A stretch of 64,000 nucleotides of DNA from positions 920,786-984,785 of the forward strand of contig OZ287702.1 of assembly GCA_965649825.1 (NCBI GenBank), in the 5' to 3' direction. A program made the position numbers and the translations under genes. This DNA comes from Penicillus capitatus. Its lineage: Eukaryota > Plantae > Chlorophyta. Numbering within the stretch: position 1 is the stretch's first letter; each line of letters begins with the position of its first letter. The notes beneath the pieces are model-generated. The model saw nothing but the letters and a program-made list of their open reading frames with translations. It ran no database searches and was not told where the DNA came from. Shown piece by piece: positions 1-64,000 of this stretch.

Positions 1-1690
1 GTTCTGGATCTGATTCACTGCGGTCGTCTGCAGCAATAGAAGATCCCTCGGGATCAATCACTTCCTCTTTCGCATAGACAGGTGTGTGTGTCGTCCTATC
101 GCCTACCAATTTGTCTTGGACTTTGATCTTGTCCACCGAACCTACAACTGGTGAGACCACTACTCCCTCGTCATCAAACTTCTCTTCACTATCCTTCTCC
201 ATTTCGTCATCTGGAGTCGTAAGTGGAAGAACGATTCCCTCTTCATCGTCGTCGTCATCGTCTTCTTTTGCGCTGGGCTTTGAGGTAAGGATGTTTGGTT
301 GATCGGACACGCTTTCTTCGGTGACTGTTTTCTGAGAAGATGGGCTCTCGGATTCGTGTCGTGGAGGTTCTTCATCTTCATCGTGTTCATCGCTCTCCTG
401 ACCACTCATTTCATCGCTTTTCAGAGGCTCCTGCACACGATGCTCTTCTTCGTTCTGGTTATCTGATTCCTTATGTGTATCCGAATCTCGGAAACTCCGC
501 TCTGAATGACTTAAACCAAATTGCGGTTTCCAGTACTCAGGTATCTCATCCATCAAATCTGTATAGCACTGTACATACACACACAGAAGGCATCGTTGAT
601 GATGAGGTATGGTTTGTGGTGGTGGTGGTACGAAATGTTTGTTGATCTGTTTGGCTCTTTTGCATGCCTTCAGCACAGCATCCCGCATACATGGAGCATT
701 GATTAAATCCGAGACAGTGGGCCGTTTGCTGGCAGACTTTCTCAACATACTGCAAGGCACATACTCGACATGCGGGTCCTTGACCGATCAGCTTTACCTT
801 TTAATTATTGTTCGCCATTCTGCCGAGTATTGCGACGGCAATGGTGCCAGACTAGCTTTTCGGATCTTGTGAATTAAACCATGCATGTTGAACGCATTGA
901 AAGCAGGTTTTAAGGCTGTCAATTCATACATGACGCAACCCAAGCTCCAAATGTCTGTGCCAAATCCATATCGTTGTTTCGAGAGCAGTTCGGGCGACAT
1001 GTAATGGGGTGTCCCCACAACAGAGTAGTCAGGATCTGCTGATTTGCCATCACGGATGGTCGCCAGACCAAAATCGCCGATCTGAATGTCGTAGTCCCGG
1101 GTCAAGAATAGATTGCTGCTCTTGATGTCTCGGTGAAGTACTCCCGCATGGTGAATATACTCCATCCCGAGCAAAGCCTGAGCTAACCACATCTTCAAAC
1201 GATCTTCAGAGAAGTGGCCCTAGCGTCCACGCACGGGCATCGTTTCAAAGACTAGGGTTTTTGGCACTGTACTTTGTGCGAATGCAGCAAGCTTCCCAAA
1301 TCACCATTGCGACAATAGCCATATACGATATTTATCGTATGCCCTCTATCCACCCATCCCTCAACAAAGGGCACGACAAATGGATGATCCAGTGAAGAAA
1401 CCTATCTCAACAATAACGACGGTAGGACCCCTCGTGATGCTAGAATGAACGCACGAGCTGCAATTCTTGAAACGAAGATCTTCTTTGCCATTCAGACAAT
1501 CGCGCCAGTCTTATTCGCTTCAGTACATATCTGTGTCACACGATGTTTTGAGAACCGTTTGATGGCTGTGTGTTCACTTCTTCTTGGTTTCCTTGTTGAT
1601 GACGACATTAGCTGCACCAAAAGAGCCTTTACCAATCTGCTCAGCTATCAAGTATTTGTCCGCGCGAGACGAGGAAGAAGAGGAGGGCAT
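1..1690 (-). CDS. NEK: NIMA-related (NEK-family) Ser/Thr kinase with long acidic C-terminal tail; 3' end runs off the window
   Basis: Hand-spliced exons from ATG 1690 give MPSSSSSSRADKYLIAEQIGKGSFGA, YVLKRIRL, HRDIKSSNLFL, DFGLA, GTPHYMSPE and DIWSLGC. Four 45-55 nt GT-AG introns. The final D/E-rich exon is open to base 1. Confidence 0.9.
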
Positions 1691-2305
1691 TGTTTGACTC
1701 GACATAGAAAACAGCGGAGCCAGACAGTACGGTTCCAAAAAGAATTGAACGGAGAGGCTTTCTCAGGGACTGAGCAAAAAAAGTCGATGACACCCAATTT
1801 TTTACGTCGACTTTGTCTTCACGCATACAGAGATAGAGCGAAGCCTGTGGATGTAAAAATAGTCCGCGTCGATGTTGACGGTTTAATTTTTGCCTGCTCG
1901 GTTAACCCTGCCTTGATACATGGCAGATAATGCAGCATTAGGGGGCACGATCGACGGTTAGCGAACAGTCGGAGCACTTATCACGCTCCATGCACCATGG
2001 ACTCGATGACACCGCACCGAGTGCAACAGTCAGAGACGCACATCACAAAACGCATGCATCAAACAAGACATATCTATACGGTCCAAAAGGAACGTCGATG
2101 CTAGGAAGATTTAAGAGTCATCTATTAACGTGCAGAGTGGCCAGATCGGTCGGCAGAAGACTATGGCGAGGTTTGGTGGTAGCAACGGTCGGCACAGGTA
2201 TAGAATGACGCGGCGCAGATCAGATACGGACGGTGTCGCGTTTCGCTGATGCTTCGTTCGTCTCGTCGACATCCTTCTCGGAGCGCACAAACCCATTCGA
2301 CTATA

Positions 2306-3118
2306 ATGCAAACCATCGCAGAGTTGCCAGGTCACCGCGAGCCTTCTGCCATGAAGAACATTGTACTTATCATCGCTGCTCGGCCAACGGGTTTTGCCGA
2401 AAAGCTCACGGGTCAGCGCTGCAACGACTCGTGTTCTTGGACAATCTCGACGAAGTATTACGAAACAGCTGTCACGGTGAACAACTGTCTCCTGCGAGAG
2501 GCCACAGATGATGATTTGGCGGAAACAGAGTGCGAGGCACTGGTTCTCGTCGGACAGAGAGCGCAGAAGGAGGAGTTGGCGGCCATCAAGGGATGGTACG
2601 ATACAAAACGTAAGAACAGGATGAGGGATGCAAGCATCTCCCTTCTCGTTTTGGAAGAAAATCCCACAGACTCAAACATTGACGAATCCTCTGAAAAAGA
2701 GCTTCACTGGTGCCTCTCAAATGGCTTTGAACTTGTTCGAGTGTCGACCACGGACGATGCGTGGGATGGGCGATTGGATCGTGAGGAAGGACAAGGAATG
2801 CCACGTGTGATGGAAGCATTGGCAGCACATGTGTGGCCCGGATGCACGATGAAGAGCAGAAAGGAAATGAATGGGCAAAAAGAGCAGAGCACGGCAGTGG
2901 TTGGCGAAAGTGAACCCTCCTTCGAACCATCTCAAGACGAAGATGCTTTCGAGAAGCTGCTGTCGGAGATGACAAGTGTGTCTGACGCGCTCGGCACTGT
3001 ACTAAAGGTCGGATGTGTAGATGCAAGGGAACAGTTAAGAAGGATGCCGGATGGAGAGCGGCGAGATCGTGCGGCAAGCTTGGCCTTGAAGCTGGCAAAG
3101 TACTTTGAGGACGAATAA
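2306..3118 (+). CDS. AAGAB: Alpha/gamma-adaptin-binding protein p34-like
   Basis: Motifs EGQGMPRVMEALAAHVWP and DEDAFEKLLSEM...RRMPDGERRDRAASLAL are typical of the Adaptin_binding family. One probable short in-frame intron near the 3' end. Confidence 0.8.
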   Translation: MQTIAELPGHREPSAMKNIVLIIAARPTGFAEKLTGQRCNDSCSWTISTKYYETAVTVNNCLLREATDDDLAETECEALVLVGQRAQKEELAAIKGWYDTKRKNRMRDASISLLVLEENPTDSNIDESSEKELHWCLSNGFELVRVSTTDDAWDGRLDREEGQGMPRVMEALAAHVWPGCTMKSRKEMNGQKEQSTAVVGESEPSFEPSQDEDAFEKLLSEMTSVSDALGTVLKVGCVDAREQLRRMPDGERRDRAASLALKLAKYFEDE

Positions 3119-4344
3119 CAAACAGCTCTGCTGCCCGACAAGTGTCACAATCGAGATTCCTCTACAACGCACGTGCGCTGGGTGTATTGACTGTAACACT
3201 TTCGACAAGTGCATGAGTGGTCTGAACGGCGTTCGATGCACTAGAAGCAGGGCGTCCGGTTTACAGGTCAAGACCATCGACTTCAGATGGCAATCGCTGT
3301 TTTTACAAGTTGTTCTGCACGCTTCGAATCATGCGAATGTCTAGAAGATACGTTTAGCTATCGTTGTCAGAGCCTCTTTCCATTGCTTACACATCCTTGG
3401 GTGCAGTTGAAATCTGAAGGTCAATAACGTGACAGGCATGACACCATGTACGTGCAATTGCACTGCATCATTTGGTTATTAGGTCACCAACAGTGAAGCA
3501 TCTGCCTTCGGGACGCAAAGGAAAACGTCCTTTTCCCTTGATGTGTTCCCAGACATTAACACGCAGGTTGGAGACATTTGCTGAAGGATCATTTTATTCG
3601 TATGGGCTTTAGGACATCTCATTGTGTCAACTCACACTGTTAGGCAAAAAAGAGAGCTCGAAGGTTTGGTTGCTTCGGTCGTTCGTCGTTATGGGAAAGA
3701 AAACATATGACATACCAGGTCACGCCAGTCACAATACTGTTGAAATGAGACAACGAAGTAAACCGTAACATGCACGACAACAGAGCCAAGCGCGCTATTT
3801 TCGACAGCGTCTCGCCGTGTTCGCTTAGTCAACATTCTGCGCTTACTTCGAACAACCTTGTTCGCTTGGCGCCCAATTCTGGGACGATTCGACGATGTGG
3901 TACCTATCTCGTTCTTCAGAGGCAAAAATGTCTCTTTAGTACACTTGGCTGAAGGAAACTCAGAAACGAAGAGGCTTCTTTTCAAACACACCCTGCCGAA
4001 AACCACTCACAGAAAGGAAATTGTTGCAGCCATCGCAAACTCAAAAGCTAGCGTTCGTTGCACGGTACAGAAAGACGTCAGCGCTGTCGCAGCGCTTAGG
4101 TAACATTATATCCAGCTTCTGCATCCGTCCCGTCTCGCACTCTTTTCACATTTTTGGTGTGGTACTGTGTCTGGACCCTTCCAGAGCGCAATGATATCAT
4201 TGATTTCGCGTGGGATAGCGGTATTGTGCGGTCACGGTCACAGATAACACAATGAGTCACTCGCTCATTGAACATTATAAAAACCGAAGGCTGAGAGCAT
4301 TTGCGCTAAACTTTTGCCCCGCCGCGGACGGTCTTGTCTTCTCT

Positions 4345-5674
4345 ATGGCTAACCCAACGGATTACATCTGTTTCTCCTTCAAAGAAATAAAGAAACGCGA
4401 ATACCGTGCACCCACTTCACTATGCACTTCAAGAGGAAGTGATGGGACTCGTCGCGTTTCTGACCAGATAGAAGAACTCAACCGAATACGTGCGGAAGCC
4501 CTTGCTGCTTCTAAGACAAAAAATCCAGATGGAGAGACCAAAGACGCATTCGTCAAGTACTGTCAACGAGCTCCCCGGTGTTACGTGTGCAAAACTTTCT
4601 TTGTAGTTTTTACCGTTCTCTCTGTAAAACAGGCAGACTGTTTTCGACTTGGTTAAACGGGGTCAACACTTCTTTATGCTTAACGTGGCGGAGTCCCAAG
4701 TCTGGGCGAAAGAAAAGCAAAGAAGTGGATATTCGTCTGGAAAAAGCGACGGCGCTTTTCAACCTCGCTGTTTCTCTTTCGCAACAGGCAGTCGCGCTGT
4801 GCCATGCGGATGAACCGGACAGGCAGGCCATTGGCAGACTATTCCAAGTGCGTTCCGCTCCGCTGCCGCAATATATGAGCGGCATTTTTTGGTCACAGGA
4901 ATCTGCATCCGTCTTTTCCGTGGTTCGAGAAGTGGCGGAGAATGTAAGTTTGGACTAGGGAAGAGATATACGTTTAACTTTTCTTTTTACAGAACACGAG
5001 CCGGACGCCTCCTGTCTTGTCGCCTGATTTTATCAACTTCGCCGAGACATTATTTTTGGCTCAAGCTCAAGAGTGTGCTGTATGGAAAGCGATAAGAGAG
5101 AAGAATCTGGCGTCGACAGTGTTTCGAGTCGCCAGAAGTGGATCCCTGCTCTATTCAAACGTGCTGCAACAGCTCGGCAAATCCTCCGTCAAGAAATCGG
5201 CTCACCGTTCGTGGCAGGTTTGTCGTGAACTGTACGCCTTCTTCGCATAAGCTCTGCCTTCTAGCCTCTGGTGCAGCGAAAGAGCTGGCTGATGGAAGCG
5301 GTCTGTCAACGTTATTCGGCCATGTATGCGCGCCAGAAAGGCGAGTTTGGCGTCGAGATCTCGAGATTGAAGCAGACGGCGATGCTTTTGGGTTACCTCC
5401 GAAATAGAAAGCCTGCAAAGAAAGAAATCGATCTGTATGTGGAACGCCTTATTCAAAACACAGCCGAGAGATTAAGAGTCGCAGAAGAGGCAAGTTTTCG
5501 CGCAAAACCACTCTCAACCAATCTGTTGTGTAGGAAAACGCGGTCGTCTATCTTTCGAATGTTACGCCCTTCAAATTGTTGCCTATTGTAGAAGGTCGTC
5601 AAGTAGTTCACGTGGTTTCGTGCACGTATCTGGATGCCGTGGACGAGAACACGCTATCAACTCCGAAGACCTAA
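4345..5674 (+). CDS. BRO1-domain-only protein (truncated, diverged ALIX paralog)
   Basis: Exons give EKATALFNLA, AETLFLAQAQEC and GEFGVEISRL, ending at TAA 5672-5674 just after the Bro1 domain. It aligns by eye to the ALIX gene at 41991 with four shared intron positions. Confidence 0.8.
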
Positions 5675-6568
5675 ACCGCACATATGTCGGTGCCAGTCAT
5701 TTTTGGTTGTTCGAATCAGCAATATTGTTGCCTCTTTCGGTCTCCTTATTTTCTGCCGGTATTTTTTCGCTGATGCCGTTCTTGAGATTATCTGTACACA
5801 ATAGGACTTGAGATCTAGTAGTGGTAACTCCACATTAAGCAAACGAGAAGTTGTAAATCATTTCCACACTTTCCGGCAATATTCGCGTATTACCTGACCC
5901 GCGAAACACACTCTGCAAGTTACTGTGCAGCACGCATGCGTTTCTCCTTGATCCTGAAAATGCTTAATAGCAAGGAAGCACGAATGGAATGCGTAGTGGT
6001 TCAGCAGCAAGCACATCTCGGTCATGACGAACGACCGCCCTTGTATCAGCAGCGCCGTGACAACCATGCAAGAGGTATCATCGAACATTTCTGTTTATGC
6101 GGTTGAAGAAATGATCTCATTGCCGTTAGCTCCCCGACTGTGTGACTGTGCCGCCGTTTCATGTGATGTGTTCCTCACGACATTTTCAGATCTTTGAAGC
6201 CGCACGTCAACTGTCGAGCTTTCCTGGTGGTCAACAACGCGCCTCGTCAGTGCCTCGATATGGGTGTTCTCATGGGCATTGAAGGGGCACCTTTTCTCTG
6301 GCTCTGTGTGCAGGATGACGCAACTGCCTAGTCAGTCGCGTCACCATGTGGGTATTTAACAGTGAGTATGGACCTCGAAGGATGTTGCTCCGAACAGTAA
6401 AGTCGTTCCTCAATTCGCGCTCTCGTTGCCCGGCAGGAACGGTGACTGCAACAGTCATCGGCACGTTACATTCACGTGAACTCCTATACGTACGACGATA
6501 TCATTCTGCATCATTCAACTACCAGTCTCCGTTTGACTTTCTAAAGAATCGACCGGCGAAAACGCAAC

Positions 6569-7108
6569 ATGGGCAATACGAAAACCTGGTCGACAGGCCT
6601 CTGCGACTGCTTTTCAGAATGCGATATCTGTGCGCGTTTCCCATCCTCATCTGCTTGTCGGATTTGGCATGCAGGTATATATGGATGGTGTTGCTCGGTC
6701 TGCCTCTATGCTGGAAACGCATCGAAGCTCATCGGTGGAGGCTGCTGCGGATACTGTTGCATCCATACGCTGCTTTCTATGGTATTCCCGCCGGCCGTTG
6801 CTTGTAAGCCGACGATCGGTTCGTTGACGAGATTGTTACACAAGTCACATCACAGGCTATACGTCGGCCACCCGAAGAGTGCTGCGCAATAAGTACAATC
6901 TACCGGAGCAGCCCTGTTCCGACTGTTGCGTGCATTGCTGGTGCGCCGCATGCGCATTTTGCCAGGAAGCCAGAGAAATACGCGTAAGCACCGTCACTTA
7001 CAGAAGGACGCCGTCACAAACATACTCTTTAGGCTCGTCACAGTCACTCATCCTCTTCAGATTCCAGCGACGACGACAAAAAATAGAGATGAGGCCGCAT
7101 CTGGATAA
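6569..7108 (+). CDS. PLAC8-family Cys-rich protein
   Basis: WSTGLCDCFSEC, RNKYNLPEQPCSDCCVHCWCAACAFCQEAREI across short introns. Confidence 0.88.
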
Positions 7109-7205
7109 ACACGGAGCATACATATATCGTCGAATTCCGTCCATACGTCATCTGCTTCTAAAACGGCGACTCTGTGACTGGCTGCTGTCGTGATTCTTCT
7201 TTCGT

Positions 7206-8147
7206 CTATTGTGTTTCGTCTATTCCCGAGTCCACATATTCGAACGCGCCCGATTGTTCGTGTTCTAACATGTCCAGAGCGACCAGACAGCTATCGGCGA
7301 CGATGGGGTCGGGATCTTTTGCATACTGCTTCAGTAACGCGACGCAATCGTCCATCGCAATCGATCCCAGCGCTTCTGCCGCCTCATGACGCACCATTGG
7401 ATTCTCGTCCACATCTTGAAGAACGCGTTGCAAACCGGGCGCGGCTGTTTTGTCCTGCATCTGTCCGAGAACAAACGCCACTTCGTGCTTCAGGAGAGCA
7501 CTGGAGGAGTGGAAAGCCTGCACAATGGCATCGACAGCAGCCGGGCCTCCGATATTCCTCAAGGCAAACAGAGATCTGTACCGATCAAACATCGTGGCCT
7601 CTTCGTCAAGCAGACAGGTCTTGAGCTGTGCCAACGAGGCAGTCATGGCTGCTGCTGGAGTGGGGTCAACTGAAACGTAATCGCTTCTGGATGTTTGCAC
7701 ATGGCCTCTGGCTGCTTCGTCGATGCGCTGGAGGGCAAGCAAACATGTTTCTCGGACTTCAGGTGCGTCATCGTTTTTATGCGCCTCCAACGGAGCGAGG
7801 CATTCCAAAGTACCGATGGCTCCCAGCGCTTCTCCAGCTTCATGTCGAACCATGGGGTGCTCCTCTGGGTCGCTCAGAATCTTTACCAGCTCCGGAATAC
7901 CTGCCGGATTTTGCGTTTGGCCTAAACAGCGAACAGGATCCGCTCCAAACGAGGGTAGAGCAAATAACAAACCGAGACAGTAAGCCACTTCGTGACGGAA
8001 CAACGTCGAAGAGTCTTTGAGTCCAACAAGCAGGGCATCGTGCGCTTCTGCTGAATCCTTCAGGTTCTTGAGCGCAAAGAGAACACGATACTTCCGCGAA
8101 AGCGGCGTGTTTGGATCTTCGAGTTTGGCTCGGAGCTTTCCTATCAT
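7206..8147 (-). CDS. DOHH: Deoxyhypusine hydroxylase
   Basis: Four HE motifs in HEAT-like repeats: RHEVAYCLG, RHEAGEALG, KHEVAFVLG, RHEAAEALG. One in-frame intron. Confidence 0.95.
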   Translation of the reverse strand: MIGKLRAKLEDPNTPLSRKYRVLFALKNLKDSAEAHDALLVGLKDSSTLFRHEVAYCLGLLFALPSFGADPVRCLGQTQNPAGIPELVKILSDPEEHPMVRHEAGEALGAIGTLECLAPLEAHKNDDAPEVRETCLLALQRIDEAARGHVQTSRSDYVSVDPTPAAAMTASLAQLKTCLLDEEATMFDRYRSLFALRNIGGPAAVDAIVQAFHSSSALLKHEVAFVLGQMQDKTAAPGLQRVLQDVDENPMVRHEAAEALGSIAMDDCVALLKQYAKDPDPIVADSCLVALDMLEHEQSGAFEYVDSGIDETQ

Positions 8148-8192
8148 CACACCGTACGAAACATCACGCGTCTATCCGCATCCTTCTGCACC

Positions 8193-9568
8193 ATGTTCTC
8201 GAACAACGCCGACCTCGAAACCCTGACGACAGCGATCATTGGTTTGTCGAACAGCCCCGAAGAGCGTTCCGAGTTATTGCGATTGCTCTCCGACAACAGC
8301 ACACTGATTGCGGCGAAACCTGCCGATCTCTTGTCGGAGTTGAATTTCGCCGAGCACTCTTTTGCCTCTCTCTATGTTCTGTGGAACTGGAAGTCGAGCC
8401 TTGGAACTGCTAATCGACGCGGTGACGCGGAATGGTTCAGACACGCCGTGCGTTTTCTCAAAGAATGCAACCCAGCCACTCTCGATACACTGGGAGGAAA
8501 ATTCTTGTCCGTGGCTCGGGCTGTCAAGAAGGACGCGATGCAAATGGAGCAGCCCCGGTTAGCGGTCCTGCCCTTGCGTCATGCCGTGCAGAAATTTGCA
8601 CCATCTGTGGATACGCTCACTCCATTACATGCAGATTTCTTTCAGCTCTGTCTTTTATCGCGTCATTACGGGGCAGCCAGAGAGATTCTGTTTTCGGATA
8701 TCTATGAGATGGACCCTGCTCGGACGCATCTCACTCCGACGGATTTCTTGCTCTATTGCTATTATGGAGGACGATTGTGTGTTGGACTGAAGGAGTATCC
8801 CCGGGCGCTGGAGCTCTTTCATTTAGCATTGGTGGCACCCACCCTTGCATCCAATGCCATAACTTTGATGGTCTACAAGTTCTATACCCTCGTATCTCTC
8901 TTGGAATTGGGCCATGTGCCAGAGTTGCCCAGATACAGCTCCAGCTCTGTTCTGAGATTATCGAGAGCCCCTTCGATGATCCCCTACCTTCGTATAACCG
9001 AAGCTTACAGAGGCACGTTTTATGATTCTCGCCATGCACGTGGATAGAAACGCCGCGCTCTGTAGATTCGAGCAGGGATGCTGTCGAGAAGGCAGTGCTG
9101 GAGGGGAGAGAGATTTTTGAAGAGGACAACTGTTTTGGCATCGTCAAACAAGTCGTCGCCTGTCTTCCCCGCAGAGACGTCAAAGCGTAGTTCGTCCCCA
9201 TACCGCATTCATCTCTCTTAAGATGTCTGTCCTGTAGACTGACACAAAGTTACATGACACGTTCGCTGTCGGATATCGCATCGGCAGTTGGGTTGCCAAA
9301 CGAAGATGCTGCAGAGCGTTTGCTAGTGGAATTGGTTAAGGAGAAGCAGATCTCTGTCCAAATCAGCGGCCAAAAGAGAATAGTGTCCTTCATAGAAGAC
9401 AGCGAGGTGGATGAGCGTATCGGAACGACAGCGCAACTCGATGCGATGCTTCAAGATGTCAGACAGTTAGGAGAACGTATGCAAAATGTCAAAGACAAAA
9501 TCGAACTCGATCCAGAGTACCGAAACAAAGTCCTCCAAACGGAGCAGCACTCCAAACTGGATGGCTAA
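8193..9568 (+). CDS. CSN3: COP9 signalosome subunit 3
   Basis: LTPLHADFFQLCL, FLLYCYYGG, and a C-terminal PCI region (YMTRSLSDIASAVGL...AERLLVELV...VSF). Confidence 0.9.
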
Positions 9569-9671
9569 CCAGATAACACGATCATCCATACAAAGACCTT
9601 TTCTCAGCGACACGCCAGTGAACATGTCCATCGCTGGTCTTGTCACCAGCACGGTTGTGTCTGGGCGAAAT

Positions 9672-11272
9672 CTACGGTTTCATGGTGTCCAAATCTCTCT
9701 CCATTGCTTCCATGTCTTTCAGTGTGGCTTGTGCATGTTTTAAGCTCTCCTATCCCAAACCCTTCATTTCCATGAAACTGCTATTCTTTGACAGACCTTT
9801 GCTGTTGTGTACTCCTGTGCGAGTGAAAGATATTCCGGCCCGAGTCTCTTGCAATGATCCAACTGGTCTGTTAACTGAAACAGCATCTCGCATTCCATTC
9901 TCCGAAACAACTTGTCCTCACTTCTTGCTGTTCCCTTATGGCAGACTCCGTTTCTTGATTGAGTATCTCCCTCAACGCTGCAAGTCCTTTGACTGCTCCA
10001 GGCGCATAGCAAGCATTCATGATGTTGTATAGCAAGCACTCAGTGTGTCTGCCAGGAAAACCATGTTATAACTTGTGTCCAAAGGGGTCCTTACGCTGCA
10101 TGCAGTCGGATCATCGTCTCTTGATAGATCAGTCTTTCCTGGTACAAAGAATGCCAAATTCTAGAGATGCACTCACCGTTCCGAAGAGGACCTTTTCTGA
10201 TTGAACTTGTTGACCCAAGACATGGCTTTCCAAGAGATTGGACATCATCGCCCAGATAGATTGGACTTCTTGATGCACTTCGCAGATAACAGCGGTCGCC
10301 AAGTCGATTTCGTTGCGATCGGGCATCTCCGCAGCGCCTTCTATTTTTTCATCAATGGCTGCAAGAATTGCGTTCTCGCGATCTGCAATGGAAACTTCAT
10401 TTGACAGTGACCCTTCTGCAGGTATTGAACTGAACTTGGCATCTCGTTTGGATCCACTTGAAAGAGAAGACAGAGACGATGGACCGTATCAGAAATATGT
10501 GCTTCAAACTGCGGAATCAGTTTCTGGTTTGTCATCTGTTAGACCATTTTATGCAGACTTTGATGCGGTATCTCTTCGCAAGATGGGCTCACGATAGAAT
10601 CGGCGATGTTCATTGAACGATGGGTTAGCTCCTTTGCAGTTACGCCCAGAATGAAGCCGGCATGTCCCACAAGCGCTGCCGCATGCTCATCTGCATAGAA
10701 ATGCTCAAAAACGACACAGCGATTGTGATATTCACCATTCTGAGGCATCTCCTCATCACCCCTTTTCTCCATTCTAAGTGTCTGCATCGCTTTAGCAACC
10801 TCATCCAAAACCAAACCATCAGCATAACTCCTCACGACTTGGTGCAGAATCGACTGCGAGAGAATGATGCAGGGAGTCATGCAGAGCAGTTAATGGAGAG
10901 TCCTTCTCTTCCGGTTCATTTCGCGCATGTGTATTGAACTCCTCCAGCTGTTGCAGCAAAAAGAGCTTTACGAGATATCTACACCACCGTGTCCCTCGTC
11001 CCTGCCTCAGCAGCAGCGACCATCACCTCCGTCGAATGGCTTTCATCTCTTCCTTCGCCTTTTCACATTCCTGCATCACTTCCGTCGGGAGTCCAACATC
11101 TGATCATCATCGTTCAGTGGCTCTTCGCAATGAAGAGGCCTGGATGGTTACCCGGGTCTGGGATCGCTTCGGCAAGTCGATCCCATAGTTGACGGAAACG
11201 GGGACATCTTTGAAGAAGGGCTGCTGATGGACGTCGCGGCGATAGACGTCGTCCTTCTGTCGTGCTGTTCAT
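9672..11272 (-). CDS. Multi-exon coiled-coil protein, probable augmin subunit 4 (HAUS4/AUG4)-like
   Basis: C-terminal exons CYAPGAVKGLAALREILNQETESA, LDHCKRLGPEYLSLAQEY and LKHAQATLKDMEAMERDL resemble the plant AUG4 C-terminus from memory. Internal exon structure is only partly resolved. Confidence 0.5.
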
Positions 11273-11484
11273 CGTGTTAATGTTCCAATCGACGATTATC
11301 GTTTCGAGTAGACTGGGACCGACAGCCGTGCAACTGTGTGCGTTTCTTTAAGTTCGTTGCTGCACCCGTGTAGGCAAATCTGTGCCGAAGAGCTTCGCTT
11401 TTCGTTCAATTACGTAAGAGACCTGCTTCGCGGGTTGCTTAATACCTACTATGCAATTATTTAGCACCGTCTGGATAGTTCCTA

Positions 11485-12113
11485 ATGGCCAAGTGGGGAG
11501 AAGGCGATCCACGGTGGTTAGTTCAAGAGCGAAGCGACGGAAAAAACGTGAATCAGTGGCACTGGGAAGAAATCAATAAACTGCCATGGGCAAAGAAACG
11601 ATTAGCAGACTTGTTAGTAGGCTTCAGAATCGAAGATGCAACCATCACATCATTAAAAGAAGTCTCAGGAGAGGTTCTCAGCCCATACCCACCGAACTCC
11701 GTGATGGCCACGGTTCTGTTCTTGCCAGGCGTGTGTCATGACGCGGAAAGGAGGAAAACGTGTTGCAAACTTTGATTTAAAGCTGGTCCTGAAATGGTCC
11801 TCCTCTAGCGAAGAAGATGAAGTATGTCCTTCGTTTTGGACGCCTCGTGTAAGGACACGGCGTTTCTCTGTAGCCGGCCACGGGCGAGATCAAGATTCGT
11901 GACTTTGCATGCGTCAATGAACCGGACGAATTTGAGTATGAAGTCGTGGTAGACGGAACGGAGTCCGATGTAAAGGTCATCAAGCAGTGGTCGATGCACT
12001 TCTGATCGATCCTCCTGTTTTTGCAGGATAAATACAAGAGCATCTGGATGGAGGCCAAGGGAGCAATAGTGGAGGTGCTTGAGCAGTTTACCAAAGAATT
12101 CCAGAGTTCATGA
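11485..12113 (+). CDS. Hsp90 co-chaperone Aha1 N-terminal-domain-only protein
   Basis: MAKWGEGDPRWLVQERSDGKNVNQWHWEE is the canonical Aha1 N-terminus. TGA at 12111-12113 with no START-like C domain. Confidence 0.88.
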
Positions 12114-13230
12114 CAGACTGGAGCCCTGCGTTGCCCAATATGTTTGATCATTACCAGATAGAAGAGGAATAGACGTTGAGGGTGAGCGGCATCGCATAGA
12201 AGTTCTGTGTTTATCCACTGCCGTTGCCGCCGCCACGTCCATGTTCTTGTTGTAACTCCCATTCGTCAGTGTGGAAACCAGGGCAGTCTTGATAAGTCCG
12301 ATCCAAAGAGTATAGATCGATCGTTGGCTGGTTGCGTAGCTACCTGTCATGAAGGACAGACAGCTGTGTAATGGCGTCAGCTGTGGTGTCTTTTCAGCTA
12401 TGCGGCACTACAGATAGCAGCAGTACGTATCTGCCGCTCGTTCAGGATATACGATGGGTTTCATCACCACACCGTCGAACGGTGCCTTGCCAGGGATGAA
12501 CGATGTGCATCGAAGGCTTTGCGCAAGGATGTATGAATGGTATTCATTACGGTGCTTCGACCTGACGGTTTGTTGTTGTTTCGTTCCTGTGGATAGACGC
12601 GTTTTGTAGTTTCGAAGGATCTGGCGAAGCAGAGACGACGTTTTGTGCTTCAAAGCCTTTTCTGCCAAGTCCGAAGATAAAAATCAGGTATGGCGTCGCT
12701 CTGCCGATAACGACAACGAAAGATGTTTCCCTCGCAAACCGACATCGCATCTTAGGCACTGCCGTCTTTCTTCGTTCAGTGGTCGCGTTTCTCGATAGAA
12801 CGCCGTTTATTTCCTCGCGCCGTTTCTACACCAGCCGCTTCGGTTAACTGCTTAGATGATGACAAGCTGCAGCTCGACGTGTACGTGCTGCAACAGTACT
12901 CGCGTCGTGTCGAGTAGCGTCATACCAGAATTCGCGTACACACGAGGGTACTGCCGAGAAAGAAAGAGGAATCGACGATGGCTCAGCGAAGACGGATGTC
13001 CGTTCCGAATGATGCCGAACGAGATGTTCCGTGTCGGCGTTCTCATTTTATGGCCGAGCGACAGGAGATGTTATTCGGCACAATCGACTGTTTTCCGCCA
13101 AAAACGCGTTCTGCTTTTTCGACGGGCTGTTACACACCCACGCCGTCTTTCTTGCACTTTAAAGGACTCCTGTCATCAGAGTTGCGGATGCTGAACATGC
13201 ATGATTTTGATTTTAGGTGACGTCGGAAAC

Positions 13231-15819
13231 ATGGACTCCTCCTCATTTCTTGATGTTCCTCGCGAGACTGGCTCGCGATCTGGAGAATGGAATGCTAGCG
13301 ACTACCATTGGGATCCCTACCAGTTCAAAGCTACAAGGATCATCCGACGTTCTTCCAAGCCCAAACGACGCGGCCGGTCTCGCATGCGTGGTCCCGTGTT
13401 GTGTCAAGTTGACGGATGCCAAAGCGATCTCTCTGGTCAAAAAGAGTACCATCAACGCTACAAGATCTGCCCACAACACATGAAAGCGAAATGCATCCCA
13501 AAAGACGGCGCTCCCCACAGATTCTGTCAGCAATGCGGACGATTTCATTTGCTCAGCGAATTCGACGGAAACAAGCGATCCTGTCGTGTTCGACTCACAA
13601 AGCATAATCAGAGACGACGAAAGAAGTCTGGAGGAACGTTGACGGGATTCGATTCTGCTCGAAGCTCGACACTGTCCAACTCCAATTCCCCGACAGAAAC
13701 CAACGTGGCTGTGGAGCTCGAACCTTCTACAGAGAATGAAGCAGATCCAACTGCCATAGCGTCCTCTTTTTTTGTCTCCCATGAACAGCCCTCTCTCTTC
13801 TATCCAAGCAAGGCCACACTCGCATTCCGAACATCTGCTTGACTCCGAGTGTGCCTGCTCTTCATTGTGTGTAGGCTACTCACAAGCAGCGTACAGAAAA
13901 GAGACCTCGTTTCTAAATGACGCTTTGTATTCCTCATGCACCGACATGAGTACGCATCTTGATGACCAGAGGATTCAGTGGTCTCATGGAGAATGCTGTG
14001 GTGATGTAGAGCCTAAGTTTGATCCGTCCCAAATGATGCCTCGTCATCTCGCCGATGCCTATACTGGTTTGGTCGGCTTAGATGAAACTGCTATTGATCC
14101 TTTGCAAGCAAACCCGAGCGTGTTTTCCACTAACCCTGGTGTGGCATCCGAAAGCAGACGACAGGCTGGATACAGTCAAGACGCCCCCGTGATGATGCCT
14201 GTTTTAAATAAAACTGTTTCGGACAATACATTGATGGATCCCGTGGCATTTATACCCCCAAGGACGATTCCGAAAAGTTTGCCCTACGGGACCCCTGACC
14301 AGTTTAGCAATTCTTCCTCTTGCATTCTTCCGTGGAACGCATGTCCAAATCAGACGGAACTTGGACCGATGCTCACCTACCCTCATGCAGACGCTGGGAA
14401 AATGGACAGTGTGTTCAGAAACGATCTCTGGGAAGAAGAGATGCGTGCCACGAATTACAAGAGTCTGTTGAAATTGACTTCATTCTCGATCAAGGTCTTC
14501 GACTGTATACCTGGGAATCTACCTCTTAACCTCCGGCACGAGCTGCTACGAGCAGTACGATGATGATGATGCACCCATACATGTCTCTATGTATCATTCG
14601 CCTTTTTAGGTCCAAGAAGGATTAGTTCCCGAAGGATATATGCGACCTGGATGTGTGAATTTGACGGTGGACGTGTTTCAGCCTGGCTGGAAAAAATCTT
14701 CGACTATTGACGATATCGTTGACGCATTACTCTCTTCTGATTGCGATTTTTGGAGGAGGAAGAAGATAATGGTAGGCATTCCTTCCCTCGCTTTGCACAC
14801 ATCATCTCAATCTCACGCACATTCCACAGGTTCAGACACACTGCGAGTCAATACGGATTGAACCGGGAAAACAGCAGAGAAGATACAGTTTGGAAGCGAA
14901 TGCGGAATTGTACCCCAATGTCCAATCCGTTCGGCCGGTCTGTGTGTTAGCTTCGGCCTCCAATCGCCGTTTTACAATCAGAGGAGACAACATTAGCTCT
15001 ATTCAAAGCACTTCAATTCATTGCAGGATTCAAGGCAAACACTCTATCTTCTCCTATACACGTCACATCCGCCTGTGCTTGTCGCCGTGCAGGGAAGTTT
15101 GTTAAGGTGGATGTCAACGGGCCTCAAGATGTGGAGTCAGGATCCTGGTCTTTTTCACTTTATGAGAAACTTCCATGTGGCACTTTACGAATCGAGATGT
15201 CAACGAATGGAATGATCGACCAGACACTGGTAATGTCACCGCCCCTTTCCTTTGTCTCTGTATCAGAATGTTGTCGTCTTCAGCCGATCCTGTGCGTCGA
15301 TGATAGCTCTGTCGTTGCTGAAATTGAAGAGTTTTATGGCCAATATGGTGCGGCTGCGCATTTGTCGGTGTGCAGAGAGAAACATAGACTGTTTGTTTAG
15401 GTCGTCAATCGAGCGCATTTCTCGTGGAGTTTGGCCTAGCTGTAGAGGTCCGATCGTGGCTGCTTGCTGTATGTCAGCGTTATGGCGTCGCTGCTGCTGA
15501 CCTAAGAACGTTTACTCAGCGATCTTGGCGTTCTTTTGGGGGCAGATTGGGCTTCAAGCAGGCTAGTTTGGCAGAATTTCTGTTCTGTGTGCATTCTGCC
15601 GGCCACCTCTACAACTATTGCAACGAACGAGGAATGGCGCAGACGGCGCAGTACCTGCAGCCAGTCGTGGCTTTGAATGTTTGCGACGGGTTTGACAGAA
15701 TGCCGACTTTCATACAGAGGGACGCTGGCGTACAGCAAAAACGTCACAGAAAACGATACCTCAGATTCATGAAGCGTCTGTTCAAGCAACATGTTGACAA
15801 GAGCGTACTGTGCTGCTGA
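13231..15819 (+). CDS. Long-type SBP-box (SPL/CRR1-like) transcription factor
   Basis: [10 protein letters not shown] motif; SBP domain CQVDGC...YHQRYKIC...[35 protein letters not shown]; later [15 protein letters not shown] and MRPGCVNLT motifs of long SPLs. 3' end approximate. Confidence 0.88.
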
Positions 15820-18278
15820 ACAGGACTCAAGTGCGCCTTCTCTGCGCTGCCCTTGGCCTGCCATCACTGTTTTCTAGGATGTGTATATTCTGACTCAAGC
15901 CTATGGATTGTGAGGCTTCTATATATATTCAAGTTTTGATGATCCTTTAGCTTTTCAAGCGATCTACTTGGCTCTTAGAGAGTAGAGTGAACCTGCCTGC
16001 ATATAGAGTATCTGAGGATAGATCAACGATCTTTGAGTGTTTGAGCATCTCGTGACTCTTTGGAGCGAAGCGGTCGCATTTCCTTCTCCCGTGTGATCTA
16101 TCTGATAAATCGTGCTCTTCTCCAAAGACGTCGTTGTTATCTTATTGGGATGCCTTCCTTCCATAATCTGTCTTACCTTGATGATTTAGGATGCAAAGTG
16201 CATACACGGTTTGCAATATGGTATGGTGGATGATGTTGGAATTATTCTTTTTTGCCAAAACAGGAAACTATGGAACGCTGAAATTCTCTTCTTTCGTAGT
16301 TGATTGTTACGGCACTCGGTTGACTTAGGAATGTTATTCTCTCTATAAAAAAGGTGGAGGCATCCCATTTCGATAATCTATTACCAAGTGAGATGCTACG
16401 ACTGCAAGAGCTTGATATGAGACGAGCGAGGATGGTACTTCAATTGGCCACACTCTACACGCTTTCATTCCGTGGAGATGCCACATAGACGCCAGCCACA
16501 TCTCAACTTTAGATGGGCATATTTTGGACTCAAGCGGTCGATGAAGCAGCCGAACTGTGTTTCCCACCAATAAACTCTTTGAGACCTGCCCTTATGTTTA
16601 TAACTCAATGCTTTTGTTACTCAACCAATTTTTGCTTGCCCCTCGATGGTGCTTATGGGTTTTGATATATGGGCAGATACCATGGCCTCTCTTGCCAATA
16701 TTCTTTGAGAATTCTGTGTGATTGTTTCATTGTTGTGGTGCCCAAGAGGTGGAACTTCGAAATGGATGATAGTATGTTTCCGCACATAAATCTCAAGTGC
16801 TACGGAATGCGCAGTTAGTGCATTCTTGGCTGTCAAGATGTGTGTTTTGAAGGAAATCTCTAATTCATGTCACTTTACGTTCTACGGGCGAACTCCTTTA
16901 CATTTAATTCCCGAGATGCACGACTTTGCGGACTCTATCCTTACAAAGCTCGGGGGATGACTGCTATCTACTGATGTGACAAGCACTAACTGTCGAAACA
17001 CAAATGCAATACTTGTACACCTAAGATACAGACGGGATGTCCCATGCGTCGCTCCTACTCTGCATTCGATCTCTGTCAGACACACACAAGCACCCGTAGT
17101 GGGAATCTCCCCGAGTCAAGATGGTGCATTGGTACCCCCAACATCGACGACAAAAGCGATCTCCCTGCTCAGAATTCATTGCAGGACAGACTTTGAGATG
17201 ACAACCTCAAATCTTTAAGAGAGCTCCTGCTGACAGGTCAGCATAAGAGACGTGCACATCTATCCTCTCGTTGAGAGTCTGATGCGCGAAACATCTAGTT
17301 TGCAGATTGCCTAAGGGTGGCAGGCTTGGCATCGGTGTCTTGTGTCGATACATCCTACCATGGCAGAGCATCGAATTTTTCAAAGTTGAAAAGACAGGTT
17401 TCGGTAAGACGACGAGCGGTTCAGTCTTGAACGGTTCGGCAAACTGCTGAGTCAGAGGCTGCTGCTGTTTTTCGTACTCCGTCAGACGTGAACGGCGGCT
17501 TCCTATACAGGACACGATCTGCTTTAGTTAACGGCATTCATATCGCCTACATCAGGATTTTTGGCAACGAGGGTCGAAACGCCTCATCCTTCGGTTGATC
17601 ATGAAGTGTGTGATGCTTGCTGTTCATCATGTGCTGCGTTACAAGGTGCTTTGCAACAAACGCATACGACGTTCGAATCGAGCAGTTCGTCATTGAATTC
17701 TACATTAAGGCACTGTCGTGGGAGTGACGAATTTCACTTGCCGACAAATGTGTCCTGGTCATCCGACTGATACCTGACCAATACATTCGACCACCGACTG
17801 CATTCGTATCCACATTCATAATTGGCGCTGCGCAAAGATCAGCGTTTGGAAGATTTTCTCGAACAGATAACAAACAGTCCCTTGAAGGCAAAGGCCAGGC
17901 GGATTCGATTTATATAAACTTGTGACGAAATTCAAAAGACAAGGGAAGTTCATCATGTCGACAAAACATCCACAAACCATCAGGGCGGGGCTACTTGAGG
18001 GATTCCCAAAAAGCAAACCGCAAGAATCTGTTCCTCGTTCAACGGATCCGTTCAAAACTCTCGATGCTCCAAGAGCAGTAATGAACCAATAGAACTCGAA
18101 CGACAACCGAGTCAACACAGCACGCCAAAACAATCAACCCGTTTTGGGGACAATACATAGAAAAAACCACCTCGTGATTAATAAACAAACAACAGGAATA
18201 AGGACATAATCGGTATTAAGATACTGTACGTATGTCAAAGAATAGGTTGAAGAGACATCGAAATGACATTCTTTACTG

Positions 18279-19631
18279 CTAATAAGATGTATTGGCCACA
18301 AAGTGGGATGATTGAGCGGCAGGGAAAAGCGTGACGCCTCCTTGGCCATCCAGGGTCTCCACACTGGCTCGCAGATCGACATTGTTCACACTGTCGGAGA
18401 ACACACTTCCAGATGTGCCCTCACAGAAAGTGGGATCGGCATCGACGCTGTAATGTGATCTGGCCGAATGGTACGACCTCAAGCTCGGCTCGGAGCTCTT
18501 GGGTTGCAGCAGAACAACGCCAATCGGTATGTGATCGGAAGGATACTGCCTGTTCGGGAGCAGTGTGCGATCAACATTGGGTATCACTCTAGGGTCGATG
18601 GCTCTCAGCACCGCTGCCACTCTTAAATGACGGCTCGAAAAAATAAAATCCGCCTCCGAACGACGACGTGGGGCACGAGCAGTGAAATCGGGAACGGCTT
18701 CCGCCACTTTGTAGACGTCGTTCAGTGCAAAGGGATGTGCTTTTGTCTCCTTCACCACTTCAATATCTGGATAGTAGTGTTCCGTATACCCAGCTTCCAA
18801 CCTTCCCCGGTATAGGTAATTCCAGGGAGCATTCCATCGACTACTATTGAAATCCCCACAGAATACCATGTCATACTCCTCTGTTATACCTGCCTACACA
18901 GCAAGGCTTCCGTTTGACACAAAGCATCCACCGTTTCGTCTCTGGACACTACTGACCTGTTCTCTTTCGATTGCATTGAGAATTGTGTCCACCTGTTGTA
19001 CCCTTTCTGCCGGTCGGTAAGGATTCCCTTCCAAATGCACATTGATCACATAGAATTTCTAACAGACCATGACAGCAACGATCATCGAGACGAGGGTAAG
19101 GCATGGGTTTACGTGCTCTTGGCCGCTGGCAGACACCCAGTTTAGAGCAATTCCTAAGACGCGGCGACAATGTTGCTCCCAGCACAGACGGAACCGTCTC
19201 GATCGGTAGAAAGTGGCATTTGTAATCAATCGATCTCTTCCTTTTTTCTTTTCGGGTCTCTGTCTCGTCAACAGCACTCCGGTGTAACCCAAGTCGTCCA
19301 TGAAGTGTCTCCATTCCGACCACTTGGCGATCTCGACTTCTTGCAAGCAGACGACATCGGCATTGAGCGTCGTGATCTGCTCTTTCAGTTTGTCATAGCG
19401 ATATTCCCAGCTGCAAAAGAGTTCATGGGCGTAGTTGTAGCTCGGATTGGCGCGGACAATGTTGTCCGCAAGTACGTTGTAGGAAAGGACACTCAATTCA
19501 TCGGGTTCACGTACACTCAAGGGTTTGTCAAGAGATAGAAGCTTGGGTTTAGACGCGCGCTTGAAGGTGCGCCGAAGCAACCACCAGGCGAGTCCGATAA
19601 GACCGGCTCCCAATGTGAAAGTCGGTCCCAT
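18279..19631 (-). CDS. CCR4/nocturnin/angel-like EEP-family phosphoesterase with N-terminal hydrophobic anchor
   Basis: SVLSYNVLAD, ADVVCLQEV, NVHL, CGDFNS, DFIF and YPSDHIP catalytic motifs. Confidence 0.88.
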
Positions 19632-19771
19632 AGGTCCAAAACGACACGACTCGCGCTACTGCGTCAGTAAGAATCGTAAAACGCACGAACATACACTTCA
19701 CGACTGGTTCCTGAGAAGTACGATTCCTCTAGACCTTGGTGAATTTTTTGGCAATTTCGGCGTGTCTATCG

Positions 19772-21896
19772 ATGGGAAAGAAATCCAAACACAAAGAGAA
19801 GAAGAAAAAGCATCACGCCAAACGCAAAAGTATTACTGGACCGCGGGCACATGGACGTGACGGATCCATTTATGCTGAGCAGAGTTGCCTGATGAGCGAG
19901 AAGAAACAGGTTCAGATACGGTGGAGGCAACAGAGATGCCCGTGAAATCGGCTGCGGAGACAGAGGCCTCTGCGCCTGTTATTCGAGAAGATTGGATGAC
20001 GAGGCCAAAAGAGGGATGGCTTGCGGATCCATCTAGAAAACGTGGCAAAGAGAAGGAGGATGATACAAGAGCAGCAAAACAAGAACCACCGCCTCGCGTT
20101 TGTTTTTCCTCGGTTTGATCGCATGCACAGAAAGGGGTATGGATGCGCAGAAACCGGGTCTCTATATTCCCGAAGGGTCAAAAACGCAACAAGGAGAATC
20201 ACGGAGCGTTGTGGGAGATGGAGGAGCCAGTTGGCGACGAAAAGCTTTGAAACGTATGCAGGAACGCAGTCAGATGGAAGACAAATCTCTGGAGCAGATT
20301 GCCGAAGAGCGTGGAGTGAATCTGGACCGTCTTAAGCACGATGCGAGAAACACATCTTATCGAAGAAACAGAGCCACACCTCACCGTTTTTCGAATCGAG
20401 CTTATCTGGATGATATCCACGGACACCGAAGAGAAATGAAGAAACCGAGTGTTGACAGATCGGTCTTCACTAAGAGAAGAGAGAAAACCAGAGAGGAAGA
20501 AGATAGGGGACAGTCTCTCCAATCGACCACAGAGACAGCACCATCGGCGCTCAACAAGTTCCCAAGCGACGGTTCCTTTTTACAGATGTTTGCGCAACCA
20601 TCTTCGGAAAGAGGTCTGTCTAAGCCAGTCCCATTCGTTGGCTGACCGTTCTCTGCGGAACAGAAGGACAGTTTGATCGGAAAAGGAGAGAAGAGGCGCA
20701 GCGGGAAGTTGCCCCTCGAGGAAACTCCTCTGTCGCTCAACGGCTGCGAGCACAGCTGGGGAGTCAAGTATCTGCAGGAGATCATGATACCCCGTCAAGT
20801 CATCGAACCCAGACAGCCGAGCAACGGCGACGCCCTTCAGAAAGAGCAAATATTGCACGTGCATCTGGACAAGAGGACAGCTCCAAGAAACGGAGAGATG
20901 TGGAAGAATCTGCAGATATCATGACCCTGTACAAGAGATCTCGATACGGAGACGACGCAATGGACATGGATCGTGTCTTGGCCAAAAACATCTCAAGACA
21001 GCACCGGTTCAATGACAAGGAGGATATGGATGCAGATATGGAGTACGACTTTGGCGTGGGGACAGACTTATTCGAGAAAAAAGGCAAGAAGAATCGTCGC
21101 GAGACGTTTGCCGATATGCAACGCCGAGAGAAACGACGTCTTGCCAAAGCAGAAAGCCGACACCAGACGATTCAAGACAGCTGCAGTTACTGTTTTGACA
21201 GTCCACTTTTCCCCAAACATCTGGTCGTGTCCATTGCAACGACCGCTTACTTGCGCTTACCTCAAGAAGGCGCTTTGGATCCCCTACACTGCTGCATCGT
21301 TCCTTTGGAGCACATACCTACAACAAGAGAAGTCGATGACGATGTTTGGACAGAGATTCGCAACTTCAAGAAATCACTGATCCAAATGAGCCAATCCAAA
21401 GTCTCTCGGCCTCTCGTGTGCGTGGTGACAGTGTCATGTGGTGCAGGGGAGAAGTGTCATCTTCTTGGAGACAGCAATGCATCTTCAGGATCAAAGAAGA
21501 CACGCCTTCGTGGAGTGCATCCCTGTTGAGGAAAAGGTGATAGAAAGAGCTCCCATGTACTATAAGAAAGCGATTGACGATGCGACGTCGGACTGGAGTC
21601 AGCATCACTCCAAGCGATGCATCGAGACGGGGCCGAAAGGACTTCGCGGCAGCATTCCGGCCCACTTCCCATACTTTCACGTCGAATTCAATCTCGCCCG
21701 TGGGTTCGTTCATGTCATCGATGACGAAGCGAATTTCGATGCCCATCTTGGTCGGCGCGTTCTCATTGGATTGCTCAATCGACCTGCTGAGGAGATGTAC
21801 CAACGCATGGATCAGAGGAGCATGGAACAGCAGATAGCATGTGTCCATGCCTTTAGCAAACAATGGCATGCGTATGACTGGACCCTTCAGATATAG
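19772..21896 (+). CDS. CWF19L2: CWF19-like protein 2 (CwfJ domains)
   Basis: MGKKSKHKEKKKK start, FPSDGSFL, CSYCF, HCCIVPLEH, EIRNFKKSL, YFHVEF and YDWT C-terminus. Confidence 0.9.
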
Positions 21897-22095
21897 TGTG
21901 AACACACACGTCATTCGCGTTTCTGCAAGACTGCTGCCTGTTTCCGTCTTGACGAGAACCCTAAGACGCGCCTTCTTTTCTGTCGGCCATGTATCTTGAT
22001 GGACCCATTTTCTGTCGATTTTACCGGATTGGGACATCAGTGCTCTACACATTTTTCTCTTCCGTATTTCTCATCGCCGCTTAGGAACTACAAAG

Positions 22096-22957
22096 ATGGA
22101 TCTGAATCTGCGGCGTCGATGGATGAGCGAAGCGCGAACGCGTTTGATTCTTTCTGTCGAGCAGGTATGCTCAATCTCTGTCCTCTTGGCCCTAGCCGGC
22201 ACATACATTACTCGTCGATTCTGTGTACTGACTCGGCTGACGATCGTTGCACACACGAACATTTATTGAGAGATATCGTCCGACTCGATCAATGGCCAAT
22301 ATGCGTTTATAGCACTCTTGCGTCAACCGTCAGCAAAGCTTCTGGCGTCGAAGCGTCAGCGTGGCTGATGATGTCTTTTGTCGTGTTAGGCAAGCAAAAC
22401 GACTCTCGGTAAGATGGTGCATTCTAGAGCCAGGCTGCCACACGAAGTCGCAACGCCCTGTCTTACGGCTCGCGCGATCGTAAAATTCGATGATCTGTTT
22501 GAGCGCGTCTAACAGACATGCTGTAGTTTCGTTCCATAACCATGCATTTTGGGAAGCGTGTGTATTTAATCGACTTCTATGGCAGCCGTCAAGCTCTTAC
22601 ACGCAATCTCAAGCAACTCCTCGCGGAAACTGGCGTCCAGGGTATGAACTCGTCTTCACTGAAATGACGTGAGGATGCAGAGATGTTATGTATGTATGGG
22701 CGACAGATCTGAGGAATACAGATGAAGTATGGAAGTATATTCGACAGGAATTTGCTGGCAGAATTGTGCCATGTCCTCATTCCTGCCTTCAACTGCGGCA
22801 ACGCATTGCGGAGTTTGCCGTGATGTGTGCCACAGTCCAGAGCTCCGGTCTGTGGATGGATCCGCCAAGTGCAATGCTTCTTGCCGAGAAGTCATCCAAC
22901 GAAGATCTCGCCAATATCTTAGCACAGCACAGAGAGAAAAATACCGACCAAGTGTGA
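22096..22957 (+). CDS. Probable uncharacterised multi-exon gene
   Basis: ATG 22096 reads MDLNLRRRWMSEARTRLILSVEQ into a strong CAG|GTATGC donor; protein-like last exon ends at TGA 22957. Middle exons unresolved, no family recognised. Confidence 0.35.
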
Positions 22958-23023
22958 CCAGATCTCATATGCTTCACCGAACGGTTATTAAATCTGCTCT
23001 TCTGATAGCTTGAACGACATCTG

Positions 23024-24787
23024 ATGCAGGATTCGTCGATTCGCCTTCCTCAGTTGGAGATGGGTGGAATGGCCGCCAATGCGAAAGCAAGAGTGATTTT
23101 TGTGGTGGATACCAGTATTTTGCTCAACAGAATCAGTCTCTTCTATCAACGATACAAGAAGATGAAGCAAGGGATCGGCAATTTGCCATTTGATTGTTCC
23201 TATTATATTCCATGGGTCGTGATCAAAGAGATTCAGATGCTGGCAGAAACGCAGTTCACAGAACATGCCAATGGCCATTTCCATCCCATTTCAACGCTGG
23301 CACGTATTGCACAGTCGAAGATACTTGAGGAACGAGAACTAGCCGCAGACGTTTTTTCGATGGAACGTCGTCAGGAATTTGAGGCGAGTCTGCAACTACA
23401 GACAACACTGAGGATGCGTTCCATCAGTAGTGTAATTTTATTGAGCTGCTTGGCAGTGATTCGACAAACCTTGTTTCCAGAGAATAGTCATGGACGTATT
23501 GTCCTGCTGTTGAGTGATGACTGGGAACTGATGGCAGACGCAGCGATGCATGGAATCGCATCTTGTCCTGGCGATTGCATTCCGGACAAAGCCGATTCGA
23601 TGCTCTCCGCTGTCGAGCGATCCATAAAGCTGCTCAAAAGAGCAAAAGCTGTTCTGGGACTCAAGAGTATCATGACAAACTCTGAAGGGAGTTTTTCCCG
23701 ATCCACCGGATTCAAGAAAAGAATCTTGGACGTCGTCGACCCCAAAGAGAACACGATCCTCGCAGGCATGCCCCAGCAAAAGCCCCCAGCGATCACTTCA
23801 GAGTTTGAGGGACTCATTTTGAGTGTCGATTGTGACGAACAGACACCGACGAGCATTCACAGCGAACAGACCCTGACTTCCGGCCGACTCCATTCAGATG
23901 TGCACCGAAACGAAGGCCAGAGACACACTGGAGTCATTGCCTCCGAGCCACCGGTGCATCGAATGGAACAATGGGTTCGGGGATTCTTTAGGGAGACTGT
24001 GAGAGCCATGGAGATACATTTTGGCCCAGCTGTTCAATTTTGGCTTCAAGCGCGATTTTCTGATTGGTTTCAACATCTCAGCGGCCGACCTGTGTGGTGT
24101 ATGAAGGACATCATCTGTGCATTAGAATCCAAGCAGGCATATCTGCCAACGGCGATGCTTGGTCACCTCCAGCACCTTAACCGAACTGCCATGTTCGCCA
24201 CCCCCTTTCCTCTCGATCTCGTCTCAGACGTGTATGCATGTAGGATTTTATCCGGCCCTTGTCCACACTTCCCTGTGCTTATGGAGTTTACCATGCTCTG
24301 TCTGAGGTTGATGAATATGTTTGCAGGAGTTTTGCGCGATGTTTGTTCGAACATTTCCCATCTTCCGAGACAGGAATGCAATATAGATGGCAAAACCGCC
24401 TGGAGGTTTCTCACTGAGGCGACATCAAGAATGATGGCCCGTTCCGCTTTCCTCGATGGTGTGCATGAGGGTTCCACTGGCACACTGCTGATGCCACACG
24501 TCCACCCTATGCATCCACTAGAGATGGAAAGCGTGATGCTTCCACGAGTGTGGGAGATGCCATTGGCTGTCTACCATCCGCCGCATCTCTTATGCGAGAT
24601 GGCGGCACCTCCGCCGCCGTTTGTCCATCCACCAACCGTTCTCCTTCCGCCTCACACAGCAGGATGTCCGCCGAGCTGTTTCCGTCCTCCTCTTCTGGCA
24701 CCTCTGCCTATTCATTACCCACTGCCACCTCCACCTCCACATCCCGACCAGAGATCCAAACGAAGAGGTCATCATAGCAAGCCTTAG
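23024..24787 (+). CDS. SWT1-like PIN-domain protein with Pro-rich C-terminus
   Basis: 587-aa uninterrupted ORF. PIN motifs FVVDTS, IPWVVIKEI and LLLSDD. Downstream HFGPAVQFW...DWFQHLSGRPVWCMKDII resembles the SWT1 helical domain. Confidence 0.65.
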   Translation: MQDSSIRLPQLEMGGMAANAKARVIFVVDTSILLNRISLFYQRYKKMKQGIGNLPFDCSYYIPWVVIKEIQMLAETQFTEHANGHFHPISTLARIAQSKILEERELAADVFSMERRQEFEASLQLQTTLRMRSISSVILLSCLAVIRQTLFPENSHGRIVLLLSDDWELMADAAMHGIASCPGDCIPDKADSMLSAVERSIKLLKRAKAVLGLKSIMTNSEGSFSRSTGFKKRILDVVDPKENTILAGMPQQKPPAITSEFEGLILSVDCDEQTPTSIHSEQTLTSGRLHSDVHRNEGQRHTGVIASEPPVHRMEQWVRGFFRETVRAMEIHFGPAVQFWLQARFSDWFQHLSGRPVWCMKDIICALESKQAYLPTAMLGHLQHLNRTAMFATPFPLDLVSDVYACRILSGPCPHFPVLMEFTMLCLRLMNMFAGVLRDVCSNISHLPRQECNIDGKTAWRFLTEATSRMMARSAFLDGVHEGSTGTLLMPHVHPMHPLEMESVMLPRVWEMPLAVYHPPHLLCEMAAPPPPFVHPPTVLLPPHTAGCPPSCFRPPLLAPLPIHYPLPPPPPHPDQRSKRRGHHSKP

Positions 24788-25310
24788 ATCTCCAAAGCCT
24801 TTCTTTTGATTCAATTGTCGCTCGCATTGCTATTAAACAAGTCAAAAGGGTGGGTGGAAGTCGTTTTGCCTGTATATTCTTCATTGTCTTACCATCATTT
24901 CCCTGGGTGATATTTTGGACAGATGGAGCACATGATAAAAGGGATGATGTGATCCAGTACATAAGGTGGGTGAACTGAAACCGGGTTGTAACACCAATGG
25001 CCATTTAACAAATGGATTTCGGTCGATGCACGTCTGTTAACCGTTTCGTTCGGATCTGACGCGCATCTGTCCGTTTCATCGCTTTCGTGGCACATCCAGT
25101 CATCCGTGACACATTCTCGCTATTCTGCTGATTTGCAAAACAACCACACATGCATACGACGTACTTCTCGGCCGAGTCCTTTTCGCGTTTCACATGTCGA
25201 GACATATCGGACGCGGCAAAACATCGACCCTCTGTGGAGAGGTACGACTCGGTGCGGTGTGTTCCGCGTCGTTTGGCACGGCTCAACATCGGCGTCGCAT
25301 GTAAACGTCT

Positions 25311-26558
25311 GTGTTCGTTAGATCGACTCCCGTTGTCGCACCCGACCTCCCCCCTCCCATCCTTGTCCGGCCAGTACACCCGCACACGTCTTTTCACTTT
25401 CGGACACTGTTTGCTGTACAGCATGAGCTTTGGGCCACACTACCGCAGGAGACCATCGGACGCATTGTCTCTTTCATGACGCTACATGAATTGAGCCCCT
25501 TGAGAAGCCTCAATCGTCATTGGCGGACATCCATTGATTCCTCGATAAGGACGTTGTGTTTGACATCGATGTCTTCCATTCCCACTCGATTATTCTCCAA
25601 GTTCCTTCACCTTGAGCATCTGACGGTGGAGCACATGGACGAGACACACTACTGTGATATGCGACAGTTGAATCTCGTTACGGCTCTACGATTTCTGAGC
25701 ATCCAAGGGATGAAGCTCAGCAATGACTCCTTGATTTCGATTGGTCGCTGTCAGTCACTGACAGAACTGTCCGTTGCAGATATCACTTTGACAAAAAACT
25801 GTTCCGAGGCGCTGAGTGCGTTGACGCAGTTGACACAATTGACGAAGCTGTGCATGAGATACATAGACGTAGAGAAAGTAGAATTCGGTGGGGATTGTTG
25901 TGTGGAAAGCGTATCCAAGATTCACAGCCTCAAGCATCTGGAACTGAGATTTGATATGTCCACGGATGTACTTGAGAATCTATCCGTATTGACCGGTCTC
26001 GAGACGCTCTGTCTCTCGAGCATCACTCTCTACATACCTGATCTCTATTTTCTGAAGCGTTTGACACGTCTGCGACATCTCAGTCTACCGTGGACGCACT
26101 TTGCCATTTACGATACAAAACAGATCGATTTGCTGTCCAATTTGACGTTCCTGGATCTGGGTGCGACCGATGTCACTGATGACAGTGTCCAGGATTTTTC
26201 GCGTTTAACCAATCTCCGTCATCTGAGTCTCAAAGATGCCTGCATCGGAGATGCGACGGTTGAGCATCTTTCTGGTATGTCAGATCTCCTTTCGCTGGAT
26301 ATATCGCACGGAGCTGGACTCTCAGACGTCTGTTCTCTGGATCACATATCGGAGCTCCATTCACTGAAATCGCTGAATCTGAACGGAACGCACATTGGAG
26401 ATTCGGATCTGGAAATGCTGAGACCGTTATCAAATTTAGAGAGGTTGGATATTGGGCTGACCTGCGTCACAGAAGCAGGAATAAAAGCACTCGCATCCAT
26501 ATCCAACCTCAAAGAAGTAAACACAGAGATCGTGAGAAATCACTTTGATCATTATTAA
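25311..26558 (+). CDS. F-box/LRR-repeat protein
   Basis: WATLPQETIGRIVSFM...LRSLNRHWR F-box followed by LxxLxLxx repeats. The true start is probably a short upstream exon (ATG 25194 with GAG|GTACG donor). Confidence 0.85.
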   Translation: MFVRSTPVVAPDLPPPILVRPVHPHTSFHFRTLFAVQHELWATLPQETIGRIVSFMTLHELSPLRSLNRHWRTSIDSSIRTLCLTSMSSIPTRLFSKFLHLEHLTVEHMDETHYCDMRQLNLVTALRFLSIQGMKLSNDSLISIGRCQSLTELSVADITLTKNCSEALSALTQLTQLTKLCMRYIDVEKVEFGGDCCVESVSKIHSLKHLELRFDMSTDVLENLSVLTGLETLCLSSITLYIPDLYFLKRLTRLRHLSLPWTHFAIYDTKQIDLLSNLTFLDLGATDVTDDSVQDFSRLTNLRHLSLKDACIGDATVEHLSGMSDLLSLDISHGAGLSDVCSLDHISELHSLKSLNLNGTHIGDSDLEMLRPLSNLERLDIGLTCVTEAGIKALASISNLKEVNTEIVRNHFDHY

Positions 26559-27159
26559 AAGCTGAATCCGCCACAGAGGACTGACCGGACGTTCAAGATT
26601 CTGAGCAGTCTTGTTGGCTATTTTATCAACTTGATTAGTGCAATCTAAATACCATATCATCAAACAAGTGCACTTACTTTGGAAATTCTATGAGCGTGTA
26701 TGCGACTTGAGTGCAAGATATGTTTCAAAAATGGCTGTTGTGGCAGTATCGCTCTCCAGTGATCTATAGAAAGAGAAGAAAACTGTGGTCTCCGTTAAAA
26801 ATAACGGGATACACCTTCTCTCATGTGCGTGTGCGTGTGTGTGCATTTTTCTAGATTCGTAGATTTGAGAAGCCAGACTGCGTCCTCTGTATTGATCGGT
26901 GCTCGAGCAATGAATGTTTTTAATTAGTATATCATCATCCGAGGTTCATAAGTGTGAGACTGGACGACGGTTGTACTCGTCTACTAGTGAGTGGACCGAC
27001 TCTAGTACTTTAGCACTGGATTTAGAAACATAGCGAAAACGCATGTCCTTTGTCTAGGAGCACAACTTCACCGTGTTCCCCATACGAGGCGCAGAAACTC
27101 GGCGGCGAGTGTTGTCAACGCACGCGTTCTAAGTTCACGAATTTCGTCTGTCTCTTTTC

Positions 27160-28783
27160 ATGAAGGCGCTAATTGTCCAAACCGCGCCAGGGCTCTTCGG
27201 TCTGTCCTTTGCCGGATCTGCTGGAAGATCCCAGTGTTCGATAGGTTGCGCGACGCGCCGCTTTCCGTTGGTTTTTGAATGCGGCAAAGGGAAGAGCTCC
27301 GCTTGTCGTAAGAAAGCAGGAGAGATGCTGAAAACGCGAGTGGCGACGTTACGTCAACGGCTTCCGGCAAAACGACGCAAGATCTGTGCCATGTCGCAGA
27401 GCGTGCGTCCGTTCGCCATCGAAAAATCCCTGCGACGACACATCGTACAGCTAAAGCCCTACACTCCGATCGAGCCCTTTGAAATCGTTGCCGAGCGCAT
27501 TGGCACACCGATCAAAGATGTCGTCAAGCTGGATGCCAATGAGAATCTCTACGGACCGCCACCGGAAGTGTTCACGGCACTCGAGACCATGCCATTCGGC
27601 CACATCTATCCCGACCCCGAAACACGTAAACTCAGAAAAGCGCTTGCCGAATGGGTGAACGTCCCCATGGAGTATCTCCTGGTGAGCGGCCATTGATCGG
27701 CCAGTCGATTGAGCTGTGCCTCGTCGCGCAGGTCGGCTGCGGTGCTGACGAACTGATCGATCTGCTGTTACGATGTCTACTGGATGACGGTGACTGTATT
27801 GTGGACTGCCCGCCGACGTTCATCATGTATGCGTTCGATGTTAAACTCAACAATGGCCGCATCATCGAGATTGAACGCCACGCTGACTTTCGTATCAATG
27901 TTCCCGCTATCCAGTCGTTGTCTCTCGATTTAGATGTCGATGACTGACAGCTGCTGGTGTGGAATCACAGGGAAGCTGTGTTGCGAGAGCAACCGAAGGC
28001 AGTATTCCTCACGAGTCCAAACAACCCAGATGGAAGCTGCATTTGCGAAGAGGACCTCCGTGCCGTTCTCGATCTTCCAGTGTTGGTGGTATTGGATGAA
28101 GCCTATCAGGAATTCACGAACACACCGTCGCACATCACTTGGGTCCCCAACCATCCAAACCTCGTTGTTCTTCGGACCTTCAGCAAATGTGCAGGTCATT
28201 GTCCTCTGCTTCGCCGCTTTCCTTCTGTACGTATTGGCAATTGCCATGCAGCTCTTGCGGGAATGCGTGTGGGCTATGGTGCTTTTCCCCTTGATCTCGT
28301 CTCTTATCTGTGGAGGGCAAAGCAGCCGTACAATGTGTCGGTTGCGGCAGAGGTCGCCGCTTGTGCAGCGCTCTCTAATGCAGAGTACATGACAGTGAGA
28401 TTTCCACCACCCTTTGGCTCCTCGATGTCCGAAAGGGCGTGCAGAAAACGAGACAGCTCATTGTGGATGAGCGACAACGCCTATATGACAAACTGAATGC
28501 TGTCCCCTTCTTGCAACCCTTTCCCTCAGAATCTAACTTCATCTTGTGCAAGGTTAGCCCATACAAACCGTCCATCGTTTACTGTTGAGATCACGATGAT
28601 TAGGTGATAAATGGCGTGAATGCCAGAGATCTAAAAGATGATCTCTATCAACAGGGCATCTTGATTCGCTTTTTCGATACGCCTCTACTAAGAGGCTATG
28701 TCAGAATCTCTGTGGGCAAACCGGAGCACACAGATGCATTGCTGGCCGCACTGAACAGAAAGGCTGTGCAGATGACGGGATGA
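27160..28783 (+). CDS. hisC: Histidinol-phosphate aminotransferase, plastid-targeted
   Basis: KLDANENLYGP, GCGADELID, FLTSPNNPDG, VVLDEAY, RTFSKCA.ALAGMRVGYG and RISVGKPEHTD. Arg/Ser-rich transit peptide. Confidence 0.95.
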
Positions 28784-30001
28784 AAAATACTGGGCAGACT
28801 TGTGGAAAGAACGGTATGTCGAGGGATCCGTTGAGAATCCGTACACGGTGAGAGTGCAAGAGCGAGAGACATAGGTTATCTTGGACGATAGAGAACAGTC
28901 GCTCTCGGAAGGACGTAACGTCATCCATCTCTCGGACGACATCGCATTGAACACGGCGTCGCGTATCTCGCCAAGCCGAGCGTCACGAATCGACAAAACA
29001 CAAAGCGCCCGTAACTGAATGGAAATCACCTCCTTGAGCAATGGTTCCTGAACTCCTTCGTCCAGCGTTGAGCACTGTACGATGATTTGTGTCCAACGCA
29101 CCAAAAGAAAAAACACAGAGAGTGCGGACAAGGCTTTTTCGATGTGCATTTTATTATGACAGGTGTCCACTGCAAGATGTCGATGCTGTGCTTGAGATTC
29201 CTGCAGTCGATATTACCCACATTCGCAAAACACCTGAAGATCGTCCAACAAAGGTGACTTTGCTCGGACAGGAAAGAATTCACAAGCAGCGAAGTGGGTT
29301 GCATTACTTCAGATGCCCATCCAGTAGAAGAACACCTGCATCATCATGTTGCAACAGACAATCCACCAGAATCTCAGCTTCAAACCAGACAATTAAGTAT
29401 TCGTCACAATTCTTAGAAAGGCGCATCTCACAAGGTAGAATGGTAGACGAACTTTCCAGCAAAGGCCAACCATCTTGTCACAGTAACCATTCAACAAAAC
29501 AAGACACTCTACTACACTCTTGAGCGTTTGGATAGACGCATTCGCCTTAATGATGCACCAAAAGTGATCATCAGCACTCAAGCCACGAATCATTCTTCAG
29601 GGATCATCATTCAAGCATCAGAGGCGAGTGGATGTCTATGGCAATCGATCTGGCGTCGAAATCCAGAGAGTGATTATCATTGGATCCCAACAACTACGTC
29701 CCATCGAGACCGATATCAATTCCACAACGCATGAGGCAGACCAGTGGAGAAGCCAACCATTCACTCCCATCGTTTTCCATTCGTGCACATGATCGGACAT
29801 CAACTGGCGCATTTCCTCAGATCCACGTCCACCATTACTCTCCGGCGTGCATGCCTTGTTGCCAGCAGTCACATCATTGATAAATAGCCTTCGTTCTGTG
29901 ATGCCATCTATGTTCATCTGACTATCCAGTCATCCTTTCATTTCTCACCGAATGGCCAAGATGATCTTATCTGCATCTTCACGGGCTGTCATCGCTGTCA
30001 T
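28701..30001 (-). CDS. Probable uncharacterised multi-exon helical protein
   Basis: Chain of protein-like minus-strand ORF segments (29917-29636, 29593-29393, 29304-29170, 29170-28930) with ATG at 30001 followed by a CG|GTGAG donor. Family and 3' end uncertain. Confidence 0.4.
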
Positions 30002-30204
30002 GTCTACACGTCATTTCGCAAGATAAACAAAGCTCGTGCAATGGAGCCAGCAGGAAACGATGACGGTGAAGCGGCGTCGAGTGCGGCCAAGTAGGGCCAC
30101 TCGGTCACTTGATGGACGCCTGACGCGTCTCTTCTGGCAGAACGCCGCGCATTTCCCGTCAGTTCTGGCAGGCAGGGGAGTTTCTTCCAGAGGCGGACGA
30201 AGCA

Positions 30205-33142
30205 ATGGCACAGAGAAGCGCCCAGCCAGGACTCGACCACGCACGGCTTCATCCTCGTTTCCTTCACTCGAACGCCACCAGTCACAAGTGGGCTCTCGGA
30301 GCTCTAGTCGAGCTTCTCGACAACAGTATGGACGAAGTGACGGCAGGTCGGGCGCCTTTTCCGAACAAACATACACCTGAAGCAGGAGCATATGACAGGA
30401 TGTACCTATATCAACGTGGACAAAGTGAATCACCCCGTCGATGGGCCTCAGAATCCCATGTTGCTCGTCGAAGATAACGGTGGGGGTATGGATCCCTCAA
30501 CCATACGTAATTGCATGTCTTTTGGCTTTTCATTAAAGCATGGTTCGCCATTCCCTGAGTAAATGCAAGGAAGATAAACGATGCCATGCAGGTAAGAAGA
30601 TGATTGGACAGTATGGTAATGGCTTTAAGACGTCGACCATGAGACTGGGTGCCGATGCACTGGTTTTAACAAAGAGTGCATCGGCACATACCTGCAGTGT
30701 TGGATTGCTCTCCTACACATTCTTGACCGAGACGAATTCACAAGACGTTGTCGTGCCCATTGTGGATTACAGTCTTCAGGAAAGGACAAAGTAGAGACGA
30801 TCCCCTTGGCTTTGTCGATGGAATTTGATGAACAGTGTATGACAGAATGGCGAGAGGTGACGAGAGTGAGTGGAGGAGTAAACTGAATATGATCTGCGAA
30901 TGGGGACCCTTTGCTTCCGAAGCCGATATCTGGAAGCAATTGGACAGTATGCCATCTCAAGTGCATGCAGCTGTCGTTGTGCGACATGAGATGCTGAATG
31001 CGCGTGTGGATAGGGAACGCGTGTTTACATCTGGAATTTATGGCAGACATCTGACAATCTGCCAGAACTGGATTTCATCACAGATGTCCACGATGTTCTC
31101 CTGCGCGGTCATGAAGATGACGTTCCCGAGGCTTCGGGCAGAAAGAAGAAATCGGATGAAGGTATGAAACGCTGCCACTCTTATCGACATTCCTTGCGTT
31201 CTTACGTATCCATGCTCTACCTAACATGGCCAGAGGTTCAGCAGATCCATTACCTTGTGTTGCCGTGACCCACAACTGCCCCATGGTTTAGAGATTTCAA
31301 ATAATCGTGCGCGGAAAAGAAGTGATTCCCGTACCAGTGACGGCTGGAATGAAGCATGTGGCCGTCTATGACTACAGACCGCGATCCCTCCCGAAAGATG
31401 AGACAGCAGCATCGCAGAACAAAGGTGTGCGATTAGGGTCAAGCATGAACCGGCAACTATAGACAGGGTGATGCTGTTTCAAGGTCCTGTCGTTGTTCCT
31501 GTCTATGTTGGATTTGCTGTAGAAGCTCCAGATACCAGTGTATCTGGCTTCTGTGTCTATCATCGCAATCGGTTGATCAAGCCCTTTTGGAAAGTCTATA
31601 CCAGTGCATCGAGTGTGGGAAGGGGTGTCATTGGTTTTCTCCAAGTGGATTTTGTCGAACCTGCTCACGACAAACAAGTCTCTCGCATCTTCTGATTTGT
31701 GCAGCTCGCTGAGTATTGGCTGCCTTTCTGTTCTGAACAGGATTTTGAAAATACGCCTCCGTTGCAGAAGCTTGAGAAATACCTGAAGCGACAAGTCCCG
31801 CATTACTGGAGGACGAAGTCGCACCTGGTCGGCTACCAGGATCATCTGCCGTCGATCAAGCCAGAATCGACGACTCCAGAGGATCCGCAGGCCAGCAAAG
31901 CTGATAAACTGGCAGGAGACGTACGAAATTCGTTGAATCTTCCTCTCACGTCCAATAGAAAAGAAACAGAGGAGATGACACCCGCAGGACTGGAAAAGAC
32001 TCCGGAAACGACGCCGTCAAAAACTGCAAACCCTTCTCTCGTTAGGACATCGACAGAAAGAGTACCAACAAGGATTTCGCTCATCCAAACAGAAGAGGCA
32101 AAAATCAAGGTCCCTCAAAAAACGCCTTCAAAGTATTTGCTTGAAATGCAGCAACAAGTATACGGTGTTGATGTTGGAGATGATGTTATTCTCTTTGTGC
32201 TGCTCAGATCTCGCAGCTGCAGCATTCAGTTCAAGAGTTTTGCAATTCCTACGAAATCAAAGAAGATGCGCAGCTGGTTCTTGGCAGGATCTTTGGTACG
32301 ACGATGAGCAAGGTCCTTGATCCGGCAAGAGAACTCAAAAGAATGTGTACAACGCAAGTGAAAGGACATCGTCAAGCTCTGCTCTTTATTGCCAAGTCTA
32401 AGGTGGAAGGAAACCTTAACGGGTCCATTCCACAATTTATTCAGGCCGAAATGAAAGCCATGGGCCTTGATCTCAGTGGCTCGATGGATGTGGAAGAGGA
32501 CAGTCACACAGCAGATCAACTGTCTTCGCCGAAACAGCAGACGGTCTGCATGACGCAGCCATCTGCATTGCACAAACAGTTGACAGAAGAGAACGAAGAG
32601 ACCATCTGGACACACAAACGCAAAACGGCGCCGACAGATACACCGGACACCGTTGAAGATATGAACCTTGATGAGAGACAGACAGAGATGGACGAAAAGA
32701 ACAAAGCAGGCTCGGATACAGCAATAATGTCGACCACTGTCGTACGAGAGGCGATGTCTGAGCAATGGGTGGTGCAGCAAACAGCATCGACAGATGCGAG
32801 CCATGACGGTGACTGTGCAGGAAAGCTCTGCGTGAACGAGCACATGCGATGATCTTAGGTCTGATGAGAAATGGCAACCAAGGTGGAAGCGAAGATTTGG
32901 CTCAGATTGGTCTTTCTGTCGTCGAGAAGTTTCTCAAGACAAAACCGCCGAAGTTGGGCGTCCTGCAGTTGGCCCCAACATCCCGAGATGCTCATAAGAG
33001 GGGCTTCGTTTCCGCCGGAAATGAGGAGCCGTTAGAGGTCGTAAATCTTTCCGAAGAGGTGAAAGTGGATCTAGATCCGCCTTCAAAGCGTCTCAAGTCC
33101 ACAACGCAAGACAACAGAGACTCCTGTGAAGGTCAAGAATAA
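30205..33142 (+). CDS. MORC: MORC-family GHKL ATPase
   Basis: HPRFLHSNATSHKWALGALVELLDNSMD, VEDNGGGM, IGQYGNGFKTSTMRLG, GFCVYHRNRLIKPFW and HDKQDFE. Confidence 0.93.
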
Positions 33143-33317
33143 GGGAAAGGCCATCACTCTTGCTCGAGTTTGCACGATCGAGAATGAACCCAGTCGATGC
33201 GATGACATCTACAAACAGATAAACGTTATTGCGGACAAGCTGTGGCATAAACAATCGATCTTTTTATTGGATTTGTCTCCTGGAATCGATCCGGATCGAT
33301 CATAGAGCAAAAGCCAG

Positions 33318-36285
33318 ATGCGATCGAGTGCATTAAAAGTTTTGATGTCGATGCGGATCGGCCGAAGAGGCTGTGCCATCTGTCCTCCGCGATGGATGCC
33401 CATGAAAACGGCATCGGGTCCCTCGTTGCGACAGAGAGGATCCAGGATACGCGAATCGCGACTGCTCAGTGAACGAAGTGCTCGGCGGTTGACGCAGAAC
33501 GCCGCTGCGTGTGAGGACGGCCATCACCGTGTGCAGAGGGGAGACGCGTCGAACGTGGCCTTGGTGTCGTTGCCGACCCGTTCTCTTCTGCATGTTTTCG
33601 CAGCGACTGGCCTCGTGGGTCTTCTGAGCATTGGTGCCTCTGTCTGACGATCAGGAAATGTCATGATCCTTCAGGCATGGTTGTTGGCTGGGCAGCTATC
33701 TGTGGCGCATGCCGACTTATTCGATGAATACTCTGATCTCATCGTCCAACGGACGGGGAAACCTGCATTGCCAGGACTGACAACGATTCCCAATACAGAG
33801 GTTGTCCTCGGCGAGCAGCAAAGGGATGGCCTTTACGAACCGAATGTGCTTCGTAGGAGAAGACAGCGCGGATGACGTTGGATCCTTCAGTGCAACTGGA
33901 AGTGGATAAGGCAAAGATCGAGCAACTGGAGAACGAGCTGAAGAAAGCGAGAAGAGTAGGTGTGTTCCTTTCTGAATGTTCGTATTGAGGATGACGTGGT
34001 AGACAACTCCGACGCCCTACTTTTCACCATCTACACCTGCTGCCCCGCCGCCTGGGTTGCCATCTGTCGATACGAAGAAGGATGATGTTCTGTTGCCTCG
34101 GCTGTCCGAAAAGACAGTTGAATCTGAGAAATCGGAGAATACTGTTGGTGGTCTGGCGAATGTTCTCGGCATTTTTCTTGTCGGAGGTTTGGGTGGATTC
34201 TTATATCTGAGAGGAAAGGCAGCCGAGGTGGAGAATGCGTTTCTCACTTTTTTGAGCGTTCTGCAAAACGTATGTAGGAAACGGAAGCCAGTCTACGCAA
34301 AGAGCTCGACGAAAAGGCAGCCGATATCCTGAAGCTGCAGTATGTGGCGCATTTGATCGTCGACGCCATAAACTGTGTGATCTGAGTATAGAGATGACGT
34401 TGATGCAGCTGAGACTGCTGTGGAAGAAGAGCAGCAGCTCGTCACACAGCTCAGAGAAGAAAAGAGTGCAGAATCCATAAGCAACCGTGAGAAGGTGTGC
34501 GTCCAGTTGCCACTTCTTGTGTCACACATACGTCTCTAGATCGATGTCCTCAAAGAAGAGAAAGAAGCAGTGACACAAGAAATGACATCGACACGGCGAG
34601 CATTGGAAGCAGAGCGCAGAGTCGTCGAGGCCACAAAGCAATGCGAACATCACACTTTCGCCAGATTTGACGATTTTCTTTCAGGAAAGAGGCCTCGGCC
34701 GTCACAGAGGCGCTAGAGATGGAGAAGGAGGCGAAAACGCAGGCAGAAACGGAGATCGAGGAACTGAAGAAGGAATTGGAGTCGACCAATATCGAACTCT
34801 CCGATGGACGTCTTCTCACACGCGATATCGGAATGAAGGTGACAGAAATGGAATCCGAACTATCCTCGGCCAAAAACACAAACGCCAAGTTTATGGAAAG
34901 GAATCTTCTGCTGGAGACTTACCTCAAAGAAAAGGACGAACAGCTGGAAGGACTAACAGAAACGCAGTCGCAGACAGAACAAGATCTCACAGATCTTCAA
35001 CGGAACTATGATGAACAGAGGCAAAAACTGAAAAAAGTGTGATCTCTAATATACCTCAGCATTTCATGCAGCAGTCTGTTTGCAGAGCGAGGAGATGTCA
35101 GCTTCGTTAGAGAAAACTATCCAACAGTTGGAAACACAAAGTGCGCAAATGGCCGAGAGTTACTTGAAGAAGATAGACGATGCTTCTCGATTGAGGGAAG
35201 AGGCAGAACGGGAGTTGAGCGTTTTGACGACTCGACTCGAAGAAGAGCAGCAGAGCGTGAGATCTCTTGCTCAAATTGGATGTGTATTCTGACAGGCGTT
35301 GCATCGCTGTCTGTGTAGTCAAAGCAGATCCAAGCGGAACTTGCGAGAAAGAACGGGTACATTGCCGACAAGGACAAAGCCATTTCTCAGTTAGAGAAGG
35401 AACTGGAAGCTGTCACAGAGGAAGTGCGCCACTTGCATTCCCAGGTCTCGTCGTCTCCGATCTCGACGCGGACACGGATCGTGGGATACGTAGATGGCAC
35501 TGGTGAAGTCGCAGTATGATGATTCTGTCTCAGATCTCGAGGCGGAGAAGAAAAAACGGATCAAAGCAGAGGAAGAGGTGAAACGTATGGACACGGAAGT
35601 GCGCGATACCTGGGCACAGTTGGAGTCCACAGTCGGTAATCTGAATGAAGGACAAAAAGAGATCGACCGACTGAAAGATGAGATGGAGTCCGTGAAGAGA
35701 CAGTACTACCTCGTTAGCGACAAGGTAGAGGAGGAGCAAGGCCGTCTGATGGAAGCACAACGACTCACCGCAAAGCTCTCGGATCAAGTGACTGTCACCT
35801 TTGCGGATTTCTTGGCGATCAGCACGTGAACAGATCACTGGGCTGACACGTGCGAGAGACCAAGCGGAACAACGCGCGTCCGATTTGAGCAAGGAATTGG
35901 AAGAGGCCAGAAAAGACGCAGAGAAAGTGCGCACCTTCCATGGACAACGCCAGTATTGTGAGAGTGCTGTCAGGCGAGATCGACACTCGACAAGCGCGAG
36001 GTTAAAAAGACAGCAGCTCTGGAAGAACTGCAAAAGTTGAGGGATGCAGCGAGTGTGGCACAGGAAGAGGTGAAAGCGGCTAGAGAGCAACTTCGAACGG
36101 AGACCGCTGCACGCGCATCGGCAGAAAAAACTGTGTCAGAACTCAAGTCCACGACGACATCTCACTTCTTTTCTCACACTTCTGTTGTATCTAGAGCAAA
36201 GCTCAAGAACGCATCCATCGACAAGAGGTCCAGTACAAAGAAAGAGGCCAAGAAACAACCCCTCCGAACTCCGTCCAAGCCATGA
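33318..36285 (+). CDS. MFP1-like plastid/thylakoid-anchored long coiled-coil protein
   Basis: Transit-peptide-like N-terminus, hydrophobic segment ending AHA, TM helix GGLANVLGIFLVGGLGGFLYL, then many E/K/Q-rich heptad exons. Start approximate. Confidence 0.6.
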
Positions 36286-36414
36286 GATCTCGTGTGCAGA
36301 TGTCTTTTCTTTTTGAGATGTTTTGAAAACGAGATTTTGAGTGAGCATCATTGTTTGGTACAACCGTTTGTTTTTGTGAGACATCTGATCGAACGGATGT
36401 CGTCTGAGTGCATC

Positions 36415-36786
36415 TCATTTTCTCAGCGATTTTCTCTTTCGGCAGCCATTGAACGGAATTGGCGTCTTCTCGACGATGCGCATCACGACGAGGCCACATT
36501 TCGTCAGATGGCGCAGGACAGCCATTTTGTTGAACCCCTCTCCTTTGAGATAGACATCGACGTTGGTCACACCGAGTCCTTGCGCTTTCGTTGCGCATCG
36601 CTCTGCTGTCATCTCTGCTGCGTAATTCGTACGTTTCTTAGCACCGGCGAATCCCAGATCGCCCGTCGATATCGAAAAACACACCTGTGACCAGTTCTTC
36701 GCCAAAGTCATATGCGTGTTGTGCCGCGTGAATTTGATAAAAATCGTATAGACATCCGAGAGCAGACCGCCTGTCGCTCGATTCAT
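36415..36786 (-). CDS. rps11: Organellar-type (probably mitochondrial) ribosomal protein uS11
   Basis: NTHMTL, GFAGAKKRTNYAAE and TPIPFNGCR motifs of bacterial-type S11. Possible tiny upstream exon from ATG 36869. Confidence 0.85.
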   Translation of the reverse strand: MNRATGGLLSDVYTIFIKFTRHNTHMTLAKNWSQVCFSISTGDLGFAGAKKRTNYAAEMTAERCATKAQGLGVTNVDVYLKGEGFNKMAVLRHLTKCGLVVMRIVEKTPIPFNGCRKRKSLRK

Positions 36787-37027
36787 CTCTTCCGATCCGA
36801 TCGACGACGAATATCACCGAATAACGTGCAGAAGAATCGACGGTACGGTACCTTCGTCGTACAATTCATGAGACTAACAGACAGATGGAGTGGCCACCGA
36901 TGTCCAGAATTCAATCGTCGTTTCGTGTTTCATTCGTTTTTTTTTTTTTTTGATTCAGATCCGACGCACGATCGGCAGCGGGGATTGCACGACAACGTCA
37001 TTTTGGTATAGGACTCTTTTGGCTGTT

Positions 37028-40596
<3,569 letters not shown>

Positions 40597-40604
40597 ACGC
40601 ATCC

Positions 40605-41908
40605 TCAGTACGGTTTCATACGTAGCGGCCGTTTGTCCCTGGCGGCGACACGAGAAGTGCCCTCCTCTTCTGAAGAGATCGACGATTCCTCTGGCGGTAC
40701 GTTGATCCAGAAACAGATTCTGCCATCTTCACCAGCAGTGACCCACATGGAATCCCTCCACTGAAGAAAACATCCAACGCTTTCTCGATGGCCACCTTTC
40801 AGCGCCACATCGAAAGTAAAATCCTGATCAGGATCTTTGATGCGTCCGGTAGAGAGAACGCTAAAAGTGGCCAAGGCTCCGTAGTCATCTCCTCCAATAA
40901 CTTTTAGCTCGTTGCAGTCAGCGAAACAGGCCAAGCAGTATTGCACCTAGAATGACGGAGATGTGAGAGTGAGCTGTGATGGGATTGATGTGACATCTTG
41001 GATGTGATCAGAGTTCAGCATTGGACGTATGTCTGGTTGTTGGTAGTAGGGCACGGCGCCTTTCTTGGATTCCTCTTTCAGACCTTCTTCCCATTCCCAC
41101 AGGGCCAGACCATGTTGCCCCGAGAGACACCAGAGTTGCTGCTGATGATCACCAAAAAACCCAAACCGTGAAATCGGATCCCAATTCTGACCCGCCTGGA
41201 ATACAGACCCCCATCGAACCTACTCTTTTCAGAGACGAAGCTACCATGAAGCTGGCATCTTCATCCATTCCATGAGACAAATCAAAAACCGACAGCATTC
41301 CATCGTCTGAGGCACTGAAGAACATGTCTCTCTTTTGTGGATGAAAGGCAACCTTAACATGCAGAATGTGTGAGAATTGGGTCAGAGATGTCGAATTACC
41401 TGTGCGATTTCCGAATCATGCGATTCTGTAAACTCCGTGATCAATTGGTTCATGCGCATATCTAAGAAACCAATCGTGCCCTCCTCTGTCCCCACTGCCA
41501 GCATGTGTTCGCGAACAGCCATACTGGCGAGACTTGTTCTATGATGAAACCTACAACGCCATTTAGTTCTGTTGATTTCAAAGTGACGGTGGTGGCGGAC
41601 CTATCAATCGACTCCCCACTTCGAATGTCCCACTGTTGTAGATATCCTTCGTCGGTGCAGGTCATGAGCCAGTAACGATTCGATTCGAATCGAAAAAGCT
41701 GATCCGTAACAGCTCCCTGGATGTTTCCCAGATGACAGAGATGAACGCCGCGCGTTTCTCGCAGCGAATAGATCTCGACCGTTCGATTTGTTAAAGCAGC
41801 GGACAGGACATCGCTGTTACGACAACGGCAGAGATTCGATATGCCGATATTCGTGCGTCCCAAGGCTGCATGTATCGTGTGTGACAGCTTCGCGTGAGTT
41901 AGGCTCAT
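40605..41908 (-). CDS. WD40-repeat protein (WDR89/GTS1-like)
   Basis: TCTDEGYLQQWDIR, SIDGMLSVFDL and GHRESV...TAGEDGRICFW. Confidence 0.75.
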
Positions 41909-41990
41909 TAGACAGATGGATATCAGGAATGCAGGAATTTGGCGTTACATTTAAACAGGGCCGTCTTGTCGTCGGACACATCTCAGCCCC

Positions 41991-44900
41991 ATGGCAACGA
42001 CAACAGATTTTTTGGCCTTTGGCTGTAAGCGCAGCGACCATCTCGATATCACAAAACCCATTTCGAAATACGTTGGCAAAATCTATGGCAAGGAACAGGC
42101 AGCAGACATTCTACAAGACATCGAAGAGGTGACGCGAAGGAGAAGGGAAGTTGTCGCCGCCAGCGGCGGAGGAGCGAGTGAAGGTGCTAAAGAAATTTGT
42201 GCCAGGTATGACGCAGTCCACTACCTGGACTCCCTGCTTATGCATCATCATGGTGTGTAGCTACTACCGAGCCCTGTCTGTTATGGAAACTCGTTTTCCC
42301 ATTAGTCGGGATTCGAATCATGCACAGGTGGTTTTCTGTTGGACGAATGCCATGAATCCCAGGAAGCGATGCAAACAACTGAACATCCATTTCGAAAAAG
42401 CGTCTGTTCTGTTTAACATTGCGGCACACCTTTCTCAATCGGCAGCCCAACAGAACAGAGAGTCGTCATCGGCATACAAAGAAGCCATGAAGAACTTTCA
42501 GGTGACCTGTGAGAATGTGTGAGAAAGAGTGATTTATGAAAGTACAGGAAGCAGCCACTGTATTTGCCCAAGTACGGGATGTGGCACTGAAGGTCGAAAA
42601 TCCAAAGCCCTCAGATCTGACAGCAGATTTCTTGATGATGGCCGAGAAGCTCATGTTGGCCCAAGGACATGAATGTGTCTACTGGATTGCATCTAAAGAT
42701 CAGAAGAGCCCCCTGATTCTTGCCCGTGTAGCGAAGCAGGCCTCGGGCATCTACGCTGAGGCATTGGGATTCCTCGCCAATCCATTTGTCCGTGAAGATC
42801 TCGACAAGTTATGGCAGGTGCGTGACGGATTGATACATAAAGGCCATCGCGAGGCACTCGGTCTCAGGATTTGGTCCAGAGCAAGAGTTGGCTGTTCGAA
42901 GCACTTTGTCAGTATCATGCTGCGGAGGATGCTCGATCGAAGGAAGATATCTCGACAGAGATTTCGCGACTGAATCAGACAACCATGTTGCTGCAGAAGT
43001 TGCTAAAGAATGGAAAATTTATGACCCAGTCTCTGCCGATATTGTTGAAGGAACTTACAGCCACCGTCACCAAGCGACTGCAGAAAGCTGAAGGAGTATG
43101 TATGTTACCCATGTCTGTGCTTAAACGACAGTTCTGTGTTCAGGACAATGCATCTGTCTACTTAAAGAGAGTGCATCCTTTCAATGAGCTGCCCCTGATC
43201 ACAGGTGTCTCCCTTGTGAAGCCCAGTCCATGTGCGTACCTGGATGCGTCATCCGAGCACATCTTTTCGGACCTCATTCCCGAGCCCATGTACCTCCTCT
43301 CCTGGCCACGTGTTTGTAACTGGATGCAATGTGGACAGCACCAAAGCCCTGTCAAGGTATTCGGATCTGGTGGATGAGATCATTCGCAAACAGATGGCGA
43401 AGCTTGATGGAGCCACAGACGAAGCACGACTGCGTTTGAAGCAGTATGAGCTGCCAGAGCGATTGGATTCTGTCACGAGTACCAATCCAGCTATGATACC
43501 GGAGGGATTGAAAAAAGACTTGGAAGAGATCGAGCAGTGTGGAGGAATAGGATACCTGGTCGAGGTAGACACCCCCAAGATTCGATCGCGAACTGCGGTC
43601 TGATGCGGTGTGTACGTTCAGATGGTCGCACAGGTGACTGGACTGAAGAATTCTGCCGTGGCCGATCTGGATAAGGTGGAGCAGGATCTCGACGACGAAG
43701 CAACGAAAGACTCGGAATGCAGAGAGCAATACGGTCAACAATGGACGGCCAAGACATCGGCTGGACAGACAGTGGGTTTCCGCAAAATCGTCTCATCCTA
43801 TCGGTAAGGGACAGGGATTCTTCGAGTCCATCACTCCTGAAACTTCACGCCACTGTAGGGAGAACATCACCAATGCCGACAACAGTGATCGGGTGATCCA
43901 AGAGAAGCTGACACAGAATACGGAGAAGCTCGGATTACTCTCGCTTACCTCTTGCGCAGAACATTTGCCAAAATTGGAAGCTGGCATGGTCAACACGACA
44001 GATCTGGAGCCACAGACGATCCTTGCAAATCTCAAAAGTGCGATGCTGCACATGAGTGGCGGAGATGATGTGTTTTGTAGATGCCGTCGATCAGTTGGGT
44101 GCCATGTCGGAAGAGAGGGCGGGACTGGAAGAATCTCTAAAAGAAATGAAGAACAAAGACAATCTGTTGCCAAAACTCGTGGCAACCGGCGTGGGTTCTC
44201 ACGAAGAATTGTTCAAAATGGAGCTGCTGAAGTATGATGAACTGATCAAGGACGTCGATGAGAATCTGAAGAACCAGGCAGAGTTGCTTGAGTATGTCCG
44301 CAAAGCACTCGGCACCTTTGAACAAACATTCGACATTACGGCATGGAAACAGAAAACGGATCAGTACTGCAAGGAGATCAAAGCAAACGTAAGCATAAGA
44401 CGACAGCGATTGTGTGACCTCCTTTCCAATGCATCTCCATCTGCAGATCGCCGCCTTTCATGACATCCGAACCAATCTCGGAGAAGGAATGCGTTTCTAT
44501 ATGGACCTCAAGGCACATGTTGACAAACTCAAGCAGCAGACAACGGACTTCATTCTGTCTCGAACGCTGGATAGAGAAGACCGTTTGGAGGTGAACACAA
44601 AATGCTCGGCAAAGATGAAGGACATATACATCTCTGCTGGTTTTGTAGATGCTGAAGGCCAAAGAAAAGCCTGCGGTCATGGTTGCACCTCCTCAGCCTC
44701 CTGCAGAACCACCAGCGTTTGTGCCTCCGCCTTCTGTCCCTTCTGAACCATCAACCTATGCGACATCGCCACCACAGCCAACCCAAGTGTCCACTGCTTC
44801 CTATACAACACCGTCTTATGCTGGAGTACCCATGGAGACAAGACAGGACAGTGGAACACAGAAGCCGATGGCTCCAGCAGCGCCGCCACCGCCGCCTGAT

Positions 44901-45518
44901 CCTCCTGGAAGTACCTATGTGCCTCAAGCGCCTCCTACTGCTCCGCCTGTGCAACATGATGCCATGGTGGAGAGTCCTAACCCCTATTACCCACCGCCGC
45001 CTCAATCGCATCATCCTCCTTCTCCGCCCCCACCTTCCGCGCAGCATTCATCCTTCTATAATCCGTATGTCCCTCAAGGGCATTATCCGCCTTCGCAAGC
45101 TGCCTATTCTCCCAATACCACCCATTCCATACCTCCAAATCCGGGATACAGTAATCAAGGGCAGACAGCACAGACACCAATGTCGTATGCTCATCCAGGA
45201 AGTGGCCAGCCAGCACCCCAGTATGCTCATCCAGGAAGTGGCCAGCCAGCACCCCAGTATGCTCATCCAGGAAGTGGCCAGCCAGCACCCCAGTATCATC
45301 AGCCCAATTATCAGCAAAACTATCAACACAGCTACCAGCCAAACCAGCCGGCTTCGTACCCCTATCCACCACAAGACCAACCGATGCAGCATCCCTATCC
45401 GCCACAAGATCAGCAGATGCAGCATCCCTATCCCCAACAACAAGGACAGCAGCCGCCACCTCCATCAGGCTACTCTCAATATCCTCCTGGACCACACTAT
45501 CCGTATCAGCATCATTGA
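41991..45518 (+). CDS. ALIX: ALIX/Bro1 ESCRT-accessory protein (Bro1 + V domain + Pro-rich tail)
   Basis: FEKASVLFNIAA, MLAQGHEC, EISRL, V-domain exons (EARLRLKQYELPE, EGMRFYMDL) and a PYP/PQ-rich C-terminus. Confidence 0.93.
45186..45293 (+). repeat. Coding tandem repeat, 3 x 36 bp (YAHPGSGQPAPQ) in the ALIX Pro-rich tail
   Basis: Three identical copies of tatgctcatccaggaagtggccagccagcaccccag starting at 45186, 45222 and 45258. Confidence 0.97.
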
Positions 45519-45756
45519 ACAAAGCTGAAGCCTCTTGTCTGCTACATGAGACGGCGATTTACCAAGAACGAACTCTGTTTTATTGTTAAAGAGCCAAAAC
45601 TTGCGAACAGCTGATCTGTTAACGAATATTGATCTCACTCTCTTCAGACATTGGAATTGGTTTTATTTAAACATCAAATCAAGAGCAGAAATTCTGAAGT
45701 CAAAGCCCAAAGGCGATAGATAACAAAGAAAGGCAATGAAGTGCATCCTCGTGCTT

Positions 45757-46798
<1,042 letters not shown>

Positions 46799-46915
46799 TC
46801 ACATCACGACGTCAACCACTCTTCATTATCAGATGCTCTCGAAAACTGCACTTCCTAGCTGGAGGCATGCTCTGAGACGTGCGTGCGTATCTCTCGACGC
46901 GGCGACACAATTGAA

Positions 46916-47335
46916 ATGTATGTTCGTGCAGTCTTGTGCCGTCGAGCGATCGTCTCGATCGAAGAGCACTATCGTCTTGAGGGAGTGCCGGCGGAAACGG
47001 CGCACATTGTCAAGGTCCTCCATCAAAGCAGGAAACCACTTACGACCTTTCAGCTCTGGAATGAGTTATATGTCATATTCCTTCTTCCTTGGATTTGAGT
47101 GTAGCCTCTCATAACTGCATTCTTTCAGGACAGTGACATCTTTGATAACGTCGCTACCATGCGCGAATCTTTGGAGTATCTCTTAGAGGCATCCTACGTC
47201 GTGTGTATTCCCGGAAAGAGTAAGTCATTCGATCGAGTGTGCCATGTAAAGAGTGAGATGACAGGCCACGAACGTCAAAAGGCCACCAATGTCTATGCCC
47301 TTACACATCGAGCGAAGTTGGAGGACATTGACTGA
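46916..47335 (+). CDS. Small winged-helix-like protein, possibly a mitoribosomal mL80-like subunit
   Basis: Three exons give MYVRAVLCRR...ETAHIVKVLHQSRKPLTTFQLWNELY, DSDIFDNVATMRESLEYLL and VVCIPG...NVYAL. The wHTH pattern is recognised by eye only. Confidence 0.45.
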
Positions 47336-47387
47336 CTAACGGATGCGTTGTTCACTTAAAGATCTGTATCAAAATCGATAAAACCAT

Positions 47388-50186
47388 CTAATAGATGCCC
47401 TTTGTGGCAGTTTTGGCACAGCATTCGATACACTGGGAACTGAGATTTGAAGGCTGACTGTCATCCAGATAATAGCATTCCCTGCTCTTCATTTCTCCAC
47501 ATCGTTTGCACTGCTTCTCCATTAACTGTGTCATCTTCGTGCTCTTCAAATGATATCCATTCCATACAAAGTTGTTCCCATCGAACTTCTCAAGCGAAGA
47601 TGGGACCATCTCACATCTAGACGGAACATGATGTGTGATCGTCACACTTTTTGGTCCATCTGACTTCAGCTGTGTATTTAGAACACTCTCTGATGTGAAA
47701 CGGCGATGCGATGCTGGCCGAGACGGTTCATCGGAATCCTTCTCGGTATCGGAATCGGCACAGGAGGCATTCCACAGATGCTCACCTCCGCCCGGATCCC
47801 GCACTCTTAAGGCATCGCATTCAAAGTCAATAAGATCCAGTACTTCTTGATATCCATGCGTCAGACGACGCCTCTTGTGGGTGCGAGGCGTTCCGACGAG
47901 CCGAAGATCCTCTTCCTCGTCTCTGCATCTCTGGCAAACGCGCGTCGTTCTATTGGGATAGAAGATCGACTTGGCGAAATGTATCGCGGATTTCGATCGT
48001 CCGCAGCGCACACAGCATCTTCTGAGCTTTCGATTGGATAGGCGTCTTCCGGCCATTCCATTGCCTCGGCGACATTCCTTGCACAAGGGACAAAGGCCGT
48101 CCGGCAACAGAGGATTGGCATCGAATTCGATCCAGTTCTTGTCCACGTGGCAGCCAACACAGACACGATGCTGTGCAGACGTCACATCCGCCATCATCGC
48201 ATCCTCGTCTTCGTATCCCGGATCGGCAGAACCGGCTGAGCTCTCTGGCAGCAATGCATCCACGTAGTTCAATACGATCTCCATGTCTGCATCGTCGACA
48301 TCTTGCACGTGTCCCTGTCGGGCAGATTTGTTGATCGAATTCGTCGTCGTGCGTTTCTCCACTGATTTCTCTGTCTTATTCTTGGCTTCTTTTGCGCATT
48401 TTTTGCAGATGGATGCATAGCTATCTTCTTTGGATTTGTCGCGATAGAACTCTCCGACCGGTTTCTGATGGTCACATCTGGAACATACTTTTTCGACGAT
48501 GGCTGTCTTCTTTCGAAGCGGCTTTCGTGGAATCTTTTTCCGCACGACGTCTGCATTTGACGTCTTTTCTTCGACGCCTCCGTTCGGCGTCCCGTCGCGT
48601 CCACGTTTCTGGCACTGGCGACATCGGGATCGCAGGCCACTCGGCTTCGAAACATCGCGTCCGAATTCACTGGCTTTCTTGAAATGCCAGCATCCGGTGC
48701 AGTACTTCGTCACGTTCCCTTGTTTATCCTTAACCGTAGAGCATCCGGTCAACCCCTTTTGCTTCGGCACTTTGCTATTTCCTCCTCCGCGTTCCGACCC
48801 TTCGCCCTTGCGACGCTCTTCGGTCGGTCGTACGGATAGTACACTCAGTGCCGCGAGTTTGCCTTGGCCGTCGGCCTCCCCCGAGGGATCGCATCGGTCG
48901 TCGGTTACGCGGCGACTGCGCTTGGATGATTTCTTCTCTCGAAAGACCCGTCTCCGACCCTCCGGAGCCTCTCCAATCTCATCGTCCAATGTCATGAAAT
49001 CGGGCTCGCGTGTCTTCTGACTCTTGCGCCGATTTCTCTTGCTCCGCGTTGGCTTGACGGTTGGAAAATAGAAATCGCCATTGTCGTCGAGCCCCTCGTT
49101 CACCTGGCCAATCTCTGCCTCTTCTTCGATGACTGGCAGATCGACACCCGTGCCCTTTCGGGCTTTCATGCATTCCATGCATCGTGGGCGAAACCCTGCC
49201 TTCGTGTAGGAGTCCCGGTAGAAATGATCCAAAGGCAGCTCCAGTTCACAGCTGCAGCAGTGCTTGCTCATCAGAGGAGCATTCGCCTCTGTACACGAAT
49301 GGCATTTCAGGGTAAAGGGCTTCTGTCGTGCCTTGTCAAACTCATAGACCGGCTTCCGTTCCCCACATGCTGCACAGATCGCCGTCCCTGACAGTCCAAT
49401 GTGTGACTCCTTCTTCTTCGCCTTCTTCTGCATCGCAGGTGGCTTCTCCTCCACCTTAAGTTCGAGCACATCGCCCAATTTCTCTTTCTTGTCTTGACGT
49501 GCCTTCGATTCACATGCTTTGCATCTCGATCGTAGTCCCAAGGGTTTATCCTTGTGTTTCGTGAAGCTCTTGTAGGATTTCATGACACCACAGGTTGAAC
49601 ACCTGGCATGGCATCTGTGGTGATGATGCATGGAGTGCTGTTGTGGTCAGGGTTTCACTTTTTGAATTCCTCCTGTTCCCGATGTGTATGAGATTCGTCT
49701 CCTGCCAAAGAGGAAATGGCCATGTCACAGTACTCTTGCACAATTTCCTCTGGTATTCCCAATACCTTCGTTTTGACCTACGACCAAAAACGCCTGTCGC
49801 GTTGCCCTGTGGAATGGATGGAAGGCGCGGACCGCCTGTTTCAGCTGTGTCGCGTTATGGTGATTCGCGTCCGCGAGTTCCTGCAGCGTCGCAAATACTC
49901 GACGTAGGGGTACGAGTTCCAAGTTGCGTTTCTTTGTTCCGGCCACGAGAATGCGTTGGCCTCCTGTGCGCTCCCTCACGAATAGTTTTGCTCCGAAACG
50001 ATGCTGCAGTTCGGTACTGTTCTGCGCGAGCTGACCCTCTTCAGGGGACGCAGCAGTATCGCCCCCCATTCTCGCCAAGCACACGTCATACGCGTCGTCG
50101 GAGATGAGCTCCACTGGATTCCGCGCACTGTACGCATGGAGTATTTGTATAAAGAGTGTTTCGTCGACGCCGCCGGCATGCAACAT
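47388..50186 (-). CDS. 899-aa protein: degenerate integrase-H2C2-like N-terminal module plus eight CxxC-x~19-23-CxxC zinc ribbons
   Basis: Exons 50186-49833, 49777-49659 and 49614-47388 (introns of 55 and 44 nt, GT-AG) join in frame to 2700 nt, merging two ORFs the track lists separately. Confidence 0.7.
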
Positions 50187-50451
50187 CGTTGCGTGCCCGC
50201 CCTTTTGTCGCAATCGAAAATGTCGCTTTCTCTAAAATGCACACACGAATTCCCTCACTGCGTCCATTCCCTTGTCGAGACACGCACCACCGAGGGTGGA
50301 AAGAGCACAAACCTCGCTCCTTGCTAAAAGCGACGGTGGCTCAAAATGCGAAATGCAAAGTCTGCGAAGCGCAAGGTCATTAAATGCGCACCTTGCTGCG
50401 TCAGTCAAGTTGTTGCGTCAATTTGCGTTGTTGCTGGTTGGTCTTTCAAAA

Positions 50452-51231
50452 ATGAACACTGAAACCGAAACTGAAGATTCTGAAGTGACCGGCTCCGGCG
50501 AAGAGGAAGAGGAAGAGGATGCCTCGTGGATTTCTTGGTACTCCGGTCTTCGCGGAAACGAGTTCTTCTGCGACGTCGACGAAGAATATATCCAAGACGA
50601 GTTTAACCTCAGTGGACTCTCTAGTCAAGTACCTTACTACGACTACGCCCTTGATTTGATACTCGATTCCGAAAGTCCCAGCAGCGAACAGTTTACTGAA
50701 GAACAGCATGAACTCATCGAGGCTGCCGCTGAATTGCTCTATGGACTCATCCATGCTCGATATATACTGACGGCCCGGGGACTCAGTCAGATGTTAGAAA
50801 AATACAAGAACTGTGACTTTGGCAAATGCCCTCGAGTGCATTGCAATGGACAGCCGTGTCTCCCAGTGGGAATGTCGGATATTCTGCGTCAGTCGACTGT
50901 CAAGATTTTCTGTCCGAGATGTCAAGATGTCTACTGTCCTCGGTCAAAGTACCAGGAGAATATCGATGGTGCCTATTTTGGGACCACATTTCCACATTTG
51001 CTTCTCATGACTTATCCGTTGCTTCGACCACCCAGGCCAACAGTGGAGTACACCCCTCGGGTGTTTGGATTCAAGTTACACCCTACTGCTTTTGACCAGA
51101 AACCTTCTCCCACCCAGAACGGAAACAGCCGTTCCACGATGTCACTCTCTGTGAAATCTGCGACGACCACGACAGCAACACCGGCGGCTCCAGCCAAATC
51201 CAAGCCCGCAAATGTGGAAGAGAGGAAGTAG
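50452..51231 (+). CDS. CKB: Casein kinase II regulatory (beta) subunit, intronless
   Basis: [46 protein letters not shown]...CPRC and [12 protein letters not shown]. Confidence 0.97.
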
Positions 51232-52465
51232 TCTCGGTCCGTCGTATTAGTTTCACAAGATGGAGGGACATACCATAACAATCATCAACAACCTTAGCAG
51301 AACTCACTGTGTAAAGTGTCGATGATATGACGTATGAGAGATCGCAATGTCTCGTCCATTCTCATGCCGCAGACACGTGTTGGGTGGAATAGGATATCGC
51401 TTCTGTGTCTTAACCTTCGTGAAATCTTATTTCCCTGACCCAATCAACATCTGTGATTCCAGCGAAACCTTCGACGCGATGTTTGACGTGACAGCTGTGG
51501 ATGATGATCTCTCGTAACAGGGCGCCCCCGCTTATCAGCCACAGAATGCATCGTATGACAGATCGATGGGCTCCTCGAAACATCGACTGGCTGCCTGACC
51601 ACATACCAACCACGCGATCGGCATCGCAAACGCCTAGACGCCGAAAGAGCGCATCTGTGGATATCTTTGGAGATTTTGGCTGCAAGGCTGCAAACGGAGA
51701 GCGTGTCTATCGAGCGACTCGTGCGAAGCTGCAAGATTTGGTGGTCGGCTAAAAGCAGGGCTGTGAAAATTCAGCCTTGCCTTCGGGGCAACTCGTTGGA
51801 CGTGTCCGAGGCTTTAATGATCAATCAACTCTTGCTCTTTCACCAAATCCTTTTAATCTGTTGTCGTTGAGCGAATCAAGGATATCAGTGATCAGGCACA
51901 TGGTTATCAGAGGGACAAGATTGCTCGCTATGCATGAGTACAAAAAAAGCACAGGCGCCATACACCGTATCTTGACAAAGCACAGAAATGCCGAAAATTG
52001 TAAAGGAACGGGGACGGCATATGCGACCGAGAGCCGGCTTAACACGTCTTTACATTCCGCCGCCGATTCGGACGTTCATTGCAGGAACAAGATGAAGGCT
52101 CCACGAGCGATAACTTAATCTTCGATATGGAATTGTCCGTGACTCGGAAAAGTTCGCCGTTATCGACGATAGCCGCCTGCAAGGATGATGGGCAGAGATC
52201 CGATTTAATTGCAGCTATCCATGAAGTTAAGGAACACCACAATCTTCTTATGGAGTTCGAAAACCAAGTAACCGTCACTCTCTCTTTTTCAAAGAGTGAG
52301 ATCTCAAACACAATGGGTGCATCTAGGTCATTCAAGCATATGCATTAGCACGAGGTTCATGCGAAGTCGGCGGCGTTTTGGATTTGCATGTGGTGGCTCA
52401 GACATTGGAACGTCTCGATTTTGTTGTCAAACTGGTTGACGGGCGGAAAGAGATGCTGCATGTCT

Positions 52466-52846
52466 CTAGCTGTTGCCGAGTGCGCCATCGACCTTCGATG
52501 ACTTATCGGTCTTGACTTGATCGAAACCCGTCAAGGACGACGAGAATTCTCGAAATCCTGGCAGAGAGCCATTGCTCGATAACCGAGGGCCACAGGACTG
52601 AAATCCGATGGCAGACCTCGTTGAGAAACGCACTTGTATAAAGGCCCAACCGACGGAGCTAATGCCGACAGCGCCGCCGAAGGCCCACCGACTGAAGTGT
52701 CTGTGTGATCCTCCCGGAGGTCTCGGGCGTCGTTTTCCGCCTCCTTTCGCCTCTTGTTGAGAACAGACAACGGGGAGCCACACCCGTCGCGGCTCGCTTC
52801 GTCGAGAAGCTGCCGAAACAGCTCTCTGTAACGGACCACAAAGCAT
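52466..52846 (-). CDS. Small putative organelle-targeted single-TM protein, unknown function
   Basis: MLCGPLQRAVSAASRR... transit-like N-terminus, hydrophobic WAFGGAVGISSVGWAFIQ segment, and a CAA|GTGCG donor of a likely in-frame intron. Confidence 0.45.
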   Translation of the reverse strand: MLCGPLQRAVSAASRRSEPRRVWLPVVCSQQEAKGGGKRRPRPPGGSHRHFSRWAFGGAVGISSVGWAFIQVRFSTRSAIGFQSCGPRLSSNGSLPGFREFSSSLTGFDQVKTDKSSKVDGALGNS

Positions 52847-52920
52847 GACACGAACACCACGTATCAGCACCACTTTGGCAGACCCTAAGACGATCGATAA
52901 AATGACGCATTGTGCATTCG

Positions 52921-53547
52921 ATGATTTCCTTCCACGACGTTCTGCTTCGTCAAACAGATGTGGATCTGTTAAAGGGGCCATATTGGCTCAATGATCAACT
53001 CGTGGCCTTCTACTTTGAATACCTCACACATGAAGTCGTGCCGAATGCATCTCTTCGGTTTCTCCCGGGCGCCGCCGCCTTTCTGCTGAGGAATGGGACT
53101 GTGGAAGACGTGGACGTCTGCTTCGTCCGACCGTTAAAGCTCAAGCAGTGTGATGTCATTTTTATGGCGGTGAATGATAATCCAAATGTGACCCAGGCCG
53201 AAGGCGGAACGCACTGGAGTTTGCTCATCTGGGTGCGACAGGAATGTATGTTTGTGCACCTGGATTCGTATGGCGGCGTAAACAACGAGCCGGCAAGAGA
53301 TACGGCAAAGAAGCTGCATGTCGTGTTGTCCACGGAGGGATCCATGAAGTTTGTTGCTCCCCTCGTCCCGCAACAGACAAACGGCTCCGACTGTGCCCTC
53401 TATCTACTCAAATTCGCACAGATCCTCGCCACAGATCTCACTCAGTGGAGTGCGTCCCGATTGAAGATTCTGAAATGTGTGACCCCCTTGAGCATCATAC
53501 ATTTTCGCAAAGAGCTACTCGACATCATCGAAAGCAAACGAAGCTAA
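52921..53547 (+). CDS. SENP8: NEDD8-specific protease (SENP8/DEN1, peptidase C48)
   Basis: WLNDQLVAFYFEYL, GGTHWSLL, HLDS and QQTNGSDCALY catalytic motifs. Intronless. Confidence 0.93.
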   Translation: MISFHDVLLRQTDVDLLKGPYWLNDQLVAFYFEYLTHEVVPNASLRFLPGAAAFLLRNGTVEDVDVCFVRPLKLKQCDVIFMAVNDNPNVTQAEGGTHWSLLIWVRQECMFVHLDSYGGVNNEPARDTAKKLHVVLSTEGSMKFVAPLVPQQTNGSDCALYLLKFAQILATDLTQWSASRLKILKCVTPLSIIHFRKELLDIIESKRS

Positions 53548-54318
53548 TCGTGCTTAGTGACAAGTGTGTAAAATTTTCCGGCCTGTGTGGATTTCTCGTC
53601 CAGGAGTCCGAGTCCCATGAGGTCACGCAGATGGTATTTGATACCGAGTCTCGATTTTCGCAGTTCGCATTCGAAGAGTCGCGACTCTTTGATCTCGCGA
53701 TATTTCTTTCGCTGGAACATTCTCAGCATTTCTTTGCGTCCCTCGATCAGACTCGTCACGAAGAAGCCGAGGCGTGGTGACCAGATATGCATGCTGTTCG
53801 AACGGCCGCCGCCAGGTCGCACGTCATCTGTGATGAATCCCAGAGAATGCAACACACGAACGGCTTCCAACTCCCTCTCCGAATCGCCCGTCACTTCCAT
53901 TGCCTCAAACAGCTGCTCTTGCGAGAGAAGAGGATCGCGGGTCTTGTCGAGAATGGCTTCTTTGAATCTAAGCCCAGGAGAGATCCGATCACGTCGACAG
54001 GGGGTGCGATCTTGCTGACTTTAGGAGGATTTGGGATTCGCGAGGTGAACGGCTGTGAGCAATGGAGGTGATGTCTGCGTCGTGTTCGGTGCTGAGGAGA
54101 ATGGCGACGTCATTTCGGTTGGTCGGCAGCTGAAACAGGCGAATCTTGCCGGACTGTCTCAGAGCATCGAGCTCCGCTTCCACAGTCGTTCTGTTCGGCA
54201 CCAATGTATAGATCTGCGTCTTCAGCATCACCGAGGCATATTCGAGAATCGCACATTCTTCGGTGAGCAATTCGAGGGCGAAGTAGGTATCTGTCGGCAC
54301 ATTTGGGTGATCATTCAT
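53544..54318 (-). CDS. STK19: STK19-like tandem winged-helix protein
   Basis: PTDTYFAL, MLKTQIYTLV.NRTTVEAEL..LRQSGKIRLF and SRLGIKYHLRDLMG. Confidence 0.85.
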
Positions 54319-54475
54319 CGCGTTCTTAGTGGACCCGGATAACTAGGGAGCCTGTTAAAACAGTCTTTAGTCATGTAACAAAGTCAACAGCCGAATTGGG
54401 CCAATAACGTGCGTAGTCAGAGAACGCGAGAAAAGAAGACTGAGAATGTAAAAAGCTCAGAAATGGAAAATGCCA

Positions 54476-54514
54476 AACATTGAACAGTGAACATTGAACA
54501 TTGAACATTGAACC
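54476..54514. repeat. Heptamer tandem run (AACATTG)5
   Basis: aacattg aacagtg aacattg aacattg aacattg aacc. Confidence 0.9.
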
Positions 54515-54536
54515 ATGTGTTCTCAAAAAAACAAGA

Positions 54537-54610
54537 TCACTCTCTGGCAGGAGACCAAAACTCCTGAGATCGCTCACTCTCTGGCAGGAGACCAAAACTC
54601 CTGAGATCGC
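54537..54610. repeat. Perfect 2 x 37 bp direct repeat, each unit with a CAGGAG-N7-CTCCTG hairpin
   Basis: tcactctctggcaggagaccaaaactcctgagatcgc at 54537 and 54574. Confidence 0.95.
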
Positions 54611-54996
54611 TCGCTGACAGACTAGGGAAAACACAGCAGTGGCAACTGGCTGTTCACCAGTAGAGAATGCCTTTCTCTTTTTGCTAAGAAAATCAAAAGA
54701 GGTAAAAGAATCTGAAAGCCAGGAAAGAGTTCAAACAGTCACTCGTGTGCAGACTTCGAATCAAGGTCCTTCAGACATCTTTGTTGGAGGCATGAGTCAT
54801 CGCTCCTGTGGCATGAGATTAGCAACAGAGATTGAGAGAGAAGAGAGCGGGTTACTTGATGAGACATGGTCGACGAACTGCAACGGAGGATTGTGCCATT
54901 GGCATGCATGATAGGATCTATCCGCTCGGGCAGTGTGGGAGAGTTTTGAGGGTGCGAGTGGGCCGACCATCTCCAGGGGCTTTCAGATCCGGCGCG

Positions 54997-55348
54997 CTGC
55001 GCGGACATGCAGTTAAGTGTCCAAAAAGGGACCAAAAATAAAAAACAGACACAAAATGAAAACTCACAGGAGCAAAAATGAAGGCCGCGGACAGACACAG
55101 AAAGAAATAAAAGGTCTTCATACAAACTCAAAAATTAAAACAGACAAGTGTACAGACAAAGCAGGAATGCTGTAAAGTAAGGAAGAAACACAGAAAGCAA
55201 TACAGCAAACAAGGAGATGGTCACACGTCAGAAAGGAAACAGAGGTTCCGTTGGCCAAGAAGAGGAAAACTGGCATCCAGGGAGAGAGAGCGAAACGAAA
55301 AAGGAAATAGAAAGACGGCCTGGGTGCCGCCGATCTGAAAGCCATCAC
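54997..55348 (-). other. Structured spliceosomal-intron-like element, copy A (352 nt)
   Basis: CCG|GTGATG donor at 55348, ACTTAAC branch-like motif, CGCAG| acceptor at 54997, T-rich interior. Ends are homologous to copy B. Confidence 0.55.
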
Positions 55349-55746
55349 CGGAGGGAGATCAAGCCACGCTCTGAATTAGCGACACTCCCTCGCGGATGTT
55401 TAGGCTGATCCTTTTCTGGTTCTTGCATGCCATGCATCCCCCTAAGAAAATCTACTCAGCCAAATGCAAACAGAGATCAGTAAATTGGATTACCTCTATA
55501 GTCAATGTTGTAAAGGGGAACATTGTCTGTAACTCTCACCTTGGAAAGTACTGTTAAACCCCATCTGTAAAGACAGAGTTAGATGTGACATTTAGTGACA
55601 TGAGAACACACCTTTGGCTAGCGGCGCCGCTCGATGCAACCTGGCAGAGGTACCAGTGACCTCTCCCGAAAAGCAGCCCTGGGAAGGGTGAGAATTCCCA
55701 GTGTGATTGGCGAATATCCCTGGAATCGTCCTATGGACCCGGCGCG

Positions 55747-56188
55747 CTGCGAGGACATGCAAACAAGAGGTCCAAAAAGGGACCCAGCACACACAGCGAA
55801 TCAAGAAAGCAAGGAAAGCAAGGAAACGTAAACAGAAAACAGAAAACAGAAAACAGAAAGAACAGGACAGGATGAACATCGCAATGGCACTTAAAGAACA
55901 CAGTTCAAGAGAAAACAACAAAGAAAGAAAAGATAAAAAGACATGCAATAGGGGACAACGGAATCGGCGACAGGCACAAGAAAGGTAAACACAATCACAG
56001 AGCAGAAAAACAGACAAGGAAAGCAATGACAACTGCCAGGCACACAAAAAGACAATACACAGGCACACAGGAAGAAATACAAAGGCCGATTCCGTTGCCC
56101 AGATCGAAGAAGACGGGCATCCAAGGGAGAAAGAGAGAGAAAAGGGACAGAAGAGACGGCCCTGGATGCCGATCCAAAGGACGCTTAC
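55747..56188 (-). other. Structured spliceosomal-intron-like element, copy B (442 nt)
   Basis: CAG|GTAAGC donor at 56188, pyrimidine-rich CGCAG| acceptor at 55747. Removal joins ORF 56453-56189 in frame to an open exon ending at TAA 55592. Confidence 0.6.
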
Positions 56189-58073
56189 CTGTGGGCATCG
56201 ACCGAATCACGTGGCTGCCCAATGTCATGGTCTCTGCTCTCCCTGTCGCCCAACCATCCTCCCTGATGCGGCTGCCGCTGCCTGGGGTGGGGTGGATCAG
56301 TGCAAGGTAAGTGATCCAAGACTGCTCGTGGGCTTCTCGAACGTCGGCACTGACTGCCTCACCAGAAGCCATTCTGCTTTCCGCCTCCCGCAGCTGGTGG
56401 CTCTTCTCTCTGCAGGTGTCCAGTTGCCGCCTTTGCCGTGTTGTTCTCTTCAAACTCTGTCAGCTGGTCCGTTCACGATTCTGTCAGTGAGATGAAGAGG
56501 AAGTGAGTGCCTCTTCTGGAAGACATCTACCAGGAGTCTATCTCTCCTTCTGACACGTCTTCTTCATCTCATCCTGATGACACTGCATCCTTGAGCACAA
56601 GAGCAGATGTGACATTCTCTACCTGATGAGACATGTCAGTGCAGTGCTCGTGTTGTCGAGTGGCGCCTCTCCAAGTCATGGTCGAGGAAGACCACCAATT
56701 CGTCCTCTTCTGCCCTGTGGAAGGGCGGTTGTCACTCTTTTGATCCTCCTGGAGTCTTGTTCTGTCATCGGAGGATGCAGCGGCAGCTTCTGTCGAGTCT
56801 TCGGAAAGAGGAGCCGCATTCGGGCTAACTCGGACATCCAGCTTGTCAGCATTCCCGGGCACACGTCTCTGACAGATCCAATAGCAGTGCTCCGAAGGAA
56901 TCTGATGCAGCACAGCCACTCATGCTTCTCCGCAACTGTGATAGCCAATATCCACGCTTCGTCTGCAACAGGTGGTCTTTGACTGGGCAAACTGGCTGAA
57001 GGAATTACCTCAAATGTTCGTCTGAACCACGTCTTCCTTTGCCAGATTGGATGCATCTCATTTCTTGTCGAGTTCTTCGTTTTTCGGAGGGAAAAATTGC
57101 CTCTTCTCGAAGAAGCAAGCACTAAAGGTGTGGCAGTGATTGTTTGAGATCTTGATTGATCTCATCGAGTGTCCATGCCCCATGCGTCCTCCTCTTCAAC
57201 TCCACATTGATTCTGTGAGATGCAGGCTCATCTGGTGCATAGGAGACAGAGAGAGAGACATACCTGGAATGAACAAAAGGAATCTTCGTCGAGACCAGGG
57301 GCTGATCTTTTGGTTTCGTGCAGCTTTCAGGCCACTGCCAGAGTGACCAATTCGAAAAACAGTTAGCTGACTTGGCCATCAACAAGGCTCCTTTATTCTG
57401 ATGATCTTACAGCTCGGGTGGCCTGTGCATTTCTTCGAAACTCTAGAGTTCAGAGTTCCAATGCCTCGAAAATCTGATCCAGGGCATCTTATCAACTCTT
57501 GGCAAAGAATGCACTCCAGCTTTCTTCCTGGCGTATCCAGTCTCCTGGGATGCGATCAACGGCCTTTGGTTGTACCATCATCGTTGTCCGAGTGCATGAA
57601 TCCAGGCGAGACAAGATACATCTCTCTTCAATCCAGGGTGGCTTTGGCAGTCGTTGTCTGTGATCTGAGTCTTCTTCTTTACTCCAGTCCAGACGCCAGA
57701 GAACACTCAATGCCATAGCACCGCGAGATCCAGGATTTCACTGTCATCCAGCAATCATGTCTTCCGTCGTCATGATTGATGAATCTGTTGCCGAATCCAT
57801 CACTTCTCACGAGACGATAGATCAAAGCCTCGTAGAAAAGGCTCGATCCAAACTGTCTTCTCTTGACCAAATCGCCTCTGTCATTGCATCCAGGCCACTG
57901 CTGCCACTTCCTTCGACACTGTCTCTTCAAATGCCTGTCAAATCAAGTGTACAGGAAGGAGCATGAGGCATCTGCAGATTACCTTGAGGAATGTGTTGGC
58001 GAGTGCAGGATGCGATAAGCTGACGTACGCATCAAAGGGCTCCTTGGTCAGACGAATTCAATCTTCCGAAACT

Positions 58074-58155
58074 GATTCAACCGAGCTCATGTAGACTTTC
58101 CAGCTGATTCGACCCAGCTCATGTAGACTTCGCAGTAGATTCAACTGAGCTCACG
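58074..58155. repeat. Imperfect 32-bp tandem repeat, about 2.5 copies
   Basis: gattcaaccgagctcatgtagactttccagct / gattcgacccagctcatgtagacttcgcagta / gattcaactgagctcacg. Confidence 0.85.
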
Positions 58156-58902
58156 CATGATGGAAACTGTGGTCTTCTTGCATGCTCTTCTCGACATGTT
58201 ATCTTTTTTCGGACAATGAACTTTTCTACAGAACAGAGCACCACTCAGCACGAAATGTAAAGTGAAAGGACCTTTTGGGAACCTTAGATTCCCTGGTGTA
58301 CTGGGAACATCATGTAAGATGTCCACAAGCTTTGCAGAATGGATTATGAAGACGGATCTGTCGTCGCGAAAACCAAATTGTGTCCTTCGATAGAGATGTC
58401 TTCAGTCTTGTCGCATTTCTGGAATGGTTATTGCTCTCAGTATCTCCGGCTCTGTCTCATGAATTCTCTTTATGATGTCGGATGGCGACGTTCGATTGCT
58501 GATGATATCTTTCTGGAAATCTTTCCTTCAGGATGCCTGAACATGATGATCCAATCCCTTCATGTCTGATAACAAATCTAAGCATCCAATGATCATAAGG
58601 GGGACACTGTACCTTGATGTTCCACATGACAGCTGTCTGGCCGATTATCATCATATCCATCTGGTTCTGCAAACTTCTTCGTTTTCAGCATGCCTTGTAG
58701 AGCTAATTCAGTTTCATGTTGGTATTCCAGGAAACCAAATCGTTGTTGCACCCACCACCCTGCAGAGAAGGCACCTCATTAGTTTCTGATCCACATAGAG
58801 ATTCAGCATGTCATCTACCATGCCATACAACTGAATACTGTGATGCTCTCTGGCCATTGTTGGAGAACCATATCCATCACTCTTCCCAAGTCCCCTCCCA
58901 GA

Positions 58903-59193
58903 GAACCGGACACCTCGACATCCACCTCCAGCGAACCGGACACCTCGACATCCACCTCCAGCGAACCGGACACCTCGACATCCACCTCCAGCGAACCGGA
59001 CACCTCGACATCCACCTCCAGCGAACCGGACACCTCGACATCCACCTCCAGCGAACCGGACACCTCGACATCCACCTCCAGCGAACCGGACACCTCGACA
59101 TCCACCTCCAGCGAACCGGACACCTCGACATCCACCTCCAGCGAACCGGACACCTCGACATCCACCTCCAGCGAACCGGACACCTCGACATCC
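58903..59193. repeat. Perfect 30-bp minisatellite, 9 full copies plus one partial
   Basis: gaaccggacacctcgacatccacctccagc starting at 58903 and every 30 nt to 59173. No spacers. Confidence 0.98.
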
Positions 59194-59725
59194 TCTACAC
59201 AAAAGACCAGTCCACCCCAGGCATAAACAGATCATCTATCTGCTTATCCCAGACAACAGAAAGAATATAGTCCAGCACGCCATCCACCACCTCCACCTCG
59301 AAGTCCAGTGCTCCAGAACTAAGATCCAGTCCATCCGACAGGCCGCCTTCTCTCCAGAACTGAACACATGAAAACCATCCACCGCAGAAAACAGAAATGG
59401 CTACACAAATGTACCCCAGCGCCGGACAGTAAAGCCATGTACCACTGTTTAATGAACCACAGCAGCTCAAAAACATGTCGGGCCACATTTATCACTAATA
59501 TGAACAGAATCAAAGGCGATCTCCCAGCCATGAGTGCCACTAGCACAAAAAAAAACAGCCGTGCAGCAGCTAAGAAACAAAAGGAAAACAGAACGTCTGT
59601 GTCTAAGTCTGGCCCCTCAAACGATCCAGATCCCAGTAAAGTGCACACATGAGGAATAGCCAATGCAGTCCCGTGCACGATACCAAAAATGACTGTCGAG
59701 GGACGCTCTGAGAGGTAAAAAACAG

Positions 59726-59847
59726 AAAACAGCTGGCAGCGAGCGGAGCTCTAACTCCACAGAAAAAACTGAGAATTTTTTTTTCTTTTTTCTTTTTCCA
59801 GTCCCCCAAAAGAAAACAGCTGGCAGCAAGCGGAGCTCTAACTCCAC
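59726..59847. repeat. 35-bp core duplicated at an 87-bp period, each with a GGAG-N6-CTCC stem followed by A-run/T-run
   Basis: aaaacagctggcagc(g/a)agcggagctctaactccac at 59726 and 59813, one mismatch. Confidence 0.92.
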
Positions 59848-59910
59848 CGAAAAAAGCAAAAAAAAATTTTTTCCTTTTTAACTTTTGCCATCCCCACGAA
59901 TAAAAAAAAC

Positions 59911-61688
59911 TCAACAGAAAGAGGGCTCATCCGGCCAGACTGGGTAAGGCGATGGCGACGAGTACATGTATGGCCGCTGAGGAAAAAGCGGCTGCGCCTG
60001 TTGCGCGGATGCCGTCGCCGCCGGTAGGAGCTCATCCGGCCAGACTGGGTAAGGCGATGGCGACGAGTACATGTATGGCCGCTGAGGAAAAAGCGGCTGC
60101 GCCTGTTGCGCGTATACCTGACCCGCCGGCAAGAGCTCATCCGGCCAGACTGGGTAGGGCGAAGGCGAGGAGTACATGTGTGGCCGCGAAGGAAAAAGCG
60201 GCTGCGCCTGTTGCGCGTATACCTGCCCCGCCGGCAAGAGCTCATCCGGCCAGACTGGGTAGGGCGAAGGCGAGGAGTACATGTGTGGCCGCGAAGGAAA
60301 AAGCGGCTGCGCCTGTTGCGCGTATACCGGCGCCGCCGGCAAGAGCTCATCCGGCCAAACAGGGTAGGGCGACGGCGAGGAGTACATGCATTGCCGCGGA
60401 GGAAAAAGCGGCTGCGCCTGTTGCGCGTATACCGGCGCCGCCGGCAAGAGCTCATCCGGCCAAACAGGGTAGGGCGACGGCGAGGAGTACATGCATTGCC
60501 GCGGAGGAAAAAGCGGCTGCGCCTGGTGCGCGTATACCGGCGCCGTCGGCAAGAGCTCGTCTGGCCAGACAGGGTAGGGCGACGGCGAGGAGTACATGCA
60601 TTGCCGCGGAGGAAAAAGCGGCTGCGCCTGGTGCGCGGATGCCGGCGGCGGAGGACATTGGTGCGGCGGAGCCTGTTGCTCGGATTGCTGCGGTGCTGGT
60701 CTTGGATCCTGCGGCGCAGATGGCGGTGGATGATTGCCCTGCCAGCCAGAACAAGCGTAAGGAGTCGAGTCATGTGTGTGGATGTGGACTTACCTCCGGG
60801 ATGCCTTGGCCGGAAGCGAGGCGCCGTTGTCGTTCCGTGGCGGAAACTCGACGGGGGCGCCTCGTCATTGTCGTGTCCTGTCCGGTTTGGCCACCGGGTG
60901 GTCCAAACCGGACAGGGGGCTCATTGTTAGGCGCCATCTGCGCCGTCGACTGGGCTTTGAGCGCCCAGAATAACTCCTGCCTTGCGGCATCATCCAGCCC
61001 CTCGAACCCCCTAGGGGGGTACTTCCCCCTAACCTCCCGCAGGGTTATCTCTGAGAACCTACAGAGCACAGAAAAGGTTAGTCTCCGTCATGCAGAGCGA
61101 CGTGTCTGTAGGCCGCGTCAGCACGCATGACGGAGAAACGCGCGAAGAGCCGCATGCTGCGCGGCCGGATGGCCACTAGCTCTTCTCCGGCTTTCGGCGT
61201 CCCGACAGTCGGAAAAGCTCTCGCGGAAGGGGATAGCGCGAGAAAGCCAGAGCATGGCTCAGAAGCCGTAACGCATGGCGGCGACGGAGGAGGAGGACGG
61301 AGAACACTTACTCTTTGCCGGGGAACGTATATTTGGGGTCGTTGGCACATGGCGTCGTGGTCTCGCAGTCCATCTTCGGCAGAGAACGCGCGCGCAAAAA
61401 ACAGACAAAAGGTCAGTTACAGCCTGGGGAAGTCCTTTTGACGCCTTGGTTACAGCCTAACGGTCAGAGGACACGGACATGAGAGGTCTCTGGTCTCCGG
61501 GGGTGGATGTTGGGGGCCGACTCGTCGCAGAAGTCGATCACAGGAGCGTCGTGGCACGGATTCCTTTCAGTCGACGTCGTTCTCCGTGGAGCTGGACGCT
61601 CGCAGAAGCCCCGAAGTGTCGTTTGCCATCGATCTGCAGGCATCCTTCGTTGTGCTCGGACACTCGGAGTGGCCGGTGATGCATGCAC
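59911..61688 (-). CDS. Intact orphan spliced gene encoding a Pro/Tyr/Gln-rich protein with 7 x 35-aa repeats (384 aa from ATG 61373; about 454 aa with an upstream exon)
   Basis: Exons 61373-61312, 61058-60794 and 60738-59911 join in frame (GTAAGT donors, ACTAAC branch point, introns of 253 and 55 nt). Optional exon 61688-61479 is also in phase. Repeat-core substitutions are all synonymous in this frame. Confidence 0.75.
59925..60655 (-). repeat. Coding tandem repeat, 7 x 105 bp in three subfamilies (2+2+3)
   Basis: gctc(a/g)tc(c/t)ggcca anchors at 59925, 60030, 60135, 60240, 60345, 60450 and 60555. Confidence 0.97.
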
Positions 61689-62650
61689 GACCCCTCAGAG
61701 AAAGAAAGAGCGCAGTCGGTCAACGGCGTTCGCTCGTCCAGCAGCATTGCGCAGGGTGACGGGCACAGAGAGTGACGGGCGAGCTGCGGGCAGGCAGGTG
61801 CAACTCTGACAAATGCGGATGGCAGCAGATCCAGTCTTCTGGCCGAGCGCAGTCCGCTAGCGCGTAAAAAGAGAGAGAGCTCAGGGAATCGCTGTTTTGA
61901 GTGAGATTACGAAAGATCTGAGTCTTTCGTGTTTCCAGGTTAGCGACACAGTTGTGTTCTGGAGCAGTTGTCTTGCTCGTGTTCTGCTCTGAATCAGTCC
62001 AGGTAGGACACATCGTAGAGTGATATGTGCACGCGAGTGTTCGATGCCACATTCATCGTCTCGTGCTTTCTGAGGTGGAGCTCTGGAGTGGTGGCTGTAT
62101 GGCAGAGGACATGCTAGTATCGTTGCAGCGACCGAGACAGCTGAATCTTCACCTTTATGGGGTGTTTTGTTCTGGCCGACCTCAAATGTTCTGAACAAGT
62201 TTTAAGATGCAGAGGAAGGAGCTCTGATAGAAATGATAGCAGCGTCGGCGTGCACGCGTGAGATCGTTGTACCTGTTGATACGCGTTGAGGGAATCGGTG
62301 TTACATCGTAGCAATTTCTATTGGACGCCCAGAAAAATCAGAGAGCAGAGTGGAGCGAGTGTTGGAGGACAACATGATGATGTGTTACACGTGTGAGTGT
62401 TTACAGTACATGTGCGTGCAGGACGCCATTCTGTAGTCTCGATACTTTTCCAGTTGGAAAAAACAGACAGCTCTCAGCAATGAAACCAACAGCAATGTTT
62501 ACATGAAGAAGGATCGTCTCGATGTGCCAGTCTCCTCAAAGTGAGCAACGCAAGCATTGCGGTGCATCTCAGGAGACCAACCAGGCTGCTATACAGCTCC
62601 AGACGGCCATTCGGCAGTGAGTTGTGTCGCCGTCTTGGGCGAAACAGACA

Positions 62651-64000
62651 CTACGTTGACGGGATCGCTGTATTCCCTGCTGGATGTGGTGTACCTGAGG
62701 CAATGCAATTCCTCTCCATGGGGATGAGGACATCGCCATCCCTAAGCAGGCAAGACAGTTTCACGAGCCACAGGTACCTGTGCGTTTGTGGATGCACCGA
62801 AGAAAAGGGGAAGCTGCACCAAGAACAGTCGTCGAACAGTTCCCATCGTAACCCAAAGACGGCCAACCAGTTCTGCCAGGGCCGCCTGGAGAAGCTCATG
62901 CACTGAGAAACTGAGAGATGGGACGACGGAATGGTTTGTGCTGGTCTTGAAGACGAGAATCCACCCTGCTGAATGAGCAAGTGCGTCGGTTCGCACCTTC
63001 AGCAGACGTCGTTGAAGGCGGGGAACGCGTACAGATTCAGTATACGCAACCGTGAATTCCAGAGACCGTTGGCAAATTCGCCCCCGATCCTGCACGACAA
63101 GGGCCAAGATGCACATGGGTTACACTGTAAAGCGCGCGCCACGAGTCGTCGACTCGGCGCTAAGGCAGCGCTCCAAGGCTCGGTGGACCGGAGATTGGCT
63201 TCACAGGCGCCGGAGGCAACGGCCTTTGACATGGAGTCAAGTCGAGAGCACACGGAATGCCTCCCTGCGGCACGGACAGGAGACAGGTCAAGCCCAATCC
63301 AGATGTGGTTTCTGTCCAGCAAGACTGTCCAGTCTCGAACCTTGAATCGGACTCGGTATCCAGACGTCTAAGCATTGATGAAACTGTCCCCGAGGAAAGT
63401 CTGATCTCTATGACACCGAGATCGACCAGTTTGTTCTCTAAGATCCGGCACCCTCTGCATGGCTGGTGTGACGACTGGAAATCTCGGATGCTCAAATGGC
63501 CAACAGAATTCTCAGCAGCCTTACTTGGGCACTGGCTGAGAGAATGTGGATGGCCGTCGCCAGACAGAGGGCAGCTGACAGTTTGCATGCCAGAAGTGGC
63601 TGTGTGTCCAACGTGTCTGATTATTGGCATGTCACTAGAAGAGTTCGCGCGGATGGCCTGTCTGACAATTGTCTCACAGAGGTTGGCCGGTGCAGCTTCA
63701 GTTCGATTCGATAACGAGGAATCCGGCGAAGATGATTTCCTCCGACGTCAGGCGTCAGGATGGTACCTAGATCAATCCTTGGCTGACAGATCTGAGCAAA
63801 GTGGATTTCGAGAAACTCCTTTCGACGGCGTTCGATATATCCCCATCCAAGAGGCCTTTCAGGAATTGCTAGTTTCATCACCTGGTCGTTGTCGATGTGT
63901 GATTCCATGGGACTCTGAAGAATCTTTACTCGAGAATTGGCTGTTGCCAGGTGGTGCACTTTCCAAAGCAATAAGCATCTCGCCAAGTATTGTATTGTGT
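62651..64000 (-). mobile_element. Degenerate non-LTR retrotransposon relic (zinc-knuckle-like motif plus RTE-like APE endonuclease); 5' part beyond the window
   Basis: In order: CPLSGDGHPHSLSQCP (63573-63529), GHLSIRDF (cf. GTWNVRTL), KLVDLGVIEIR (cf. KLDILGLSEVR), SRRLVARAL, RILNLYAFP (cf. YAP), LLIQQGGFS (cf. GDFN). One frameshift, one TGA, catalytic residues mutated. Confidence 0.6.

Follow-up and report, generated by a model that had tools for sequence, protein, structure and literature searches.

A conserved gene of siphonous green algae with predicted splicing joins eight phage-type Cys4 fingers to a new N-terminal domain

Gene structure

The window analysed here, a stretch of 64,000 nucleotides from Penicillus capitatus, carries on its minus strand two neighbouring open reading frames (ORFs) that the initial annotation had read as one spliced gene. 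Three minus-strand exons between positions 50186 and 47388 give a predicted spliced product of 899 aa, the length proposed earlier and reproduced here from the exon coordinates, and an in-frame stop lies 13 codons 5' of the ATG at 50186. The locus is organized as follows:

50452-51231, plus strand: casein kinase II beta (CK2-beta) CDS, head-to-head with the finger gene
50187..50451, no strand assigned: divergent intergenic region of 265 bp, shared with CK2-beta; presumed bidirectional promoter
49833..50186, minus strand: exon 1 (codons 1-118), with the ATG at 50186 and the larger share of the N-terminal module
49709..50186, minus strand: N-terminal orphan domain (residues about 7-141), split by intron 1
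49778..49832, minus strand: intron 1, 55 nt, GT..AG, phase 0
49659..49777, minus strand: exon 2, 119 nt, holding VLGIPEEIVQEYCDM and then an acidic linker that terminates in FKK
49615..49658, minus strand: intron 2, 44 nt, GT..AG
47388..49614, minus strand: exon 3, stop codon included, a K/R-rich basic region with eight zinc fingers and conserved linear motifs

The predicted splice model is supported by several lines of comparative evidence. Both introns are found at identical codon positions, with GT..AG borders, in four further loci (L001-L004), where their lengths vary between 43-55 nt and 43-56 nt, respectively, and are in some cases not multiples of three. Two gene models of Caulerpa lentillifera (P0004 and P0006) are colinear fusions of both ORFs, and removal of intron 1 from the window gene generates the junction 'LKQA|VKTKVLGIPEEIVQEY', which is colinear with both of them. 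In addition, the first CxxC of finger 1 at L002 has no upstream ATG within its own ORF. The intron 2 donor, AA|GT, is kept in all loci. At the acceptor side, a second in-frame AG 12 nt downstream would set intron 2 at 49658-49603 (56 nt) and the start of exon 3 at 49602, for a product of 895 aa. The resulting junction, 'FKK|CSTC', fits the orthologue junctions (FRK|CTGC, FKK|CMVC and FKK|CSVC) better than the 'FKK|CHARCSTC' of the 899-aa variant.

Two separate genes, one for a small protein of ~150 aa and another for an independently transcribed finger protein of 747 aa, would account for the ATG that the 747-aa ORF possesses in the window and for the two ORFs that prokaryote-style gene callers give at every locus, but we regard this arrangement as scarcely credible. 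The ATG in question is unconserved and sits inside a predicted intron, and at L003 the sole upstream in-frame ATG falls within exon 2, in a different reading frame; together with its absence from L002 and the fused Caulerpa models, this speaks against a second start. Moreover, the gaps between the ORFs are just 43-56 nt long, and GT..AG introns of that size restore a single frame at all loci. Sequence comparison thus identifies the locus as one functional, conserved nuclear gene, with predicted splicing, of a Caulerpa-related siphonous green alga.

Conservation and genomic context

The same exon/intron layout recurs in six further loci and in the two C. lentillifera gene models, with orthologues of exon 1 present in L001-L004, L006 and L007. 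Purifying selection acts on all modules of the protein. Against a 95%-identical relative, the overall dN/dS is 0.086 (dS 0.28), the fingers and the N-terminus (residues 1-157) each giving 0.059 and exon 3 giving 0.087. A full-length family profile run against 5.8e9 protein clusters returned the same six proteins only, and the family was not found in the proteomes of Bryopsis sp. KO-2023 and Ostreobium, both of which gave CK2-beta search matches. Within those 5.8 billion clusters, the family thus appears restricted to Caulerpa and a few relatives. None of the Pfam, NCBIfam and PHROGs families has this architecture, in agreement with its earlier description as unrecognised, and reading not aimed specifically at the family brought up no paper on it.

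The head-to-head arrangement with CK2-beta is kept in L001-L003, L006 and L007, and Caulerpa has two such pairs (g1132/g1133 and g9122/g9121); at L004 the upstream sequence consists only of a 27-aa minus-strand gene fragment. The CK2-beta of the window is 81% identical to that of Caulerpa, as opposed to 68% to that of Bryopsis sp. KO-2023. A high-scoring CK2-beta match labelled 'Leptosia nina' proved to be a gene model in which two CK2-beta copies (49-57% identical) stand in tandem. No RNA genes were detected when the 64-kb window was scanned with Rfam and for tRNAs.

The zinc finger array

Exon 3 encodes eight Cys4 units, starting at residues 11, 86, 125, 311, 383, 491, 540 and 708 of the 747-aa ORF:

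49512..49601, minus strand: zinc finger 1, CSTCGVMKSYKSFTKHKDKPLGLRSRCKAC, PHROGs E 1e-6
49293..49376, minus strand: zinc finger 2, x20 spacing, in a tandem pair with finger 3
49170..49259, minus strand: zinc finger 3, the best conserved finger, 80% identical to Caulerpa
48612..48701, minus strand: zinc finger 4, a Cys4 unit
48396..48485, minus strand: zinc finger 5, with the strongest match to phage profiles
48072..48161, minus strand: zinc finger 6, CVGC...CPLCKEC, with one additional Cys
47925..48014, minus strand: zinc finger 7, a Cys4 unit
47421..47510, minus strand: zinc finger 8, C-terminal, a Cys4 unit

The spacing is C-x2-C-x22-C-x2-C in seven of the eight units, finger 2 having x20 instead, and the four cysteines are the only invariant residues within the units. 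The array of CxxC units in a K/R-rich exon that the initial annotation had pointed out is well beyond chance expectation: 5000 protein shuffles gave a mean of 0.055 Cys4 units and a maximum of 2, and 17 CxxC motifs are observed against 2.1 expected from protein shuffles. Orthologous fingers are 67% identical, as opposed to 30% for paralogous ones, which indicates that the eight-finger array is old and that each finger is separately constrained.

The units had been described as C4 zinc ribbons of phage type. Their Cys4 composition and phage kinship stand, but the fold is predicted to be a treble clef rather than a classical two-knuckle zinc ribbon. In an AlphaFold model of fingers 2 and 3 (pLDDT 76) the topology is that of a treble clef: a beta-hairpin bears the first CxxC as a knuckle, and a helix begins with the second. 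This helix often continues into K/R residues. Searching PDB with a profile of the aligned fingers produced noise only (L37, Spt4 and PacI; E>0.1).

Relationship to a phage nuclease-associated module

Five PHROGs families (phrog_2633, 1035, 2340, 2255 and 5558) were matched by 20-24 of 24 units, with best E-values of 3.8e-6 to 7.6e-10, and searches with the whole ORF matched 2-5 stretches at E 2.8e-33 to 3.9e-18; the matched part of the PHROGs profiles is their N-terminal finger region. A tblastn search with the single 53-aa finger 5 reached 659 phage records (best E 3e-5), and the entire 747-aa ORF retrieved nothing from phages at E<=1e-3. Phage relatives include proteins of Aeromonas phage 4_D05 (YP_010053011.1), Pseudomonas phage Milchi (XPP60696.1) and Gordonia phage GMA3 (YP_009188669.1). 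Examples with a finger and an HNH domain were found, as was one phage protein made of fingers only (gp101 of Gordonia phage GMA3), the gene for which adjoins a helicase gene and hence lies in a DNA-metabolism context. These phage examples, along with the tblastn and PHROGs matches (to E 8e-10), bear out the HNH/endonuclease VII finger pattern seen in the initial annotation, and their comparison identifies the algal fingers as the module that phages place N-terminally on HNH/'endonuclease VII' proteins.

Phage and alga share the same 30-residue unit, C-x2-C-x22-C-x2-C, in which a Lys/Arg stands some 4 residues past the first CxxC and an aromatic residue near +8/9; both also have 'F/Y-x-R/K-D' and, ahead of the second CxxC, a basic residue. 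The phage proteins, however, have 1-2 units, and an HNH nuclease domain usually comes after them, whereas the algal protein has eight diverged units spread over ~740 residues and no nuclease: it has no Pfam HNH or Endonuclease_7 match, and the catalytic beta-beta-alpha-Me motif (H-N-H / HxDH) is absent. The algal gene is also eukaryotic, with predicted introns, and its product features long basic linkers and an unrelated N-terminal domain. To our knowledge, no study has ever tested how this module functions in phages.

Comparison with Stc1 and LIM domains

Among Pfam families, Stc1 (PF12898) was the one that single units matched most often (8 of 24, best E 1.6e-4), but the best unit match is confined to the second half of the profile, and the scores (unit 1, 15.7 bits; P0004, 10.6 bits) lie below the gathering cut-off of 24.8 bits. 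Stc1 was also the top Foldseek match for the model of fingers 2 and 3 (2LUY, E 0.017, probability 0.93), with a TM-score of only 0.34-0.37 and an rmsd of 13.7. The Stc1-like character proposed earlier is therefore retained as a recurrent resemblance below the gathering score. Stc1 and the algal protein have in common tandem Cys4 treble-clef fingers, predicted in the latter, and both would be eukaryotic, nuclear-type proteins with disordered tails; Stc1, however, has one tandem pair as opposed to eight fingers, and the similarity is confined to the fingers. LIM domains, which are likewise double treble-clef zinc modules, occupied Foldseek ranks 2-20 for fingers 2 and 3, and LIM was not among the 25 families listed of the 29 Pfam families matched by the units. 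In LIM domains the fingers are contiguous, with a two-residue linker and mixed Cys/His/Asp ligands, whereas the putative algal ligands are all Cys and the fingers lie at least 11 residues apart.

Linkers and short motifs

The whole protein, of ~100 kDa, has a pI of about 9.0, and the exon 3 product (pI 9.2) is positively charged along most of its length. Fingers 1, 4, 5 and 7 are basic, and fingers 3, 6 and 8 range from neutral to acidic. The linkers contain NLS-like basic clusters, such as KKAKKK, SKRNRRK and HKRRR. Candidate CK2 targets are the sequences LPESS..E/D and SDSDTE, and an S/E/D-rich stretch of CK2-consensus type follows the first of two conserved non-finger motifs:

48237..48275, minus strand: acidic/hydrophobic linear motif VLNYVDALLPESS, kept in all six aligned proteins
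47772..47840, minus strand: non-finger motif LDLIDFECDALRVRDPGGGEHLW, conserved in the alignment

The N-terminal domain

The N-terminal domain comprises ~140 aa and is acidic (pI 5.6), with VLGIPEEIVQEYCDM in exon 2 as its best-conserved part. AlphaFold predicts the order alpha-alpha-(alpha)-beta-beta-beta-alpha-alpha-alpha, the model of the P0006 orthologue having a pLDDT of 80 and a pTM of 0.69. Searches of Pfam, NCBIfam and PHROGs gave no match for the N-terminal pieces. A profile of the module, run with hmmsearch against 1.84e9 representative proteins, retrieved 3 matches, all of them orthologous exon-1 ORFs, and searching PDB sequences with a profile of the aligned N-termini returned noise only (ribosomal uS7 and Lon; E>0.1) and no integrases. 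Foldseek searches of PDB and BFVD with the N-terminal model yielded nothing with E<0.1, and integrases were absent among the top matches. This is a new domain, without detectable sequence or fold relatives.

Proposed function

The best explanation for these observations, which we hold with middling confidence, is that the gene encodes a nuclear protein, restricted to this lineage, which would bind nucleic acids via several zinc fingers. The eight diverged treble-clef fingers would provide zinc-dependent, multivalent DNA or RNA binding in the nucleus, with contacts to the nucleic acid made by fingers 1, 4, 5 and 7 and by the linkers, all of them basic. Recruitment of partners would fall to the three neutral or acidic fingers (3, 6 and 8) and to the N-terminal domain; the latter, an acidic alpha/beta domain, would most likely serve in interaction or oligomerisation. 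The K/R-rich linkers, presumably disordered, bear the NLS-like clusters, along with some short motifs that are conserved. Nucleic-acid binding is suggested by the kinship of the fingers with the phage HNH/endonuclease VII module and its DNA-metabolism context, and by the pI of 9.0, the positive charge along exon 3 and the basic clusters. Against it count the closest solved structures (the Stc1 tandem finger, then LIM), which mediate protein-protein rather than nucleic-acid contacts, the three of eight fingers that are not basic, and an N-terminal domain that offers no functional clue.

In a different reading, tandem finger pairs (such as 2+3 and 6+7) would act as protein-protein modules that scaffold a nuclear complex and make no direct contact with nucleic acids, for instance by linking small-RNA or chromatin factors. 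Stc1 would be the analogue: in fission yeast this LIM-like protein connects RNAi to the CLRC complex (PMC2875855). The recurrence of PF12898 among the Pfam matches, the ranking of 2LUY ahead of LIM domains in the PDB search and the neutral or acidic fingers all point in this direction. Nonetheless, every Stc1 match falls under the Pfam gathering score, the TM-scores are low (0.34-0.37), the phage nuclease-associated module matches far more strongly, the protein is strongly basic overall, and most fingers are single, with long linkers between them, rather than in tandem pairs. We therefore regard such an adaptor as rather unlikely.

The interpretation advanced in the initial annotation, a domesticated mobile-element derivative with a degenerate integrase H2C2 (HHCC) zinc-binding domain at its N-terminus, fares considerably worse and is in our view very improbable. 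Integrase_H2C2 (PF17921) binds zinc at the N-terminus of retroelement integrases and of the proteins domesticated from them; in Ty3/gypsy-type integrases the N-terminus has the layout 'lvvP..lr..il...H......H....kt......yWPgm..dv..yv..C..C'. The predicted beta-beta-beta-alpha-alpha-alpha order and the pattern 'LELVP..RV...L.EL....(10)..VLGIPEEIVQEYC' of the algal module are reminiscent of integrase N-termini, and one foamy-virus Pol fragment did appear in the BFVD search. The likeness, however, stops at this loose pattern and similar secondary-structure order. The Pol fragment is at noise level (rank 33 among 723 matches with E<=10; E 0.9, TM 0.26-0.31), and no PF17921 match came up at E<=10 when hmmscan was run on exons 1 and 2, on P0004 and P0006, and on two exon-1 ORFs from orthologues. 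No rve/DDE core was matched in any part of the protein, even at E<=10; here the earlier claim that neither a DDE core nor a nuclease is present agrees with the Pfam and PHROGs searches. The alignment of 6-8 orthologues shows no invariant or near-invariant His/Cys column in the module, so that the ligands are missing too; the initial annotation had itself taken most of them to be lost. The profile search of 1.84e9 proteins recovered zero retroelement proteins, and neither the PDB sequence matches nor the top Foldseek matches included integrases. Finally, the gene occurs just once in the window and holds a fixed syntenic position in all species, which argues against a mobile-element derivation.

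Returning to the nucleic-acid binder that we favour, its history might be sketched in a bolder form that we consider unlikely as a whole. A phage or bacterial nuclease-targeting finger would have been captured, amplified to eight specialised copies and then fused to a domain without relatives, which may be newly arisen or diverged past recognition. The gene would have been kept under a bidirectional promoter shared with CK2-beta, and its product would perhaps be a CK2-regulated chromatin or nucleic-acid binder of siphonous green algae.

The finding has no bearing on a long-standing open question. It does provide good support for a eukaryotic protein family not described before, in which a relative-less domain is combined with a finger module that this analysis otherwise documents solely in phage proteins of nuclease type. 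The algal family thereby provides a handle on the function of the phage finger module, and its protein is a candidate lineage-specific nuclear factor of siphonous algae. The cells of these algae are giant and multinucleate.

Gene structure and genomic context

The window is about 50% G+C and consists of eukaryotic nuclear DNA; in it the housekeeping gene for casein kinase II beta (CK2-beta) is accompanied by others for COP9 signalosome subunit 3, HEAT-repeat, PIN, F-box/LRR and KARI proteins; tRNA and Rfam scans of the window returned no matches.

Features of the finger gene and its neighbours
50452-51231, plus strand: CK2-beta
50186, minus strand: start ATG, with an in-frame stop 13 codons upstream, opening a 118-codon exon
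49832-49778, minus strand: intron 1, 55 nt, GT..AG
49777-49659, minus strand: exon 2, 119 nt
49658-49615, minus strand: intron 2, 44 nt, GT..AG
49614-47388, minus strand: exon 3, 2.2 kb, carrying the finger array
45942-46750, minus strand: ribose-5-phosphate isomerase (A), interrupted by one or more short introns, downstream of the finger gene on the same strand

The two introns proposed in the initial annotation do yield, when the spliced product is computed, a protein of 899 aa. A second in-frame AG, 12 nt beyond the intron 2 acceptor, would start exon 3 at 49602 and give 895 aa, dropping 49603-49614 ('CHAR'), so that FKK would run straight into finger 1, the arrangement seen in the orthologues. 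Orthologue junctions fit this alternative acceptor better than the one first annotated, and 49603-49614, with 3 of 12 nt differing from the orthologous locus L001, is less conserved than the exons.

The proposal that both ORFs form a single spliced gene, fusing the N-terminal module to the fingers, is well supported on comparative grounds, and their being two separate genes seems most improbable. Across 5.8 billion protein clusters, the 747-aa finger ORF had only six relatives: two Caulerpa lentillifera models taken from EukProt (P0004, 892 aa; P0006, 911 aa) and four ORFs called in prokaryote style on the genomic contigs L001-L004. In both Caulerpa models the module and the fingers are fused, and each aligns colinearly with the spliced protein of the window. 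In L001-L004 the module lies just upstream of the finger ORF, on the same strand and in shifting frames, and both introns (43-56 nt) occupy identical codon positions with GT..AG boundaries; in L002, the conserved finger 1 has no upstream ATG within its own ORF. The support extends to dN/dS against L001 (95% identical), which is 0.086 overall (dS 0.28), 0.059 in both the N-terminus and the fingers, and 0.099 in the linkers.

CK2-beta stands head-to-head with the finger gene, their ATGs lying 265 bp apart (50187-50451), and the pairing recurs in L001-L003, L006 and L007, that is, in every locus with enough upstream sequence, that of L004 being too short to judge. The two genes possibly share a promoter. 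Both C. lentillifera paralogues also adjoin CK2-beta (g1132/g1133 and g9122/g9121), which implies a duplicated segment in Caulerpa. Run ERR4592244 yields both L004 and L007, two paralogous copies in one sample, each reported beside CK2-beta, mirroring the Caulerpa pair; it was probably taken from a species of Caulerpa. Ribose-5-phosphate isomerase follows the finger gene in the window, L001, L003 and L004. The window CK2-beta is 81% identical to that of C. lentillifera, 68% to that of Bryopsis sp. KO-2023 and 67% to that of Ostreobium, so that the DNA most likely stems from a siphonous green alga nearer to Caulerpa than to the other two. A 454-aa butterfly model (P0013, Leptosia nina CAK1548079.1) comes from an unrelated organism, its search score having been inflated by the two tandem CK2-beta copies it contains. 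The CK2-beta proteins of L002 and L003 share a 90% cluster with that of the window, but their finger proteins are only 51% identical to the window protein, indicating that the family evolves fast between species, yet stays under purifying selection.

The finger array

The eight Cys4 units of the large exon (seven C-x2-C-x22-C-x2-C, one with x20) are real and far beyond chance, 5000 shuffles of the protein giving a mean of 0.055 units and a maximum of 2. The four cysteines are their only invariant residues, and no catalytic His motif is found in them. Orthologous fingers share 67% identity and paralogous fingers 30%, which shows the array to be older than the split from Caulerpa, with each finger individually specialised.

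The likeness to phage nuclease-associated fingers was borne out. Between 20 and 24 of 24 units match PHROGs families annotated as endonuclease VII, HNH endonuclease, endonuclease or Lar-like (E down to 7.6e-10), the whole ORF reaches E 2.8e-33 over several stretches, and a tblastn query of 53 aa around finger 5 has a best E of 3e-5 among the 659 phage records it retrieves. An HNH domain follows a 30-residue unit of the same type in both Aeromonas phage 4_D05 and Pseudomonas phage Milchi. The Gordonia phage GMA3 'endonuclease VII' (YP_009188669.1; L005 686-1051), beside a helicase gene, consists of just two Cys4 units with no Endonuclease_7 or HNH match; its name was probably passed on by transitive annotation through the finger.

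The predicted fold is a treble clef and not a classical zinc ribbon: for each unit, AlphaFold on fingers 2+3 (pLDDT 76) places one CxxC knuckle in a beta-hairpin and the second CxxC at a helix start. Against the PDB, this model best matches 2LUY, the Stc1 tandem zinc finger (E 0.017, probability 0.93, TM ~0.35); LIM domains rank next. Among Pfam families, Stc1 also recurs most often for single units, matching 8 of 24 through the second half of its profile (best E 1.6e-4); these matches fall below threshold, and the whole protein has no significant Pfam match.

An orphan N-terminal domain and the proposed function

The N-terminal module comprises some 140 acidic residues (pI 5.6), its most conserved stretch, VLGIPEEIVQEYCDM, being encoded by exon 2. 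It had been read as integrase-H2C2-like, yet it matches nothing in Pfam, NCBIfam or PHROGs even at E<=10, and an exhaustive HMMER profile search of 1.84 billion representative proteins returned three matches, all orthologous exon-1 ORFs, two of which led to further loci of identical layout. A confident AlphaFold model (pLDDT 80, pTM 0.69) predicts the order alpha-alpha-(alpha)-beta-beta-beta-alpha-alpha-alpha, with no Foldseek match below E 0.6 in PDB or E 0.19 in BFVD and only noise in a PDB sequence profile search. Domestication of an integrase is thus improbable, and the domain is an orphan. The finger module itself is already known, and multi-zinc-finger nuclear proteins are common; the full architecture, as first suspected, seems to match no described family, and in the databases searched the family occurs only in Caulerpa and a small number of its relatives.

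We give about an even chance to the product (~101 kDa, pI 9.0) being a nuclear, zinc-dependent, multivalent nucleic-acid binder. This reading is favoured by an exon 3 product that is net positive nearly throughout, by NLS-like clusters (KKAKKK, SKRNRRK, KRSRR, HKRRR), by the basic fingers 1, 4, 5 and 7, in which the second CxxC starts a helix running into K/R residues, as in the DNA-binding treble clef of GATA, and by the presence of the phage counterpart on DNA nucleases. The neutral or acidic fingers 3, 6 and 8, the N-terminal domain and the conserved linear motifs (VLNYVDALLPESS; LDLIDFECDALRVRDPGGGEHLW) would bind partners. The main rival, a Stc1/LIM-like protein-protein adaptor, we regard as rather unlikely. 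Given the conserved divergent pairing and S/T-x-x-D/E clusters in the finger protein, one may also speculate that CK2 regulates it.

Elsewhere in the window, a perfect tandem repeat (30 nt x 6.5) lies at 59000-59193 and may start before 59000. Another, at 59925-60647, has 6.9 copies of a 105-nt unit with 94% matches; it occupies a G+C-rich stretch (0.62) and accounts for the long overlapping ORFs without Pfam match on both strands there.

Follow-up and report, generated by a model that had tools for sequence, protein, structure and literature searches.

SH3n/PRMn systems and EPYC1-type linkers are disordered and carry evenly spaced, identical stickers. Pyrenoid linkers are basic, with a transit peptide, basic repeats and a Rubisco-binding motif of the W-[KR]-x-x-L type as their hallmarks. 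Copies of P-x-hydrophobic-P-x-R in a disordered, Pro-rich region are likewise found in the SH3-binding C-terminal tail of Sos (Grb2/Drk). PxxPxR is an established SH3 ligand, usually in class II orientation, and the Sos peptide GELSPPPIPPRL (Sos-S2), which contains PPIPPR, binds the N-SH3 domain of Drk with a Kd of about 41 uM (PMC10532153). PP[RK] is a recognised class of WW ligand (PMC1557994).

The predicted protein described here is encoded in a 64,000-nucleotide stretch of DNA (the window) and resembles the Sos tail in its series of P-x-hydrophobic-P-x-R copies. Its family carries the consensus P-x-[I/F]-P-x-R-x-x-hydrophobic-[F/Y]-[S/M]-x-P, and the PPIPPR hexapeptide of paralogs is identical to that of Sos-S2. 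In contrast, there is no homology to Sos or to any known adaptor, and the family motif is extended by x-x-hydrophobic-[F/Y]-[S/M]-x-P and set in a regular tandem array. As in SH3n/PRMn systems and EPYC1-type linkers, identical stickers are evenly spaced in a chain predicted to be disordered; the family is lineage-specific and its copy number varies. Unlike those systems, the window protein combines a conserved non-repeat N-terminal module with acidic repeats and a different sticker, and has no organelle targeting peptide.

The locus is an intact predicted gene of a green alga, and its splice signals indicate that it is spliced as modelled. The CDS (61373-59911, minus strand) comprises three coding exons with a predicted 384-aa product. 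The features of the locus, in window positions, are as follows.

61479-61688, minus strand: 5' leader or promoter-proximal sequence, not CDS, earlier proposed as an optional first exon (ATG and frame not conserved)
61374-61478, minus strand: possible 5'-UTR intron, GTCCGT...AAG, non-coding (donor region conserved in the related loci L001 and L006)
61312-61373, minus strand: coding exon 1, MDCETTTPCANDPKYTFPGK plus 2 nt, phase 2, holding the start codon (in-frame model)
61059-61311, minus strand: intron 1, 253 nt, GTAAGT...TGTAG, with GCATGC-type motifs inside (in-frame model, conserved position)
60794-61058, minus strand: coding exon 2, family module FSEITLREV...ELFWALKAQ...PPVRFGPP...RRPRRVS..ERQRRLA (phmmer, alignments, dN/dS)
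60842-60862, minus strand: RRPRRVS, conserved basic R-x-R-x-x-S segment (translation, alignment)
60739-60793, minus strand: intron 2, 55 nt, GTAAGT...GGCAG (in-frame model; same position in L001 and paralogs)
59911-60738, minus strand: coding exon 3, with a P/Q-rich linker, seven motif units and PSFC-stop (in-frame model)
59925-60647, minus strand: 105-bp tandem array, 7 copies of PLFP[PSQ]R[QP][CHY]MYSSPSPYPVWP (TRF, unit and motif tables, translation, tblastx)
59724-59895, minus strand: 87-bp unit of the 3'UTR, present twice, each copy with an A/T-rich run and a short hairpin, GGTGGAGTTAGAGCTCCGC (TRF, RNAfold)

Junctions 61312/61058 and 60794/60738 pair GTAAGT donors with YAG (TAG/CAG) acceptors and keep the frame. 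Both coding introns are conserved in position and phase in seven other loci, including the syntenic ortholog and paralogs, in support of the clean splicing that a preliminary description of this DNA had proposed. A short phase-2 exon ending in ...DYGYPGK directly before GTAAGT also occurs in L001-L005 and L007. The counterpart of intron 2 lies at 10247-10300 in L001, and paralog ORFs read ...EV[RS] through the donor. All family members inspected have GCATGC or CATGCGCATGCATG motifs in intron 1. Pro makes up 26% and Gln 12% of exon 3, which has a pI of 5.0, and its AF2 model from the single sequence (pLDDT 43) is without secondary structure. Validation was from sequence alone and drew on synonymous substitution within the array, on orthology and on paralogy.

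Other genes in the window encode CK2-beta, CSN3, an F-box/LRR protein, a PIN-domain protein, an SBP-domain protein and a Ulp1 protease. Among named proteins, those closest to its DOHH ORF are trebouxiophyte and chlorophycean (56-58%; animals about 45%), and an unnamed ENA relative reaches 89%. SBP domains are, to our knowledge, confined to the green lineage, and the SBP-domain gene together with the DOHH similarity thus identifies the host as a green alga, one with no annotated genome close to it. An apicomplexan host, prompted by TGCATGCA-like motifs, was ruled out by the same two results.

A tandem period of 105 bp (6.9 copies, 94% matches, 0 indels) was detected by TRF at 59925-60647. The minus-strand ORF 59911-60597 comprises six complete units of 35 aa, followed by a shortened seventh that reads MYSSPSPYPVWPDE and then PSFC-stop, and the first motif copy of the array lies at 60562-60621. 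Column-wise alignment of the units gave seven variable columns in the 42-nt core MYSSPSPYPVWPDE (columns 9, 15, 21, 27, 30, 36 and 39), all at codon position 3 and all synonymous; the seven units and the codon alternatives are exactly as the preliminary description had listed them. The probability that seven of seven variable core sites fall on one codon position is P=4.6e-4 (1.4e-3 for any frame), and under neutrality the 4 transitions and 4 transversions in the core would all be synonymous with P=8.8e-6. The remainder of the unit had been described as changing amino acids. This holds for a linker of 5-6 residues (AAPVY/AGQVY/ATASA) and three x positions, but not for codons 23-31 (A-Q/H-Q-A-Q-P-L-F-P), which are nucleotide-invariant between window units with the sole exception of one H/Q change. 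The whole family conserves this block and the Arg after it. In paralog arrays, units of identical peptide likewise differ by synonymous changes only. Purifying selection on the window repeat peptide is supported by these substitution patterns, and in the unit alignment each window copy is shown to have gained only synonymous core changes after the amplification. The synonymous-only core and conservation in one frame across orthologs and paralogs also support the minus frame as the coding frame, as earlier proposed. Adjacent units are the most alike and similarity falls off along the window array, as expected if the array grew by local duplication or unequal crossing-over.

A word-indexed search with the full protein matched only P0001, a prokaryote-style ORF on a 1.68-Mb contig of ENA assembly ERZ26696514 (locus L001), and the same type of search with a family profile returned 6 proteins, all unnamed. 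Because word-indexed searching yielded so few, an exhaustive search of representatives was needed to reveal the family. A sequence search with the non-repeat part of the protein had already been proposed, and exhaustive phmmer with the N-terminal 109 aa against 1.84 billion protein representatives gave 21 relatives (E 1.8e-16 to 2e-4) and no known family. Sources were checked for 18 of the 21 representatives and for five further members, all of which proved to be unnamed ORFs from ENA assemblies. The relatives lie on large eukaryotic contigs of ENA metagenome assemblies, the ten recorded contigs spanning 25 kb to 2.2 Mb. Our view of family size and taxonomic range is bounded by these homologs being unannotated ORFs of few metagenome assemblies: L001, L003, L004/L005 and L006 come from one sample, ERZ26696514, and L002 and L007 from ERZ25074695. 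A scan of JGI metagenome contigs with the family profile returned no relatives, and an exact look-up of the 228-aa repeat ORF in the protein collection returned no record.

Locus L001 is collinear with window positions 54588-63126 (about 8.5 kb) at 65-87% nucleotide identity and is therefore an ortholog in a related species. It has the same exon 1 and the same intron positions, and its exon 2 is 62% identical. L006 and L007 are also collinear with the window locus, L006 being 85% identical to L001. A distance tree resolved at least three subfamilies, with the window gene, L001 and L007 in one orthologous group. Several paralogs occur within one genome, and the window holds a single copy. The gene had been called an orphan: it is indeed unannotated, but the term does not otherwise apply, since its homologs form at least 21 clusters and include a syntenic ortholog as well as several paralogs per genome. 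By these comparisons, the predicted window gene belongs to an undescribed, lineage-restricted multigene family.

The consensus motif forms a C-terminal array in every member whose exon 3 can be read in frame. We collected 39 motif copies in 8 family proteins, representing at least three paralog subfamilies, with a search pattern that imposed P1, [I/F]3, P4 and R6; hydrophobic 9, F/Y 10, S/M 11 and P 13 were conserved although the pattern did not impose them. Seven of the eight Arg/Lys residues of window exon 3 lie inside the motif, and comparison of the motif with the ortholog gave a dN/dS of about 0.2 (dS about 0.8). Paralogs have units of 17 aa, whereas the window units are 35 aa long. Among paralog arrays, PAIPPRPFLFMIPATPP is repeated five times in L004 and PPIPPRQYVFMCPARPS four times in L003; a single motif copy is present in L001 and L006 (PIFPPRQSIFSSPSPFPTWP and PLFPTRLAIFSSAAPFPAWP, respectively), and copy number across the family ranges from 1 to 7. 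Each window unit aligns by tblastx over 31 codons to the sole L001 copy at 10550-10642. L001 and L006 have one copy where the window has seven; the window array has therefore arisen by seven-fold amplification, within its own lineage, of a motif that was ancestrally single.

Beyond the motif, L001, L006 and L007, all orthologs, encode a Trp-acidic module, D[ED]MDWE.TPSPC...LMYC.TL, followed by one more intron and by a short exon 4 whose end reads ...SP[FL]FY-stop. In the window, the last unit is fused directly to the last four codons of ortholog exon 4, and the Trp-acidic module, together with intron 3, has therefore been deleted from the window gene. A W-acidic motif, M[DE]W[ES] (kinesin-light-chain type), is found in the orthologs and some paralogs and is absent from the window protein. 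The function of the window protein may have shifted after loss of the MDWE...LMYC module.

The exon-2 module, about 90 aa long, is present in all relatives, between a short acidic exon 1 and a Pro-rich linker predicted to be disordered. Its family pattern is F[SA]E[IV]TLREV.G..PPRAF..M..AEREQLYWALKAQ.TA...PPVRFGP...RRxRRxxS..ERRERLA, with G52, R66, R69, R76 and L80 invariant in alignments A2/A4. Within the RxRxxS segment, R66 and R69 are invariant and R67 and S72 at least 90% conserved in A4; the segment may be a candidate basophilic-kinase site or part of an NLS. Relative to ortholog L001, the module has a dN/dS of 0.28 at a dS of 0.77. AF2 with the family alignment predicted helices at 6-10, 23-40 and 73-81 (pLDDT 69, pTM 0.39), so that the module would combine an aromatic-Gly-Pro element and the basic RxRxxS segment with two or three short helices. 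Pfam searches with the full protein and with 20 proteins of the family had no hit below E 0.1, a sequence profile search of the PDB gave 0 matches at E up to 10, and Foldseek of the exon-2 model against the PDB gave nothing meaningful, with a best E of 5.

The preliminary description had placed the gene between two TE relics and read its product as a scaffold, possibly carried by a mobile element, that engages PCNA through a PIP box and SUMO through a SUMO-interacting motif, both in an optional coding first exon, or else readers of the Pol II CTD. The upstream ORF 61464-61688 does contain the strings QTTLRGFC and VIDFCDES, but it is not conserved as coding sequence: its ATG at 61643 is GAC in ortholog L001, three 1-nt indels relative to L001 break the frame, the matching stretch of L006 is interrupted by a stop and shifted in frame, and in all paralogs the start codon is the counterpart of the ATG at 61373. 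Since neither ATG nor frame is kept in these orthologs, the PIP-like and SIM-like strings are leader sequence. QTTLRGFC moreover departs from the PIP box (Q-x-x-[LIVM]-x-x-[FY]-[FY]) by ending in Cys, with the second aromatic missing; its L001 counterpart is KLLQGLCG, and that of VIDFCDES is SVNGLCGES. At junction 61479/61373 the donor, GTCCGT, is weak, and splicing there would join non-coding leader to the start codon; a 5'-UTR intron at 61478-61374 is possible, its acceptor in L001 being displaced 1 nt with respect to the ATG. The window repeat and the Pol II CTD have in common tandem repetition and a Tyr-Ser-(Ser)-Pro-Ser-Pro string, YSSPSPY being loosely like YSPTSPS. The window array, however, has one such string per 35 aa with no heptad periodicity, and the core SP sites are missing from L006, which reads FSSAAPF, and from paralogs, which read FMIPATP or FCCPARP. 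What the family conserves is PxFPxR with its hydrophobic-aromatic pair, not YSSPSP, and engagement of CTD-type readers through this string was not borne out. As for mobility, copy number and flanks were examined: no dispersed repeats within the window matched the 10-kb neighbourhood of the gene, ORFs in the flanks had no TE Pfam domains, and the gene occupies the collinear site in L001, L006 and L007, which are three other genomes. TE relics were thus not detectable in the flanks, and the gene does not behave as TE cargo. We find a mobile-element-borne scaffold directed at PCNA, SUMO or CTD readers scarcely credible. What stands of the earlier proposal is the multivalent scaffold itself, which is a reasonable reading.

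Other explanations address the array or the locus as a whole. If the gene acted via its N-terminal module and the array were a neutral coding minisatellite, a tolerated expansion of a low-complexity tail, then copy numbers of 1 to 7 between close relatives, the declining similarity along the array that unequal crossing-over would give, and a 14-aa repeat near the motif array with 3 copies in L004 versus 8 in L005 would all be accounted for. We nevertheless judge this quite unlikely, given that core changes are synonymous only, that three or more paralog subfamilies retain the motif despite unit lengths of 17 versus 35 aa, and that its dN/dS against the ortholog is low. A secreted or cell-wall hydroxyproline-rich glycoprotein (HRGP), of a kind abundant in green algae, is suggested by the host and by the Pro content and Ser-Pro dipeptides of exon 3. 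It is very unlikely, however, for a product with no signal peptide, whose exon 1 (MDCETTTPCANDPKY...) is short, acidic and non-hydrophobic, as in paralogs, whose units have no Ser-Pro(3-5) blocks and no SPPPP, and whose conserved basic helical N-terminal module is atypical of HRGPs. Exceedingly doubtful, in our estimate, is a phase-separating linker like EPYC1/PYCO1 that glues a folded client such as Rubisco into a condensate. The window protein is a tandem-repeat, disordered, lineage-specific algal protein, and in each of its units a Trp precedes acidic residues and a Leu (VWPDELL). Against such a linker, there is no transit peptide, the N-terminus and the repeat region are acidic, a conserved non-repeat module precedes the array, unit spacing is 17-35 aa, and the Trp, which precedes Pro-Asp-Glu instead of matching W-[KR]-x-x-L, lies in a segment unconserved in paralogs. 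The several long overlapping ORFs on both strands, the lack of annotation and the lack of a self-match in the protein collection could suggest a pseudogene, or a non-coding transcript in which a GC-rich repeat happens to leave long reading frames open. That explanation is hardly plausible for a locus with a peptide conserved in a single frame across orthologs and paralogs, conserved splice sites, dN/dS below 0.3 and a core with synonymous substitutions only. At least one tested feature stands against each of these four alternatives.

The class II SH3-ligand pattern PxxPx[RK] is matched by all seven window units (PLFP[PSQ]R) and by the 39 units in 8 proteins; this assignment to PxxPxR is a pattern match only, and Pro-rich sequences readily fit such patterns. 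With regard to accessibility, the motif lies in Pro-rich exon 3, which is predicted to be disordered from AF2 and composition. Like WW 'PPR' ligands, 25 of the 39 family units have Pro before Arg; unlike them, the other 14 have S, Q, A, T, K or D in the second Pro position, a substitution outside the definition of PPR. As only P -5, P -2 and the Arg are invariant, PxxPxR fits the family motif better than WW PPR does. A by-eye comparison with PY-NLS, PPxY, RVxF, D-box, LIR, CaaX and MyPhoNE motifs found none that fits the conserved positions.

We consider it probable that the gene represents an undescribed family of disordered multivalent ligands in which each unit is a PxxPxR-type docking site for a proline-recognition domain. 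The 105-bp motif-bearing segment, single in the ortholog, has been amplified to seven copies in the window, and the ancestral Trp-acidic module and fourth exon have been deleted there. The resulting protein would be a multivalent, intrinsically disordered ligand, and every unit would offer the reader domain a polyproline-II docking site of PxxPxR type. For that reader, a class II SH3 pocket would be the most literal match; a WW domain of the 'PPR' class or some other module could also serve. The green lineage has few SH3 domains. The hydrophobic-aromatic pair after PxxPxR would give specificity, and avidity may be tuned by the copy number of the motif. At a guess, the N-terminal module would serve as an effector or anchoring contact, perhaps regulated by a basophilic kinase.

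The hairpins of the 3'UTR units have predicted energies of -11 to -12 kcal/mol with z about -1.6 (RNAfold). One to three exact matches of the A-rich run with its TCACACTT..AAGTGTGA hairpin were found at the same place in L003, L004, L005 and L007 and nowhere else in these loci; more copies could be seen by eye in L004, L005 and L007. Rfam and tRNA scans of the window found no RNA genes. A broader proposal would see here an unrecognised proline-motif/reader system for signalling or scaffolding, confined to a single green-algal lineage, in which valency (1 to 7 stickers) is tuned by rapid array expansion, the N-terminal region is a new interaction domain and the shared 3'UTR stem-loops imply coordinated post-transcriptional control. 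We regard this as rather unlikely.

As a class, proline-rich multivalent ligands are well known, and for this reason the impact is otherwise modest; what is new here is the family, for which Pfam, the PDB and named proteins offer no homolog. With this gene, a new protein family is defined from a green-algal clade that has been little sampled. The window gene is a clean natural case of valency evolution, with a motif found once in the ortholog and seven times in the window, each copy under selection. If the partner domain is found, this would provide a tractable algal system for relating motif copy number to avidity or condensate formation.

Two copies of one paralog locus from a single sample (L004 and L005, ERZ26696514) differ in a second coding repeat, APQPTEPAFPASSF, with about 3 units in L004 (about 10400-10800) compared to about 8 in L005 (about 10400-10950). 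The coding arrays of the family are therefore dynamic over short time scales. A separate observation concerns exon 2 of the collinear ortholog L006, where the reading frame shifts past ...IDEPP within a C run (about 6130-6150). The shift could be a homopolymer error of long-read sequencing; otherwise the frameshift is genuine and marks a pseudogene.

A tandem repeat was also found nearby, probably in a neighboring gene:
window 58898-59193: 30-bp tandem repeat, 9.9 copies, 99-100% identity
Its minus-strand translation reads (SGSLEVDVEV)n, and it adjoins a ..LDFEVEVVDGVLD.. stretch whose translation is kept in the orthologous loci L001 and L006. The repeat is probably a very recent expansion within an adjacent acidic gene and not a transposable element relic.

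The window contains a conserved element with counterparts in the orthologous loci L001 and L007:
window 56086-56296: element of ~210 nt, read on the minus strand; counterparts at L001 14462-14725 and L007 11487-11702
Identity across three species is 87-92% in this element, in contrast to 65-73% in the surrounding DNA. Clean codon periodicity is absent from it, and Rfam returned no match. RNAalifold gave a long imperfect hairpin pairing a purine-rich arm with a pyrimidine-rich arm, and an AG|GTAAG donor-like site sits mid-hairpin. A conserved structured RNA and a regulated splice element are the candidate readings of it.

The window also holds these genes and a further repeat:
window 7206-8150, minus strand: deoxyhypusine hydroxylase gene
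window 13201-13842, plus strand: SBP-domain transcription factor gene
window 45185-45296: perfect 36-bp tandem repeat (x3.1) within ORF 44649-45518
window 50272-51231, plus strand: CK2-beta gene
window 52912-53547, plus strand: Ulp1-type SUMO protease gene
The nearest named relatives of the deoxyhypusine hydroxylase are from green algae (56-58%). The four genes mark the host as a green alga that lacks a closely related annotated genome. Pfam gave no match for the ORF holding the 36-bp repeat.

Family genes share features outside their coding exons. Recurrent GCATGC / CATGCGCATGCATG-type motifs are present in intron 1 of every member inspected (window 61121-61160; L001-L005) and may constitute an intronic regulatory element. 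Immediately 3' of the stop codon, tandem A-rich spacers accompany a stem-loop:
window 59724-59895
L003 (paralog) 10776-10945
L004 (paralog) about 11215-11390
L005 (paralog) 11474-11492
L007 (ortholog) about 6740-6940
The paralogs have the arrangement (A)n-TCTCACACTT-loop-AAGTGTGAGA-(A)n in common with the species-B ortholog, and RNAfold gives it -8 to -15 kcal/mol. In exactly this form it has no other occurrence in ~130 kb of loci and none in the window, where an 87-bp x2 unit with another short hairpin stands in its place (59724-59895). These post-stop stem-loops suggest a post-transcriptional control element that has been passed down with the family.
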